The notes below the pieces were generated by a model. The model saw only the letters and a list, made by a program, of their open reading frames with translations. It was not told where the DNA came from and ran no database searches. Below, piece after piece: positions 1-42,401 of a stretch of 42,401 nucleotides of DNA. The DNA is from an uncultured Eubacteriales bacterium (GTDB lineage: Bacteria; Bacillota; Clostridia; Peptostreptococcales; JAAYPU01), in NCBI GenBank assembly GCA_964553505.1, contig CAZKKX010000002.1, positions 1 through 42,401 on the forward strand. Direction: 5' to 3'. Numbering within the stretch: position 1 is the first letter of the stretch; each line of letters opens with the position of its first letter. The position numbers and the translations under genes were made by a program.

Positions 1-1437
1 AGAGGTGACTAACTATTAATAGTCAAGAGTTTTTCAAGAAAAGTATTTATGGCATAGCAAACAGGCCTTTTATGAGGACATAAAAAGTCTATGTTGATGA
101 TAGTTGTTAATTTAACGCTACTTTGATTTAACGAAGTTTTTCGGTATCAAATATAATATTTCTACTTTCCAGAGTATAGATAACACGAACCAGCTTTTTG
201 GCTACATGAGACATAGCAACTCTATGGGGTTTGCCCTCACTACGTTTTTTATGGTAGTATTCAGCAAAAACAATATTGTACCTAATCAATGGTATGCAGA
301 CATTCATCAGGGTAAACCGCAAGTGAGAAGAACCTCGCTTAACCATCCTTCCACTATGCTCAGAAGTTCCTGACTGATAGTAGCCTGGTTCCAGGCCTGC
401 AAAGGAAAGCATTTGAGCAGGAGAATCAAATTTAGATATACTACCAAATTCAGAAAGAATAACAGCTGCAGAAAGAGGTCCTACACCAGCTATTGACATT
501 ATGGGACGATTAAGGACAGTCACTAACTGAATGATCTGGGATTCTATTTTTTGGATCTCGGCTTCGATAGAAGTGTAAAGTTCCAAAAGTGATGAAAGCT
601 GTGATTCCAGAATTTCGTTGGATTCACCCACACTGGTGCTGGCTAGATCTTTGAGCGTGAAGAACTGATTCATGGTAAACTTGCCGCGGGATATTCTTCT
701 AAGTTCATCGTAAGAACTGGAACGCATTCTAGATATGGCCTGTGGAGAATGATATTTACTAAGTATGTAAAGGGCCGTTACGGAAAAACGATCATTAAAA
801 AATGGCTTAAACTCAGGAAAGATATGATCAAGAACATTTGTTATCTTGACTATATAGAAACTGCGCTGCTTTACAAGAGAATCCCTGAGTCTGGTTAATG
901 ACTTGAGAGAGTACATGTGATAGAATTCCTTTGGATGGGGTTTGTACTCAACTGACATTAGCCAATGGGCAATAGACCGTGAATCTATTGCATCTGTTTT
1001 GGTTTTCCTGAGCGTCTGGCTTTTAATGAATTTACTTAGAAGAGCTGGATTGACTTCCATAAAGCTGTAGTGTGCTTTTTCAAGGAACAATTTCAGGTTA
1101 AAACCATAGTGGCCAGTTGCTTCAAACCCTATTTTGATTTCTTGAGAATGATCAAGAGAATCGAGGATTTGCAGTAAGTTGGCAAAACCTTGATGATTGT
1201 TTTGGAATGTAAGGTTCTGCTGGATGATTTCGCCTGCTTCCGTAGCAATGAAGCAGTCATGCTTGTACTTCGAAATGTCGATACCGACAAAATACATGAG
1301 AACACCTCCTAGTGATGAAAATAATGCACTGTTTGTTTTCCACAAGAGTTCCGACTTTGTCATCACGTAAATATAAACGTCAAGCGTTAACTAACTGATT
1401 ACCAATTAAGACGGTAAACTGTGGTTTGAGTCACCTC
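1..1437 (-). mobile_element. IS110-family insertion sequence, boundaries approximate (left end at or beyond the window start)
   Basis: A single IS110-type transposase ORF is flanked by non-coding arms of about 130 nt. GAGGTGACT at 2-10 matches the reverse complement of 1429-1437. The match is only 9 bp, so the end assignment is tentative. Confidence 0.6.
128..1297 (-). CDS. IS110-family transposase (DEDD-type N-terminal domain plus Transposase_20-type C-terminal domain)
   Basis: The translation MYFVGIDISKYKHD...GFEATGHY...SIAGVGPLSAAVILSEFG...LSFAGLEPGYYQSGTS...MVKRGSSHLR is typical of the family. The start was moved from 1366 to the ATG at 1297, which has AGGAGGTG 5 nt upstream. Confidence 0.9.
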   Translation of the reverse strand: MYFVGIDISKYKHDCFIATEAGEIIQQNLTFQNNHQGFANLLQILDSLDHSQEIKIGFEATGHYGFNLKLFLEKAHYSFMEVNPALLSKFIKSQTLRKTKTDAIDSRSIAHWLMSVEYKPHPKEFYHMYSLKSLTRLRDSLVKQRSFYIVKITNVLDHIFPEFKPFFNDRFSVTALYILSKYHSPQAISRMRSSSYDELRRISRGKFTMNQFFTLKDLASTSVGESNEILESQLSSLLELYTSIEAEIQKIESQIIQLVTVLNRPIMSIAGVGPLSAAVILSEFGSISKFDSPAQMLSFAGLEPGYYQSGTSEHSGRMVKRGSSHLRFTLMNVCIPLIRYNIVFAEYYHKKRSEGKPHRVAMSHVAKKLVRVIYTLESRNIIFDTEKLR

Positions 1438-1524
1438 ATAACAGTCTGAGCTGTAAAATTATAGATACAAATCCACAGTGCAGAAATATTATATCGCCAA
1501 AATTAATTTGACGGTACAATCAGA

Positions 1525-2235
1525 TTGGAAGAAAGGAGAAAAAATAATCCAATCACCTTAAAAAATAAGATAATTGGATTATACGTGAATATTATGAGAA
1601 TACCGGACCATATCGGCATTATCCCCGATGGAAATAGAAGATGGGCACAATTAAAAGGCATGTCAAAGGAAAAAGGTTATGCATTAGGATTGAAGCCTGG
1701 AATCGATCTTTTCCACCTTTGCCAAGAAATTGGAGTGAGAGAATTGACTTTCTATGGTTTTACTGTGGATAATACAAAAAGAACAAGGGAACAAAGATTA
1801 GCTTTTACAAATGCTTGTATTGAAGCAGTGAATTTGTTTTCAAAAGAAAACGCCACTTTATTAGTTGTCGGCAACAGCGATTCCTCCATGTTTCCAAAAG
1901 AATTGTTGCCTTTTACTAAAAGAACCGTATTTGGAAACGGTGGTATGAAGGTTAATTTTTTAGTAAATTACGGTTGGGAATGGGATTTGAATTCTTTAAA
2001 ATTAGTCGGAGGGTCTGGAAGAAGCATTGTCAATCATATAAAGTCCAATGATATCTCCCGGCTTGACTTAATTATACGATGGGGAGGTCGAAGGAGGTTG
2101 AGCGGGTTTTTACCTGTTCAGTCAATTTATGCAGATTTTTTTGTTCTTGATGATTACTGGCCGGATTTTAAATCGGAACACCTTGCACAGGCATTAGACT
2201 GGTACAATGAACAAGATATAACTTTAGGGGGGTAG
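1525..2235 (+). CDS. Divergent cis-prenyltransferase (UppS/isoprenyl transferase family); start uncertain (TTG 1525 or ATG 1594)
   Basis: HIGIIPDGNRRWAQ matches the UppS HxxIIMDGNGRWA substrate-binding motif. The C-terminal IRWGGRRRLSGFLPVQSIYADFFVLDDYWPDF parallels IRTSGExRxSNFLLWQ...WPDF but with substitutions. No convincing RBS precedes either candidate start. Confidence 0.7.
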   Translation: MEERRKNNPITLKNKIIGLYVNIMRIPDHIGIIPDGNRRWAQLKGMSKEKGYALGLKPGIDLFHLCQEIGVRELTFYGFTVDNTKRTREQRLAFTNACIEAVNLFSKENATLLVVGNSDSSMFPKELLPFTKRTVFGNGGMKVNFLVNYGWEWDLNSLKLVGGSGRSIVNHIKSNDISRLDLIIRWGGRRRLSGFLPVQSIYADFFVLDDYWPDFKSEHLAQALDWYNEQDITLGG

Positions 2236-2250
2236 ATTCAGGAGGTATAA

Positions 2251-3165
2251 ATGAAAAAATATTTAATTTACTTGCTTGCATCAACTACTCTGATTCTTTC
2301 TGCTTCCTGCACCACTATACTCATTGATACAAAACCACGCATTGCTGTTTCCATTGTTCCTCAAGAAACATTTATCAAAGCAGTCGCCGGTAATTTAGTA
2401 CATGTCATTACTATGATTCCACCGGGATGCAGTCCTGCAAATTACCAGCCAACACCTCTTCAGATGGTTGAATTCAGTAAAGCAGATATATACTTTTCAA
2501 TGGGAGTTCCTTCGGAAGAAGCCAGTATTCTTCCAAAAGTTAAGGAATTGAATAAAAACATAAAAATCGTTTCCCTCGCAGAAAAAGCAGCTGCCACATA
2601 TCCTTATCTCTACTCGACAGAAATTAATTCTGATAATCAGAGTGATTCGGAACAAATAGAAAAAAATTATCATCACACAGGCAGAGATCCCCATGTTTGG
2701 CTTTCTCCAAAACGCGTAATGATAATGATAGATGCCATAAAAGATGAATTGATACTATTAGATCCAACCAATAAATTAATCTATGAAAAAAATGCCTCTG
2801 ATTATATATCTCAATTAGAACACCTTGATTCTACAATTGCAAGTAATTTGAGCAGTCTTAAGCAAAAGTCATTCATAATCTATCATCCTGCTTTCGGGTA
2901 TTTCGCAGACGATTACGGCTTGAATATGGTAAGCATTGAAAAAAACGGAAAAGAAACTTCTGCAAAAAGAATTCAAACTGTTATCGACTATGCAAAAAAA
3001 GAAAAAATAAAGATTGTTTTTTATCAGGAGGAATTTGATGGTCATCAGGCAGAAATCATTGCTACGGAAATTAAAGGAGCAACCATTAAAGTAACCCCTT
3101 TGTCTCCGGATTACATAGATAATCTAAAATCTATTTCGGACACCTTCAAAAAAGTGATGGAATAA
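2251..3165 (+). CDS. Metal (Zn/Mn) ABC-transporter substrate-binding lipoprotein, ZnuA/TroA family
   Basis: Lipobox LILSASC follows a hydrophobic signal sequence. Family-like segments include FYQEEFDGHQAEIIA, DPHVWLSP and an acidic/His loop NSDNQSDSEQIEKNYHHTGRD. GGAGGT lies 6 nt upstream of the ATG. Confidence 0.85.
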   Translation: MKKYLIYLLASTTLILSASCTTILIDTKPRIAVSIVPQETFIKAVAGNLVHVITMIPPGCSPANYQPTPLQMVEFSKADIYFSMGVPSEEASILPKVKELNKNIKIVSLAEKAAATYPYLYSTEINSDNQSDSEQIEKNYHHTGRDPHVWLSPKRVMIMIDAIKDELILLDPTNKLIYEKNASDYISQLEHLDSTIASNLSSLKQKSFIIYHPAFGYFADDYGLNMVSIEKNGKETSAKRIQTVIDYAKKEKIKIVFYQEEFDGHQAEIIATEIKGATIKVTPLSPDYIDNLKSISDTFKKVME

Positions 3166-3208
3166 ATAACTTCTGCTAATTTTATATTTCCGTATTACTA
3201 CCTCATGA

Positions 3209-6055
3209 TCATCCACCGAGGGTTTTTTTATACAAAATTTTCTTTAGAAACTGTCCTGTATACGATTTGTTGCATTTTACTATTTCTTCCGGCGTTCCCT
3301 TTGCTATGACAATACCGCCTCTATCACCGCCATCTGGCCCCAAATCAATAATATAATCGCTAACTTTGATCACATCCAGATTATGTTCGATTACTATAAC
3401 GGTATTTCCGCCTTCTACTAATTGACCTAATACCGAAATTAACTTGTTGACATCTTCAAAATGCAGACCGGTAGTAGGTTCATCCAGAATATACAAGGTC
3501 TTGCCAGTACTTCTTTTACTCAGTTCCGATGACAGCTTTATTCGTTGCGCTTCTCCTCCTGAAAGTTGTGTTGAAGGCTGTCCAAGTCTTATATACCCCA
3601 ATCCTACATCATAAAGAGTCTGCAGTTTTCTGGTAATAACAGGGATGTTCTTAAAGAACCCCAATGCTTCCTCAACCGTCATTTCAAGTACTTCATATAT
3701 ATTCTTATCTTTATATTTTACCTCCAGAGTCTCCCTGTTGTACCTCTTTCCTTTGCATACCTCACACGGTACATAAACATCCGGAAGAAAATGCATTTCA
3801 ATCTTTATAATGCCATCACCATTACAGGCTTCACATCTGCCTCCTTTTACATTAAAACTAAAACGTCCCTTATTGTATCCCCTCATCTTTGACTCGGGAA
3901 TCTGTGCAAATAAATCTCGTATATGTGTAAATACACCTGTGTAAGTAGCAGGGTTTGAACGTGGTGTTCTTCCAATAGGAGATTGATCAATATCAATAAC
4001 CTTATCAATATATTCAACACCCTCAATAGACTGGTGTGTTCCCGGTCTTGTTTTAGCACGATTTATGGAAGCTGCCAGACTTTTATATAGTATTTCGTTA
4101 ATCAGGCTGCTTTTTCCAGAGCCGGATACGCCAGTAACACATGTGAACACTCCCAATGGGAAATCTACCTGTATATTTTTAAGATTATTTTCTCGCGCCC
4201 CTTTTATGGTGATATGTTTTCCATTGGGTCTTCTTCGTTTTAAAGGAATTTCCACTTCTTTCTCGCCTCTTAGATACTGCCCTGTGATAGATTCTCTACA
4301 GGCTTTAATATCTTCAATTGGACCTTCTGCAATAATTTCACCACCATGGACCCCGGCGCCCGGTCCTATATCAATAATATGGTCCGCTGCATACATAGTA
4401 TCTTCATCATGCTCTACAACCAAAAGCGTATTACCTAAATCCGTAAGATTTCGTAACGTCTTTAAAAGTTTTTCGTTATCTTTTTGATGAAGTCCTATAC
4501 TGGGTTCGTCCAATATATAGAGTACCCCTACAAGCCTTGACCCTATCTGTGTTGCCAGTCTTATTCTTTGAGATTCTCCTCCAGATAACGTACCGGCTGA
4601 ACGGGACAGAGTGAGATAATCTAAGCCCACATCAACTAAAAAATCTAATCTGCTTCTGATTTCTTTTATTATTTGAAAGGCAATCAGCTGATGTTTTTTA
4701 GAGAGTTCCAGGTGATCAAGAAAATTAAGGGCCTCTCTTACAGACATATCTGCAAACTCAGAAATATTTATACCTCCGATTGTGACAGCCAAAACCTCAG
4801 GCTTTAGACGCTTGCCGGAACAATGATTGCAACGTTTAAGACTCATAAATTCTTCAATTTTTCCCTTAATATATTCCGATTGCGTTTCTCGATATCGTCT
4901 CTCTAAGTTATAAACAACGCCTTCGAACGCCTGATTCACAAAGGACTTGAATCCTCCACCTTTGCTTTCATAGTAATATTTTAATTTCTTCTCCTTTGTT
5001 CCAAAAAGTAACTCTTTAATAAACTGTTCAGGTAATGACTTAACCGGTTCGTGTAAATTGACATGATGCGCTTCAGCCAAAGATGAAATTATTCTATGAT
5101 AATATCCCCCTTCTTCCATGGAGGAAAAAACGGAACCAAGAGCACCGTCATTAATATTTAAGTTTTTATCTGTAATCACCAATTCAGGATCTATTTTTTG
5201 GATAAATCCCAGTCCATTGCACCCTGAGCAGGCTCCAAAAGGGCTGTTGAATGAAAACATCCTGGGTTCCAGTTCCTCAATACTAATACCATGTTCCGGA
5301 CAAGCAAATTTGGTACTGAAAAGCAAATCTTCACCTTGCAGGACATTAATAATAACCAGACCTTCCGCATGATTGAGAGCCGTCTCTATAGAGTCGGTCA
5401 AGCGGGTCTCTATCCCTTCTTTGACGATGATTCTGTCTACAATAATTTCTATAGTATGTTTATATGTTTTTTCGAGCTTCACATCTTCTTCATTGATGTC
5501 ATATATATCTCCATCCGCTCTGATCCTGGTGAATCCTTCCTTTCTAATACGCGTCAAAACTTTTTCATGTTCACCTTTGCGTGCTCTGACAACCGGAGAT
5601 AAAATCTGGATCCGTGTTCCTTTATCCAATTCCATAACTTTGTCAACAATCTGGTCAATTGTTTGCTGCGTGATTTCCCTTCCGCATACCGGACAATGGG
5701 GAATACCTATTCTTGCATACATCAGACGAAGATAATCATAAATCTCCGTAACCGTCCCCACTGTTGAACGTGGATTTTTGCTGGTGGTTTTCTGATCGAT
5801 GGAAATAGCCGGGGACAATCCTTCTATATACTCCACATTGGGTTTTTCCATTTGCCCTAAAAACTGTCTTGCATATGCCGACAAACTTTCCACATATCTA
5901 CGCTGCCCTTCAGCATAAATGGTATCAAATGCCAGAGAGGATTTACCCGATCCGCTCAATCCTGTAATGACAATCATTTTATCCCTTGGTATACGTACAT
6001 CTATATTCTTTAAATTATGTTCTTTGGCACCTTTTATATATATATCTTTCGTCAT
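3209..6055 (-). CDS. uvrA: Excinuclease ABC subunit A
   Basis: 948 aa. [36 protein letters not shown], two ABC ATPase modules (second Walker [11 protein letters not shown]) and zinc-finger Cys pairs CPVCG and CEACNGDG are present. GGAGG RBS. Confidence 0.98.
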
Positions 6056-6107
6056 AAAAACCTCCGGTTATCCTAAACTTCTATCAATTTTGCCTTTTAT
6101 TTTTTCT

Positions 6108-8084
6108 CTATAATCTATTCTTTAATTCAACTATTTTATCCCTAAGTTCGGCAGCTCTTTCAAACTGAAGATTAGTGGCAGCAACTTTCATTTCACCTTC
6201 CAATTTGGTAATTAGTTTTTGAAGTTCATGAATTGACATTTGCTCTTCAGCTCCATCAACATAATATTTATCTTTTTCTTCCGCAGCATGTGTTGCTTCA
6301 ATAATACCTCTAATCTTTTTCATAATGGTTTTAGGCTCAATATTATGAACTTGATTATACTCTTTCTGAATTCTTCTTCTTCTATTTGTTTCTGACATGG
6401 CTTTGCTCATAGCTTCTGTTATCCTATCCGCATACATTATAACTTTTCCGTTCACATTTCGTGCCGCACGACCTATAGTTTGAATCAATGAAGTTTCTGT
6501 CCTTAAAAATCCTTCTTTATCCGCATCTAAAATAGCTACCAGAGAAACTTCAGGAATATCCAAACCTTCTCTTAAAAGATTAATACCCACAAGAACATCA
6601 AATTCTCCCAATCGTAAATCTCTCATAATCTCAACTCGTTCAAGGGTATCAATTTCGGAATGTAAATACCTTACCCGTATTCCTGCTTCCTTTAAATAGT
6701 CAGTTAAGTCTTCTGCCATTTTTTTTGTCAATGTCGTAATAAAAACCTTTTCATTATTAGGAATAACATTATTGATTTCTTTTATTAGGTCATCTATTTG
6801 TCCATGGGTTTTCTTTACTTCAATTTCCGGATCCAGCAAACCTGTGGGTCGAATAATCTGTTCCGCCGTAATCCCTTTGCTTTCAGTCTGCTCATAAAGG
6901 GCCGGTGTTGCACTAACGTATATAGCTTGGTTTATTATATCTTTAAATTCGTCAAAAGAAAGAGGTCTGTTATCAAGTGCGGAAGGAAGCCTAAACCCAT
7001 ATTCTACTAAAACTTCTTTCCGTGACCGATCACCTGCATACATGGCTTTGAGCTGTGGCACCATAACATGCGACTCATCGATAATAATCAAAAAATCATC
7101 GGGAAAATAGTCTATAAGTGTATAAGGTCGTGTTCCCGGAGGCAATCCATTCAAGTGTCTCGAATAATTTTCAATACCTTTGCAAGTACCAATTTCCCTG
7201 AGCATTTCTATGTCATAACTTGTTCTTTGTTCAATTCTTTGGGCTTCTAACAATTGTCCTTTATTTTTAAAATATTGTATTCTTTCTTCAAGTTCTTCCT
7301 CAATACCGGTAATTGCCCGCTCCATATTATCTTTAGTAGTAACATAATGAGAAGCCGGAAAAACCGATACATGGTTTCTCAATCCCATAATTTCTCCTGT
7401 AAGTGTATTAATTTCTTTTATGGTTTCAACCTCATCTCCGAAAAGTTCTACCCGAATGGCACTCTCAGCACCTGCAGGGTAAATATCTATGGTATCTCCT
7501 CTCACTCTAAAAGTGCTTCTAATAAAATTAATATCATTCCTTACATATTGAATATCAACAAGCTTTTTCATAATATCTTCCCTGCTTTTAATCATGTCTG
7601 GCCTGAGAGAAAGAACCTGGCTCTCATAATCAACAGGACTTCCTAACCCATAAATACATGAAACACTTGCCACAATAACAACATCCCTTCTCTCAGAGAG
7701 AGCAGCTGTGGCGGAATGCCTCAATTTTTCTATTTCATCATTAATCTGAGAATCCTTTTCGATATAAGTATCTGTATGGGGTACATAAGCTTCAGGTTGG
7801 TAATAGTCATAATAGCTTACAAAAAATTCAACCGCATTATCCGGAAAAAATTCTTTAAATTCTCCGTAAAGCTGGGCAGCAAGTGTTTTATTATGAGAAA
7901 TAATCAAAGTTGGGCGCTGCACTTTTTCAATCACATTGGCCATGGTAAAAGTTTTTCCTGAGCCTGTTGCACCTAAAAGAGTCAGGTGTTTTTTGCCTGA
8001 AATGATACCATCTGAAATTTTGGCAATTGCCTGAGGCTGATCTCCTGTTGCTTTATATTCAGATATGACTTTAAATTCTCCCAC
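6108..8084 (-). CDS. uvrB: Excinuclease ABC subunit B (GTG start)
   Basis: 658 aa. Walker [16 protein letters not shown], helicase motifs and a C-terminal UVR coiled coil ([13 protein letters not shown]) are present. GGGAGGT lies 6 nt upstream of the GTG. Only 52 nt separate it from uvrA. Confidence 0.98.
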
Positions 8085-8154
8085 AAAGATACCTCCCGCT
8101 AATAAAGCTACATTAAATAATAAATAATAAAGGTAGAAAAACCTCTAACCTCTA

Positions 8155-8196
8155 AGTATTATACCATATTGTGATTAATATGCAAACATATGTTCT
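8155..8196 (-). promoter_or_regulatory. uvrBA promoter with a LexA (Cheo/DinR-type) box
   Basis: On the minus strand, an extended -10 TGGTATAAT covers 8158-8166. AGAACATATGTTT (8184-8196) fits the Firmicutes SOS box GAAC-N4-GTTC with one imperfect half-site and overlaps a TTTGCA -35-like hexamer. Confidence 0.5.
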
Positions 8197-8267
8197 TTTT
8201 CTAATAAAATTCAGCAAATGAAATATACCATTGCGGTATTATAATGTCAAGGATGAACAGGGGATAT

Positions 8268-8300
8268 TAATGGATAATGGATATGGATAATGAATAAGGA
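8268..8300. repeat. Degenerate 6-7-nt tandem array (TAATGGA TAATGGA TATGGA TAATGAA TAAGGA)
   Basis: Read directly from the sequence. Intergenic, between uvrB and the 5'-nucleotidase gene. Confidence 0.8.
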
Positions 8301-8404
8301 AAAAATTGTGTTGTTGAAACTGCCTGGTTTGGTAAGGGTTTTTCGGTTAAACCTTTTCTTTATACTTTAATTAATATAGGTATTTTAAAAAATTTTTATA
8401 CTAA

Positions 8405-8460
8405 AAAGAGACATTCCATTTCCGGCAGTTATTCTGCATTGAAAAAAGTAATGTCTCTTT
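8405..8460 (-). terminator. Probable intrinsic terminator of the 5'-nucleotidase gene
   Basis: An 11-bp perfect stem pairs AAAGAGACATT (8405-8415) with AATGTCTCTTT (8450-8460) and is followed by a T-run on the minus strand. The 34-nt loop is unusually large. Confidence 0.45.
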
Positions 8461-8503
8461 AATGTTTTAAATTATGATTTTATTTTATTACGGTAATACA
8501 CTT

Positions 8504-10261
8504 TTATGGTACCAGCAATTCTTGTCCTGGTAGAATCAGGTGTGGGTTATTCATATCATTAATTTCTGCCAGTTCTTGCCACGTTGTTCCGAATTTCTCA
8601 GCTATTTTCCACAAAACATCTCCTGAAACAACCACATATTTTCCGTGTTCCGATTCCGTTACTTCCTCCGGTTGTACATCAGCCTCATCCTCAGGTTCTG
8701 CAACAACCTCATCCTCCGGCTCTGCAACAATCTCATCTTCTTCAAGTAATTCAACAACGGCAATTCTGTTTTCCAATGCCGGAGCAATTGTGCCTTCTGC
8801 TTCTATGTACTCCATAACAGCTTCATCCAGAGACATATACTCATTTACTGTATCCTTATCTGCAAACATAGTATAATTATCTCCTCCTGCCGCAAGGAAG
8901 TCATTTGTTGCAATAACATATTCTTTATCCATTTGCAGGGCTTCACCATTGATTTTTATATCCACTATTCGATCTCCTGTGGCTTTATTCAAATCAATGG
9001 CATATGATATTCCGGATACATGAGGGAATGAACCTGTAGCCTCAGGATATCCGGAAGATCCGTGTTCAAGAGCCGCTTTAATATCTGTTCCGCAAACTTT
9101 TTTGGTTACAATGTAATTTCCAAAGGGCAAAACTGTAATAATTTCTTCTTTTGTGATGTCGCCTTCGTCAATAGAGGCACGAATTCCGCCGCCGTTTGTA
9201 AGCGCAGCATCCGCACCTGTGATAGCTACCATTGCATCTGTAATCAAATTCCCAAGATTTGTTTCTTTAGTTCTGACATCTTCCCTTTCGCCATCCAAAG
9301 CAACCGATGTGCTTCCAATAACCTGTGCTAATATATTTTGCTGCTCATTTTTTATGGAATCTATAAGGGCTACTACTTCGAGATCTTCTTCGTATAGCGA
9401 ATTTGCATCTTCTTTTGTAATTATATCGGCACTAAAAGTTATTTCGTCTCCCAAAACTATAATATCCACAATACCTAAGTTTTTGCCATATTCCCCTGTA
9501 CTTACAATCAATGTTTCCCCAACCTTAAATCCGTTTTCATATTCGGAATGGCTATGTCCGTCAACAATAATATCAATACCTTCAACCTGTTCGGCAACCA
9601 TTATACTGGTATATTCACTGGTCTCGTCATCTCCAAGATGTGCCAATGCAATGATAACATCCGTATCGTCCATCAGCTCTTCTGCCATTTCTTCTGCGAT
9701 TTCAACAGGATTTTCAAAAGTAAGCCCTTCTACATTTTTGGGATGTGTCTTGTAAGTTGTTTCCGGTGTGGCTAAACCGAAAATTCCAATTCTAACACCA
9801 TCAATTTCTTTTATGATGTAAGGGTTCATGTAATCATTGCCGTCCGAATCGAAAACATTGGCACAAATCATATCAAAATCTGCCATATCCTCTAATTCCA
9901 ATAATCTGGTTTTCCCATAATTAAAATCATGATTCCCCGGGACCATTAAGTCATACCCTACGGTGTTCATAACTTGTATAATGCTTTCTCCCTCAACTAA
10001 TGTTGCAAAAGTAGTTCCATGAAATGTGTCACCGGCATCCAAAACTATAATATTAGAACCAGATTCTTTTAAGTCATTAATAATAGCTGAAATCCGAGAA
10101 AAACCCATACCATCTCCTTCTTCGACTCTTCCATGGATGTCATTGGTATGTACAATGGTAATAACTTTTTCCGTTGTATCCCCTTCTGCAAATACGGTAA
10201 AAGTACTCATTACCAAAATCAAGCATAATACAATGATGGTCGTTTTTCTCATTTTTCTCAT
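8504..10261 (-). CDS. Secreted bifunctional metallophosphatase/5'-nucleotidase with a C-terminal LysM domain
   Basis: Signal peptide MRKMRKTTIIVLCLILVMSTFTVFAEG. Metallophosphoesterase motifs HTNDIHGR, DAGD and GNHDF, followed by a 5'-nucleotidase C-domain. LysM: YVVVSGDVLWKIAEKFGTTWQELAEINDMNNPHLILPGQELLVP. GGAGG RBS. Confidence 0.9.
   Translation of the reverse strand: MRKMRKTTIIVLCLILVMSTFTVFAEGDTTEKVITIVHTNDIHGRVEEGDGMGFSRISAIINDLKESGSNIIVLDAGDTFHGTTFATLVEGESIIQVMNTVGYDLMVPGNHDFNYGKTRLLELEDMADFDMICANVFDSDGNDYMNPYIIKEIDGVRIGIFGLATPETTYKTHPKNVEGLTFENPVEIAEEMAEELMDDTDVIIALAHLGDDETSEYTSIMVAEQVEGIDIIVDGHSHSEYENGFKVGETLIVSTGEYGKNLGIVDIIVLGDEITFSADIITKEDANSLYEEDLEVVALIDSIKNEQQNILAQVIGSTSVALDGEREDVRTKETNLGNLITDAMVAITGADAALTNGGGIRASIDEGDITKEEIITVLPFGNYIVTKKVCGTDIKAALEHGSSGYPEATGSFPHVSGISYAIDLNKATGDRIVDIKINGEALQMDKEYVIATNDFLAAGGDNYTMFADKDTVNEYMSLDEAVMEYIEAEGTIAPALENRIAVVELLEEDEIVAEPEDEVVAEPEDEADVQPEEVTESEHGKYVVVSGDVLWKIAEKFGTTWQELAEINDMNNPHLILPGQELLVP
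8683..8730 (-). repeat. In-frame 24-nt tandem duplication encoding an acidic linker (VVAEPEDE units)
   Basis: CCTCATCCTCAGGTTCTGCAACAA (8683-8706) is followed by CCTCATCCTCCGGCTCTGCAACAA (8707-8730), with a decayed third unit after that. The protein reads EDEIVAEPEDEVVAEPEDEADVQPEE. Confidence 0.85.
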
Positions 10262-10409
10262 ACTTCTTTTCCTCCTTCATTATCATTTTATTTTGGAATG
10301 AAAATATATAATTAGGGCTCTCTGAATACCTTAAACCAGACTATTCAGTAGACCTTAATTAAATCAAGAAGAAATTAAGAATTATTTTAAAATATTATGT
10401 ATGTTAGAA

Positions 10410-10438
10410 TTGAATTCTATTTAAAATACTGGTATGAT
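10410..10438 (+). promoter_or_regulatory. Sigma-A-type promoter for tRNA-Gly
   Basis: TTGAAT (10410-10415), a 17-nt spacer, then TATGAT (10433-10438) preceded by TGG (extended -10). It ends 12 nt before the tRNA 5' end. Confidence 0.6.
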
Positions 10439-10450
10439 ATTTGTTGAAGT

Positions 10451-10524
10451 GCGGGTGTAGCTTAATGGTAAAGCTCCGGCTTCCCAAGCCGGTAACGTGG
10501 GTTCGATTCCCATCATCCGCTCCA
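10451..10524 (+). tRNA. tRNA-Gly, anticodon CCC, with encoded CCA
   Basis: Cloverleaf by hand. Acceptor GCGGGTG pairs with CATCCGC (one G-U). Anticodon stem CCGGC/GCCGG with loop TTCCCAA. T-arm GTGGG-TTCGATT-CCCAT. Discriminator T plus CCA. Confidence 0.93.
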
Positions 10525-10676
10525 TTATTTAATATGACATTTTTTTTAATCTTTGAGAAAATCTATAAAATCAGTTCTATTATATCATTTAAATAGTATG
10601 ATAAGTACTTTTTTTTTCAATCAAGTAGGAAGGAAATGAACGTTCGACCATTAGGCTTCTCCCATGCTGAGCGCAT

Positions 10677-10706
10677 TTGAAAAACGATATCATATATGAT
10701 ATCGTT
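10677..10706 (-). terminator. Intrinsic terminator after the first GntR gene
   Basis: Perfect 24-nt palindrome AACGATATCATATATGATATCGTT (10683-10706), followed on the minus strand by TTTTC. Confidence 0.55.
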
Positions 10707-10726
10707 ATGTTTCAATTCTTGATATT

Positions 10727-11437
10727 TTAAACCTTCCTATTCTTCTGATTATTTTTTTGAAAAACTTCCTCAGTGCTCACAAGATGTTTTCTCAGCATCT
10801 CAGGAAACCCGGATTTATCATCTTTTCTTAGCTCGTATACCAGTTCTTTATGCCATTTAACGATTTGCTTTTTAATGTTAGGATTATATTGAAAGGCTTG
10901 TTCTATAAATTCTCCCAACTGGTTATATATACTTAAATACATGTTTACCAAGTAACGATTTTTTGTACTCTTAGCAAGTAAAATATGAAAATCAAAGCCA
11001 TAATGGCTCATGGCCTCTACATCAGACGATTGATCCGCCTCTTCCATTCTTTTAACTATTGTTTCCAATTTATCAATCTCTTCTTCGGATATATGATTAA
11101 TTAAAACTTCCGCAGCAGCTGTCTCAATAATTCTACGTGCCTCAAGAAGTTCGAAGGTGGTTTTTGTTTCAATATATAAGGGTTCCGTATCTACCCATCT
11201 CCTGGGATCTCCATTTATAATAATGGTCCCTAATTTCGGATTTTGTTTTACAACGCCCATCATCTCCAACTTCTGTATTGCTTCACGCAAAGAAGATCGT
11301 CCTACACCCAGCTGCTTGGAAAATGCTAATTGATTGGGAAGTTTGTCCCCTTCTCTAAGAGTATCATTCTCCAGCATCTTTTTCACTTCATCAATAATAT
11401 ATTCAGATATCTTTTTCTTTCGAATTACTCTATTCAT
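10727..11437 (-). CDS. GntR/FadR-family transcriptional regulator (paralog 1)
   Basis: N-terminal winged HTH LPNQLAFSKQLGVGRSSLREAIQKLEMMGVVKQNPKLGT plus an all-helical FCD-type C-terminal domain. Confidence 0.9.
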   Translation of the reverse strand: MNRVIRKKKISEYIIDEVKKMLENDTLREGDKLPNQLAFSKQLGVGRSSLREAIQKLEMMGVVKQNPKLGTIIINGDPRRWVDTEPLYIETKTTFELLEARRIIETAAAEVLINHISEEEIDKLETIVKRMEEADQSSDVEAMSHYGFDFHILLAKSTKNRYLVNMYLSIYNQLGEFIEQAFQYNPNIKKQIVKWHKELVYELRKDDKSGFPEMLRKHLVSTEEVFQKNNQKNRKV

Positions 11438-11598
11438 TAAAGCTCATCCATTCATTTCAGCTGTATTATTTTGATTCAGGCTTGAAAAATTGGCATTCTT
11501 TTTCATTTGTTCCCGGATAACCTATTCTTATAAAAGCTAAATTTATACTTTTTTCAAAGATTGTCAATTTGTCAAGCATGAGCCTTTTTGTTTTACTA

Positions 11599-12315
11599 CT
11601 ATTCTTTTCTTTTCCCTAAATTGTATTGGTAGAAATCATGCTCTGTACTGGAAAGATGTCCCTCAACCATTTTTGGGAAATTAGATTTATCTTCTTTCTT
11701 TAATTCTGCTACTAATTTTTTATGCCATTCAATGGTTTGTTTCTTAATGTTTGGATTGTATTCAAAAGCTTCTTCGATAAATTCTCCTAACTGATTATAC
11801 ATACTGAGATACATATTGATTAGATAACGGTTGTTCGTACTTTTAGCAAGCAAAATGTGAAAGTCAAGATCATAGTTGCTCAACGCATCCACATCAGTTG
11901 ATTCATATGCTTTTTCCATTTTTTGTACAATTGAATCCAACTCATTGACTTCTTTATTCGTAATATGCTCAATCAAAACCTCTGCCGCAGCAATTTCAAT
12001 AATTTTACGCGCCTCCAAAAGCTCTCTGGTGGTTTTAGGATCCAAATACAGTGGAGTCTCAATGGTGTTTACCCATCTATCCGGATTGCCATTTATAATA
12101 ACAGTACCCAATTTAGGGTTTTGCTTTACAACACCCATCATCTCCAGTTTCTGCAAAGCCTCCCTTAACGAAGACCGGCTGACACCCAACTGCTTTGAGA
12201 ATGTCAATTGGTCGGGAAGTTTATCCCCTTCATTCAAAGTTTTGTCTCGAAGCATATTTTTGACTTCATCAATAATATATTCCGACAATTTTTTCTTCCG
12301 AATTACTCTTTCCAT
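11599..12315 (-). CDS. GntR/FadR-family transcriptional regulator (paralog 2)
   Basis: Same architecture and colinear with paralog 1 over its full length (roughly 70% identical by eye). The start was set to ATG 12315 (MERVIRKKK), which is preceded by AAGGAAGGA and matches the paralog-1 N-terminus. The 12375 start has no RBS. Confidence 0.85.
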   Translation of the reverse strand: MERVIRKKKLSEYIIDEVKNMLRDKTLNEGDKLPDQLTFSKQLGVSRSSLREALQKLEMMGVVKQNPKLGTVIINGNPDRWVNTIETPLYLDPKTTRELLEARKIIEIAAAEVLIEHITNKEVNELDSIVQKMEKAYESTDVDALSNYDLDFHILLAKSTNNRYLINMYLSMYNQLGEFIEEAFEYNPNIKKQTIEWHKKLVAELKKEDKSNFPKMVEGHLSSTEHDFYQYNLGKRKE

Positions 12316-12514
12316 TAGTTTCCTTCCTTTATATAGTATTAATTTTGTAAATAATTTTAATCTCTGCACTTGCAATGATTTTATTCACTCATAAATCTTA
12401 TCATATAATCATAGGCTTGGAAAGTTTTTTGTTAATAATTTGTCATCAATTACCAGCATAGACATTTCATCAGCTATAATTTAAAAAATGGAAATACTCT
12501 ATTATTCATTATCA

Positions 12515-12718
12515 TGAAAGGCTGCTTTATAAAGCAGCCTTTGAGATTGTTGAAAAAGCCTACAATCTCCAGGCTTTTGAAAAATTCGAAGTTCAAGGCG
12601 CGCTGAGAGCGAGCAGCGGAGCTTACTTCAGGTAAGTGAGCATGTTCGCTTGAAAGCAGTAACGCAGAAATTCGGAGATTTTCAACAGCCTGAAAGGCTG
12701 CTTTATAAAGCAGCCTTT
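12515..12718. repeat. Composite repeat: two identical 28-bp palindromic units bracketing a GC-rich core of about 148 bp
   Basis: TGAAAGGCTGCTTTATAAAGCAGCCTTT occurs at 12515-12542 and again at 12691-12718. Core segment 12587-12632 recurs at 42356-42401. Confidence 0.8.
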
Positions 12719-12737
12719 CATGGGCTTATATTGGTAT

Positions 12738-14414
12738 TTATAAAATTACCGCTCCTTTATCTGCAGAAGATGCTGTTTTCGCATACATTCTCAAATAGCC
12801 GTTTGGCACTTCTTTCTGAGGAGCTTTCAAACATTGCAGTCTTTTTTCGATTTCTTCATCGCTTAATTCAATATCCAGAAGTCCTTCTGTTACGTCAATT
12901 TTTATTATGTCCCCGTCCTCAATAATGGCAAGAGGACCGCCTTCCGCTGCTTCAGGAGAAATATGCCCGATGAATAGCCCGTTATTGGTACCTGAGAATC
13001 GTCCGTCTGTAATAAGTGCCGTGGTAAGGTTTAATCCCATACCGTATAAATACTTCATGGCCTTATACATTTCACGCATACCAGGTCCGCCTTTAGGTCC
13101 TTCATAACGAATCACCACTACATCTCCGTCCTTCACTTCTCCTCCAAGAATAGACTTATTCGCTTCCTCTTCGCTGTTATATACCTTAGCTTTTCCACGA
13201 AACTTATATAAGGACGGATCAAATGCACCCGGTTTAGTAATACCGGTGTTCGGTGCCAGATTTCCTCTTAGAATAGCTACTCCTCCGGTATCATTGAACG
13301 GTTGCTCAGCCGTTTTTATGACTTCAGGATTTTCAGGAAATAAAAATTTATATTCTTTAAGATTTTCACCCAATTTTTTTCCGGTACATGTCATTACTTG
13401 AGTATCAATCCTGTTACCCAAATTATTCATTACGCGAGGAATCCCGCCTGCCCTATAAAAATCTTCCATATCCCACTTGGAAGCCGGGTTAACTTTAGCA
13501 ATTTGAGGCGTGGTTTTATTCAACTGTTCAAATTCATCCACAACATTCATTTCCAAACCTGCTTCATGAGCAATAGCGCTCAAATGCAGCACAGCGTTAG
13601 TAGAACCGCAGGTAGCCATCGTTACTTTAATTCCGTTTCTTATAGCCTCATCTGTTATAATATCTCGTGCTTTGATTCCTTTTTCTGCCAATTCGCATAT
13701 TTTTATACCGGACATATAGGCTGTCCCCAGCCGATCCGAATAAGTTGCCGGTATCAAAGCACTTCCCGTTAGACTCATCCCTATGGATTCTGTTATACAC
13801 ACCATGGTATTTGCAGTGCCATAAAAAGCACAGGAACCGCACCCGGGGCACGCAACATTCTCAAGAGATAAAACCTGTTCTTCGCTGATTTTCCCTCCAT
13901 GCAGCATCCCAACAGCCTCATCTACGGAAGTAGCATCTGTTTTTCTACCGTCAAATTCCGTACCACCCATCATGGGACCTCCGTTTACTAATATGGCCGG
14001 GATATTTAATCGTGCTGCTGCCATAAGCATACCGGGAACAATCTTATCACATGATGCCAATAAAACTATCGCATCTAATCTATGGGCCTGAACCTCAATT
14101 TCAATGGAATTACATATAACTTCTCTCGAAGGAAGTATATATTTCATCCCCTCATGTCCATTGGCAATACCGTCACAAGCACTGATGACACCAAATTCTA
14201 CTGCTGTTCCGCCACCCCTGTATATACCTTTCTTAACAAACTCACTCACCTGATTTAAATTAAAATGTCCGGGTACCAAAGTGCTCCATGAGTTTGCGAT
14301 GCCGATAACCGGTCTGTCGGTCAATTCTTCATCCGTATATCCCATGGATTTATACAGAGAACGGCAAAATGCATTATCTGTACCTTTCAAGTTATCTGAA
14401 CTCCGATACTTCAT
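12738..14414 (-). CDS. IlvD/Edd-family dehydratase (dihydroxy-acid or sugar-acid dehydratase; substrate unassigned)
   Basis: 558 aa. Family motifs SCDKIVPGMLMAAARLNIP, CPGCGSC, IRYEGPKGGPGMREM and ITDGRFSG are present. The N-terminal Cys of canonical IlvD (CNS) reads ANS here. GGAGGT RBS. It lies 30 nt downstream of the PFOR stop with no hairpin between them. Confidence 0.9.
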   Translation of the reverse strand: MKYRSSDNLKGTDNAFCRSLYKSMGYTDEELTDRPVIGIANSWSTLVPGHFNLNQVSEFVKKGIYRGGGTAVEFGVISACDGIANGHEGMKYILPSREVICNSIEIEVQAHRLDAIVLLASCDKIVPGMLMAAARLNIPAILVNGGPMMGGTEFDGRKTDATSVDEAVGMLHGGKISEEQVLSLENVACPGCGSCAFYGTANTMVCITESIGMSLTGSALIPATYSDRLGTAYMSGIKICELAEKGIKARDIITDEAIRNGIKVTMATCGSTNAVLHLSAIAHEAGLEMNVVDEFEQLNKTTPQIAKVNPASKWDMEDFYRAGGIPRVMNNLGNRIDTQVMTCTGKKLGENLKEYKFLFPENPEVIKTAEQPFNDTGGVAILRGNLAPNTGITKPGAFDPSLYKFRGKAKVYNSEEEANKSILGGEVKDGDVVVIRYEGPKGGPGMREMYKAMKYLYGMGLNLTTALITDGRFSGTNNGLFIGHISPEAAEGGPLAIIEDGDIIKIDVTEGLLDIELSDEEIEKRLQCLKAPQKEVPNGYLRMYAKTASSADKGAVIL

Positions 14415-14444
14415 TTACATACCTCCATTTCCACAGTATAAAAC

Positions 14445-17400
14445 TTAAGCCTCTGCTAACCTTTTATAGGTTTCATACCTTTCTTTCGCATCCGCAACAG
14501 CCTGATTAAAGAGCACATCGACCTGTTCCGGGAAAGAACGTTCAAGAGAAGCATATCTGTTTTCACTGTAAAGAAACTCTTTCAGATCCGCTTTTGGCTC
14601 CTTTGAATCTAATATAAACGGATTCTTACCTTCAGTTTTTAACAACGGATTATATCTGTAAAGATGCCAGTATCCGGCTTCCACTGCCCGCTTCATCTCT
14701 TCCTGGCTGTGAGACATCCCGATTTTTAATCCATGCTCCGCACAAGGGCAATAAGCAATTATAAGTGAAGGTCCCGGATAAGCTTCTGCTTCTCTAATCG
14801 CTTTCAATGTTTGTGCCTGATCAGCACCCATGGCTACTTGTGCAACATAAACATACCCGTAACTCATCGCCATAAGTCCTAAATCCTTTTTCTTTATTTT
14901 CTTTCCTGAAGAAGCAAATTTGGATACCGCTCCGGTCGCCGTAGCTTTTGAGGCCTGACCACCTGTATTGGAATAAACTTCCGTATCCAAAACCAGCATA
15001 TTGATATCTTTTCCTGATGCAATTACATGATCCAATCCACCATATCCGATGTCATATGCCCATCCGTCTCCTCCAAATGCCCAGACAGATTTTTTTGTCA
15101 GGTACTCTCTGTTTTCAATAATTGTATCTATTTGTATCTTTTCGCTTTGATCTTTTGTTTTATATTTTTCAAGAACCTTTATTAATTCATGGGATACCGC
15201 CGACGTTTTTTCTGCTTGGTCTTTTTCTGTCAGGTATTTTTCTGCTATATCTTTCAACTCTTCTACTGCAGACAGCTTTTTAATGCTTTCAGTTAATCGT
15301 TCTCTTATCTGCTCAGCTGCAAGAAGCATTCCATAAGCATATTCTGCATTATCTTCAAATAAAGACATTGCCCATGCAGGTCCGTGCCCCTTCTTATCTA
15401 CAGTATAAGGCATAGAAGGCGTACTTCCTCCATAAGCGGAAGAGCATCCTGATGCATTAGCCACATACATTCTGTCTCCAAACAATTGAGTTATTAGTTT
15501 TATATAAGGTGTTTCCCCACAACCGGCACAGGCACCTGAAAATTCAAACAGAGGCTGTGCAAATTGGCTGCTCTTTACAGAATTACTGTTTACGGCATCC
15601 TTTTTAACGGATACTTCCTTCATAGCAAACGTCCAGTTTTCTTGCTGAGCTAACTGAGAATCCAAAGGTTTCATTGTTAATGCAGTATCTTTAGCGGGAC
15701 AAATGCTAACACAACTTCCACACCCCGTACAATCCATTGGGGAAATCTGCATTCTATATTGATACTTATCAAGGTTTTTACCAATAGCTTTTTTAGTATT
15801 AAACCCTTCAGGTTTTTTAAGAGCCTCTTGCTCATTTAGTAAGACCGGCCTGATAACCGCATGTGGGCAAACATAGGCACACTGATTACATTGTATGCAT
15901 TTATCCATATCCCATTCGGGCACGTCCACTGCGACACCACGTTTCTCATAGGCGGTTGTTCCTGGCGGAAATGATCCGTCTTCCATTCCGACAAAAGTGC
16001 TGACAGGTAATGAATCACCTTCCTGTCGATTCATGACTGATACTACATTTTTTATGAAATCAGGAACCTGTTCATCTTCCTTTTTAACAGCTTCACTGTT
16101 TGCCCATTCTTTAGGAATCTCAACTCTTTTTATATGTGAAATCCCATAATCTACCGCAGCATTATTGATATCCACTACGTTTTGGCCGCCTTTGGCATAA
16201 TAGCTTTTATAAATTGCCTGTTTCATATAATCCACCGCTTCGTCCAATGGGATGATGTCGACCAATTTAAAGAAAGCCGCCTGTAATATGGTATTTATTC
16301 TTCCTCCCATCCCAAGTTCCTTAGCAATAGAAGTAGCGTCTATTGTATAAAACTGCGCTTTTTTTAGTGCCAACATTTTTTTCATCTCAGCCGGCAGTCT
16401 TTTATCCAAGTCTTCATTCGACCAACCGCAATTCAACAGGAATATACCACCTTGTTTTAAATCCTTTACTAAATCATACTTATCGATATATGAAAGATTA
16501 TGACAAGCAACATAATCCGCTGAATTTACCAAATAGCTGGAACGAATAGGCTCTTTACCAAATCTAAGATGAGATTGAGTCAAACCCCCGGATTTTTTTG
16601 AATCATATACAAAATATGCCTGTGTATACAGTTCCGTATGCTCGCCGATGATTTTGACCGTATTCTTATTAGCACCTACCGTACCGTCAGAACCTAACCC
16701 CCACACTTTACAGCTTTTTACATCTTTTGAAGTCACAACTATTTCTTCTTTTACAGGCAGTGAAAGATAAGTAACATCATCTTCAATACCAATAGTAAAG
16801 TTATTCTTAGGATCTTCTGATGCCAAGTTGTCAAATACAGCACAGAGCTGGGCAGGTGTTGTATCCTTTGACGAAAGACCATATCTTCCACCCACAATTT
16901 CCATGGGGATACCCTTTTGCTTAAATATGGTACAGATATCCTGATACAAAGGCTCTCCGATGCTTCCAGGCTCTTTTGTGCGGTCCAAAACAGCTATCCT
17001 TTTTGCAGTTTCAGGAACAGCCTTAAAGAAATGTTCCGTTGAAAAGGGACGATAGAGGTGTACATTGATAAAACCAACCTTTTCGCCTTTGGCAACCAGA
17101 TAGTCTATGGTTTCTATCAATGTGTCACATACGGAGCCCATAGCAATTATGATTCTTTCGGCATCTTCTGCCCCATAATAATTGAAAAGTTTGTAATCCC
17201 TTCCCGTCAGCCGATTGATTTCTTCCATGTAATGTTCTACCGTTTCAGGAATATCGGTATAAAAATTATTACAAGCTTCTCTTTGCTGGAAAAAAATATC
17301 GGGATTCTGAGTCGTTCCTCTGGTACAAGGATGTTCAGGGTTTAAGGCCCTTTTTCTAAAAGATTTAATGGCATCTTTATCTACCAACTTTTCCATATCC

Positions 17401-17966
17401 TCATAATCAAGAGCATCTATTTTTTGTACTTCATGTGAGGTTCTGAAACCATCAAAAAAATGAAGAAAAGGAACCTTTCCACGGATTGCGCTTAAATGGG
17501 CTATCGCTCCCATGTCCATAACTTCCTGAGGGTTTGCTGCTGATAACAACGCAAATCCCGTTTGCCTACAGGCCATTACATCAGAATGATCTCCGAAAAT
17601 GGACAATCCATGAACAGACAATGTTCTCGCAGAAACGTGAAACACACCGGGCAATAATTCTCCGGAAATTTTATACATATTAGGAATCATTAATAAAAGC
17701 CCTTGTGATGCCGTGTAAGTCGTGGTTAAAGCGCCGGCTCCTAATGAACCATGCACCGTTCCGGAAGCACCGCCTTCCGATTGCAATTCTACAACATTTA
17801 CTGTTTGCCCAAAAATATTTTTTCTACCTTCCGCAGACCACTGGTCCACCAATTCTGCCATAGGGGAAGAAGGTGTTATTGGAAAAATACCGGCTACTTC
17901 GGTGAATGCATATGAAATATATGCTGCAGCAGTATTCCCATCTATTATTTTTATTTTTCTCGACAT
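14445..17966 (-). CDS. nifJ: Pyruvate (2-oxoacid):ferredoxin/flavodoxin oxidoreductase, single-polypeptide NifJ/PFOR type
   Basis: About 1170 aa. Two ferredoxin-type 4Fe-4S motifs (CIQCNQCAYVCP, CTGCGSCVSICP) and a TPP-binding C-terminal domain (GGDGWAYDIGYGGLDHV). The start was set to the ATG at 17966 (MSRKIKIIDGN), which is preceded by AAGGAGGG. Confidence 0.95.
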   Translation of the reverse strand: MSRKIKIIDGNTAAAYISYAFTEVAGIFPITPSSPMAELVDQWSAEGRKNIFGQTVNVVELQSEGGASGTVHGSLGAGALTTTYTASQGLLLMIPNMYKISGELLPGVFHVSARTLSVHGLSIFGDHSDVMACRQTGFALLSAANPQEVMDMGAIAHLSAIRGKVPFLHFFDGFRTSHEVQKIDALDYEDMEKLVDKDAIKSFRKRALNPEHPCTRGTTQNPDIFFQQREACNNFYTDIPETVEHYMEEINRLTGRDYKLFNYYGAEDAERIIIAMGSVCDTLIETIDYLVAKGEKVGFINVHLYRPFSTEHFFKAVPETAKRIAVLDRTKEPGSIGEPLYQDICTIFKQKGIPMEIVGGRYGLSSKDTTPAQLCAVFDNLASEDPKNNFTIGIEDDVTYLSLPVKEEIVVTSKDVKSCKVWGLGSDGTVGANKNTVKIIGEHTELYTQAYFVYDSKKSGGLTQSHLRFGKEPIRSSYLVNSADYVACHNLSYIDKYDLVKDLKQGGIFLLNCGWSNEDLDKRLPAEMKKMLALKKAQFYTIDATSIAKELGMGGRINTILQAAFFKLVDIIPLDEAVDYMKQAIYKSYYAKGGQNVVDINNAAVDYGISHIKRVEIPKEWANSEAVKKEDEQVPDFIKNVVSVMNRQEGDSLPVSTFVGMEDGSFPPGTTAYEKRGVAVDVPEWDMDKCIQCNQCAYVCPHAVIRPVLLNEQEALKKPEGFNTKKAIGKNLDKYQYRMQISPMDCTGCGSCVSICPAKDTALTMKPLDSQLAQQENWTFAMKEVSVKKDAVNSNSVKSSQFAQPLFEFSGACAGCGETPYIKLITQLFGDRMYVANASGCSSAYGGSTPSMPYTVDKKGHGPAWAMSLFEDNAEYAYGMLLAAEQIRERLTESIKKLSAVEELKDIAEKYLTEKDQAEKTSAVSHELIKVLEKYKTKDQSEKIQIDTIIENREYLTKKSVWAFGGDGWAYDIGYGGLDHVIASGKDINMLVLDTEVYSNTGGQASKATATGAVSKFASSGKKIKKKDLGLMAMSYGYVYVAQVAMGADQAQTLKAIREAEAYPGPSLIIAYCPCAEHGLKIGMSHSQEEMKRAVEAGYWHLYRYNPLLKTEGKNPFILDSKEPKADLKEFLYSENRYASLERSFPEQVDVLFNQAVADAKERYETYKRLAEA

Positions 17967-18178
17967 TTGTGTCCCTCCTTTTTTTGTCTTTACGGGATAA
18001 GCAAGAAAATCTTTAACAAACAAAATTTTTCTTTCCCTAACAGCCGTACTACAGCTCTTTTATTCTTTTACAACCCCACATACTGGTACCGGCATACATA
18101 AGGAGGTTGAGTATATCCTGTTTAACAATTATCTATTTTGTGATTTACTTTATTTATAATTTTAGTATATTTTTGTTA

Positions 18179-19123
18179 TTATAAATCACTATAAAGGCAT
18201 TTTGCAATTTTGATAAAATCTTTATCTCTTTTCTCAATGACTTTTTCGCCTCTTCCATTTGAATAATCATAAAAACCTTTGCCGGTTTTAGTACCATAAG
18301 CATTCTCTTCATAACACTTTTTCAATAAATCCGGTACCCCTTTCTGATTACTCAAATCATCAAAAAGATAACTTCCTACGTTATAAAAAGTATCCAGTCC
18401 ACCTAAATCAACAGTCTCAAAGGGACCGATACAAGCATATCTCATTCCGAGACCATATTTCATTACGTTATCTACATCCTCTAAATCTGCAATATCATTT
18501 TCAGCAATATACAATGCTTCTCTTAAAACAGCATATTGTAATCTGTTAAGAACAAAACCCTTGACATCTTTTTTTACTATTACCGGTTTTTTGTGAATGG
18601 ATATTGCCAAGTCTCTTGCAATTTCCACCGCTTCCTGTGATGTTTTATCTCCGGATATTACTTCAACCAAAGGTACTATATGAGGCGGATTTACCCAATG
18701 CATACCTGCAAAGCGTTCCGGTTTCTTTACAGCCTCGGCTATCTTTGTAATGGACAGCCCGGAAGTATTTGTGGTCAGCACCGAATCCTCCGGAGCGATG
18801 GCGGATACTTCTTCCCAAAATTTCTTTTTAATCGATAGTTTCTCAACAATGGCTTCAATAACATAGTCGGCCTTACTGAAGCAGCTTACGTCTGTGGAAA
18901 ATGAAATGTTTTTAATAATCTGCTTGGATAGTTCCTCCGTAATACTTCCCTCTTCTATTGAAGCTTTTTGATTAATTGTAATCAGTTCTTTTCCTTTGCC
19001 AATGGCTTCTTCAAAAATATCAAATAATATCACTTTGTATCCATATTGAGCGAAAATTTGAGCCATTGATGATCCCATTAGACCCGCACCGGCAATTACA
19101 ATCATATTGATATCTTTTTTCAC
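18179..19123 (-). CDS. 3-hydroxyacyl-CoA dehydrogenase-family NAD-dependent oxidoreductase (GTG start). The same family includes L-gulonate 3-dehydrogenase.
   Basis: Rossmann motif IAGAGLMGSSMAQ. Family core FAGMHWVNPPHIVPLVEVI and a C-terminal dimerisation domain. AAAGGAGA lies 8 nt upstream of the GTG. Confidence 0.85.
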   Translation of the reverse strand: MKKDINMIVIAGAGLMGSSMAQIFAQYGYKVILFDIFEEAIGKGKELITINQKASIEEGSITEELSKQIIKNISFSTDVSCFSKADYVIEAIVEKLSIKKKFWEEVSAIAPEDSVLTTNTSGLSITKIAEAVKKPERFAGMHWVNPPHIVPLVEVISGDKTSQEAVEIARDLAISIHKKPVIVKKDVKGFVLNRLQYAVLREALYIAENDIADLEDVDNVMKYGLGMRYACIGPFETVDLGGLDTFYNVGSYLFDDLSNQKGVPDLLKKCYEENAYGTKTGKGFYDYSNGRGEKVIEKRDKDFIKIAKCLYSDL

Positions 19124-19174
19124 ATTCTGTCTCTCCTTTCTTTATTATTCTATTCCAATACTAATCAAATTTTG

Positions 19175-20515
19175 TTAGACCATGGAGTCTGGCAGCCATA
19201 AGATCAACTGTGGAACGAATATAACCAATATCAGCAAAATAGCCATCATAGCCAGGAAAGGCATCGATCCTCGGAATATTTCTCCAACGCCGACACGTTC
19301 CTTCAGTTTCATTCCCTGTAAAGATGATTGAACCGTAAATACGGAGATTCCAAATGGAGGCGTAATCAAGCCCATTTCAACTGCGATGATCATTACAACA
19401 CCATACCACAGAGGATCGAATCCCAATCCGATAATAACCGGCACTGCAATAGGCGTTGTCAACAAAATAATTGAAGTGGCATCCAAAATGCATCCCAAGG
19501 CAATCTGAAGTGCACATAGAACCAATACAATGATTATAGGTGCCACAGGTAATTCCACTACAAAATTTCCTATCTTATTTATAACACCGCTGAGAGACAG
19601 CATCCTGGAAAACATCTGAGCCGAAATCAAGAGAAACAGGATGGAACCGCTTGTTTTTCCAGTATCCAGTAACGCATTCCAGAAACGTGCCCAAGTAAAT
19701 TTACCTTTTACAATCATGAGCACCAAAGTGACAAAACATCCTACACCGCCTGCTTCCGTCGGAGTAAAGTATCCGCTCCACATACCGCCGAAAATAATGA
19801 TAATCAATAATACAAAAACCGCAGGTCTTAATAATACTTTATACGCAGGCTCTGCATCTTCTTCGTTTTCATATATTGCCTTTGCTCCGATTTCATCAGG
19901 ATAACGCTTTCCAATATAAAAAATAACAACACAATATAAAAACGTAAGAATAAGACCTGGTACAATTCCTCCAAAGAACAGCTTACCAATGGAAACTTGC
20001 GCAACAGATCCATATACAATCATAAGGATACTGGGCGGTATCAGCATTCCAAGAACCGAACTTCCGGCAATTGTTCCTACGGAAAGCTTTTTGCTATAAC
20101 CCAGCCGCGTCATTTCCGGATAAGCAATTTTAGAAAAAACGGCTGCAGAAGCAATTGAAGCTCCTGTGATTGCAGCAAACACGGCATTAGAGACTACCGT
20201 TGCCATCGCAACACCGCCTCTTAATCTTCTCAATAATAAATTAGCTGCATCGTACAACTCCCGACCTGATTTGGATTCACTTGCAAATAAACCCATTAAA
20301 ACAAATAGAGGAATCACTCCGAATGAATAAGAACGAATAGCATTATAAGATGTCGTTCCCAACAACTTTACTGCAGTATTAAAATTTCCAATTGTCAAAA
20401 ATACACCTAATACACTAACTGATATCAGCGAAACACCAATACCCGTCCCGGAAAATAATAAAACCAATAAGACAAGGAGACAAACTAATCCAATCAATTC
20501 AGCACTTAATAACAT
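19175..20515 (-). CDS. dctM: TRAP transporter large permease (DctM family)
   Basis: 446 aa polytopic membrane protein with DctM-like segments. It overlaps the preceding small permease gene by 10 nt, the classic dctQM arrangement. Confidence 0.9.
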   Translation of the reverse strand: MLLSAELIGLVCLLVLLVLLFSGTGIGVSLISVSVLGVFLTIGNFNTAVKLLGTTSYNAIRSYSFGVIPLFVLMGLFASESKSGRELYDAANLLLRRLRGGVAMATVVSNAVFAAITGASIASAAVFSKIAYPEMTRLGYSKKLSVGTIAGSSVLGMLIPPSILMIVYGSVAQVSIGKLFFGGIVPGLILTFLYCVVIFYIGKRYPDEIGAKAIYENEEDAEPAYKVLLRPAVFVLLIIIIFGGMWSGYFTPTEAGGVGCFVTLVLMIVKGKFTWARFWNALLDTGKTSGSILFLLISAQMFSRMLSLSGVINKIGNFVVELPVAPIIIVLVLCALQIALGCILDATSIILLTTPIAVPVIIGLGFDPLWYGVVMIIAVEMGLITPPFGISVFTVQSSLQGMKLKERVGVGEIFRGSMPFLAMMAILLILVIFVPQLILWLPDSMV

Positions 20516-21045
20516 GTTTCATCCTCCTTTTCTCCAAGAATGCTTTTACCGCGAAGCAACCAATATGCCTGTCGAATCATTATTAAAAGTACCATTAAGG
20601 AGCAGAAAACAATAGTTCCACGTACCGGCCACATAGGAAGCACCAGAGCACCTTCTCCTTCCGTTTCCCTTTCCACAATAGAATATATCAGGTTTGTATA
20701 AGATGACTTTACCATTAAAACAAAGACGATGATTCCAAATATTTGGCTGAAAAATCTCAGTTTATGCTGTAATTTAATCGAGAATTTTTCATAAAAAATA
20801 CTTACTTTTAGATGTTCATCAATCATCTGTACATAAGTAAGCTGCAGAAATGCTATAATTGTGATCAAAGCAACTACCAGTTCCGGAACACCTGTAATAG
20901 GGTTATTGAAAAAGGTACGTCCACAAACATCTGCCATGATAATCACCATCAGAAACATCGTCAGTCCACAACCGATTGCATTGAGCCCTTTAATGTATAT
21001 GGAAAAAGGATCACCTAACTTCCCTCTTTTCTTACCGTTACCCAC
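20506..21045 (-). CDS. dctQ: TRAP transporter small permease (DctQ family; GTG start)
   Basis: 179 aa with four predicted TM helices, positioned between the binding protein and DctM. AAAGGAAGTG RBS. Confidence 0.8.
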   Translation of the reverse strand: MGNGKKRGKLGDPFSIYIKGLNAIGCGLTMFLMVIIMADVCGRTFFNNPITGVPELVVALITIIAFLQLTYVQMIDEHLKVSIFYEKFSIKLQHKLRFFSQIFGIIVFVLMVKSSYTNLIYSIVERETEGEGALVLPMWPVRGTIVFCSLMVLLIMIRQAYWLLRGKSILGEKEDETCY

Positions 21046-21076
21046 ATAATCACTTCCTTTCTTCTATGCTGATTTT

Positions 21077-21108
21077 TATTTGGCGGCAGGTTTAATCCGC
21101 CGCCAAAT
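21077..21108 (-). terminator. Stem-loop between the binding-protein and permease genes (partial terminator or mRNA stabiliser)
   Basis: TATTTGGCGGC (21077-21087) pairs with GCCGCCAAATA (21098-21108). The minus-strand downstream sequence is only weakly T-rich. Confidence 0.4.
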
Positions 21109-21143
21109 ATACCTTTGAGCTTTTGGAATTGAAAGTTTAAGTT

Positions 21144-22277
21144 TTATTTTTCCGGTACTCCGGATAACCAATCCCTGACAGGTTCAAATCCGGCATTTTG
21201 TATTGCTTCAAGATAGTCTCTCATAAACGGACGGATATCATCTATTCCTTCTGCTTCTTTTGCTTCTACATATGATAAAGGTACATTATCAAGAGTATCT
21301 GCCCATTCAACTTTTTGTTCATGTGTCATATAGATAACATCTTCACAATTTTCTTCCAGGAATTCAATTGTTTCATCATATCCCTCTTTGGAGTATTCAG
21401 CTAATCCATAGGTATATGCTTCTCCTCCTGCCATAAAAGCTTGTTGTACTTCTTCTGGAAGGCTGTTATAAAAATCTGTATTGATGGTAATAGCACCCAT
21501 CCATACTGCTTGGAAGTCTCCAATTAAACCATAAGGTGCTACTTCATAAAGATATAGGTCTTTATGGAAGCTGGTAGGCTGTAAAGACATTTCGTATAAT
21601 CCTGTCTGAAGGGCATTATAAGCCTCTGTTCCGGCTGACTGTATGGGAGTCGCTCGATTTGAAACCCAGCTTAGGTTAGATCCTGCTGCACCGACTCTCT
21701 TTCCATCCAGAGAATCCAGACCGGTATAAGGGAACTTTGATGTCATATTATAGCTCTCTGCTGTTGCCCAGCCAAATGGTATCTGACCGAACTTTTCAAA
21801 TTCTTCAGTCAGTTGAGGGTATCTGTCAATAAAGTCAAGCTGAATCTCTAATGCCGTATCCACATCCCAAACACCAAAAGGTACATAGTAAGTTATATTA
21901 CCATAAGGCAGGTTGGATTGTTCGAATACATAACAAACATTGGTCACATCCAGAAGCCCATCTTGGCAAGCTTCCAAACTTTCTGTAACTGTAGCAACTG
22001 TTGCTCCCCAGGACTCTACCCATTCAATTTCATAGTTTCCTGTTTTAGCCAACTCTTCTTCCACCTTAGGCATCATGTACTTTGTCATAGCACCTATCCA
22101 GCGATAACCTTCCGGTGTTTGTCCGGCGCCAATTCGCACCCTAATCTTTTCCGGATCATTTGTCCCTTCACCATTAGGAGCAGTATCTCCTCCGCCCCCG
22201 CAAGCCGTTGTAGCTAAAGCTAAACTCAGGACCAGGAGAAGGGTTAAAATTAACCTTCCCATTTTCATTTGTCTCAT
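21144..22277 (-). CDS. TRAP-associated extracytoplasmic solute-binding lipoprotein (DctP-type by context)
   Basis: Lipoprotein signal LVLSLALATTAC followed by a Gly-rich tether. Located immediately upstream of dctQM. AAGGAGG RBS. The family call rests mainly on context and size. Confidence 0.7.
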   Translation of the reverse strand: MRQMKMGRLILTLLLVLSLALATTACGGGGDTAPNGEGTNDPEKIRVRIGAGQTPEGYRWIGAMTKYMMPKVEEELAKTGNYEIEWVESWGATVATVTESLEACQDGLLDVTNVCYVFEQSNLPYGNITYYVPFGVWDVDTALEIQLDFIDRYPQLTEEFEKFGQIPFGWATAESYNMTSKFPYTGLDSLDGKRVGAAGSNLSWVSNRATPIQSAGTEAYNALQTGLYEMSLQPTSFHKDLYLYEVAPYGLIGDFQAVWMGAITINTDFYNSLPEEVQQAFMAGGEAYTYGLAEYSKEGYDETIEFLEENCEDVIYMTHEQKVEWADTLDNVPLSYVEAKEAEGIDDIRPFMRDYLEAIQNAGFEPVRDWLSGVPEK

Positions 22278-22336
22278 AATATTTCCTCCTTATTTATAAT
22301 TGGTTAAATACTGATTACAAACGAAATTTACTTATT

Positions 22337-22374
22337 CTAAAAAATCGTATGTCATGCTTTTGTGCTGTACGATT
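22337..22374 (-). terminator. Intrinsic terminator after the MBL-hydrolase gene
   Basis: Stem AATCGTA (22343-22349) pairs with TACGATT (22368-22374) and is followed on the minus strand by TTTTTTAG. Confidence 0.5.
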
Positions 22375-22384
22375 GAAATAAATA

Positions 22385-23242
22385 TCAGTCACATTCGACT
22401 ACAAGCCCTGTGCCTGCTTCCTTTACAGGGGCTGCCTTCGCAAGCTGTAATGTGCATTCCAAGTCTGTATCATGACAAATATAGAAATTTTTGATACCGG
22501 CTTTTTTTACATAATCACAGGTCTTATCCATTTGTGCCTGGGGCACTTCATCCGATCTAAGATGGGAACCTCCCAAATATGTGTTAATCGTCTTAGCACC
22601 TGTAAGTTTTTTGGCATATTCCATAATGTTGCAGATTCCATAATGAGCACAAGTAGCTATTATAGTTGCTTCTTCGCCATTCTTGTGTTTATATGCCAAT
22701 TGGGTATCTTCAATACAATAATCGTCGATCCATTCGCCATCTTTCAGTTTTTTGGCAGTTTGCGGAAAGCTTCTCTCGAAATCATTGGTGATTTCAGTTA
22801 GACCCATATAGACCAAATTCTTTGTTAACCACAAAGGTTCTGATTGAAACTGTACGTTAAAATACTGTTCCATAACACCCATGTCCACATCCATGCCAAT
22901 ATTTTGGTTCCAGTTAAATTCATATTTTTTCAGCATGATATCGGGGTGACCCATCAATAACGTAGGCTTTCTGGCTATCCCTCTATCCTTGTAATATTTA
23001 ATCAAGTACTTCAATCCGCCGCCATGGTCATAATGTCCATGAGAAATAACGACATAATCTGCAGTAAGCAGGTCGATGCCCATTTTTTCTGCATTCTTGA
23101 TAAAATTGTCCGAATATCCTGTATCCAAAAGCACTTTAACATCTTCATCTTCTATCCATGCAGAAAAGCCATGCTCCGAATTAAAGAATTTTACAAATAA
23201 ACTGTTGTTTTCAAGCAGCAATGTAGCTTTCATAGTTCTCAC
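22385..23242 (-). CDS. MBL-fold metallo-hydrolase (COG1237-like)
   Basis: VVISHGHYDHGGGLKYL carries the HxHxDH metal motif. 285 aa. Confidence 0.85.
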   Translation of the reverse strand: MRTMKATLLLENNSLFVKFFNSEHGFSAWIEDEDVKVLLDTGYSDNFIKNAEKMGIDLLTADYVVISHGHYDHGGGLKYLIKYYKDRGIARKPTLLMGHPDIMLKKYEFNWNQNIGMDVDMGVMEQYFNVQFQSEPLWLTKNLVYMGLTEITNDFERSFPQTAKKLKDGEWIDDYCIEDTQLAYKHKNGEEATIIATCAHYGICNIMEYAKKLTGAKTINTYLGGSHLRSDEVPQAQMDKTCDYVKKAGIKNFYICHDTDLECTLQLAKAAPVKEAGTGLVVECD

Positions 23243-23286
23243 CTCTCTTTTGAAACGAACTTCAGATCGGTCGTCAAAAAATCAAT

Positions 23287-24378
23287 TTATTTCTTATAAT
23301 ATTTATTTGCATATTCTCCATAAGTTTGAGATTTATATACGTCGTAACCATCACGTTGATCGTCAAACCGATAGCGACCGATATCCTTATCTCTCGGATA
23401 CAGGAATCTGGCTGAAGGTCTGAGGATGCAAGTTTTGATTTCCGGTGTATTTTGAGCTACTATCATTTCAAATTGATTGGTTAAATCTTCAGGGTTTCCG
23501 CCTGTATTTACCCAGTTATCATAATGATCAGGAATAGCAAGTTTGGCATTTAAAGCTTGTGCTACTCGTGCACAATCATATGGTGTCATCTTATCTGTTG
23601 CCCCTGGTGCATTCCAGCCCATGTCGAAGGTAACCAAATCGATATCATATGTTTCTCCGATGGCTCTATATCCGTCATGGAACCATGTATCACCACAGAA
23701 CAGCAAATTGCCTGCAGATGTTTTGAATAAGAAACTTGTACACATCTTTTCATAAGGCTCAGGTGTTGCCTGTGCACCTGTTCTTACTACGGTTTCGTCA
23801 TAACACATTAAAAATTCTACTTCAGCGCCAGGTATCTTCATGGATTCTCCAACCTTAGATACAACTAATCTTTCTTTTGGAACTTCAAACGCATCAAACT
23901 TTAAACAAGTATCAGGTGGTCCAACAAATTTGCAATCTGTAGTTTTAAGAAGTGCTTTAATAGTGTACTGATCGCAATGGTCCTGATGTCTGTGTGTACA
24001 GAATGCCGCATCTACTTTGTTAAACTTCCACGGATTGATAAATTGAGGATTCAACCTTAACCAATTAATGGAATCTGAGCCAGATTGTTTGCATACGCCA
24101 CAATAATGCTTTTCGGTATACATGGACGGACCGGAAAATACATCGATAAACGCAATACCGCCTTCATCTGTTTTTAATACCCATGAAGGTCCTCCCAACC
24201 ACCACATAGCTGTTTGTCCTTTGGGAACTTCATATTCTTCGATTTCTTTGTTCATCATAGTTCCCCACAGGCTGGCCACGTCTTCCAACCAAGTTTGATA
24301 AGTGATGTCTTGATTGTGATTCAGCCAATCACCGGACACAATACCTCTGCCATCATCTTTAACTGGTGCATTTGACAT
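23287..24378 (-). CDS. UlaG-like MBL-fold lactonase (homolog of L-ascorbate-6-phosphate lactonase)
   Basis: Colinear with my recollection of E. coli UlaG: TAMWWLGG, CTHRHQDHCD (HxHxDH), DKMTPYDCARVAQALNAKLAIPDHYD, and a C-terminal YPRDKD...RFDD. 363 aa versus about 354 aa for UlaG. Confidence 0.8.
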   Translation of the reverse strand: MSNAPVKDDGRGIVSGDWLNHNQDITYQTWLEDVASLWGTMMNKEIEEYEVPKGQTAMWWLGGPSWVLKTDEGGIAFIDVFSGPSMYTEKHYCGVCKQSGSDSINWLRLNPQFINPWKFNKVDAAFCTHRHQDHCDQYTIKALLKTTDCKFVGPPDTCLKFDAFEVPKERLVVSKVGESMKIPGAEVEFLMCYDETVVRTGAQATPEPYEKMCTSFLFKTSAGNLLFCGDTWFHDGYRAIGETYDIDLVTFDMGWNAPGATDKMTPYDCARVAQALNAKLAIPDHYDNWVNTGGNPEDLTNQFEMIVAQNTPEIKTCILRPSARFLYPRDKDIGRYRFDDQRDGYDVYKSQTYGEYANKYYKK

Positions 24379-24453
24379 AACTAAAACCTCCTATAATTAT
24401 TTTATTTATTTAAGCCTTATATAAAGGCCTTAAATAATCGATTCAATTTACTA

Positions 24454-25653
24454 CTATCTTTCCCATGCGGCTTTAAAGATATTTACCATATCATCTTCAG
24501 AAAGGACAACAAAATTTCCAATTTTTCTCTTATTGCCATATGTTGATTTTTGAGCCATTTCTCTCATCTGAGCTTCAGTTATATCTTTTATTCCCTTTTC
24601 CTCTAAAAGCGCTTTTAAAGAAATCGGCATGCCGAGAGAACCATAAAATTCTTCTGTCTTTTCAATGCCCTCCAAAGCAGTCTTCTCCGGATCCTGGAAG
24701 TTCATTTCGCAATTCCATACATTTACCGCATATTGTGCAAACCTTGCAATATCCGCTTTATATACATAACGTGCCCAGCTGGCCCAGATGGCAGATAAAC
24801 CTGCAGCATGGTCCACATCAAACATACCTCCAAGTTCATGCTCAAGTTGATGCACGGCATAATCTCCAACTCTTCCTGTTTCCAGCAAGTCATTATGTGA
24901 AAGGCTCCCTGCCCACATCAATTCAGCTCTTGCATCATAATTTTCAGGATCATTAACTACTATTTTTCCACTTTTTATAACGGTTTTAAGCAATCCCTCG
25001 CTCATAGCATCAATAAGGTCCACATTTTTAACAGGGGTGAAATAACGTTCCATGGTATGCATCATAATATCAACAATTCCATAAATCGTTTGCTTCATAG
25101 GGAGAGAATACGTAAGTTCAGGATTCATCAAAGCAAATTTAGGACGCATCAAATTATTTGCATATCCGCGTTTCATCCAACCATCTTCGTTTGTAATGAT
25201 GGAAGACTTGCTGGTTTCGCTTCCGGATGCTGCTAATGTCAAAATTACACCTATTGGCAAACAATCTTTTGCGTCTACGAGTCTATCAAACATATCCCAT
25301 GGGTCACAATCATTGGCAATAGCAAGAGCAATGGCTTTTGCAGAATCAATGACACTACCTCCGCCAATTGCCAGAATGAAATCCACATTTTCTTTCTTGC
25401 ACAAGTCAATACCTTCATATACTAATCCCAAACGAGGATTTGGAACAACGCCTCCCAGTTCAACATAAGCAATACCTTCTTTTTTTAAGGATTGGCAAAC
25501 CTGATCTAACAATCCGCTTTTTTTGGCACTGGAACCTCCATAATGCAATAATACTTTCGAACCTCCATAAGCTTTTACCTCGGAACCCACATCTTTCTGA
25601 ACATCTTTTCCGAAAACAACTTTCGTTGGTAGACTAAAACTGAAATTATTCAT
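24454..25653 (-). CDS. Iron-containing (group III) alcohol dehydrogenase, butanol-dehydrogenase/YqhD-like
   Basis: LAIGGGSVIDSAKAIA nucleotide-binding motif, metal-binding His region HQLEHELG, 399 aa. GAGAGGAG RBS. Confidence 0.9.
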   Translation of the reverse strand: MNNFSFSLPTKVVFGKDVQKDVGSEVKAYGGSKVLLHYGGSSAKKSGLLDQVCQSLKKEGIAYVELGGVVPNPRLGLVYEGIDLCKKENVDFILAIGGGSVIDSAKAIALAIANDCDPWDMFDRLVDAKDCLPIGVILTLAASGSETSKSSIITNEDGWMKRGYANNLMRPKFALMNPELTYSLPMKQTIYGIVDIMMHTMERYFTPVKNVDLIDAMSEGLLKTVIKSGKIVVNDPENYDARAELMWAGSLSHNDLLETGRVGDYAVHQLEHELGGMFDVDHAAGLSAIWASWARYVYKADIARFAQYAVNVWNCEMNFQDPEKTALEGIEKTEEFYGSLGMPISLKALLEEKGIKDITEAQMREMAQKSTYGNKRKIGNFVVLSEDDMVNIFKAAWER

Positions 25654-25690
25654 TGTTCTCCTCTCTTTCTACTTCTAATTTTATATTTTA

Positions 25691-25719
25691 ATTATATTAA
25701 CTAAAGCTATTATAGTCAA
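25691..25719 (-). promoter_or_regulatory. Sigma-A promoter of the ADH-lactonase-MBL unit
   Basis: Minus strand: TTGACT (25714-25719), a 17-nt spacer, then TATAAT (25691-25696), about 38 nt upstream of the ATG. Confidence 0.65.
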
Positions 25720-25738
25720 TAGTATTTTAATAATATTG

Positions 25739-25759
25739 TTATATTGTCATACAATATAA
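25739..25759. promoter_or_regulatory. Candidate GntR/FadR operator (perfect 9-bp inverted repeat)
   Basis: TTATATTGT-CAT-ACAATATAA has a TGT-N-ACA core of the kind GntR-family proteins bind. It lies about 20 bp upstream of the -35. TTGTCA-containing motifs also occur upstream of both GntR genes (11560-11576, 12439-12449). Confidence 0.4.
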
Positions 25760-25787
25760 TTATTTTAATCAAAGTTTGCCCTTTTTA

Positions 25788-25829
25788 ACAAAAAAAAGAA
25801 AATTCTTGCGAATTTCAAGAATTTTCTTT
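25788..25829 (-). terminator. Intrinsic terminator of the Ctp peptidase gene
   Basis: An 11-bp stem pairs AGAAAATTCTT with AAGAATTTTCT around a 9-nt loop, followed on the minus strand by a T-run of at least 8. Confidence 0.7.
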
Positions 25830-25873
25830 AACTTTTTTAGACTAAATCAAGTTTCTATTTTACATCTTAAACC

Positions 25874-27085
25874 TTAAACTTCTCCTTTCAGCACTTCTAA
25901 CGCTTTTATAAGCTGAGGGTCATTTTCCTGTGCTAAAATACCTTCTTCATAAAGAGCCTCATCTATTTCCACTATAACATTCGGTTCAATACCCTTATCG
26001 TGAATAGTATTCCCCTCAGGGGAGAAGTATTGAGCAATGGTTAATTCTATCCCGTCGCCGTTTTTAAGAGGTAGAATTCTCTGTATAATTCCTTTTCCAA
26101 AGGTCTTGGTTCCAATGATTGTACCCGCACCAGAGTCCTTTACTCCTGCTGTCAAAATTTCCGAAGCACTGGCCGAACCCCCATTGACTAAAACTACAAA
26201 TGGTATATCAATCTTTGAACTACCCGACTCATGATATTCTCTATTTCCCTGTCTATCTTCCGTATAAACGATAACATTTTTCCCCATAAGTTCATCGGCG
26301 ATTTTCAGGCTTTCATCGACTAATCCGCCGGGATTATCTCTCAAGTCAATTATTAAACCCTTTATTCCCTCTAATTGCAAATCCCTTAAGCTGTTCTTAA
26401 ATTCATTGTGAGTTTTACTCTCAAAAGAAGCAATTCGAATATAACCTATATGATCTTCCAATATATCTGATTTTATGGTTTTCATCTTCACTTTGGCCCT
26501 AATGATTTCAAATTCCAGTAATTCCTCTTCTCCCTGCCTTAATACTGTTATTGTAACTTTTGTACCAGGCTTTCCTCTCATTTTGGATACCGCTTCATCC
26601 ATCTGATCTGCGGTATATTCTTTACCGTCAATCTTTACAATTTTGTCTCCGCTTTTGATTCCCGCTCTTTGTGCAGGTGTATCATCTATTGGTGCAATGA
26701 CTAAAATAAACCCGTCCTTCCCAGGGGCTACTGTTACTCCAATCCCCTGATACTCTCCTTGAGTTGCAATCATTAGTTCTTCATATTCCTCTTTTGTGAG
26801 ATAAGTAGAATATGGATCTCCAATCCCATCAAAAAGGCCTTTATAAATACCCGTCATTAAATCGTCACTATCTACAGGTATATAATAATTTTCTTCAATA
26901 TACTGACGGAGTTCAAATAATTTTCCATACTCACTCAATATATTTCTGTATGCCTTATATTCATCTGCAGAAATAAATACTCTTCCATTTAATGGAATAT
27001 GTGAAATAAAACCTATTGTTGCTACAGATGATATCAACATGAATACAATAACTATCAATACAACCTTTTTTTTACTTATCATCAT
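25874..27085 (-). CDS. S41-family carboxy-terminal processing peptidase (Ctp) with a PDZ domain
   Basis: N-terminal TM anchor, PDZ domain (GIKSGDKIVKIDG), catalytic Ser region VNGGSASASEILTAG and Lys region TFGKGIIQ. Confidence 0.9.
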   Translation of the reverse strand: MMISKKKVVLIVIVFMLISSVATIGFISHIPLNGRVFISADEYKAYRNILSEYGKLFELRQYIEENYYIPVDSDDLMTGIYKGLFDGIGDPYSTYLTKEEYEELMIATQGEYQGIGVTVAPGKDGFILVIAPIDDTPAQRAGIKSGDKIVKIDGKEYTADQMDEAVSKMRGKPGTKVTITVLRQGEEELLEFEIIRAKVKMKTIKSDILEDHIGYIRIASFESKTHNEFKNSLRDLQLEGIKGLIIDLRDNPGGLVDESLKIADELMGKNVIVYTEDRQGNREYHESGSSKIDIPFVVLVNGGSASASEILTAGVKDSGAGTIIGTKTFGKGIIQRILPLKNGDGIELTIAQYFSPEGNTIHDKGIEPNVIVEIDEALYEEGILAQENDPQLIKALEVLKGEV

Positions 27086-27338
27086 ATTACCTCACAAATC
27101 TTAGACAATTATCTATCTCATTAAACAGCTCTAAGACTCCCTCCTTACCACAGCTTTAGCTTTAATGGCAAAACGGACAGAATCACAACTGTAATGGAAC
27201 GGGCTTCCGTCTATTGGCTCGCCCAATTAACTGTGGAGAATCCGAAATTACCACCGAGTATCTCTCTTCATTCTATTAATGAATCATTATTAATATAACA
27301 GTTATCGGCAATATTATAAAGTGGCATCAAAAAGATAT

Positions 27339-27380
27339 TTAAGATTTAAAATATATGAATTAAGATTTAAGTTAGATTTT
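27339..27380. repeat. Degenerate heptamer array (TTAAGAT TTAAAAT ATATGAA TTAAGAT TTAAGTT AGATTTT)
   Basis: Read directly from the sequence. It spans the recJ stop codon (27367-27369). Confidence 0.7.
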
Positions 27381-29088
27381 TGGCAAAATCTCCTTCTGCT
27401 TCTCTAAAGTCTTTAATCAAAAACTGTATTTTATTAGTTCCGTTATAATCATTTATTTCAGGAAAACCAACTATATCAATTATCGATAGATTTTCTATTT
27501 TCCGATATTCCTCTGCCCCGTTGAAAGCAACTGCTTCTATGTAGCTTCCCGATTCATCATGGCATACTAATTTTAAATGTTCTTTCTTTTCTCCCATAAA
27601 AAATTCATTTCTTATGTTTAAGTTCTTCAGCAGAAATAATGGCTTTTCATTCTTAAATCCAAATGGTTCCAGTTGCTTCAAAATTTTTATAAAATCCTTA
27701 GTCAAATCCTTTATTTCTAATTCTAACGCAATTATTATTTCATTATCAAAATATTCCGGGTTCAATTGTTTTATAATTTTTAACTTTTCATTAAGTGATA
27801 TCCTGAGCAAATCCAAATTATCGGTCTTTATTGAAAATCCACAGGCCCCTGAGTGCCCTCCAAACTTTATAAATAAATGCTCATATGTTTTTAATAACTG
27901 ATGAATATCAATATTTGCAATGCTTCTTCCGGTTCCCTTTAATACCCCCTCTTCCCTTGATTTTGTCGCAATAATGACAGGACGAGAATACCTATCTTTA
28001 ACCTTCCCTGCAATAATACCCGCTACCCCTTCATGAATATCTTCCGAGTTTATTACAATAAATAAATCTTCTTTGTAATGTTGATCTATAATTTCAATAC
28101 ATTTTCTATAACCTTCATCCTGAAGGTTTTTCCTTTCCCGATTCAATTCCACAAGCAAACGTACCAGGCGGCGGGCTTCACAATTATCTTTCGAAAGAAA
28201 TAATTTAACCCCGGTCTCCGCAGTATCAATTCGCCCTCCTGCATTTAGATGAGGACCAATAACAAAAGCAATATGATAGGCATCTACGGTCTTGTGCTTT
28301 AATCCGACTCCATCCAATAGTAGCGCAAGACCCTTTCTCTTTTTCTTATTAATCATCTTGAGTCCATATTTTACTAAAACACGATTTTCATCTGTAAGAG
28401 GTACTATATCTGATACGGTAGCAATAGCGACTAAATCAAGGATCCTGTTCAGGATTTTCCTATCAAGACCTGCCTTTCTCTGAATCATTTGTGCCAATTT
28501 AAACGCTACACCACACCCGCAAAGATCTTTATAAGGATAATGGCAGTCTTTCTGTTTCGGGTTAACCATCAAGCAGTCTGGCAATTCTTTGCCAACATTA
28601 TGATGATCTGTAATGATAATATCCAATCCGGTTTCTTTTGCATATCTTACTTCTTTTATTGATACCGCTCCGCAGTCTACGGTAATAACCAAATGGGCAC
28701 CTCTTTTTTTTATCATATCCAGCGCCTCTTTATTTAATCCATAGCCCTCTTCCATTCTGGAAGGTATGTAATAGAAAACCTGCTCAGTTAAAGAAGAGAG
28801 CAACTCCATCACCAAACCGGCGCCGGTAATCCCATCAACATCATAGTCTCCGTAAACACAGATGGTTTTTTTATCACTAATAGCTTTTAATATCACTCTC
28901 ACCGATTCGTCCATATTCTTCATCAAAGAAGGATCATAAGTATTTTTAGGAGTACTGGACAAAAACTCCGCTATATCTTTCTTTTTTTTAATTCCTTTTT
29001 GTATTAGAAGCCTTTGTATCAATGGGTGGATATCTTCAAACAATTCTATGCCCTCTCTCGGTACCTCCAAAGTCCATTTATATTTCAT
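27367..29088 (-). CDS. recJ: Single-stranded-DNA-specific exonuclease RecJ
   Basis: DHH motifs (GDYDVDGITG, TVDCGA, IITDHHN) and a DHHA1 domain (GGHSGACGFS). The start was set to the ATG at 29088 (MKYKWTLEV), which is preceded by GGAGGCGGG. Confidence 0.93.
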   Translation of the reverse strand: MKYKWTLEVPREGIELFEDIHPLIQRLLIQKGIKKKKDIAEFLSSTPKNTYDPSLMKNMDESVRVILKAISDKKTICVYGDYDVDGITGAGLVMELLSSLTEQVFYYIPSRMEEGYGLNKEALDMIKKRGAHLVITVDCGAVSIKEVRYAKETGLDIIITDHHNVGKELPDCLMVNPKQKDCHYPYKDLCGCGVAFKLAQMIQRKAGLDRKILNRILDLVAIATVSDIVPLTDENRVLVKYGLKMINKKKRKGLALLLDGVGLKHKTVDAYHIAFVIGPHLNAGGRIDTAETGVKLFLSKDNCEARRLVRLLVELNRERKNLQDEGYRKCIEIIDQHYKEDLFIVINSEDIHEGVAGIIAGKVKDRYSRPVIIATKSREEGVLKGTGRSIANIDIHQLLKTYEHLFIKFGGHSGACGFSIKTDNLDLLRISLNEKLKIIKQLNPEYFDNEIIIALELEIKDLTKDFIKILKQLEPFGFKNEKPLFLLKNLNIRNEFFMGEKKEHLKLVCHDESGSYIEAVAFNGAEEYRKIENLSIIDIVGFPEINDYNGTNKIQFLIKDFREAEGDFAKNLT

Positions 29089-29157
29089 ACCCGCCTCCAA
29101 AACAAAGAATTTTGCCGCAGCAAAATTCTAAGGTGATTTGTTAAAATTATTATTCTT

Positions 29158-30282
29158 CTATCTATTATAATATTCCATAGGATCTATGTAATTGCCGTCT
29201 TTTCTTACTTCGAAATGCAAATGGGGTCCCGTAGACATCCCTGTACTACCGGATTTGGCAATAACCTGCCCCTTTTTCACCTTCTCTCCCACCTTGACAA
29301 GAAGTTCATTGTTATGACCATAAAGGGTAACGATGCTTCCGCCATGATCAATCATAACCGCTTTGCCATAACCTCCCAGCCAATTGGCATGAATAACCGT
29401 TCCGTTATTAGCTGCTACAATCTGACTGTTTGAGGGAACACGAATATCAATTCCTGTATGTAATTTTCTGGTTTTTAAAATCGGGTGTATTCGATATCCA
29501 AAATCAGAAGTAATATGTTCATACCCCGGAGAAGGCCACGCAAATTCCCCTCCGACATAAGCTTCACTGGATTGTGCTTGCCTTATTTTTTCAGAAAGCT
29601 CTGCTGCGTATCGGTTCAAATCATCTATTTGGCTTTCAAGAGCTTTATTATTTTGTGCCACCTGTGATCTGAGTTCAGCCACTTCTCCACGACTTACTTC
29701 AAGCTGGCCTATTTTGGTTTGAACATTTGCTTTTTGCTGATGTAGATTATATTTTAATTCTTCAAGGCTCTGCTTCTGCCGATTCATCTCTTTATATTTT
29801 TCTTCAAGAAATTTCAATAAACTTACATCCTGTTCCGTAATTCTGTTGACCATATCGATATTGCTCAAGAATTCCTGAAAAGAAGAAGCTCCTAATAAAA
29901 TCTCCATCAAACCGACTTCACCATTTTTGTACATAACTCGTAACCGTGAACCTAATACATCATTTTTATCATCAATTTCTTTTTCCGTATCTTCTATAGC
30001 AGCAATCATTATGTTGATTTCATCCTGTGTTTTATTGATTTCCTTTTGGAGTTGGCTTATCTCTTTTTCAGTTTCATCAATTTTTCTATCTAAATCGGCT
30101 ATTTGTTGTGTTAGATTTTTTTCTTCTTTTTCACCTTGACTCAACTGATCCTGAGTATTATTAATACGGTCATTGATACCTTCCAATTCTTTTTGATCGG
30201 CATCGGTTGCAAAAATTATGGATGATAAATATAAAGATATCATCAAAACAAAACTTAGTGAATAAACAATAATCTTTCTCAT
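29158..30282 (-). CDS. M23-family peptidase with a long N-terminal coiled coil (EnvC-like murein hydrolase or activator)
   Basis: Signal/anchor sequence, a coiled coil of about 220 aa, and M23 motifs HTGIDI and GPHLHFEV. Confidence 0.9.
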   Translation of the reverse strand: MRKIIVYSLSFVLMISLYLSSIIFATDADQKELEGINDRINNTQDQLSQGEKEEKNLTQQIADLDRKIDETEKEISQLQKEINKTQDEINIMIAAIEDTEKEIDDKNDVLGSRLRVMYKNGEVGLMEILLGASSFQEFLSNIDMVNRITEQDVSLLKFLEEKYKEMNRQKQSLEELKYNLHQQKANVQTKIGQLEVSRGEVAELRSQVAQNNKALESQIDDLNRYAAELSEKIRQAQSSEAYVGGEFAWPSPGYEHITSDFGYRIHPILKTRKLHTGIDIRVPSNSQIVAANNGTVIHANWLGGYGKAVMIDHGGSIVTLYGHNNELLVKVGEKVKKGQVIAKSGSTGMSTGPHLHFEVRKDGNYIDPMEYYNR

Positions 30283-30296
30283 AAATGCCCCCCCTT

Positions 30297-30324
30297 TAAG
30301 GTTTAATGTTTAAGGTTTAAGGAT
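30297..30324. repeat. Heptamer array TAAGGTT TAATGTT TAAGGTT TAAGGAT
   Basis: Read directly from the sequence. Intergenic, between ftsX and the M23 peptidase gene. Confidence 0.85.
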
Positions 30325-30345
30325 AATTTTGCTTAGCAAATTTTC

Positions 30346-30394
30346 CATACTCCATACTCTATACTCCATACTCTATACTCCATACTCTATATTC
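30346..30394. repeat. Heptamer array (C/T)ATACTC x7
   Basis: CATACTC CATACTC TATACTC CATACTC TATACTC CATACTC TATATTC, followed by two decayed units. Confidence 0.9.
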
Positions 30395-30409
30395 TACAAA
30401 CTATAGAAA

Positions 30410-31303
30410 TTATGTGTCCAGGAATTTCCTCATTGACAGAATACTGCCCAAAGATCCGATTCCAACACCCAGACTTATGAATATCCATACAAGATGGTTA
30501 ATTAGAAAATCATGCGGTACTAACCCTATAGAAAACATGACAAAAGCCTGTGTTGAAAAAGCTTCAATAATTTTTTTGTAAAAGAAATGAATAACCGCTA
30601 CCGAAATAGTGGATCCAATGATTCCGATAATGATACCTTCCACAAAAAATGGCCCCCGAATAAACCAATTTGTTGCCCCTACGTATTTCATTATGCTGAT
30701 TTCTTTTTCTCGTGCAGCAACCGTAAGTTTAACCGTGTTGGCTACAATAACAATTGAGATAATAACCAGTATAACAATAAGAATCATTCCGGATAACTGT
30801 ATAAAGTTTGTAATATTCAACAGTTTTTCTACAACACTTTGATAATATTTAATATCTTCAATGCCATTCATTCCTTTGACCCTGGATACTACCGCATCAG
30901 CATCTTCCAGATTTTCAACCTTTATTTCAATAGAATTGGGAAACGGGTTTGATTCCAGTCCATCCAAGAGGTACCCATTATCTCCCCATCTCTTTTTCAT
31001 AATAATCAGGGCTTCCTCTTTATCGACGTAAGATACTTCTTTGACTCCATAAACCGTTTCAATATCATTTTGCATTTCATAAATGGCTTCTTCTCCAATA
31101 TCATCCTCAAGAAATAATTGAATTGTATCAAATTGAGATTGTGCGGTTTGTGCCAACAAATTGATATTTACAATCAAGATGAAAAACAGCCCTAAGATCA
31201 ATAGCATAGAAGTTATGGAAAATATGGAAGCAGTACACATGTTTCTATTACGCAGCAACTGTTTAAATGCTTGGTTTACTGAATATACTAAAGCTCTAAA
31301 CAT
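30410..31303 (-). CDS. ftsX: Cell-division ABC transporter permease FtsX
   Basis: 297 aa with four TM segments and a large first extracellular loop. It overlaps ftsE by 8 nt and is followed by the M23 partner gene. Confidence 0.9.
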   Translation of the reverse strand: MFRALVYSVNQAFKQLLRNRNMCTASIFSITSMLLILGLFFILIVNINLLAQTAQSQFDTIQLFLEDDIGEEAIYEMQNDIETVYGVKEVSYVDKEEALIIMKKRWGDNGYLLDGLESNPFPNSIEIKVENLEDADAVVSRVKGMNGIEDIKYYQSVVEKLLNITNFIQLSGMILIVILVIISIVIVANTVKLTVAAREKEISIMKYVGATNWFIRGPFFVEGIIIGIIGSTISVAVIHFFYKKIIEAFSTQAFVMFSIGLVPHDFLINHLVWIFISLGVGIGSLGSILSMRKFLDT

Positions 31304-31979
31304 CGTATTTGTACGCTCCTCTCAAGTCATCTCTTATAATTTTGCCTTGTTCAATACCTATTACGCGCTTTTCCATTTTGTCAACGATTTCTTTTGCATG
31401 AGTCACCATCACAATAGTCGTACCTCGCATATTAATCTGAATAAGCAGCCTCATAATTTCCCAAGCCGTATCCGGGTCTAAATTTCCGGTGGGCTCATCT
31501 GCAATAAGCACAGATGGATTATTAATAATAGATCTCGCAATGGAAACTCTCTGCTGTTCTCCGGCAGAAAGTTCATGTGGATATTTATTGGCTTTATCGC
31601 TTATCCCGACAAGACTCAGTGCCTGCGGCACCACTCTTCGGATACTTCTTTGGGAAGCATGTATAATATGCATTGCAAAAGCAACGTTTTCATAGACAGT
31701 TTTTCGTGGTAATAACCTAAAATCCTGAAATACAATACCGATATTTCTCCTAAGAACAGGAATCTTTCTATTTGGCAAATCAGTAACTTCAAAATCTCCT
31801 AAATATATTCTCCCATCTGAAGCTTCTATTTCTTTTAAGAGCAATTTTATAAAAGTGGATTTCCCCGCACCGCTGGGACCCACCAAAAAAACAAATTCGC
31901 CTTTTCCAATACTTAAACTTACATCTGAAAGTGCTGCATTGGAACCATACAATTTGCTAACGTTTTCAAATTTAATCAT
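31296..31979 (-). CDS. ftsE: Cell-division ABC transporter ATP-binding protein FtsE
   Basis: Walker A GPSGAGKST, signature LSAGEQQRVSIARS and Walker B VLIADEPTGNLD. Confidence 0.95.
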   Translation of the reverse strand: MIKFENVSKLYGSNAALSDVSLSIGKGEFVFLVGPSGAGKSTFIKLLLKEIEASDGRIYLGDFEVTDLPNRKIPVLRRNIGIVFQDFRLLPRKTVYENVAFAMHIIHASQRSIRRVVPQALSLVGISDKANKYPHELSAGEQQRVSIARSIINNPSVLIADEPTGNLDPDTAWEIMRLLIQINMRGTTIVMVTHAKEIVDKMEKRVIGIEQGKIIRDDLRGAYKYDV

Positions 31980-32134
31980 GCCGTTTTTCCTTCCTTATGA
32001 TTTATCGCTACATACATTTTATTATATAATGGTGCGAGATTCTACAAATTATTTAAAAATTCTCTGCTATTTTTTTGAAATGCTTTCTTTTTTTCCTACG
32101 AATGATTATAATTTTTGTAGAAGAGGTGATTTTT

Positions 32135-32722
32135 TTGAAAAGCAAGATAAGAAAAAAGATTTTAGCTAAGAGAAATGCCCTTCCTCCGGAGGCAGTTTTA
32201 GATGCAGAAATAAAAATTATAAATCAATTGAGATATTGGTCAATTTATATAGATGCCGAATATGTTATGACTTATGTAGATTTTAGAAATGAAATCAAAA
32301 CCCATCGTATTATGAAAGATTTGATTATAAACAGAAAGAATTTGGTTGTTCCACTAACAAATAGAGATTCTACCGATATCAGACCTGTACAGATCTCTTC
32401 ATTCGATGAATTAACCACCGGTCAATTTGGTTTGTCGGAGCCTTCAAAAGAATCAAAAGAATTTAATCCGAAACTTTTAGACTTAATTCTTGTTCCGGGG
32501 ATTGCTTTTGATTTATTTGGAAACCGAATCGGATTTGGCAAAGGGTATTATGACAACTTTCTTGCACGGTTAAATGAAAATATACCATGTGCGGCATTGG
32601 CTTATGACTTTCAGGTATTAGATTACAAAATTCCTCATAATGAGCATGACATTCCCATGGATTATATAATAACACCAACCAGAACAATAAAAACAGGAAG
32701 AAAACATAGATCAATGGAATAA
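32135..32722 (+). CDS. 5-formyltetrahydrofolate cyclo-ligase (start uncertain: TTG 32135 preferred over ATG 32075 or 32102)
   Basis: LILVPGIAFDLFGNRIGFGKGYYDNFL is the family motif. The TTG at 32135 has AGAGGTGA 5 nt upstream and gives the usual N-terminus (KSKIRKKILAKR). Confidence 0.8.
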   Translation: MKSKIRKKILAKRNALPPEAVLDAEIKIINQLRYWSIYIDAEYVMTYVDFRNEIKTHRIMKDLIINRKNLVVPLTNRDSTDIRPVQISSFDELTTGQFGLSEPSKESKEFNPKLLDLILVPGIAFDLFGNRIGFGKGYYDNFLARLNENIPCAALAYDFQVLDYKIPHNEHDIPMDYIITPTRTIKTGRKHRSME

Positions 32723-32827
32723 TGAACATCAAAAAGATTAGATTGATAGAAGGATAGAGGATAAAAAAGATAATGAAGTTATGAGCTAATTTATAACACT
32801 AAAAAAGGGAGGAAAGGAGTATGGATA

Positions 32828-33193
32828 ATGAGCGGGAAAAAAACTGTTCTTATTTGTGATGACTCTATCACATCGAGGAAAAGGCTTAAGAAAACTATAA
32901 TTTCTAAAGGAAATTATGCAGTATTTGAAGCTGAAAACGGGCAAAAGGCCGTAGATTTATATAAGTCAGAGATGCCTAATCTGGTTTTTATGGATATTGT
33001 TATGCCCGTTAAAGATGGTCTTCAGGCAACCAAAGAAATTCGTGATTTCGATGAAAAAGCAAAAATTGTAATTCTGTCGTCAGTTGGAACAAAAGAAAAC
33101 CTGAAAGAAGCTCTCACTCATGGGGCAATGGATTTTATACAAAAACCTTGGGACGAGGATCACATCGAAAGCATGCTGAGAAAGCTTATTTGA
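32828..33193 (+). CDS. Stand-alone CheY-like response-regulator receiver protein
   Basis: 121 aa. Acidic pocket CDDS, phospho-acceptor context LVFMDIVMP, LSSVG (conserved Ser/Thr position) and IQKPW (conserved Lys). AAAGGAG RBS. Confidence 0.9.
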   Translation: MSGKKTVLICDDSITSRKRLKKTIISKGNYAVFEAENGQKAVDLYKSEMPNLVFMDIVMPVKDGLQATKEIRDFDEKAKIVILSSVGTKENLKEALTHGAMDFIQKPWDEDHIESMLRKLI

Positions 33194-33206
33194 AAGGGGT
33201 AAAAAA

Positions 33207-34076
33207 ATGTTCAGTCAATACTTCGGGCAATATCTTCTCAATAAAGGCTTGCTGTCTGCCCAGCAGTTAAGGGATGCCTTTGAACATGAAAAAAACACCA
33301 AAGTCAAATTGGGTGTTCTGGCCATGAATGCAGGCTTTATGTCTGCCGAACAAATTGAAAAGGTTTATAAACAGCAATCAAAAGTGGATGAAAAATTTGG
33401 TGAAATTGCAGTCAAAAACGGCTATCTTTCTGAAACTCAACTAAAAAAGCTATTGAGCACTCAAAAACAGGGTCATTTAGTTCTAAGTCAATATATTGTA
33501 GACAAGGGTTATATGTCTTTAACTCAACTGGATACAACCATGAAAGAATATATGAAATCAAGAAACTTGAACATTCGTAATCTCGATGACTTAAATATTG
33601 AAAAACTCTTGAACAACTATATCAATTTTGGGGATACATTATGGCATAAAATCTACTGGGAATACGTTTCTCTTCTTCTTAGAAATTGTATGAGATTTAT
33701 TAGTGATGTCCCGGTTATTCAGGTAGAACGAGTGGATGAAGCTTATTATTCGGAATGGATGGTATCACAGAGAATTTTTGGGAAGTTCAGCATGTTCACT
33801 TCATTTGCATCAAACGACCTTGGTGCCGCTAAACATTTGGCAGAATTGTTTAACAAGGAAGCTTTTGCTTCATTTGACGAATATGCACAAGACGGCATCA
33901 GTGAATTTTTAAATTTACATAATGGTATATTTTTAGTCAATATTTCTAACAGTGGCGTAGCTCTTGATATGGCTCCTCAACATATTTCTACTTGTGAAAA
34001 ACTGGATGAATTACCGGAATGTTACAAGATCACTTTAACCTGGATTTGGGGTGAAGTGGATATGGTGATATATTAA
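33207..34076 (+). CDS. Fusion protein: four tandem MshEN/T2SSE_N-type 24-residue motifs plus a C-terminal CheX/CheC-like phosphatase domain
   Basis: N-terminal motifs: FGQYLLNKGLLSAQQLRDAFEHE, LGVLAMNAGFMSAEQIEKVYKQQ, FGEIAVKNGYLSETQLKKLLSTQ and LSQYIVDKGYMSLTQLDTTMKEY, separated by 6-aa spacers. The C-terminal DGISEFLN...P fits the CheC/CheX/FliY motif D/S-x3-E-x2-N-x(~22)-P. The gene starts 13 nt after the CheY gene. Confidence 0.65.
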   Translation: MFSQYFGQYLLNKGLLSAQQLRDAFEHEKNTKVKLGVLAMNAGFMSAEQIEKVYKQQSKVDEKFGEIAVKNGYLSETQLKKLLSTQKQGHLVLSQYIVDKGYMSLTQLDTTMKEYMKSRNLNIRNLDDLNIEKLLNNYINFGDTLWHKIYWEYVSLLLRNCMRFISDVPVIQVERVDEAYYSEWMVSQRIFGKFSMFTSFASNDLGAAKHLAELFNKEAFASFDEYAQDGISEFLNLHNGIFLVNISNSGVALDMAPQHISTCEKLDELPECYKITLTWIWGEVDMVIY

Positions 34077-34110
34077 ACAGATAAAAGGTTCATTTGAGCG
34101 TGAGCGTAAA

Positions 34111-34142
34111 ATGAAGGATTTTGATTAATCAAAATCCTTCAT
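34111..34142. terminator. Bidirectional stem-loop between convergent genes
   Basis: ATGAAGGATTTTGAT-TA-ATCAAAATCCTTCAT forms a 15-bp perfect stem. It overlaps the stop codon of the minus-strand small ORF. Confidence 0.5.
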
Positions 34143-34330
34143 TGTTTATCATATTTTTCATACAGATCCTGAAGCTTCGTTGCCTGCATACCGCTTTCCT
34201 CAGCAAATTTCTTAAATATCTCGGCAACCTCCTGATCTGCTACTTGTTTTGAAAACATTTCATAATCTCTAACATTCTCCTGAGCATCCAACAACTTCTT
34301 GAAAATCGTATCACGTGTTCTCATTTCCAT
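34139..34330 (-). CDS. Small (63 aa) helical hypothetical protein
   Basis: The ATG at 34330 is preceded by AGGAGGG at 9 nt. The sequence is charged and helical, with no family I can name. Confidence 0.5.
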   Translation of the reverse strand: MEMRTRDTIFKKLLDAQENVRDYEMFSKQVADQEVAEIFKKFAEESGMQATKLQDLYEKYDKQ

Positions 34331-34468
34331 AATTTCTATCCCTCCTACTTTCATTATTATTATTTTTATCTTTCAGAGGAATAATTATGTATTCTTGAAT
34401 ATTTTAATTTAAATCGTTGAATTCGAAGTCAGGAGTCCAGAGGTCCCCGTCTCCTGTCATCTGTTTTT

Positions 34469-35212
34469 CTATGCTGTTTCACCACCATCAATTGGAATGA
34501 ACTGTCCGGTGATATAAGAAGCATCATCAGATGCTAAAAATGCATACAAAGCTCCTACCTCTTCAGGCTCTGCATGTCTTTTCAAAGGTATTCCTTCATT
34601 TACAACTGCAAACATTTCTTCTGTATATTCCGCTTTCTGCATGGGTGTCATTACATAGCCGGGACAGATTGAATTTGCTCTTATATATGGTGCATATTCC
34701 AAAGCAATGGTCTTCGCCAGCAGTATTACGCCTGCTTTTGAAGCATTATAATCCGCATAAAACGGATGCCCGCTCATACCATTGGTTGAAGCAGTAAACA
34801 AAATAACGCCGCTTTTCTGCTTTTTCATTCTTTTTACTGCTTCTTTTGAACAGAGAAACATTCCGTTAAGATTTATATCTATTACATTCTTCCACTGTTC
34901 ATACTCAATTTCATCAAAAGGCTTTCTGACACTTATACCGGCATTTGATATCAGAATATCGATACCTCCAATTAAATGATCTGCCTCTTGAAAACCATTT
35001 TTTACATCTGCTTCCGCACGAACATCTACTTTCACAGCTCCTACTAATCCCGGATTATTTTCAAGCACATTATCAAAAGCTTTATCATTTATGTCAAAAA
35101 TGACAACCTTTGCACCTTCCTTTACAAATCTCTGTGCGGTGGCAAGCCCTATTCCGCTTGCTCCTCCAGTTACAACAACTCTCTTCCCTTGAAGATCTTC
35201 ATGTATAGCCAT
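34469..35212 (-). CDS. SDR-family NAD(P)-dependent oxidoreductase (distal gene of the sigma-54 operon)
   Basis: TGGASGIG, NAG and the YNASK catalytic motif. The start was set to the ATG at 35212 (MAIHEDLQGKRVVVTGG), which is preceded by GGGAGG. Confidence 0.9.
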   Translation of the reverse strand: MAIHEDLQGKRVVVTGGASGIGLATAQRFVKEGAKVVIFDINDKAFDNVLENNPGLVGAVKVDVRAEADVKNGFQEADHLIGGIDILISNAGISVRKPFDEIEYEQWKNVIDINLNGMFLCSKEAVKRMKKQKSGVILFTASTNGMSGHPFYADYNASKAGVILLAKTIALEYAPYIRANSICPGYVMTPMQKAEYTEEMFAVVNEGIPLKRHAEPEEVGALYAFLASDDASYITGQFIPIDGGETA

Positions 35213-35249
35213 GTATAAGCCTCCCTTCATTTTATACCTTCTATACCTT

Positions 35250-36368
35250 TTAATAATCAATAGGATATATGACCTGTTCTTTATATCCTACTAATGCTTT
35301 AATATATCCACTCAGCATTTTATCTACTTTAATGTCTCCTGTATCCACCAAAAATGGACGGCCTCTGAGTTCAGAAATCTTCTGTTTTGTAGTAATAACG
35401 ATAATATTTTTTTTTCCTATACTCCGTACGATTCCTGAACTTATTTGTTGATTGCCTCTTCCTAAAAGATATCCCTGACCGCCAATAGGGGTAATAATAA
35501 GTTTACAATTATTCTTATTTGTTATGTCCTTTAACTGTTTCTCTGTAACATCCATTGCTACAAGCTGTTTGTTGCAAATGACATCAACGCCCAACAAAGT
35601 ATACGAAAGGCTCATTTCTTCCATAACAGCTCTGGTGGTTGTCCCAGGTCCTATTATATAGAAAATGTCATCCTCCATATTATCTATAACATCGAGTGCA
35701 ATGGCTTTCTGGGATACTGCTTCACTCAAAGGCGTAGGTGCTTTTCTATTCTGCACATAATTTTTTTCGTATGGGATTTTTAAATATCCAAATAATTGAG
35801 TATCGACTCTGCCTGCTCTGTACTCATTCTCATTGATATCCAGCACTTCTACTTCTTTCAAAGTCTTTATTTTGCCTGTCAGATAAAGTTTAGCCAGTTC
35901 TCCAGCCTTTCTCGGATTTCTGGCATAAACCGGGGAATGGATTTTGACACCGGCGGGAATTCCGATTACCGGAACCTTTTCTTCCACAGCTTTGAAAATG
36001 TCTCTTGCCGTCCCGTCGCCTCCTGTAAATAATATTATATCTACCTTTTCTCTTAACATAGCTTGAGCAGCATTTTTTGTATCATCAGAACTGCTGTAAT
36101 CCCTTTTATATTTCCAAACAACTTTTGTCGCAAAAAGATATTGCTTTGCTTCATTTTCACCCATATCCGACGAGCATGTCACTATTTCAATATCATTCCT
36201 TATATTACTAAGTACGCCGAGCGCCTCCATTGCCCTATGTGGAGAACGAGGTACAGCTCCCAGCTCTATAGCCTTCTGAACCACGTCATCCGTTCCTTTC
36301 AATCCAACACTGCCCCCCATTCCCGCAATTGGATTTACAATAAATCCTACTTTTTTCACTTTTACCAT
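35250..36368 (-). CDS. ATP-NAD-kinase-fold protein (COG3199/AcoX-like)
   Basis: VGFIVNPIAGMGGSVGLKGTD and the GGDGT signature (ILFTGGDGTARDI). 372 aa. It overlaps the gcvPB-like stop by 7 nt. Confidence 0.8.
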   Translation of the reverse strand: MVKVKKVGFIVNPIAGMGGSVGLKGTDDVVQKAIELGAVPRSPHRAMEALGVLSNIRNDIEIVTCSSDMGENEAKQYLFATKVVWKYKRDYSSSDDTKNAAQAMLREKVDIILFTGGDGTARDIFKAVEEKVPVIGIPAGVKIHSPVYARNPRKAGELAKLYLTGKIKTLKEVEVLDINENEYRAGRVDTQLFGYLKIPYEKNYVQNRKAPTPLSEAVSQKAIALDVIDNMEDDIFYIIGPGTTTRAVMEEMSLSYTLLGVDVICNKQLVAMDVTEKQLKDITNKNNCKLIITPIGGQGYLLGRGNQQISSGIVRSIGKKNIIVITTKQKISELRGRPFLVDTGDIKVDKMLSGYIKALVGYKEQVIYPIDY

Positions 36369-37948
36369 CCTTTTTTATCAATGGATTCTGATTTTCTCAG
36401 GTAACTTCTCCATGAAACACCCCATTCATCCGGTTCATCCAAACTTGTTTCATCCACCTGATGGCAGACGCTTCTGTGAGGTGCAGTTTTAATTATTTCT
36501 GGACTTTCATAAGCTTCCTGAAGAATATGTTTCAATGTTTCAATGTATTCATCCAAATCTTCCTTTGAAGGCGTTTCAGTCGGTTCTAAAGTCATAGGTT
36601 CAGGTATATAATACGGATGATGACTGGTCCAATAATGCATTCCGAAGTCCATCATTCTTCTTTGTATGTCACCTGTTGATATTCCCGTATCCTCTGCAAG
36701 CTTCTCTAATGTATATCTTACTTGTTCTATTCTTTGTTCTCCCCTAATATAAGGTGCATCTATGCACTCTACCTCCATTAATTTTTTGAATAAATAATTA
36801 TTATTGAGAACGGCTACTTTCGCAACCTCGTAAAGACCTTCCGCACCTAAAGCCATAATCCACGCATATGCCTTTACTACCACTGGTGCAACACCGTTAA
36901 ACATTCTTACTTTTCCAATATTAAAAGAATTTCTGCATATATCATAATTCAAAAAATACTTATCCTTATCATAATCGACAAGAGGTGCCGGCAAATATTT
37001 CTCCAGTTCTTTAACAACTCCCACAGCACCTACTGCCGGACCGCCGCATCCATGTGGTGTTGAAAAAGATTTATGAAGATTAAAGAAACACATATCAAAT
37101 CCTGCTTCTTTTGCTCTTGTAACACCAAACAAACCATTGGCATTGGCTTGATCATATCCGCATAATCCTCCTACACTATGAATTAAATCCGTAAACTCTT
37201 TTACTCTTGGATTGTAAACACCAGTGTCTTCGGGATTTGCTACAATAAAAGCAGCTGTTTTTTCACCGACTGCAGCCTTGAAAGCCTCAAAATCAGGAAA
37301 ACCATCTTTGTCCGGATGAATATAAATGATTTTATATCCCATTACTGCCGGAGCAGCAGCATCGGACGGATGAGAGTAGATTGTTGTTATGACTTCATCC
37401 TTTTGCTTTGCGTTTCCTTTTTCTTCATGGAAAGCACGTATAATTGAAGCCATGGTCATAACTGCTTGGCTTCCGCCTCCTGATTGAAAACTGAAACGAT
37501 CCATACCGGATATCTCACGCATGAAACCATCGGTTTTATACATTATTTCTAAAATACCCTGTACGGTATTCTCATCCTGCAAAGGATGCAATTCCGTTAC
37601 TTCAGGCAGCCGCGCAAGCATTTCGTTTACTTTCGGGCTGTATTTTACCGTACAAGTGCCTTGACCAATTTCTATATTAACATCTGCTCCTAATGTTTCC
37701 TGAGACAACCTCATATAATGTCTTAATACTCGCGGTTGAGATATTTCAGGAAGATTCGGAGATTGTTTTCTTCTGAGTTTTTCAGGTATTTTAGATATGC
37801 CATTTCCTACTTCATCGGCAATGACTTCTTCAGCCTCCGGCACCAATATGCCTCTTTCGCCTTTTTTACTCAATTCAAATATAATAGGTTCATCCCACTT
37901 TGCCTGATGGAAGTTTCTAATTTTTGAATTTCTGTTAATTCGTTTCAT
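36362..37948 (-). CDS. gcvPB: Glycine-dehydrogenase (decarboxylating) subunit 2-like PLP protein (P-protein beta)
   Basis: LPEISQPRVLRHYMRLSQ..., GQGTCTVKYSPKVNE and the PLP-lysine motif FNLHKSFSTPHGCGGP. 528 aa, slightly longer than the usual ~485-490. AAAGGAGG RBS. Confidence 0.85.
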   Translation of the reverse strand: MKRINRNSKIRNFHQAKWDEPIIFELSKKGERGILVPEAEEVIADEVGNGISKIPEKLRRKQSPNLPEISQPRVLRHYMRLSQETLGADVNIEIGQGTCTVKYSPKVNEMLARLPEVTELHPLQDENTVQGILEIMYKTDGFMREISGMDRFSFQSGGGSQAVMTMASIIRAFHEEKGNAKQKDEVITTIYSHPSDAAAPAVMGYKIIYIHPDKDGFPDFEAFKAAVGEKTAAFIVANPEDTGVYNPRVKEFTDLIHSVGGLCGYDQANANGLFGVTRAKEAGFDMCFFNLHKSFSTPHGCGGPAVGAVGVVKELEKYLPAPLVDYDKDKYFLNYDICRNSFNIGKVRMFNGVAPVVVKAYAWIMALGAEGLYEVAKVAVLNNNYLFKKLMEVECIDAPYIRGEQRIEQVRYTLEKLAEDTGISTGDIQRRMMDFGMHYWTSHHPYYIPEPMTLEPTETPSKEDLDEYIETLKHILQEAYESPEIIKTAPHRSVCHQVDETSLDEPDEWGVSWRSYLRKSESIDKKGW

Positions 37949-37980
37949 TTTTTCAGCCTCCTTTTCCTTAATTTTTTAAA

Positions 37981-39384
37981 TCACGAATTTAAAACTTCCT
38001 CAATCGAAGCGGCCAACTTGTCTATATCAATTTTAGTATGAATTTCTGTCACACAATATAAAGCACATTGCCCTAATTCCGGATATGCTGCCGAAAGATC
38101 TTTTCCGCCAAAAACGCCTTTCTCTACGAGTTTTTTATTTACTTCATGTACTGTTTTCCCTGTTTTATTAAAATCAACTACAAATTCTTTAAAGCTGACA
38201 CTTGAAAACAGAGATCCTTTCACACCTTTAATCTTATTCAAACGTTTCATGGCATATTGTGATTTTTGCATTATGTTTTGACCGATTTCTTCCATTCCCT
38301 TTGGTCCCATTAGCGCCAGATATACACCGGCAGTTATGCCCCACAAAGCAGTCTGGGTTCCCACGTATTCTTTTCCATGCTCTCTAAGATTTCCAAAAGA
38401 AGTTCTCTCATAAGCCACATCACCAAAACCATACTCCCCTTCTACGGAAGTGGGTGCTATCCCAAAAATCCTTGAAGGAAATTCCATTACAAATTCTTCT
38501 TCATCCCTTGTGGCAATAAATCCGGATTGACCGCCCCCATAATTCATATGAATTCCCAATGGCTGCAAATCACCGCATATAATATCTGCTCCATATCGTG
38601 ACGGAGGTTCCAATACTCCGAGAGAAATTGGATCTACCCCAACAATACTGATTGCACCAAACTGATGTGCTAAATCAGATATTTTCCCACCATTCTCTTC
38701 TAAAACTCCTATGAAAGATGGATTCTCAAAATATACGGCAGCTGTTTTATCCGAAACCTTATTCTTTAAATCATTAAAATCGATTTGTCCAGTCTCTTTG
38801 ACAAAGTCCACCTGTACCAGTTCGATATCTGGGGAACAATAATTTTTTATAATCAAAAATTTTTCCATATCCACAGTTTTTGGAATAACAGCTTCTTTTC
38901 TTCCGTTTATTCGTGATGCCATTCTTATTGATGTCGCAGCAGCCTGAGGCCAATCCATAGTAGGAACATTTACCACATCCATGTCTACTAATTCACCCAT
39001 AAGGCTCTCGTACTCAAATAAGGCCTGAAATCTTCCATGATCATTGTAAGGTTCTCCACCGTAAGCAGTAAGAAATTCTCCTCTTGAATTAATCTCATCA
39101 CATACAGCAGGAACATAATGCTGCCAGCAGCCCCCACCCAGAAAATTCAAATACTCTTTGCAGGTTTTATTTTTACCGAGAATATTTTCAACGTGCCTTC
39201 TGAGTTCATATTCTGATGGGATCGCTTTTGGCAGCTTCATATTTTCTTTTAATTTTATAGCATCCGGAACTGCTTCATGTAATTCTTCAAGCTTGTTCAG
39301 TCCTATGGTTTCAAGCATTTCTTTCTGAACTTCCGAAACTGAATTTGGAATATAAGGATGATTTTTGAATCCTTTAATTGCCAT
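37981..39384 (-). CDS. gcvPA: Glycine-dehydrogenase (decarboxylating) subunit 1-like protein (P-protein alpha)
   Basis: HPYIPNS..., FLGGG...HYVPAV, YGGEPY and a GcvPA-length protein (467 aa). AGGAGGG RBS. Confidence 0.85.
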   Translation of the reverse strand: MAIKGFKNHPYIPNSVSEVQKEMLETIGLNKLEELHEAVPDAIKLKENMKLPKAIPSEYELRRHVENILGKNKTCKEYLNFLGGGCWQHYVPAVCDEINSRGEFLTAYGGEPYNDHGRFQALFEYESLMGELVDMDVVNVPTMDWPQAAATSIRMASRINGRKEAVIPKTVDMEKFLIIKNYCSPDIELVQVDFVKETGQIDFNDLKNKVSDKTAAVYFENPSFIGVLEENGGKISDLAHQFGAISIVGVDPISLGVLEPPSRYGADIICGDLQPLGIHMNYGGGQSGFIATRDEEEFVMEFPSRIFGIAPTSVEGEYGFGDVAYERTSFGNLREHGKEYVGTQTALWGITAGVYLALMGPKGMEEIGQNIMQKSQYAMKRLNKIKGVKGSLFSSVSFKEFVVDFNKTGKTVHEVNKKLVEKGVFGGKDLSAAYPELGQCALYCVTEIHTKIDIDKLAASIEEVLNS

Positions 39385-39412
39385 TTTATTCCCTCCTATA
39401 TTATTTGTAGTT

Positions 39413-39449
39413 GTGTGAGTGAAAGTAAAAGTGTTAAGTGTGAGTGTAA
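39413..39449. repeat. Hexamer stutter array TGTGAG TGAAAG TAAAAG TGTTAAG TGTGAG TGTAAG
   Basis: Read directly from the sequence. Intergenic within the operon. It shares AAGTAAAAGTGT(T)AAGTGT with the array at 42217-42258. Confidence 0.85.
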
Positions 39450-39453
39450 GTGA

Positions 39454-40242
39454 CTATGCTATTCCTCCACCATCAACTACTATTGCGGTTCCTGTTATCC
39501 ATTTTGATAAATCACTGGCTAGAAACAATACGGTATTGGCGATATCCTCCGGCATACCCAATCTTTCAAGGGGTCTGCCTTTTGCCGAATCCTTAAGGAA
39601 AGCAATTTCTTCACATCCCAGCTGCCTACCTTCTTCCCTAAGCATATTTGTATTGGTATCTCCCGGATTCACGCTGTTTACCCGAATATTTTGAACCCCA
39701 TGGTCAATGGCCATCGCCCGAGTCAGATTAACAATTCCGCCTTTAACAGCACAATAAACTGCCGCTTTATCTCCGCCTTTAAGCCCCCACCCGGATCCGG
39801 TATTGATGATGCTTCCGCCGCCTCCTGCCGCCATAATAGGAATGACAAACTTAGACATCAGATAAGTGCCCTTTAGTCCGACATTAATAACAAAATCCCA
39901 CTCACTCTCATCAATGTCAACAACTGTCTTTCTGACAGTAACACCTGCATTATTAAAAAGAATATCCATTCTTCCAAAAGTATCTTTGATATCATTAACT
40001 GTTTTTTTTACTTCCTTTAATGAAGTAACATCGCATTTTTTAAAAATAGCCACCCTTCCTGCATTTATCAGGTTTTGAGCTTCTTCTTCTCCTTTATCAT
40101 CTACATCTATCATAACCACCTTGGCTCCGTAGGCCGACAGTAATTGTGATACGCCAAGACCGATACCTGATGCTGCTCCTGTAATTACCGCTACTTTTCC
40201 TTCAAGTGATAATACGTTCTTTTTCCGTAACAAAAACGCCAT
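39454..40242 (-). CDS. SDR-family oxidoreductase (first gene of the sigma-54 operon). The start may be TTG three codons downstream.
   Basis: TGAASGIG, NNAG and the YCAVK catalytic motif. AGGAGG abuts the ATG with no spacer, so the in-frame TTG at codon 4 is an alternative start. Confidence 0.9.
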   Translation of the reverse strand: MAFLLRKKNVLSLEGKVAVITGAASGIGLGVSQLLSAYGAKVVMIDVDDKGEEEAQNLINAGRVAIFKKCDVTSLKEVKKTVNDIKDTFGRMDILFNNAGVTVRKTVVDIDESEWDFVINVGLKGTYLMSKFVIPIMAAGGGGSIINTGSGWGLKGGDKAAVYCAVKGGIVNLTRAMAIDHGVQNIRVNSVNPGDTNTNMLREEGRQLGCEEIAFLKDSAKGRPLERLGMPEDIANTVLFLASDLSKWITGTAIVVDGGGIA

Positions 40243-40276
40243 CCTCCTCTCATATTGTTATTTCTCTAAGTATTAC

Positions 40277-40294
40277 TTGCATCTTTTATGCCAG
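40277..40294 (-). promoter_or_regulatory. Sigma-54 (-24/-12) promoter
   Basis: The minus strand reads CTGGCATAAAAGATGCAA, with GG-N10-GC spacing as in TGGCAC-N5-TTGCA. The -12 GC lies 37 nt upstream of the ATG at 40242. A sigma-54 EBP gene is encoded divergently. Confidence 0.65.
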
Positions 40295-40385
40295 TTTTTC
40301 AGAGTATGACAGCAACTATATGATTATTGGTTTAATGCCACTTGAACATAAACTAAATTTAAAAATAGTAATCAAAAAGAAATTA

Positions 40386-40405
40386 TTTTGCCAATAATGG
40401 CAAAA
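40386..40405. promoter_or_regulatory. Candidate upstream activating sequence for the EBP
   Basis: Perfect 8-bp inverted repeat TTTTGCCA-ATAA-TGGCAAAA, centred about 100 bp upstream of the -24 element. An AT-rich tract lies between them. Confidence 0.5.
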
Positions 40406-40408
40406 TGT

Positions 40409-40437
40409 TTGCCATGCTTTTCAATATGGGATATAAT
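40409..40437 (+). promoter_or_regulatory. Sigma-A-type promoter for the EBP gene
   Basis: TTGCCA (40409-40414), a 17-nt spacer, then TATAAT (40432-40437), about 37-49 nt before the candidate start codons. Confidence 0.5.
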
Positions 40438-40473
40438 TTATAATATTTAATACTTAACTTATTTTCTAAAAAG

Positions 40474-42243
40474 GTGCTGATAGACTTGATCCTCCTAGAA
40501 GAATTCAGATCTGATCTTCAAAATATGATAGAAGGAATAAGCCATTCCTTAAATTTAGAAGCGGCAGTTTTCGATTCACAAAACCATATTATTGCCAGTA
40601 CTCCTACCTACTTGAACAGAAAAGGGCATGCGGTTCACGCCCCTTCCATTGAAGAAGTTATAATGAATGGCAATATATTGGTCAATAAACCAGGCTACAT
40701 GAAATCATGTATTGGATGCCGCTTTACAGGCAATTGTCCTGCAACAATAGAAATATTGAATTGCATCAAATATGAAAACAAACCTATAGGCGTTATTACC
40801 CTTACCTCTTTCACAAAAAACGGACACAATAAAATTACTGAAAACCTTCATGTATATGTAAATATTGTAAACAGGATGACTGAGTTTATCTCAAACCTTA
40901 TTTCCTGTAAATATAAAAGCAATCAAATACGCACCCTTCAAAAAATCCTTCAGAGCACTTTAGATATGTCTAATAAAGGTATTTTGGTAATAGATAAAAA
41001 TGGATTTGTGAATTTTAGTAACCCTGTATCTGAAAAATTATTTTCTTTTTGCGGTTTATATTCACAATCGATCCATCAATTGCTGCCTGAACCTTTCAAT
41101 AAAAAAATAATGAAAGGAAGACCCGTTAATGAGATACTACGGAGCAAGGAGATAAACGGCAAAGTTATCTCTTCTCCTTTATTTGAAAATGATCAATTTC
41201 AAGGAGCTGTTCTTCAAATCGTTCCGGAAAACATAAAAGATTATGATGGGATTTCTCAAAATAATCAAAAACAAAAATTTTCCATGGACGATATAAAAGG
41301 CTCAGGTCCTGCCATAAACCTTCTAAAAAATAGAATTAAAAAAATTGCCAAAAGCTCATCTACAGTCTTAATAACCGGCGAAACAGGTACAGGGAAAGGT
41401 CTTGCTGCAAAAGCCATTCATCACGAAAGCATTCGGTGTAACTTTCCCTTTATTGTTATAAACTGTGCCAGTATTCCCGAAACTTTGTTTGAAAGCGAAT
41501 TATTCGGTTATGAAGAAGGGGCCTTTACAGGTGCTAAAAAGGGTGGAAAGTTAGGGCAATTTGAATTAGCTCAGAATGGCACTCTTTTTCTTGATGAAAT
41601 AGGTGAAATGCCGTTGCATATTCAGGCAAAACTGTTAAAGGTGCTGCAGGATCAAACGATAGAGCGTGTGGGTGGAACAAGTTCCATTCCTATAGACGTC
41701 AGAATCATCGCAGCAACCAATAAAAACCTTATTCAAATGGTTGAAAATCAAAAATTCAGAGAGGATCTTTATTATCGGTTAAATGTAATCCCAATGGAAA
41801 TACCCTCCTTAGCCAGCAGAATCGATGATATTGAGGAACTGTCTCATGAATTTCTAAAAAAATACACCAATAAACTCAATAAAAAAATCGACGGATTCTC
41901 CAATGATGTTCTTCGTCTTTTTTATAAATATGATTGGCCTGGCAATATCCGAGAATTAGAAAATGTAATAGAGTATGTGGTGAATATGGAAGAGGCAAAT
42001 ATCATCCAACTAACCAGTCTGCCTGAAAAATTCGGTGATTCGGTGACAAACAATGCCGGTTCCATCAAAAAAAGAAAAGATGATATGGAACTGAAGACCA
42101 TATGTAATGCTTTAAATAAGCATGGCTGGAATGTAAAGGGGAAAAAGCTGGCAGCGGAAGAATTGGGCATAGGATTAAGAACTTTATATAGAAAGTTACA
42201 AAAATTACAGTTGAAATGTGAGTATGAGTATAAGTTTAAGTAA
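40474..42243 (+). CDS. Sigma-54-dependent transcriptional activator (N-terminal sensor + PAS-like + AAA+ + Fis-type HTH). Start is GTG 40474 or TTG 40486.
   Basis: Walker A GETGTGKG, sigma-54 contact loop GAFTGA, ELENV, and C-terminal HTH AAEELGIGLRTLYRKL. The N-terminal region carries CIGCRFTGNCP. Confidence 0.92.
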   Translation: MLIDLILLEEFRSDLQNMIEGISHSLNLEAAVFDSQNHIIASTPTYLNRKGHAVHAPSIEEVIMNGNILVNKPGYMKSCIGCRFTGNCPATIEILNCIKYENKPIGVITLTSFTKNGHNKITENLHVYVNIVNRMTEFISNLISCKYKSNQIRTLQKILQSTLDMSNKGILVIDKNGFVNFSNPVSEKLFSFCGLYSQSIHQLLPEPFNKKIMKGRPVNEILRSKEINGKVISSPLFENDQFQGAVLQIVPENIKDYDGISQNNQKQKFSMDDIKGSGPAINLLKNRIKKIAKSSSTVLITGETGTGKGLAAKAIHHESIRCNFPFIVINCASIPETLFESELFGYEEGAFTGAKKGGKLGQFELAQNGTLFLDEIGEMPLHIQAKLLKVLQDQTIERVGGTSSIPIDVRIIAATNKNLIQMVENQKFREDLYYRLNVIPMEIPSLASRIDDIEELSHEFLKKYTNKLNKKIDGFSNDVLRLFYKYDWPGNIRELENVIEYVVNMEEANIIQLTSLPEKFGDSVTNNAGSIKKRKDDMELKTICNALNKHGWNVKGKKLAAEELGIGLRTLYRKLQKLQLKCEYEYKFK

Positions 42244-42292
42244 AAGTGTAAGTGTAAGCAGATGTTAGTGGTTAGTGATTAGTGTTTAGAGT
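42217..42292. repeat. Hexamer array (TGTGAG TATGAG TATAAG TTTAAG TAAAAG TGTAAG TGTAAG) followed by a heptamer array (TTAGTGG TTAGTGA TTAGTGT TTAGAGT)
   Basis: Read directly from the sequence. The first units encode the last residues (CEYEYKFK) and the stop of the EBP ORF. Confidence 0.85.
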
Positions 42293-42355
42293 CAGCTAAT
42301 AGATAAAGGATAACCGTTGTGGTGATATGACAAGTCATAGTTTCTACCAAAAGGC

Positions 42356-42401
42356 CGGAGGTCAAGGCGCGCAGAAGCCGATGAGCGGAGCGTACTTCAG
42401 G
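42356..42401. repeat. Second copy, truncated by the window end, of the GC-rich core repeat at 12587-12632
   Basis: My hand alignment gives 37 identical positions out of 46, with no gaps, including TCAAGGCGCGC and AGCGGAGC-TACTTCAGG. Confidence 0.75.

Follow-up and report, generated by a model that had tools for sequence, protein, structure and literature searches.

Pathways related to the locus

In the non-phosphorylative routes for sugar acids, an aldonate dehydratase of the IlvD/Edd family is followed by an aldolase (as for YagF/YagE or for L-arabinonate dehydratase); in another variant, a C4 dehydrogenase and a diketo-acid hydrolase act after the aldonate dehydratase. The locus described here lies in a 42,401-nucleotide stretch of DNA (the window) from an uncultured Eubacteriales bacterium (GCA_964553505.1, CAZKKX010000002.1:1-42401). 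It resembles these routes in combining an IlvD/Edd dehydratase with an acid-sugar transporter, a GntR/IclR-type regulator, lactonases and a dehydrogenase, and in having no sugar kinase. Unlike in these routes, the dehydratase is not followed by an aldolase or FAH hydrolase but by a PFOR paralog, and, in contrast to the arabinonate and xylonate dehydratases, it falls in a DHAD-like branch. The classical module does adjoin the cluster in two related loci (L010 and L007), as a 573-aa IlvD/Edd protein with either an FAH hydrolase and an SDR or an HpcH aldolase.

The locus can also be compared with the UlaG/ascorbate-uronate routes that proceed via 3-dehydro-L-gulonate, because in the window a UlaG homolog adjoins a dehydrogenase of the 3-hydroxyacyl-CoA dehydrogenase (HADH) family. 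In principle the chemistry is alike: a lactonase would give a 2-hydroxy-3-oxo acid and a 3-oxo reductase would convert this to a 2,3-dihydroxy acid for the dehydratase. The window differs in that its UlaG homolog scores below the curated cutoff and UlaD/E/F genes and a PTS are absent. Uptake is by a TRAP system, and thus the substrate, in contrast to that of the UlaG route, is not phosphorylated.

Organization of the gene block

The HADH, PFOR and IlvD genes form the tail of a co-directional minus-strand block. The features of the block and its borders are as follows.

25795-25829: terminator-like hairpin, after a ctpA-like gene and before the promoter-like site
25691..25719, minus strand: promoter-like site ahead of the block's first gene (TTGACT-17-TATAAT, 11/12)
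24454..25653, minus strand: Fe-dependent alcohol dehydrogenase (Fe-ADH), YqhD-like (NF011717, 270 bits, below cutoff)
23287..24378, minus strand: UlaG-like MBL-fold lactonase homolog (2wyl, 162 bits), below the UlaG equivalog cutoff (NF008688, 199.7 against 306 bits)
22385..23242, minus strand: second MBL-fold hydrolase (Lactamase_B)
19175..22277, minus strand: TRAP transporter (DctP 21144-22277, DctQ 20506-21045, DctM 19175-20515)
18179..19123, minus strand: HADH-family NAD dehydrogenase
17967..18178, minus strand: HADH-PFOR leader, 212 nt
14445..17966, minus strand: single-chain PFOR paralog, "type A"
12738..14414, minus strand: IlvD/Edd-family dehydratase
12516..12719, no strand: perfect 27-28-nt palindrome AAAGGCTGCTTTATAAAGCAGCCTTTC, two copies about 150 nt apart, just past the IlvD stop
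11599..12315, minus strand: GntR/FCD regulator 1 (238 aa from ATG 12315, as in the closest relative, L015)
10727..11437, minus strand: GntR/FCD regulator 2, a paralog without a counterpart in L015

The palindrome pair is probably the end of the transcription unit, and the ATG at 12315 is probably the start of regulator 1. The HADH gene (GTG start at 19123) follows the DctM stop (19175) by 51 nt, the PFOR ATG (17966) follows the HADH stop (18179) by 212 nt, and the IlvD ATG (14414) follows the PFOR stop (14445) by 30 nt. This last gap is too short for a hairpin and contains a GGAGG 8 nt before the ATG. The first-pass annotation had given the same gene coordinates and spacings, a ribosome-binding site before IlvD and no intervening hairpin, all of which hold. 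The mechanical PFOR ORF extends to a TTG at 18023; the start is taken as ATG 17966 because this position is supported by the orthologs and by an AAGGAGG site.

The leader at 17967-18178 contains no terminator-like site and folds no better than shuffled sequences (z = -0.52), in agreement with the earlier remark that no obvious terminator separates HADH from PFOR. A sigma-70-like site (TTGCAA-18-TATAAT, 18207-18178) overlaps the HADH stop, and PFOR-IlvD may therefore also own a promoter. The leader is 84% identical to that of an Anaerovorax MAG locus (L015). It also carries a CCUCCUU stretch that could pair with the PFOR ribosome-binding site.

When the 31 plausible window ORFs of at least 150 aa were scanned with Pfam and NCBIfam, no gene for a KDG/KDPG aldolase or a sugar-acid kinase and no ilv gene was found, as had been stated from first inspection. 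No thiolase or CoA-transferase gene is found in the block. The window sequence is present only in DNA runs from sludge.

Transporter, lactonase, alcohol dehydrogenase and regulators

All three TRAP components (DctP, DctQ and DctM) are found by Pfam. DctM exceeds the TIGR00786 cutoff (306 against 268 bits) and DctP has a weak match (52 bits). The presence of a TRAP transporter in the block implies a carboxylate substrate. The UlaG-like gene adjoins IlvD/HADH in most related loci (59-98% identity), and GntR/FCD regulators likewise accompany the cluster in most of them. The Fe-ADH, which probably serves an aldehyde/alcohol step, is replaced in other genomes by a four-subunit Mo-hydroxylase.

Dehydratase

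The dehydratase scores above two DHAD equivalog models (TIGR00110, 665 against a cutoff of 618.15; NF002068, 685 against 644). Among solved proteins its closest relative is 6ovt, a true DHAD, and its homologs are named DHAD in all sources. It has the CDK and CPGCGSC cysteines and a GRFSG sequence containing the catalytic serine of the RFSG motif; this cysteine pattern is that of E. coli IlvD, with PGH and without the PCN cysteine. The first-pass annotation had noted the loss of an N-terminal cysteine from a canonical CNS motif. The protein does read IGIANSW, but the premise is unsound, as E. coli IlvD itself reads AVVNSF...VPGH in this region; the absent cysteine is not diagnostic because the window protein keeps the E. 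coli-pattern CDK and CPGCGSC cysteines.

The active site points in another direction. The window protein reads ACDGIANGH, GSCAFYGTAN and GRFSGTNNGLF (xCDGIA(N/Q)GH, GSC(A/S)F(Y/L)GTAN and GRFSGTNNG when orthologs are included), as against VDDGIAMGH, GSCSGMFTAN and GRFSGGTSGLS in E. coli IlvD. The corresponding motifs are MCDG and CTFYGTAN in Edd and PCDG and CQFLGTAG in YagF, so that the dehydratase departs from the motifs of a proven DHAD and matches the Edd/YagF pattern. At the level of sequence, these motifs show the protein to be a member of a distinct IlvD subfamily with an Edd/YagF-like active site, and it looks more like a sugar-acid enzyme than a branched-chain DHAD. No ilv or leu genes occur in the window or beside the orthologs in the approximately 27 loci examined gene by gene.

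HADH-family dehydrogenase

The HADH homolog has the Pfam domains 3HCDH_N (4e-58) and 3HCDH (5.7e-24), and its catalytic Ser121, His142 and Asn193 are invariant among 30 orthologs. Among solved proteins it is most similar to the FHMPC dehydrogenase 4om8 (212 bits), followed by Hbd (195 bits). It misses the curated cutoffs for both (FHMPC dehydrogenase, 257.7 against 500; Hbd, 244 against 408), and no NCBIfam acyl-CoA dehydrogenase cutoff is reached. L-gulonate 3-dehydrogenase was rejected as the closest type: the structures 3ado/3f3s match with 133 bits, over the N-terminal domain only.

Several members of this family act on free acids: the FHMPC dehydrogenase, L-gulonate 3-dehydrogenase (3ado), L-carnitine dehydrogenase and CsTfD, an (S)-3-hydroxy-5-oxohexanoate dehydrogenase. 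The HADH homolog shares their fold and catalytic Ser/His/Asn, and a three-residue loop insertion is common to it and the non-CoA FHMPC enzyme. Its relatives adjoin BKACE genes in locus variants without PFOR. BKACE uses free beta-keto acids. These BKACE-linked (TfD-like) relatives differ from the window protein in being only about 55% identical to it, its own group being defined by adjacency to IlvD. The CoA contacts Lys56 and Asn221 of Hbd (the criterion of PMC10470551) are Ser60 and Gly226 in the HADH homolog, and the same residues are missing from CsTfD, which has been characterised as a free (S)-3-hydroxycarboxylate dehydrogenase (PMC10470551). The HADH homolog is thus probably a free hydroxy-acid dehydrogenase, and the earlier proposal that it oxidises a 3-hydroxyacyl-CoA made by the PFOR, the weakest step of that scheme, is not supported in view of the lost contacts, the FHMPC-type insertion, the resemblance to CsTfD and the BKACE neighbours.

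PFOR and its substrate pocket

The PFOR scores 1892.9 bits on TIGR02176 (cutoff 911) and 1619 bits against the M. thermoacetica enzyme (6cin). All expected domains are present (POR_N, PFOR_II, POR, EKR, two Fer4 and TPP_enzyme_C) in the single-chain order of the NifJ-type PFORs (D. africanus 1b0p, M. thermoacetica 6cin, E. coli YdbK). Conservation extends to the TPP motif, to the cysteines of the clusters and to Thr31, Arg114 and Asn996, which bind the head group of the 2-oxo acid.

The methyl pocket of DaPFOR consists of Leu121, Ala219, Ile843, Asn996 and Met1202, and the residue equivalent to 843 governs specificity in StOFOR1 (PMC5020499). Unlike the NifJ-type enzymes, the window PFOR has Ala219→Thr, Ile843→Ala and Trp844→Tyr; Ala120→Gly is also found and Leu121 is kept. 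It therefore lacks the narrow pocket (Leu121, Ala219, Ile843) of the pyruvate-specific enzymes, and Ile843 is kept in 6cin, 1b0p and YdbK. Thr219 occurs in 14/15 PFORs linked to the cluster as against 4/110 family-wide representatives, and Ile843 in 0/14 as against 87/125, although the cluster-linked counts are not independent events because those PFORs are mutually related. Position 219 is alanine in 45/110 family-wide representatives, and a change there is weak evidence by itself because this position varies widely across the family. Among the 120 nearest homologs, 111 have Thr219 and Ala843, seven have Ala843 with position 219 unread and two (both 68% identical) retain Ala/Ile/Trp. A subfamily that numbers at least 118 protein clusters has the changes to Thr219, Ala843 and Tyr844 fixed. 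These comparisons show that the PFOR belongs to a distinct, coherent subfamily whose substrate pocket is altered. Thr219/Ala843 may merely broaden specificity, with pyruvate still a possible substrate.

Sampling from the PFOR side identified six type-A loci without IlvD nearby (L102, L103, L104, L118, L135 and L149), so that the subfamily is not tied to this one dehydratase. An aminotransferase gene is nearby in five of them, an AbfD-like gene directly follows PFOR in two and an HpcH aldolase gene is present in three. The genes linked to type-A PFORs thus encode dehydratases, aminotransferases, aldolases or AbfD-like proteins, a linkage not seen for canonical PFORs.

Conservation of the neighbourhood

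Synteny was seeded on HADH (genome scan plus tblastn and an ORF-clustering matrix). Where the HADH ortholog is at least about 62% identical, an IlvD ortholog nearly always adjoins it. Approximately 27 loci have the two side by side (IlvD identity 58-92%), usually together with a UlaG-like gene and a regulator of the GntR/FCD family. A PFOR is no more than 10 kb away in 16 of these (the window, L007, L008, L010, L014, L015, L016, L019, L023, L039, L043, L046, L058, L063, L087 and L090), which come from Bacillota, Synergistota and Planctomycetota (Anaerovoracaceae, Oscillospiraceae, Lachnospiraceae, Irregularibacter, Synergistaceae and Planctomycetaceae). The bare HADH-PFOR-IlvD trio is found in L039, L043, L019 and L087. 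At L012 and L032, BKACE is present and PFOR is absent within 10 kb. None of 77 canonical PFOR loci from metagenomes (57 of them at least 10 kb) has IlvD, HADH, UlaG-like or AbfD-like neighbours.

Sugar contexts are found at other loci. L039 has a GH2 glycosidase, an ABC sugar transporter, a Gfo/Idh/MocA oxidoreductase and a TIM-barrel protein, an HpcH aldolase is encoded with a gluconolactonase at L025, and Dak1 is encoded at L063. Sampling from the IlvD side added L096, where PFOR follows an IlvD of 71% identity by 38 nt in the company of GntP, two SDRs and IclR, and L095, where IlvD accompanies an SDR, a DmpG/DmpF-type 4-hydroxy-2-oxo-acid aldolase and an acylating aldehyde dehydrogenase. 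The content of L095 fits a 4-hydroxy-2-oxo acid as the dehydratase product.

The first-pass annotation had named in advance a failure of the trio to recur as neighbours in any related genome as an outcome that would count against its pathway; at least three phyla contain the trio, in some cases bare. The genes thus belong together functionally and are conserved as a set, rather than standing beside a housekeeping PFOR by chance. In the alternative then offered, the PFOR was simply the housekeeping enzyme and the HADH homolog an L-gulonate 3-dehydrogenase-type protein. Its first half is disfavoured. What survives is a dehydrogenase that probably acts on a free acid, albeit one scoring nearer to the FHMPC enzyme.

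Proposed pathway

The block at 10727-25719 is best explained as an operon with which an Anaerovorax-like anaerobe would degrade a polyhydroxy compound that bears a carboxyl group (an acid sugar, a keto-aldonate or its lactone). To this reading, in which the dehydratase makes a 4-hydroxy-2-oxo acid and a dedicated PFOR converts this to a hydroxyacyl-CoA, we give a probability of roughly 0.5. The proposed model is as follows. The substrate would enter via the TRAP system, and the UlaG-like and MBL hydrolases would open lactone forms. The HADH-family enzyme would act on the free acid, either by reducing a 2-hydroxy-3-oxo acid to a 2,3-dihydroxy acid (L-gulonate 3-dehydrogenase in reverse) or by oxidising the C4 hydroxyl of the dehydration product. 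The IlvD-type enzyme would dehydrate the 2,3-dihydroxy acid to a 2-keto-3-deoxy (4-hydroxy-2-oxo) acid, from which the PFOR would produce a hydroxyacyl-CoA (or 3-oxoacyl-CoA), CO2 and reduced ferredoxin, a step that would stand in for the usual kinase and aldolase. The Fe-ADH (in other genomes the Mo-hydroxylase) would handle a peripheral aldehyde/alcohol step, and the GntR/FCD proteins would regulate the block. Of the three-gene pathway originally put forward, the passage of the IlvD product to PFOR without a kinase or aldolase is plausible in view of the conserved linked set, the remodelled PFOR pocket and the sugar-acid-like dehydratase; the HADH step on a CoA ester is not retained.

The most credible of the alternatives, though unlikely, is that the cluster makes pyruvate and the PFOR merely oxidises it. 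The IlvD-type enzyme could dehydrate glycerate straight to pyruvate, or a 2-keto-3-deoxy acid could be split to pyruvate and an aldehyde (by an aldolase/hydrolase encoded elsewhere or by one of the two MBL hydrolases), with the aldehyde handled by the Fe-ADH or Mo-enzyme. The high PFOR scores (1893 bits on the equivalog model, 1619 bits against M. thermoacetica PFOR), the retention of Thr31, Arg114, Asn996 and pocket Leu121, the alternation of Fe-ADH and Mo-hydroxylase between genomes, as expected of aldehyde-disposal enzymes, and the HpcH aldolases beside variants L007, L025 and L149 and Dak1 in L063 are all consistent with this. However, an aldolase is absent from the window and most related loci, bare trios included, cluster-linked PFORs differ systematically at positions 219 and 843, which canonical PFORs of equal overall identity keep, and the linkage is found in 0/77 canonical PFOR loci. 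It is improbable that the original scheme holds in full, with HADH oxidising a PFOR-made 3-hydroxyacyl-CoA to a 3-oxoacyl-CoA for thiolysis. It is chemically coherent, the trio is conserved, and 3HCDH_N, 3HCDH and the catalytic Ser/His/Asn are present; against these stand the Lys56/Asn221 replacements and the insertion shared with FHMPC dehydrogenase, the precedent of CsTfD, the failure to reach any NCBIfam acyl-CoA dehydrogenase cutoff, the BKACE neighbours of HADH relatives, the SDRs in place of HADH at L095 and L096 and a block without thiolase or CoA-transferase genes.

Degradation of an N-heteroaromatic or pyrone carboxylate, such as a vitamin-B6-type compound, is very improbable. Here the Mo-hydroxylase of other genomes would attack the ring, an MBL hydrolase would open a lactone or lactam, the FHMPC-dehydrogenase-like enzyme would act next, and IlvD and PFOR would finish the open-chain product. 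Among solved proteins and NCBIfam families alike, the HADH homolog indeed matches FHMPC dehydrogenase best, the second MBL hydrolase has a faint match to 4-pyridoxolactonase, the Mo-enzyme has a split four-subunit layout and a PdxK/ThiD-like kinase lies upstream in L087, but every match cited falls below curated cutoffs, the Mo-enzyme is absent from the window and several other loci, amidase and deaminase genes are lacking and bare trios occur in sugar contexts (L039). Least probable of all is an ordinary branched-chain DHAD whose place after PFOR has no functional meaning: although TIGR00110 and NF002068 are passed and the homologs carry the DHAD name, different phyla keep the gene next to HADH and PFOR, ilv neighbours are absent from the approximately 27 ortholog loci and the active-site motifs are unlike those of E. 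coli IlvD.

For the preferred reading, dehydration followed by PFOR-dependent hydroxyacyl-CoA formation, the gene content suggests that the trio in this sludge anaerobe and its relatives in several phyla could be an undescribed kinase- and aldolase-free way of burning acid sugars. A tentative extension, possible rather than probable, is a route of strict anaerobes in which a DHAD-like dehydratase and a Thr219/Ala843 PFOR yield hydroxyacyl-CoA for acetoacetyl-/crotonyl-CoA metabolism. With a pentonate, for example, the PFOR product might be 3,4-dihydroxybutyryl-CoA, and with a tetronate 3-hydroxypropionyl-CoA; in some genomes the hydroxyacyl-CoA would be funnelled onward by the AbfD-like radical dehydratase encoded right after PFOR. 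If so, the type-A PFORs, annotated as pyruvate enzymes, would form a substrate class of their own, new among the 2-oxoacid:ferredoxin oxidoreductases.

Organization and conservation of the gene cluster

The neighbourhood of the genes encoding the HADH homolog, the PFOR and the IlvD/Edd-family dehydratase is conserved, and this is the main result of the analysis. In the window, these three core genes lie inside a run of co-directional minus-strand genes.

Features of the gene block in the window
25795-25829: terminator-like hairpin of the ctpA-like protease gene, upstream of the block
25719-25691, minus: strong promoter-like site after the ctpA-like hairpin
24454-25653, minus: YqhD-like Fe-alcohol dehydrogenase (Fe-ADH)
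23287-24378, minus: UlaG-like MBL-fold lactonase homolog
22385-23242, minus: second MBL hydrolase
19175-22277, minus: TRAP DctP, DctQ and DctM
18179-19123, minus: HADH-family gene
14445-17966, minus: PFOR
12738-14414, minus: IlvD-family gene
11599-12315: GntR/FCD regulator, IlvD-proximal copy of a tandem pair 3' of the palindromes
10727-11437: GntR/FCD regulator, distal copy of the pair

The spacings in the first-pass annotation (51 nt from dctM to the HADH gene, 212 nt from there to the PFOR gene and 30 nt from PFOR to IlvD) were exact on re-measuring, and terminator-like sites are absent between the HADH and PFOR genes, as it had stated. Its report that aldolase, sugar-acid kinase and ilv genes are missing also holds among the window's 31 plausible ORFs of at least 150 aa. 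Comparison of the TRAP binding protein with solved substrate-binding proteins gave weak matches (E-values of about 1e-10) that are uninformative on specificity. Because housekeeping genes border the block on both sides (ftsEX, recJ, ctpA and a gene for an M23 peptidase to one side, uvrA, uvrB and a gene for a 5'-nucleotidase to the other), the region 10727-25719 looks like an inserted catabolic island.

Conservation was surveyed using the HADH homolog as the seed (orthologs 60-79% identical across many anaerobes). Seven context look-ups, together with a scan limited to a single genome per species, gave 80 comparison loci (L numbers), which were screened by tblastn and ORF clustering; spurious long ORFs produced by simple ORF calling in high-GC loci (groups c10, c18 and c20) were left out. 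An IlvD ortholog (58-92% identity, 555-560 aa) adjoins nearly every HADH relative above approximately 62% identity. The usual companions of this pair are a UlaG-like gene (59-98%) and a GntR/FCD regulator, often with a TRAP system, and a PFOR ortholog is found within 10 kb in 16 of the approximately 27 IlvD/HADH loci. These PFOR-linked loci belong to Anaerovoracaceae, Oscillospiraceae, Lachnospiraceae, Irregularibacter, Synergistaceae and Planctomycetaceae, and the cluster itself is carried by the cultured Irregularibacter muris and Pseudoflavonifractor gallinarum. Complete genomes with the cluster include OY781100.1 and OY782829.1. Co-occurrence of the trio, which the first-pass annotation had singled out for checking, is thus seen in several families, including as bare trios: IlvD-HADH-PFOR in L039 (behind a GH2 glycosidase, an ABC sugar transporter, a TIM-barrel protein and a Gfo/Idh/MocA oxidoreductase), IlvD-PFOR-HADH in L043, TRAP-HADH-IlvD-PFOR in L019 and GntR-IlvD-HADH-PFOR in L087. 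In a control from the PFOR side, 0 of 77 canonical PFOR loci from a metagenome scan had a nearby ortholog of the 558-aa IlvD, HADH, UlaG-like or AbfD-like gene. In L019, an Oscillospiraceae MAG, the cluster-linked PFOR is interrupted and reads as two ORFs of 279 and 883 aa (7521-11040), through either a frameshift or an assembly error.

In related loci, the Fe-ADH of the window is often replaced by a Mo-hydroxylase that belongs to the xanthine dehydrogenase family and is encoded by four genes, two of them (about 430 and 335 aa) for a split Mo-binding subunit and the others for FAD and 2Fe-2S subunits (L008, L010, L012, L014, L016, L032 and others). Its best NCBIfam matches are XdhB and glyceraldehyde dehydrogenase subunits, all below cutoff, and its frequent companions are a TylF-like methyltransferase and Moco-maturation genes.

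Dehydratase

The window dehydratase passes curated dihydroxy-acid dehydratase (DHAD) models, and its best solved relative is M. tuberculosis DHAD. It was aligned with IlvD, Edd and YagF (a xylonate dehydratase) of E. coli K-12, all of known function. At three motifs, the window protein and its orthologs read xCDGIA(N/Q)GH, GSC(A/S)F(Y/L)GTAN and GRFSGTNNG, where IlvD has VDDGIAMGH, GSCSGMFTAN and GRFSGGTSG. Edd (MCDG, CTFYGTAN) and YagF (PCDG, CQFLGTAG), the sugar-acid enzymes, share the variants of the first two motifs, and IlvD does not; the third was compared with IlvD only. The PGH, CDK and CPxCGSC pattern is common to IlvD and the window dehydratase. The first-pass annotation had noted ANS in place of a canonical CNS; this is true of the sequence but uninformative, as E. 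coli IlvD has VNS there, and the missing cysteine was rejected as a sign of a non-DHAD enzyme. No ilv genes were seen beside the IlvD orthologs in the approximately 27 loci examined gene by gene. Motifs and context together suggest a DHAD-like branch recruited for polyhydroxy acids.

A distinct PFOR subfamily

The window PFOR is a complete NifJ-type enzyme (TIGR02176, 1893 bits; 1619 bits against the M. thermoacetica enzyme). Thr31, Arg114 and Asn996 (Desulfovibrio africanus PFOR numbering), which bind the 2-oxo-acid head group, are kept, and the protein has Gly120, Thr219, Ala843 and Tyr844. In a Sulfolobus enzyme, specificity is controlled by the position equivalent to 843 (PMC5020499). Pocket positions deviate in every cluster-linked PFOR: Thr219 is present in 14 of 15 and Ile843 in 0 of 14, compared with 4/110 and 87/125, respectively, for family-wide representatives, although the cluster-linked PFORs are relatives of one another and so do not count as independent events, and position 219 is highly variable across the family. 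Among the 120 nearest homologs (67-100% identity), 111 have Thr219, Ala843 and Tyr/Phe844, seven more have Ala843-Tyr844 with position 219 unread, and two, at 68% identity, have the canonical Ala/Ile/Trp. As Thr219/Ala843 is near-uniform in this set, the signature marks a coherent subfamily (type A) rather than drift. Two further cluster-linked lineages were found: one in Irregularibacter and Synergistaceae (Thr219, Val843 and an altered 119-121 stretch) and one in L096 (Val219, Ala843, Asn121), a locus sampled via IlvD in which GntP, two SDRs, IclR and IlvD are followed by PFOR 38 nt downstream. Judged from the sequence, replacement of Ile843 by Ala would leave space for about two to three heavy atoms, and a hydrogen bond could be offered by Thr219, which fits a substrate with a short hydroxylated side chain.

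Type-A PFORs also occur with other partners. In the cultured Oscillibacter valericigenes (L102) and Caproicibacter (L103), sampled independently of IlvD, a GntR/FCD regulator and a type-A PFOR are followed by an AbfD-like gene (HpaB_N/HpaB, 4-hydroxybutyryl-CoA dehydratase family; 13521-14996 and 13523-15013, respectively). The same gene lies directly 3' of PFOR in Irregularibacter (L010, 20372-20951) and approximately 1.7 kb downstream of the HADH homolog in L027 (12661-14103). This link hints that the CoA product of the PFOR bears a 4-hydroxyl. In the metagenome loci L118, L135 and L149, the type-A PFOR is preceded by an HpcH/HpaI aldolase, a class I/II aminotransferase and an alanine-racemase-like protein, with a Na_H_antiporter-family (PF03553) membrane protein, IclR and LysR also present (annotated gene by gene in L149 only), an amino-acid-type context. 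Given these varied partners, the subfamily seems to serve several routes to a non-pyruvate 2-oxo acid, the IlvD route being one.

HADH homolog

Both HADH domains are present in the HADH homolog, as are the catalytic Ser/His/Asn, and it reaches none of the curated cutoffs. It is most similar to FHMPC dehydrogenase, a non-CoA enzyme (212 bits), followed by 3-hydroxybutyryl-CoA dehydrogenase (Hbd; 195 bits) and L-gulonate 3-dehydrogenase (133 bits). The alternative in the first-pass annotation was an enzyme of the L-gulonate 3-dehydrogenase type; membership of that family, the lambda-crystallin type, was rejected on this ranking. An L-threonate 3-dehydrogenase described in the literature is an SDR and unrelated. 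CsTfD, an HADH-family enzyme whose substrate is free (S)-3-hydroxy-5-oxohexanoate, is without the CoA-contacting Lys56 and Asn221 of Hbd (PMC10470551). The equivalent residues in the window protein are Ser60 and Gly226, the latter in a loop (GLGMRYACIGP, with Arg228 invariant) that has the same three-residue insertion as FHMPC dehydrogenase. Relatives at 51-59% identity adjoin genes for BKACE, which uses free beta-keto acids, and in L012 and L032, IlvD/HADH loci without a nearby PFOR, the BKACE resembles the triacetate-cleaving type. Because the CoA contacts are absent, the FHMPC-type insertion is present and BKACE genes adjoin its relatives, the substrate of the HADH homolog is probably a free acid.

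Proposed pathway and alternatives

From the gene set, its conservation and its distinctive sequence features, we infer the following pathway. A carboxylated polyhydroxy compound would be taken up by the TRAP system, possibly following lactone opening. The HADH homolog would either reduce a 3-oxo group to give a 2,3-dihydroxy acid or oxidise C4 after dehydration. The IlvD-type enzyme would carry out the dehydration to a 4-hydroxy-2-oxo acid, which the type-A PFOR would convert to an acyl-CoA, CO2 and reduced ferredoxin. Such a dehydratase product fits the context of L095 (sampled via IlvD), where IlvD is found with an SDR and a DmpG/DmpF-type pair of 4-hydroxy-2-oxo-acid aldolase and acylating aldehyde dehydrogenase.

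The main alternative is that the pathway yields pyruvate, which the PFOR merely oxidises. The very high similarity of the window PFOR to canonical PFORs, the alternation of Fe-ADH and Mo-enzyme, as expected of aldehyde scavengers, and the occasional presence of HpcH aldolases would all agree with this. However, most loci have no aldolase, the changes in the PFOR pocket are systematic and canonical PFORs lack such linkage, making pyruvate formation rather unlikely. The first-pass annotation had proposed a CoA-dependent, aldolase-free sugar-acid route running from dehydratase to PFOR to HADH. It is chemically coherent and the trio is conserved, but its last step, on a CoA ester, is contradicted by the free-acid features of the HADH homolog (Ser60/Gly226, the loop insertion and the BKACE neighbours of its relatives), and the scheme in full is improbable. 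A role of the cluster in heterocycle degradation is very improbable. Slightly less credible still is an incidental DHAD, a reading that the curated models would favour and that the motifs and the lack of ilv neighbours oppose.

The proposed aldolase-free pathway would be a variant of non-phosphorylative acid-sugar catabolism, since all of its parts belong to known families. Full-text literature searches found no description of IlvD-PFOR coupling or of the type-A subfamily. Automatic annotation at present gives all three core genes the names of housekeeping enzymes (dihydroxy-acid dehydratase for IlvD, pyruvate:ferredoxin oxidoreductase for PFOR and 3-hydroxybutyryl-CoA dehydrogenase for the HADH homolog), so that metabolic reconstructions of anaerobes from digesters, guts and termite guts miss the module. 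Should the coupling be real, 2-keto-3-deoxy acids would have a new exit in which a thioester is conserved and reduced ferredoxin gained with no ATP spent. Thr219/Ala843 would then be the sequence signature of a non-pyruvate NifJ-type subfamily, and the cluster would offer natural enzymes for hydroxyacyl-CoA routes (3,4-dihydroxybutyrate and 3-hydroxypropionate precursors) that have hitherto only been engineered.

Non-coding elements and surroundings

The HADH-PFOR leader (17967-18178, 212 nt) folds no better than shuffled sequences (z = -0.52). As Rfam at gathering thresholds has no match in it (a tRNA is the sole match in the window), a riboswitch or other known RNA was rejected. A promoter-like site (18207-18178) overlaps the HADH stop, so PFOR-IlvD could have its own start besides upstream read-through. 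In the MFE fold, a CCUCCUU stretch of the leader pairs with the PFOR ribosome-binding site AAGGAGG; this stretch and the surrounding CAACCTCC...GGGGTTG are kept in the 90%-related locus L015, and the pairing may serve to control translation. The IlvD stop is closely followed by two copies (12516-12543 and 12692-12719) of a perfect 27-28-nt palindrome (AAAGGCTGCTTTATAAAGCAGCCTTTC), which enclose approximately 150 nt. No copies are expected by chance; without a T-tail, the pair might represent either a small repeat element or terminator hairpins.

Public DNA runs containing the window sequence are sludge metagenomes only, and the exact proteins occurred solely on short contigs from metagenomes. 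Among public sequences, the closest relative is L015, from a MAG labelled Anaerovorax odorimutans, with identical gene order and 89-98% protein identity (examined around the locus only). Its single GntR/FCD regulator is 95% identical to the IlvD-proximal copy of the window and 72% to the distal copy, and the latter (10727-11437) thus has no counterpart there. A lone tRNA-Gly (anticodon CCC; 10451-10524, plus strand) lies at the island edge, with the distal GntR gene to one side and the 5'-nucleotidase/LysM gene to the other, and an IS110-family transposase gene (128-1366, minus strand) is found at the left end of the window. A second co-directional set (34469-42243) encodes an SDR, glycine-cleavage P-protein-like subunits (37981-39384 and 36362-37948), an NAD-kinase/DAG-kinase-like protein and another SDR; it is adjoined by a divergent sigma-54 activator gene (40474-42243) and may be another catabolic unit.

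Follow-up and report, generated by a model that had tools for sequence, protein, structure and literature searches.

A CheY-like receiver paired with an (MshEN_N)2-CheX fusion protein in Bacillota: a candidate link from c-di-GMP to chemotaxis-type signalling

The gene pair and its genomic setting

The window, a 42,401-nt stretch of DNA (contig CAZKKX010000002.1) from an uncultured Eubacteriales bacterium, carries a two-gene unit on its forward (+) strand, to which the coordinates below also refer. It consists of a gene for a 121-aa CheY-like single-domain receiver (REC; positions 32828..33193; ORF, Pfam Response_reg) and, after a 13-nt gap, a gene for a 289-aa (MshEN_N)2-CheX fusion protein (33207..34076; ORF); an earlier note on this DNA had placed both reading frames and the gap exactly there. 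An SD-like AAAGGAG lies 8 nt 5' of the receiver gene, and a terminator-like 15-bp hairpin (34110..34143), common to a convergent 71-aa ORF, closes the unit. Scanning the 71-aa ORF and the 29 main non-overlapping ORFs of 110 aa or longer with Pfam bears out the earlier note that no cheA, cheW, MCP or flagellar gene is present in the window, and the same ORFs include no GGDEF/EAL or histidine-kinase gene. Neither the window nor the three closest loci yielded a c-di-GMP riboswitch when scanned, the only match being a tRNA.

The receiver scores 94.9 bits against Pfam Response_reg and contains Asp11, Asp12, the phospho-acceptor Asp56, Ser84 (the Thr87 equivalent), Phe103 and Lys106-Pro107. It is a stand-alone receiver with the Asp-Asp/Asp/Thr(Ser)/aromatic/Lys quintet, and these residues are conserved in 95% or more of 80-81 orthologous sequences, in keeping with the claim that its conserved phosphorylation residues are all present. 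The best PDB relatives of the receiver are CheYs, those of P. horikoshii (7e-23) and T. maritima (1e-21) and B. burgdorferi CheY3 (1.5e-17), and the top eight PDB matches, among which is one CheY chimera, are CheY sequences without exception. Against NF041367 (CheY_Halo) the receiver scores 103 bits, where the cutoff is 200. We also observe that CheY3, among the closest solved relatives of the receiver, is a known CheX substrate.

How widespread is the pair? We found 278 homologues of the fusion protein, and the family comprises 389 cluster representatives at 50% identity (E <= 1e-30), nearly all of them ~290 aa long and matched end to end. It occurs in at least 262 species genomes from the Clostridia, Bacilli and Negativicutes and diverges to about 38% identity, with a conserved MFSQYFG N-terminus; carriers include Rossellomorea marisflavi, a Lysinibacillus/Ureibacillus, Paenibacillus phyllosphaerae and Sporomusa ovata. 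The survey of distribution that had been proposed as a check thus finds the receiver and fusion pair to be widespread in these three classes. The REC gene is immediately upstream of the fusion gene and on the same strand in every one of the 80 loci examined, the intergenic distance ranging from -47 to +18 nt in the 78 loci where it was measured, and one homologue (P0238, 435 aa) is itself an MshEN2-CheX-REC fusion. The suggestion that the neighbouring CheY-like protein is the likely substrate of the fusion protein is strengthened by this constant adjacency and by the single CheX-REC fusion.

The surroundings of the pair are variable. Clustering of all ORFs within 6 kb in the 80 loci, together with a Pfam count of the 147 nearest neighbours, yielded no conserved partner: the commonest nearest-neighbour family accounts for at most 7 of the 147, and the immediate neighbours are housekeeping genes from 128 different families. 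Kinase, che, flagellar and c-di-GMP-enzyme genes are likewise not conserved near the pair in the 80 loci. A histidine-kinase-like gene lies about 5 kb upstream in only 15 loci, all from one lineage. MCP genes occur near the pair in 12 of the 80 loci, and in seven Sporomusa-type loci the pair lies within a co-directional MCP-STAS-REC-fusion cluster.

The C-terminal CheX-type domain

Residues 147-289 of the fusion protein (33645..34073) form a CheX-type domain with a single active site, as judged from Foldseek, from a family profile and from the AlphaFold model, in which the domain has a pLDDT of 88-97. The predicted catalytic residues are E233-F-L-N236 (E-x2-N; 33903..33914), assigned by alignment to solved CheX structures, and they are followed 21 residues after N236 by P257 (33975..33977), which is Pro in 44 of 47 homologues; all residue conservation in the fusion protein was counted over these 47. 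The earlier note had read the same D229-G-I-S-E233-F-L-N236 motif and Pro in the light of an x22 spacing. The residues are as described, whereas the spacing, N-x20-P, is that of T. maritima CheX, x22 being the spacing in CheC. E233 and N236 are invariant (47/47), and EFLNLHNG around the catalytic pair is absolutely invariant in the homologue alignment. E233 and N236 align on GELGN of T. maritima CheX and on TEVGN of B. burgdorferi CheX, and P257 aligns on the ITPP Pro of both proteins. Read from the sequence, the first helix of the domain contains no second E-x2-N.

In Foldseek searches of the PDB, the modelled domain matched 3hm4 and 3iic (E = 3.5e-8) and 3hzh_B (1.4e-5), and it superposed on T. 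maritima CheX (1squ) with a TM score of 0.80 and an rmsd of 2.3 Å over 148 columns. Six CheX/CheC-like structures were matched at E = 3.5e-8 to 1.5e-6, with TM scores (target) of 0.73-0.80 over 143-155 columns; FliM structures appear at ranks 17-24, the top matches being true CheX enzymes. The family profile in turn matches 3iic, 1squ, 1xko and 3hzh_B, and 38 of the 47 homologues match PF13690 (CheX; E <= 0.01). The C-terminal domain as modelled has a CheX fold, and the aligned Glu, Asn and Pro, with the profile and structural matches, uphold the assignment of the C-terminal half as CheX-type.

The window protein alone has no PF13690 match in Pfam. One homologue (L048) scores 20.5 bits against this profile, for which the cutoff is 27, the window protein scores 14.7-15.9 bits against NF041094 (cutoff 280), and its best CheX sequence matches are weak (E = 0.006-0.02). 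Could the domain be inert? Scores below the curated thresholds would fit a CheX-like domain that serves as a c-di-GMP-dependent binder or sequesterer of the phosphorylated receiver (a scaffold or an anti-CheY), or else a module outside motility whose receiver obtains its phosphoryl group from acetyl phosphate or from a kinase other than CheA. The CheC/CheX fold is used also by non-enzymatic FliM, the window contains no motility-related gene, and the immediate neighbours are diverse housekeeping genes. Set against these observations, the absolute invariance of E233, N236 and their surroundings is what catalysis predicts, the closest structures are CheX enzymes and not FliM, and MCP genes do lie near some of the pairs; we consider an inert domain or a non-motility module quite improbable.

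The CheX-type domain thus compares with known CheX phosphatases as follows. Its fold is like those of T. maritima CheX (1squ/1xko) and of B. burgdorferi CheX in complex with CheY3-BeF3 (3hzh), with TM scores of 0.63-0.80; like them it has a single E-x2-N-x20-P site with the residues aligned, and its gene adjoins that of a CheY. However, classical CheX is a stand-alone protein of ~150 aa encoded in che operons, whereas here 146 residues of sensor and linker are fused to the N-terminus, the two genes are not part of a che operon, and the sequence identity to classical CheX is only 12-17%.

The N-terminal MshEN array

The N-terminus of the fusion protein consists of four MshEN-type motifs, each 24 residues long and set apart by spacers of 5 residues, giving a period of 29; the earlier note had counted units of 23-24 residues with 6-residue spacers, which is incorrect. 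Unit 1 (aa 5-28, YFGQYLLNKGLLSAQQLRDAFEHE; 33219..33290) was recognised from the motif and the alignment of the 47 homologues, unit 2 (aa 34-57, KLGVLAMNAGFMSAEQIEKVYKQQ; 33306..33377) and unit 3 (aa 63-86, KFGEIAVKNGYLSETQLKKLLSTQ; 33393..33464) match the published relaxed motif, and unit 4 (aa 92-115, VLSQYIVDKGYMSLTQLDTTMKEY; 33480..33551) is the most degenerate. The relaxed motif is given by Wang et al. (2016) as two copies of [RKPN]hGxxhhxx[GAS]hhxxxxhxxxhxx[QNKRYWST] with a 5-residue spacer, forming a 53-residue unit. Only units 2 and 3 match it exactly, and units 1 and 4 miss at two positions each. The array is followed by a low-confidence, poorly conserved linker (aa 116-146; 33552..33644) with a pLDDT of 50-67, falling below 50 at aa 124-129, and a length that varies in the alignment.

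The polar contact positions 1, 3 and 24 distinguish the units. In units 2 and 3 of the window protein these positions are K, G and Q, and K/R, G and Q are invariant in the 47 homologues: K34, G36 and Q57 in unit 2 and, in unit 3, G65 and Q86, along with an equally invariant F64. In unit 1, the hydrophobic core is canonical, position 1 is Tyr, and position 24, which is Gln in 38 of 47 homologues, is Glu in the window protein. In unit 4, position 1 is a hydrophobic residue (Val), position 3 is Ser where 36 of 47 homologues have Gly, and position 24 is an invariant Tyr. The earlier statement that each unit fits the motif was thus overstated for unit 4, whose positions 3 and 24 are Ser and Tyr. 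The hydrophobic motif positions are conserved in all four units.

Profile and structure comparisons support the same assignment. Against NCBIfam NF053729 ('c-di-GMP_motif, MshE-related') the fusion protein scores 75.1 bits (E = 2.8e-21; cutoff 38) in two stretches, far above chance, which bears out the claim of four consecutive MshEN-like units. By segment, units 1+2 score 46.8, units 2+3 44.1 and units 3+4 37.9 bits, the last of these right at the 38-bit cutoff. PDB sequence matches are to the N-domains of MshE (5htl) and PilF, both c-di-GMP-binding; unit 2 aligns to MshE residues 8-32 and unit 3 to MshE residues 37-61. The AlphaFold model of the fusion protein (pLDDT 82.6, pTM 0.60, with dips in pLDDT at the 1/2 and 3/4 junctions) contains eight helices in aa 2-118, arranged as the helical-hairpin (four-helix) bundles of MshEN_N. 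In Foldseek local superpositions, the modelled N-terminus fits c-di-GMP-bound MshE (5htl) with an rmsd of 0.6-1.0 Å over 53-57 columns and PilF GSPII-B with 1.1 Å. The structure prediction suggested as a check thus yields a model that superposes both on c-di-GMP-bound MshE and on CheX structures. The suggested HMM searches gave a divided result: Pfam T2SSE_N (PF05157, even at E <= 10) and CheX both miss the window protein, while NCBIfam and family profiles recover the domains; the refutation named in the earlier note, failure of profile searches to recover either domain, was thus only narrowly avoided. Pfam annotations of the fusion protein as FumaraseC_C, DUF4388, HTH_AraC or EF-hand are sub-threshold and misleading, and arise from the helical-hairpin repeats.

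The curated HMM, the matches to MshE and PilF and the superposition on 5htl support the earlier proposal of two MshEN-like domains: the N-terminal array consists of two MshEN_N-type 53-residue modules. Pair HMM scores, identities to MshE counted by hand and the course of pLDDT along the model do not settle the pairing register, (1+2)(3+4) or a 2+3 core. The array resembles V. cholerae MshE (5htl) in its 24+5+24 layout, and it resembles MshE and T. thermophilus PilF GSPII-B/C (8pdk, 8pfa, 6f8l) in its helical-hairpin bundle (rmsd 0.6-1.1 Å) and in sequence, with 32-34% identity over the 53-residue module. Unlike in MshE and PilF, MshEN_N occurs here as two consecutive copies in an unvarying 29-residue period and without MshEN_C; the repeats ahead of the linker span just about 115 residues, leaving no MshEN_C/T2SSE_N1 subdomain. 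Whereas the array of MshE or PilF is fused to a secretion or pilus ATPase, that of the window protein is fused to a phosphatase domain.

Does the array bind c-di-GMP? PilF GSPII-A does not bind the ligand even with its consensus restored (PMC12002112), so a close motif match is no guarantee of binding, and XpsE is a further non-binding MshEN relative (PMC5013675). With such precedents, the deviations of units 1 and 4 at the polar contacts, the Glu instead of Gln that ends unit 1 and the threshold score of units 3+4 would be expected if the repeats had ceased to bind c-di-GMP and had become a dimerisation, localisation or partner-binding module; with the phosphatase part unchanged, the pair would then simply be a dedicated CheY/CheX couple without second-messenger input. 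However, units 2 and 3 match the motif fully with invariant polar contacts, and the score of the array in full is double the curated cutoff. [quoted passage not shown] A loss of binding therefore appears unlikely to us.

A possible c-di-GMP-modulated signalling module

We propose that the window pair encodes a c-di-GMP-modulated phosphatase and its partner CheY-like protein, acting as a self-contained signalling module, a proposal to which we give an even chance of being correct. First, the receiver would be phosphorylated by a kinase encoded elsewhere, most plausibly a CheA of the chemotaxis type. Second, the fold and the invariant catalytic residues lead us to predict that the CheX domain acts on the receiver as B. 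burgdorferi CheX acts on CheY3, removing the phosphate by insertion of Glu233 and Asn236 into the active site of the receiver. Third, the motif match and the fold suggest that the four-motif array would form MshEN_N-type helical bundles binding one or two c-di-GMP. The liganded array may then act through the flexible linker to alter the activity or dimerisation of the CheX domain or its access to the receiver, and the lifetime of the phosphorylated receiver would consequently depend on the cellular level of c-di-GMP. The effect could be one of activation or of inhibition, and the output might be either the flagellar switch or a phosphate sink by which CheA is drained. The MCP-STAS-REC-fusion clusters of the Sporomusa-type loci favour the proposal; the sub-threshold CheX and T2SSE_N scores, the degenerate units 1 and 4, the non-binding PilF GSPII-A, the lack of a kinase, che/flagellar or c-di-GMP-enzyme gene in the window or conserved nearby, and the lack of a c-di-GMP riboswitch in the window count against it.

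The second of these outputs defines a variant of our proposal. Phosphate-sink CheYs are established in alpha-proteobacteria, and the pair could be a tunable sink in which the extra CheY competes with the motor-binding CheY for CheA and the fused CheX sets a c-di-GMP-dependent drain, shifting motor bias indirectly; the neighbouring receiver would then not be an end substrate with its own output. Consistent with this output, the receiver lacks an output domain and is always encoded together with its partner, its own phosphatase, and none of the loci examined has the pair within a complete che operon; moreover, the receiver, apparently a CheY paralogue, carries a conserved DDSxxxRK where the aligned CheYs of T. 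maritima and P. horikoshii have DDAAFMR. It nevertheless retains K106 and, as its aromatic switch residue, F103, as is usual in CheYs that can drive an output, and we regard a sink, though conceivable, as a rather doubtful output. It is with similar reserve that we raise the broader speculation that REC and (MshEN_N)2-CheX form a stand-alone, c-di-GMP-tunable 'phosphate valve' of Bacillota, in which the auxiliary CheY competes for CheA phosphoryl groups and the phosphatase, through its fused sensor, adjusts the drain to the c-di-GMP level. If so, up to two ligand sites could make the response graded or cooperative, and the valve would be a direct second-messenger input into Gram-positive chemotaxis signalling, distinct from PilZ-type motor brakes and clutches.

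PilZ proteins acting on the motor are the main known route by which c-di-GMP curbs swimming. In our preferred reading of the pair, the fusion of a sensor to a CheY-P phosphatase would feed the second messenger into the phosphorelay rather than the motor. The fusion proteins are soluble, small (~290 aa) and common across Clostridia, Bacilli and Negativicutes, and the gene of the predicted substrate lies alongside; the family offers an unusually clean system for the study of MshEN_N control of an attached enzyme.

The architecture itself was already on record: Supplementary Table 4 of Wang et al. (2016; Nat Commun 7:12481, PMC5013675) lists '(MshEN_N)2 - CheX' for Deltaproteobacteria and Firmicutes, with Geobacter lovleyi Glov_2742 (ACD96455) as the example. 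The window protein shares with Glov_2742 the order and number of domains, two tandem MshEN_N followed by CheX. The table entry is an architecture listing, which itself carries neither binding or activity data nor mention of an adjacent CheY-like gene. Our literature searches found no characterised MshEN-CheX protein, and to that extent the statement of the earlier note that it was aware of no characterised example still stands, although the architecture had been catalogued in 2016 (PMC5013675). With the fusion listed by that survey and no experimental study found, the pair is a good but not a new candidate for a link from c-di-GMP to chemotaxis-type signalling. Given that record, what we add is modest: evidence from profiles and structures that confirms the architecture, the 80/80 pairing with a CheY-like gene together with one fusion protein, and the finding that neither a kinase nor a c-di-GMP enzyme is co-located with the pair.

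Related couplings are known from other bacteria. In V. cholerae (PlzC-CheX) and V. vulnificus (PlzD/CheX), a c-di-GMP effector is tied to CheX control of CheY-P and to swimming, and the motility effect of PlzC on CheX is reported to be separate from its c-di-GMP-dependent role (PMC12799141, PMC12887009). PlzC and PlzD are separate PilZ proteins that act in trans, whereas the sensor and the phosphatase domain of the window protein are one polypeptide. A precedent for a c-di-GMP switch on a fused enzyme is E. coli NfrB, a glycosyltransferase whose C-terminal MshEN allosterically activates the enzyme to which it is fused (PMC10118264). NfrB differs from the window protein in its enzyme, in being membrane-bound and in its reverse domain order; an NfrB model matches the fusion protein at E = 3.5e-7.

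The two halves of the fusion protein

What are the two halves of the 289-aa fusion protein? The N-terminal half carries four consecutive MshEN-type units, as the earlier note had read them, at residues 5–28 (unit 1), 34–57 (unit 2), 63–86 (unit 3) and 92–115 (unit 4). Each is 24 residues long and the spacers are 5 residues, not the 6 first counted, which is the 24+5+24 arrangement found in V. cholerae MshE (PMC5013675). Of the profile and structure checks on the MshEN assignment, Pfam T2SSE_N gave no match in the fusion protein, but the curated NCBIfam model NF053729 ([quoted passage not shown]) matched it in two stretches at 75.1 bits (E = 2.8e-21, cutoff 38), and the AlphaFold model of this half, eight helices, superimposes locally on c-di-GMP-bound MshE (5htl) at 0.6–1.0 Å over 53–57 columns. 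Adjacent unit pairs alone score 46.8 (1+2), 44.1 (2+3) and 37.9 (3+4) bits, and PilF, MshE and PilB, through their c-di-GMP-binding N-domains, were the only hits of PDB sequence searches with this half. Because the MshEN_C subdomain is absent, the N-terminal half is MshEN_N only.

The assertion that every unit fits the motif stands for units 2 and 3, which conform to the published relaxed motif and in which Lys/Arg-1, Gly-3 and Gln-24 are invariant, but units 1 and 4 deviate at positions 1, 3 or 24. In unit 1, position 1 is invariably aromatic (Tyr in the window protein), and position 24, usually Gln across homologues, is Glu; in unit 4, position 1 is hydrophobic, position 3 is Ser (usually Gly) and position 24 is an invariant Tyr. 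From unit 1 to unit 4, position 1 is Y, K, K/R and hydrophobic, and position 24 is Q/E, Q, Q and Y; across residues 1–115 (window 33207–33551) the outer motif ends are degenerate and the inner ends canonical. The units could pair as (1+2)(3+4), as the label “(MshEN_N)2” implies. A canonical 2+3 core or site with degenerate flanking units 1 and 4 is also a possibility, because the inner ends are canonical and AlphaFold pLDDT peaks across the 2/3 junction, dropping at the 1/2 and 3/4 junctions. Set against these degenerate ends, the hydrophobic motif positions are kept in all four units, and we regard it as unlikely that the units have lost ligand binding. In MshE, mutations at hydrophobic positions lowered affinity more than 10-fold, and changes of Arg-9 and Gln-32 less than 5-fold (PMC5013675). 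A related domain, PilF GSPII-A, fails to bind c-di-GMP even when its consensus is restored (PMC12002112), so binding by the four units is a prediction from the motif.

The CheX domain that had been read in the C-terminal half (residues 147–289) escaped Pfam, which found nothing in that half of the window protein alone, and the window protein alone matched a Thermotogales CheX model at only E = 0.009–0.02; homologues, structure and aligned residues bear it out. First, PF13690 is matched by 38 of 47 full-length homologues and is precomputed on many homologues' database entries. Second, the C-terminal AlphaFold model is confident (pLDDT 88–97), matches six CheX/CheC-like crystal structures in Foldseek (E = 3.5e-8 to 1.5e-6), with CheC and FliM far below the CheX structures, and aligns with T. 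maritima CheX at TM 0.80 and rmsd 2.3 Å. Third, in the domain profile E233-F-L-N236, which is invariant in the family, falls on GELGN in T. maritima CheX and on TEVGN in B. burgdorferi CheX, and P257 falls on the ITPP of both. These three independent lines, drawn from sequence and models, establish the assignment as a CheX-type domain. The N-x20-P active-site spacing is that of CheX, and the single E-x2-N is likewise a CheX feature not shared by CheC.

The receiver and its pairing with the fusion gene

The receiver gene (121 aa, 32828–33193, + strand) and the fusion gene (33207–34076, same strand) are separated by 13 nt, exactly as first read, and both have a Shine-Dalgarno-like purine run ahead of them. 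The receiver matches Pfam Response_reg at 94.9 bits, and its top eight matches among solved structures are CheY sequences without exception, a CheY chimera among them (P. horikoshii CheY, 7e-23; T. maritima CheY, 1e-21); the CheX substrate defined by crystallography, B. burgdorferi CheY3, comes after these two at 1.5e-17. The full set of phosphorylation residues claimed for it is present (D11, D12, D56, S84 as the Thr87 equivalent, the aromatic switch F103 and K106-P107) and kept in at least 95% of 81 receiver orthologues. We regard it as a CheY-like paralogue, not as “the” CheY, since the sole CheY equivalog model that matches it does so below threshold (103 bits, cutoff 200) and it conserves DDSxxxRK where the CheYs aligned with it have DDAAFMR.

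A CheY-like receiver gene lies directly upstream on the same strand in all of the 80 best loci; across the 78 loci where the gap was measured it ranges from −47 to +18 nt, and stop and start codons often overlap. Among these 80 loci no further neighbour is conserved above lineage level; 128 Pfam families are represented among the 147 nearest neighbours, with at most 7 neighbours in any one. One homologue (P0238, 435 aa) is a three-part MshEN2-CheX-REC protein whose C-terminal CheY-like receiver (residues 317–423) matches the window receiver at E = 4.5e-21. By sequence, P0238 is a Rosetta-stone link between CheX domain and receiver, and no simple read-through, because its domain order is opposite to the gene order.

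Our Pfam scan of the 42.4-kb window covered its 29 main ORFs (non-overlapping, 110 aa or longer) together with a 71-aa ORF. It found genes for repair, division, transport and central metabolism as well as a sigma-54 activator and an IS110 transposase, and no cheA, cheW, MCP, flagellar, GGDEF/EAL or histidine-kinase gene. The earlier note's claim that cheA, cheW, MCP and flagellar genes are missing therefore holds and extends to the last two classes. The pair might serve as a phosphate sink, a variant of the main reading that we consider rather improbable. Least probable of all is that the CheX-like domain is inert or sequestering, or that the pair acts in a non-motility pathway: its predicted catalytic residues are invariant, and MCP genes lie near the pair in 12 of the 80 loci. 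Seven Sporomusa-type loci (L048:3305-7431; also L051, L053, L054, L055, L066 and L061) carry MCP, STAS, REC and fusion genes as a cluster read in one direction, in which the STAS gene (108 aa) starts 4 nt after the MCP gene (4HB_MCP_1-HAMP-MCPsignal). Just downstream of this cluster is a convergent DUF520 (YajQ-family) gene; YajQ-family proteins are reported to bind c-di-GMP in Xanthomonas.

Proposed mechanism and relation to known systems

Sequence and model analysis has shown two domains, conserved residues predicted to act in catalysis and ligand contact, a CheY-like neighbour and strict gene pairing. We propose that the CheX domain would dephosphorylate the adjoining receiver, that the MshEN-type units would bind one or two c-di-GMP molecules, and that binding would alter the phosphatase through the flexible linker at residues 116–146 (pLDDT 50–67). 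The ligand effect could fall on phosphatase activity, dimerisation or receiver access. For the complete chain, from dephosphorylation through c-di-GMP binding to modulation, we judge the prospects evenly balanced.

The earlier note was right about the architecture and overstated its novelty: Supplementary Table 4 of the 2016 survey by Wang et al. already lists “(MshEN_N)2 - CheX”, with Geobacter lovleyi Glov_2742 (ACD96455) and a distribution in Deltaproteobacteria and Firmicutes, and that table gives no experimental reference (PMC5013675). Full-text literature searches found no published characterisation of such a protein. The architecture is therefore not a new kind; it is already known, though uncharacterised, and the fusion protein adds one more member. 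Its nearest functional analogies are NfrB, an MshEN fused to a glycosyltransferase (PMC10118264), and the recently described Vibrio PilZ-CheX connections, which act in trans (PMC12799141, PMC12887009). The present analysis confirms the architecture by structure and by profiles, shows the fusion gene paired with a dedicated CheY-like gene in all 80 loci, and finds neither a kinase nor a c-di-GMP enzyme consistently encoded alongside.

The family is large. A word-indexed search gave 278 homologues and an exhaustive HMM search 389 cluster representatives (50% identity, E <= 1e-30), nearly all of about 290 aa and matching end to end. A scan in which each species was represented by a single genome recovered relatives in at least 262 species, and the best 80 of these loci include Clostridia, Oscillospiraceae, Peptococcia, Desulforudis, Sporomusa/Selenomonadaceae, Paenibacillus, Lysinibacillus, Ureibacillus and Cytobacillus. 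The closest relative among the loci listed is from an Anaerovorax odorimutans MAG (87% identity).

Genomic surroundings

The pair's same-strand upstream neighbour is a 5-formyltetrahydrofolate cyclo-ligase gene. A 15-bp terminator-like hairpin (34110–34143) lies 3' of the fusion gene, which shares it with a convergent 71-aa ORF (MKVGGIEIMEMRTRDTIFKKLLDAQENVRDYEMFSKQ..., 34139–34354, − strand) that has no Pfam match. Among the retrieved loci, L004–L035 (Oscillospiraceae / “Bacillota bacterium OH_” MAGs) have a lineage-specific syntenic block on the other strand, upstream of the pair, comprising a TPR protein, an unannotated 343-aa protein, protein-glutamine gamma-glutamyltransferase (TGL, a spore-coat cross-linking family), a polysaccharide-synthesis/MatE flippase and a HATPase_c kinase-like gene; an unannotated gene of ~575 aa lies just downstream.

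Elsewhere in the window, the IS110-family transposase (DEDD_Tnp_IS110 + Transposase_20; 128–1366, − strand) sits at the contig edge, and a tRNA lies at 10451–10521 (+ strand). The minus-strand stretches 10727–12375 and 12738–22277 hold two GntR/FCD regulators in tandem and, upstream of them, a catabolic cluster with an IlvD/Edd-type dehydratase, a 1192-aa pyruvate:ferredoxin oxidoreductase, a 3-hydroxyacyl-CoA dehydrogenase and a TRAP transporter (DctP/Q/M). Finally, we note a minus-strand block within 34469–42243 encoding an SDR, an NAD-kinase-like protein, glycine-cleavage P-protein subunits 2 and 1 and a second SDR; the sigma-54-dependent activator (40474–42243, + strand) comes next and is divergent, which suggests that this amino-acid catabolic operon is under sigma-54 control.

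Follow-up and report, generated by a model that had tools for sequence, protein, structure and literature searches.

The window analysed here is a 42,401-nt stretch of DNA from an uncultured Eubacteriales bacterium. An ORF scan of one part of it found five minus-strand genes that encode, in 5′ to 3′ order, a short-chain dehydrogenase (SDR1), a GcvPA-like subunit (PA), a GcvPB-like subunit (PB), a NAD-kinase/diacylglycerol-kinase-fold protein (KIN) and a second short-chain dehydrogenase (SDR2). The spacings are 69 nt between SDR1 and PA, 32 nt between PA and PB, and 37 nt between KIN and SDR2, and PB and KIN overlap by 7 nt (Table 1). This layout reproduces an earlier interpretation made without database searches (the sequence-only reading), which had also reported an intact NLHKSF motif, present at PB residues 290–295, and the absence of gcvT, gcvH, lpd and a glycine riboswitch from the window. 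That absence is upheld: tblastn with E. coli queries gave zero matches to GcvT or GcvH in the window, Pfam identified no Lpd-type protein among the large ORFs scanned, and because the sole Rfam match is one tRNA, the window is without a glycine riboswitch. Nor does rpoN/sigL lie within the window.

Table 1. Features of the operon and its divergent activator gene, with positions counted from the first nucleotide of the window.
Feature	Coordinates	Strand	Basis or remark
Sigma-54 activator (EBP), 589 aa	40474-42243	+	Divergent from operon; Pfam/motif
Candidate UAS, inverted repeats	40385-40415	.	TTGCCA/TGGCAA palindromes
-24/-12 promoter TGGCATAAAAGATGCA	40278-40293	-	GG-N10-GC pattern
SDR1, classical short-chain dehydrogenase	39454-40242	-	ORF; adh_short (Pfam)
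PA, P-protein alpha-like, 467 aa	37981-39384	-	GDC-P (Pfam), GcvPA (NCBIfam)
PB, P-protein beta-like PLP subunit, 528 aa	36362-37948	-	GcvPB (NCBIfam)
KIN, NAD-kinase/diacylglycerol-kinase-fold protein, 372 aa	35250-36368	-	NAD_kinase, NAD_kinase_C, DAGK_cat
SDR2, second classical SDR	34469-35212	-	adh_short (Pfam)
71-aa ORF	34139-34354	-	ORF; no family match
Hairpin, 15-bp stem	34110-34143	.	Between convergent genes

The two dehydrogenases share ~36% identity, and both are predicted to prefer NAD, SDR1 from the Asp that ends strand beta-2 (VVMIDVD) and SDR2 from the corresponding VVIFDIND. The ATG of SDR2 at 35212 is preceded by AGGAGG at a spacing of 8 nt. For SDR1 the TTG at 40233 is a more likely start than the ATG at 40242, because GGAGG abuts that ATG and the ortholog in a related locus (L001) is 259 aa long. 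The 71-aa ORF between SDR2 and the hairpin has no Pfam or NCBIfam match; it occupies the same position, 91% conserved, in L001 and L004 and may be the last gene of the transcript, which the hairpin likely closes as a bidirectional terminator.

The activator combines Sigma54_activat (AAA+), AAA_lid_14 and a Fis-type helix-turn-helix (HTH_8) domain and carries GAFTGA; its N-terminal sensor region has no Pfam match, and its best NCBIfam match, PrdR, scores 389 bits, under the cutoff of 795. The GG-N10-GC pattern has 2 matches in the window against 0.30 expected, and the candidate UAS, which precede the -24/-12 element by ~110 bp, are overlapping TTGCCA/TGGCAA palindromes (ATTTTGCCA/TGGCAAAAT and ATGGCAAAATGTTTGCCAT). 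Orthologs of the activator are encoded divergently from the module in L002, L004-L006, L039, L048 and L077. The sigma-54 control proposed by the sequence-only reading finds support in the recurrence of both promoter and UAS type in other activator-bearing Clostridia loci: a -24/-12 element lies upstream of the SDR1 ortholog in 7/7 related loci, TGGCAA or TTGCCA half-sites occur in 6/7 of the related EBP-SDR1 intergenic regions, and the UAS type recurring upstream of SDR1 orthologs is TGGCAAA...TTGTCA. The regulators that adjoin PA, PB and KIN in other lineages are of GntR, LysR, TetR or ANTAR type, the sigma-54 activator being a solution local to Clostridia.

Both P-protein-like subunits exceed the NCBIfam equivalog cutoffs for glycine cleavage, PA with 490 bits on GcvPA (cutoff 364) and PB with 557 bits on GcvPB (cutoff 441), and the Pfam GDC-P model scores 202 bits on PA and 27.5 bits on PB. 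PB keeps the PLP-site residues, namely the lysine of NLHKSF, H193, D266 and H292, and alpha Tyr95 is retained in the anaerobe clade. Compared with the two-subunit P-protein of Thermus thermophilus (1WYT), the pair has the same fold, is divided into subunits in the same way and aligns over its full length with both chains, and PB shares the PLP lysine within NLHK(T/S)F and its neighbouring His and Asp. The window pair differs in its alpha loops and PB invariants, which are intact in the Thermus enzyme and rewritten or replaced here, in having no gcvT/gcvH linkage in the window and no glycine riboswitch, and in having KIN as an obligate neighbour. Two PA loops that are near-invariant in canonical P-proteins from E. 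coli to human are replaced: the canonical (TA)YTPYQPExSQG reads Y(G/A)G-EPYxDHG in the clade and TAYGG-EPYNDHG in the window, and REQHIRRxKAxSNIC/T becomes ERTSFxxRExGKE(Y/F)VG, in the window ERTSFGNLREHGKEYVG. For human P-protein, two residues of SNIC (I381 and C382) and Q366 close by are described as active-site or lipoamide-channel positions (PMC4767401). Several canonical invariants are altered in PB, four of them to acidic residues, with clade-specific swaps of AHGTN to SHPSD, T to D, DG to DQ, HGGGGPG to HGCGGPA and HE to EQ. Overall 20/68 canonical-conserved columns differ in PB and 22/42 in PA, concentrated in the two alpha loops and beside the PLP-binding His, Asp and Lys.

PB of the window shares 62% identity with a KIN-linked PB from Heimdallarchaeota, 35% with Thermus GcvPB and 27% with the C-terminal half of E. 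coli GcvP, where the canonical Thermus and E. coli P-proteins, as a reference for PB, are 42% identical to each other; for PA the values are 31% (Thermus GcvPA) and 24% (N-terminal half of E. coli GcvP). In a neighbour-joining tree the KIN-linked PBs, including the plasmid copies of aerobes, exclude every canonical P-protein, whether from Thermus, from E. coli or among the fused GcvPs, in 100/100 bootstraps. Canonical-type PBs were found fused to GcvT or GcvH, and among the KIN-clade PB matches examined there was no fusion to GcvT, GcvH or KIN. The suggestion of the sequence-only reading that a P-protein look-alike operates here outside its glycine-cleavage context therefore holds on three counts: the phylogeny it had called for separates the clade from housekeeping GcvP, the loops are remodelled, and GcvH is missing beside the fetched loci described below. 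Judged from these alignments and the tree, PA/PB and the glycine-cleavage P-protein are paralogues, and PA/PB is not the housekeeping enzyme.

KIN contains the motifs NPIAGMGG, GGDGT, GIPAGVKIHS and TPIGGQGY, of which the kinase motifs NPxAGxGG, GGDGT and GIPxG are kept across homologs, and matches PF01513 (73 bits) and PF20143 (61 bits). With N- and C-terminal NAD_kinase domains, GGDGT and a length of 372 aa (~350-370 aa in the type), it has the traits of AcoX/COG3199-type proteins. It falls well short of the NAD kinase (NadK/PpnK) equivalog model, with 19 bits where the cutoff is 316. When a structural model was compared with solved kinases by Foldseek, the predicted resemblance was confined to the N-terminal domain of DAGK/NADK, with a TM of ~0.26. 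Some homologs that are just as similar (43-52%) lack PA/PB: those of Tissierellia and Pseudoalteromonas lie in housekeeping-like contexts, and one in Aeromonas has no PA/PB nearby, so the function of KIN may be more general.

The neighbourhood of the genes was followed in 80 species-level loci fetched with KIN as query. PB adjoins KIN in 54/80 loci, from 13 named phyla in both Bacteria and Archaea, with a median gap of ~22 nt across loci, and all five gene types occur together in 15. Conservation thus reaches from Clostridia to Asgard archaea. The sequence-only reading had named the lack of this five-gene arrangement in any other genome as grounds for abandoning its interpretation; the arrangement recurs, and those grounds fall away. 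Clustering of 1115 neighbouring ORFs left KIN, PB, PA and SDR as the only widely shared families. Typed by best match to SDR1 or SDR2 at >=45% identity, 30 of the neighbouring SDR genes are of SDR1 type (up to 88% identity) and 17 of SDR2 type (up to 89%). The conserved core is PA-PB-KIN, to which the SDRs are a frequent but optional addition. GcvH lies beside 0 of the fetched loci and GcvT beside 1 (L008, where gcvT is downstream), and no lipoyl protein was found in any fetched neighbourhood.

Among anaerobes the commonest neighbours are transporters (NhaC-family, 5; amino-acid permease, 4; ABC, 5). A glycine reductase operon lies 0.3-8 kb from the trio in 4 loci (L002, L005, L032 and L051), all with grd, trxB and trx genes close by, and M20 peptidase, S9 prolyl peptidase and proline-racemase-like genes occur in some trio neighbourhoods. 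The genes KIN-gcvPA-gcvPB are also found on plasmids of Rhodococcus, Paracoccus, Gemmobacter, Sphingomonas, Antarctobacter and Roseicitreum, in aerobes in the order SDR-KIN-PA-PB and under the RefSeq names GcvPA/GcvPB. Their neighbours encode SDR or Zn-ADH dehydrogenases, acyl-CoA synthetase, M20 deacylase and amine oxidase, together with APC or TTT transporters and LysR, TetR or ANTAR regulators. Thirteen plasmid KIN-type records were recovered, 9 of them beside gcvPA/PB-like genes and 0 in an aco operon. Plasmid location, transporters, dehydrogenases and inducible regulators point to an accessory catabolic character.

The sequence-only reading had described the locus as an acetoin-operon scaffold in which the E1 enzyme was exchanged for a P-protein. 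In Pseudomonas the order is SDR-acoX-acoA-acoB under the sigma-54 activator AcoR, and as a likeness of gene layout the analogy between SDR, AcoX, E1 alpha/beta and sigma-54 activator and the genes found here is apt. The parallels extend to aco operons of the form acoR-acoXABC(L)-bdh (Cupriavidus, Pseudomonas and Clostridium magnum), which share the sigma-54 activator, the -24/-12 promoter, an SDR/butanediol dehydrogenase and an 'ATP-NAD kinase' protein directly beside the alpha/beta genes of the decarboxylating enzyme (PMC10107126, PMC6722718), KIN and AcoX being likened by annotation and position. AcoX itself, whose gene is transcribed together with acoABC, is annotated or predicted as an ATP-NAD kinase and is a protein of unknown function (PMC6722718, PMC10107126, PMC9676059). 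Whereas the aco enzyme is a TPP-dependent E1, the alpha/beta pair of the present locus depends on PLP and resembles P-protein; Pfam found no TPP E1, E2, E3 or Biotin_lipoyl protein in the operon, and the window's sole TPP enzyme, a PFOR, is unrelated. The PA/PB-KIN module is also far more widely distributed than aco operons and has other regulators outside Clostridia. The parallel in layout thus stands, but because the SDRs are optional and the regulators differ by lineage the description as an acetoin operon with a swapped E1 does not fit; the locus belongs to a widespread, ancient module with PA-PB-KIN as its core.

Kinases are paired with PLP enzymes on hydroxylated amino compounds in several known systems, including the PduX/CobD threonine kinase with threonine-phosphate decarboxylase, the amino-alcohol kinase, phospho-lyase and SDR of mycobacterial aminopropanol metabolism, and hydroxylysine kinase with its own phospho-lyase. 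By analogy the module would share their set of parts, in which a kinase and a fold-type-I PLP enzyme are joined by an SDR and an APC permease. The pairing of kinase and PLP enzyme also shows in E. acidaminophilum, where the gene of a KIN homolog overlaps that of a PLP enzyme of the HisC/CobD family, which acts on phosphate esters; this speaks for the catabolic interpretation given next. The known pairs, in contrast, use GHMP/APH kinases and class I/III aminotransferase-like PLP enzymes, where the module has a NAD-kinase/DAGK fold and a heteromeric P-protein homologue.

We give about an even chance to the interpretation that the locus encodes, under sigma-54 induction, one copy of a self-contained catabolic module of ancient origin, in which a P-protein-like PLP enzyme acts with a dedicated KIN and usually two NAD-dependent SDRs, most likely on a non-glycine amino compound. 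What databases label as ordinary glycine cleavage appears to be an uncharacterised amino-compound pathway, and a literature search found no paper or experiment on the PA/PB-KIN system. The substrate would be, for example, an alpha-amino acid with a probably hydroxylated and/or cationic side chain, imported by an APC- or NhaC-type transporter; the substrate classes named by the sequence-only reading (an amino alcohol, amino ketone or hydroxy amino acid) are conjecture. Binding of an effector to the activator at the UAS would open the -24/-12 promoter, after which the SDRs may turn a hydroxyl on substrate or product into a keto group or the reverse, and KIN may use ATP to phosphorylate a hydroxyl of substrate, intermediate or product. 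PA/PB would then form an external aldimine on the conserved lysine and cleave the bond between C-alpha and the carboxylate, the carbanion passing to a lipoyl protein encoded at a distance, being protonated to an amine or expelling a beta-phosphate. The new active-site residues are acidic and would suit a substrate with a cationic side chain more than one that carries a phosphate, which weakens an order of kinase followed by decarboxylase.

Because both equivalog cutoffs are passed and the PLP residues are intact, glycine keeps a place among the candidate substrates, though a disfavoured one. A genuine alternative glycine decarboxylase would hand its aminomethyl group to a GcvH encoded elsewhere and form the oxidative branch of glycine/Stickland fermentation under sigma-54, with KIN and the SDRs as accessories or passengers. 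The proximity of grd, trxB and trx in four loci, the single downstream gcvT, Tyr95 of the anaerobe clade and the peptidase and proline-racemase-like neighbours, which would suit glycine-rich collagen peptides, are consistent with such an enzyme, but we consider it unlikely in view of the two rewritten loops and separate clade, the absence of gcvH beside the fetched trios, and a linkage across both domains to KIN and two specific SDR orthologs that have no role in glycine cleavage. The plasmid copies in aerobes argue against it as well, being extra in hosts that presumably already own a single-chain GcvP.

It is likewise doubtful, and to a similar degree, that KIN is an AcoX-like protein partner (activase, assembly factor, regulator or acceptor-docking subunit) of an alpha2beta2 lipoamide-reducing enzyme, with PA/PB catalysing the oxidative decarboxylation-deamination of an amino acid other than glycine, a lipoyl protein as acceptor and the SDRs taking the resulting aldehyde or ketone. 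The immediate adjacency of KIN to PA/PB, the resemblance of the aerobe gene order to that of Pseudomonas aco genes, the annotation and co-transcription of AcoX and the lack of a close structural relative of KIN among solved kinases are what such a partner would predict. However, zero KIN-PB or KIN-PA fusions were seen, the kinase motifs are retained, KIN also occurs apart from any alpha/beta enzyme, and the fetched neighbourhoods lack a lipoyl protein.

A more far-reaching proposal, which we put forward only tentatively and regard as improbable, is that PA/PB represents a novel type of PLP enzyme that mechanistically requires KIN, either to phosphorylate a hydroxyl at the beta or gamma position, whose phosphate would be eliminated as decarboxylation proceeds and drives the step, or as an acceptor or activating subunit that replaces H, T and L, with AcoX as the equivalent for the TPP-dependent acetoin E1. 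If true, it would reveal an unrecognised route of amino-compound degradation common to Clostridia, Synergistota, Chloroflexota, Asgard and Bathyarchaeota, explain AcoX, whose function is still undescribed, and make a large number of 'GcvPA/GcvPB' annotations wrong.

Very little probability attaches to a biosynthetic module whose product, an amine or amino alcohol bearing a phosphate, would go into a cofactor, a lipid head group or a compatible solute, as threonine kinase and threonine-phosphate decarboxylase might suggest by analogy with cobamide synthesis. The pairing of KIN with a HisC/CobD-family PLP enzyme in E. acidaminophilum and the housekeeping-like contexts in Tissierellia and Pseudoalteromonas would suit it, but dedicated inducible regulators of several types (sigma-54 EBP, GntR, LysR, TetR and ANTAR), uptake transporters as the commonest neighbours, and location on catabolic plasmids beside acyl-CoA synthetase, amine oxidase and deacylases favour degradation. 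That the five genes are neighbours by chance, to which the heterogeneous flanking genes alone would lend support, has a negligible probability and is for practical purposes refuted by the conservation data, the set recurring in 13 named phyla of both domains with its genes overlapping or closely spaced behind a single sigma-54 promoter.

The operon comprises five tightly packed minus-strand genes in the order SDR1, PA, PB, KIN and SDR2, separated by 69 nt (SDR1-PA), 32 nt (PA-PB), a 7-nt overlap (PB-KIN) and 37 nt (KIN-SDR2), and the ORF positions agree with the sequence-only reading in each of these spacings. All components are members of known superfamilies. NCBIfam models identify PA as GcvPA-like (490 bits versus a cutoff of 364) and PB as GcvPB-like (557 bits versus 441), and the NLHKSF motif of PB is intact, as first read. 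Family scans assign SDR1 and SDR2 to the classical SDRs, and find NAD_kinase N- and C-terminal domains with a weak DAGK_cat match in KIN (372 aa). An Asp at the end of beta-2 predicts that both SDRs are NAD-dependent. Their PDB and NCBIfam matches, to dihydroanticapsin dehydrogenase, glucose 1-dehydrogenase, butanediol dehydrogenase and FabG, are generic and therefore assign no substrate. E. coli K-12 shows an unexplained resemblance to this pairing of SDR and P-protein: its gcvP is followed directly, in the same orientation, by the SDR gene ygfF, whose product is 33% identical to SDR2. The genes expected around a glycine cleavage P-protein had been reported missing, and searches of the window bear this out: tblastn with E. 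coli GcvT and GcvH as queries found neither gene, no Lpd-type ORF occurs among the window ORFs scanned, and Rfam returns a single tRNA and no glycine riboswitch. The window appears to make up one complete contig of 42.4 kb, its own database entry giving 42401 bases as the longest contig.

Control by sigma-54 is the best-supported part of the finding because its footprint recurs across related loci. The -24/-12 element TGGCATAAAAGATGCA (GG-N10-GC) lies 36 nt upstream of the annotated SDR1 start, and overlapping TTGCCA/TGGCAA palindromes, candidate upstream activator sites, lie ~110 bp further upstream. The divergent gene beyond them encodes, as first read, a sigma-54 activator; its 589-aa product has the domains Sigma54_activat, AAA_lid_14 and HTH_8 and contains GAFTGA. 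In other assemblies, an equivalent -24/-12 element precedes the SDR1 ortholog in all seven related loci with an orthologous activator, and TGGCAA or TTGCCA half-sites are present in six of the seven. The GG-N10-GC pattern has two matches in the window versus 0.30 expected; the second exact match, TGGCATCCAAAATGCA, falls within dctM on the opposite strand and is probably due to chance. The first terminator-like structure downstream of the operon is a hairpin with a 15-bp stem, and so a 71-aa ORF of no family between SDR2 and this hairpin is possibly co-transcribed. The ORF is 91% conserved at the same place in two of the loci fetched for comparison (L001, L004) and may be a sixth operon gene.

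Coordinates of features in the window and of comparison loci in other genomes
Feature	Location	Coordinates	Strand
IS110-family transposase	window	128-1366	
tRNA gene	window	10451-10521	
Separate catabolic island	window	10727-25653	-
Second -24/-12 match	window	19477-19492	+
Cyclo-ligase, CheY-like receiver and 289-aa protein	window	32075-34076	
Terminator-like hairpin	window	34110-34143	
71-aa ORF	window	34139-34354	-
SDR2	window	34469-35212	-
KIN	window	35250-36368	-
PB	window	36362-37948	-
PA	window	37981-39384	-
SDR1	window	39454-40242	-
-24/-12 element	window	40278-40293	-
TTGCCA/TGGCAA palindromes	window	40385-40415	
Sigma-54 activator	window	40474-42243	+
ygfF	L084, E. coli K-12	1159-1902	
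KIN homolog and HisC/CobD-family gene	L085, Peptoclostridium (E.) acidaminophilum plasmid	8007-10083	
KIN homolog and epmC	L091, Pseudoalteromonas piscicida	7421-9113	
KIN with both SDR orthologs	L016	26-12572	

The gene arrangement is not restricted to this organism. Relatives of KIN number >8000 in the database, the top 120 being 53-73% identical to it, and a KIN-alignment scan of one genome per species gave at least 589 loci, of which the best 80 were fetched for neighbourhood analysis. PB lies ≤400 bp from KIN in 54 of these 80 (at least four of the non-adjacent cases end at a contig boundary), and all five gene types occur together in 15. The arrangement is thus conserved in other genomes; its absence from them would have counted against the sequence-only reading. 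SDR neighbours include 30 of the SDR1 type and 17 of the SDR2 type (45-89% identity). Adjacency of PB and KIN extends over Bacillota, Synergistota, Chloroflexota, Acidobacteriota, Aminicenantes, Atribacterota, Planctomycetota, Desulfobacterota, Gemmatimonadota and Bacteroidota, and over Heimdall-, Bathy- and Hadarchaeota among the archaea; the PA-PB-KIN trio is also found in one Thermotogota MAG. All-against-all clustering of 1115 neighbouring ORFs yields KIN, PB, PA and SDR as the only widely shared families. Among 112 flanking genes scanned in bulk against Pfam, transporters predominate (NhaC-family, 5; amino-acid permease, 4; ABC, 5) and no metabolic partner recurs. Synteny across the whole right half of the window is seen in the closest genome, a MAG that bears the name Anaerovorax odorimutans. 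As a unit, the trio occurs in Bacteria and Archaea alike, and its P-like pair is annotated throughout as glycine-cleavage P-protein; our literature searches on the module, including a Clostridiales sigma-54 regulon paper, returned no description of it.

Comparison with the canonical, housekeeping P-protein sets the pair apart. The window PB is 62% identical to a KIN-linked PB of Heimdallarchaeota and 45% to a Rhodococcus plasmid PB, versus 35% to Thermus thermophilus GcvPB and 27% to E. coli GcvP, the last two being 42% identical to each other. In NJ trees the KIN-linked PBs form a single clade, and in 100/100 bootstraps the Thermus and E. coli proteins and every fused GcvP fall outside it; this separation from the canonical enzymes, with no H or T protein nearby, upholds the description of an orphan P-like pair. 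Among the fetched loci an E. coli GcvH query found no GcvH, and a GcvT query found GcvT once (L008). Canonical-type PBs fused to GcvT (P0147) or GcvH (P0255) exist among database representatives, and no fusion of PB to GcvT, GcvH or KIN appears among the KIN-clade matches examined.

PB retains the PLP lysine and the neighbouring His and Asp. Of the 68 columns ≥88% conserved in canonical enzymes, 20 are altered in the clade, with changes that include AHGTN to SHPSD, T to D, DG to DQ, HGGGGPG to HGCGGPA, Y to W, A to N and HE to EQ. In PA, 22 of 42 canonical-conserved columns are altered, and the changes cluster in the pair of alpha-subunit segments with the highest conservation: TAYTPYQPExSQG is replaced by TAY(G/A)G-EPYxDHG, with one residue deleted, and REQHIRRxKAxSNIC(T) by ERTSFxxRExGKE(Y/F)VG. 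In human numbering (chain position + 43), the SNIC motif ends in I381 and C382, and Q366 comes shortly before REQ. These three are among the human residues near the active-site pocket; Q366 and I381 lie within a loop or domain that moves upon PLP binding, and Q366 is in the lipoamide channel (PMC4767401). From conservation and these human data we infer the active-site roles in PA and PB, and since the altered segments match sites near the pocket and channel, the changed parts are likely those contacting the substrate and the lipoyl arm.

Plasmids also carry the module. A tblastn search of 72,556 plasmids with KIN matched 13 records, nine with KIN-gcvPA-gcvPB, in which PA and PB are 40-49% identical to those of the window. 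These nine belong to Rhodococcus jostii RHA1, R. qingshengii, Paracoccus aminophilus, Gemmobacter, Sphingomonas, Antarctobacter and Roseicitreum. Such aerobes normally carry a chromosomal single-chain GcvP plus gcvT and gcvH; if these hosts do, the plasmid copies would represent an extra catabolic function. The plasmid trio is variously flanked by APC or TTT transporters, SDR and Zn-dependent dehydrogenases, acyl-CoA synthetase, ArgE/DapE-type deacylase, primary-amine oxidase and DHDPS-family proteins, with LysR, TetR or ANTAR regulators beside it. In L086, L087, L089, L090, L092 and L093, RefSeq/PGAP calls the two KIN-linked proteins 'aminomethyl-transferring glycine dehydrogenase subunit GcvPA/GcvPB' and assigns them GO terms of glycine catabolism. 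This naming is probably a systematic over-annotation that arises, probably, because the equivalog cutoffs are permissive. Four loci from Crassaminicella, Marinisporobacter and Syntrophomonas (L002, L005, L032, L051) carry, 0.3-8 kb downstream of the trio, genes for glycine reductase, thioredoxin reductase and thioredoxin. This proximity, the GcvPA/GcvPB model scores and the single locus with gcvT would suit a true glycine decarboxylase isoenzyme, a reading made unlikely by the rewritten PA loops, the separate clade, the linkage to KIN and SDRs, and the copies on plasmids.

The motifs NPIAGMGG, GGDGT, GIPAGVKIHS and TPIGGQGY place KIN in the NAD-kinase/DAGK superfamily; its score against the NAD kinase equivalog model is 19 bits, the cutoff being 316. 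A PDB sequence search found no relative. Foldseek with the AlphaFold model (pLDDT 87) gave weak matches of the N-domain only, to DAGK-type kinases (TM ~0.26), which therefore say nothing of the substrate. A role for KIN as NADP supplier to the SDRs was rejected because the Asp of both predicts NAD preference. Equally similar KIN homologs also occur without PA/PB, and what KIN does may not depend on the P-like enzyme. One (38% identity) overlaps a 328-aa HisC/CobD-family PLP enzyme gene by 8 nt on a plasmid of Peptoclostridium (E.) acidaminophilum, where a radical-SAM protein and an SDR are also encoded nearby. Another (47% identity) overlaps the EF-P hydroxylase gene epmC in Pseudoalteromonas piscicida with no PA/PB nearby, and a third is in a secA-prfB-tex context in Tissierellia. 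Locus L016, devoted to glycan or glycopeptide degradation, has KIN and both SDR orthologs without PA/PB, among genes for GH123, galactokinase, DPP-IV, a GH63-like hydrolase and UDP-sugar pyrophosphorylase.

A parallel is offered by AcoX, annotated as an ATP-NAD kinase and co-transcribed with acoABC, which has no known function (PMC10107126, PMC9676059, PMC6722718). AcoX is placed beside acetoin E1 alpha/beta as KIN is beside PA/PB, a likeness in gene position. The sequence-only view of an acetoin-operon scaffold with E1 replaced captured this parallel, but "replaced" understates a module that is ancient and independent. Membership in an acetoin operon was rejected because E1 and E2 genes are absent. 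The search of the plasmid collection gave no AcoX-type matches. By analogy with a possible role of AcoX, KIN could assist lipoamide-reducing alpha2beta2 enzymes as a partner that is no kinase; the shared gene order favours this, yet fusions of KIN to PA or PB were not found, and we consider the idea rather improbable.

With moderate confidence we propose that the module serves to break down an amino compound that is not glycine, on the basis of an inducible operon, a conserved three- to five-protein module, a P-like enzyme with altered substrate and lipoyl-arm surfaces, the lack of adjacent H- and T-protein genes, and uptake carriers as the most frequent neighbours. PA/PB would break the C-alpha-carboxylate bond, the two SDRs, predicted to be NAD-dependent, would interconvert hydroxyl and keto groups, and KIN would phosphorylate a hydroxyl on the substrate, an intermediate or the product. 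Acidic residues arise in four of the fixed changes, which hints at a side chain that is cationic or polyhydroxylated. Among neighbouring genes, M20 or ArgE/DapE deacylases, an ornithine-cyclodeaminase-family protein and a class-III aminotransferase point to diamino or N-acyl amino acids; S9 prolyl peptidases with proline-racemase-like and DHDPS-family genes point to collagen-type peptides; and GH2, GH63-like and GH123 hydrolases with UDP-sugar pyrophosphorylase point to amino sugars. These clues diverge too much to single out a substrate: threonine, serine, hydroxylysine, ornithine or lysine, and glucosaminate each fit some of them and none fits all. The HisC/CobD family acts on phosphate esters. 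The pairing of KIN with a CobD-like enzyme would suit a biosynthetic role, but the regulators, transporters and plasmid contexts do not fit one, leaving it very unlikely. Chance adjacency of the five genes is excluded, for practical purposes, by their conservation.

When metabolism is reconstructed for anaerobes of sediment and gut, Asgard and Bathyarchaeota among them, these genes are taken for a glycine cleavage system. If PA/PB use another substrate or acceptor, the inferred glycine and C1 fluxes are wrong, and, if degradation of another amino compound is the true function, a widespread pathway is absent from metabolic maps. The obligatory kinase-fold partner is a concrete experimental handle on the AcoX question, and the conserved sigma-54 activator with its candidate sites is a ready-made reporter toward the inducer and thence the substrate.

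Just past the operon lie genes for 5-formyltetrahydrofolate cyclo-ligase, a CheY-like receiver and a 289-aa protein, all three syntenic in the Anaerovorax MAG (L001), where the 289-aa protein has no Pfam match on record. The closeness of a folate enzyme to a P-protein look-alike may be coincidence. A separate catabolic island encodes two tandem GntR/FCD regulators, an IlvD/Edd-family dehydratase, a 1192-aa pyruvate:ferredoxin oxidoreductase, a 3-hydroxyacyl-CoA-dehydrogenase-like protein, a TRAP transporter (DctP/Q/M), two metallo-beta-lactamase-fold proteins and an Fe-alcohol dehydrogenase, and an IS110-family transposase occupies the contig's left edge.
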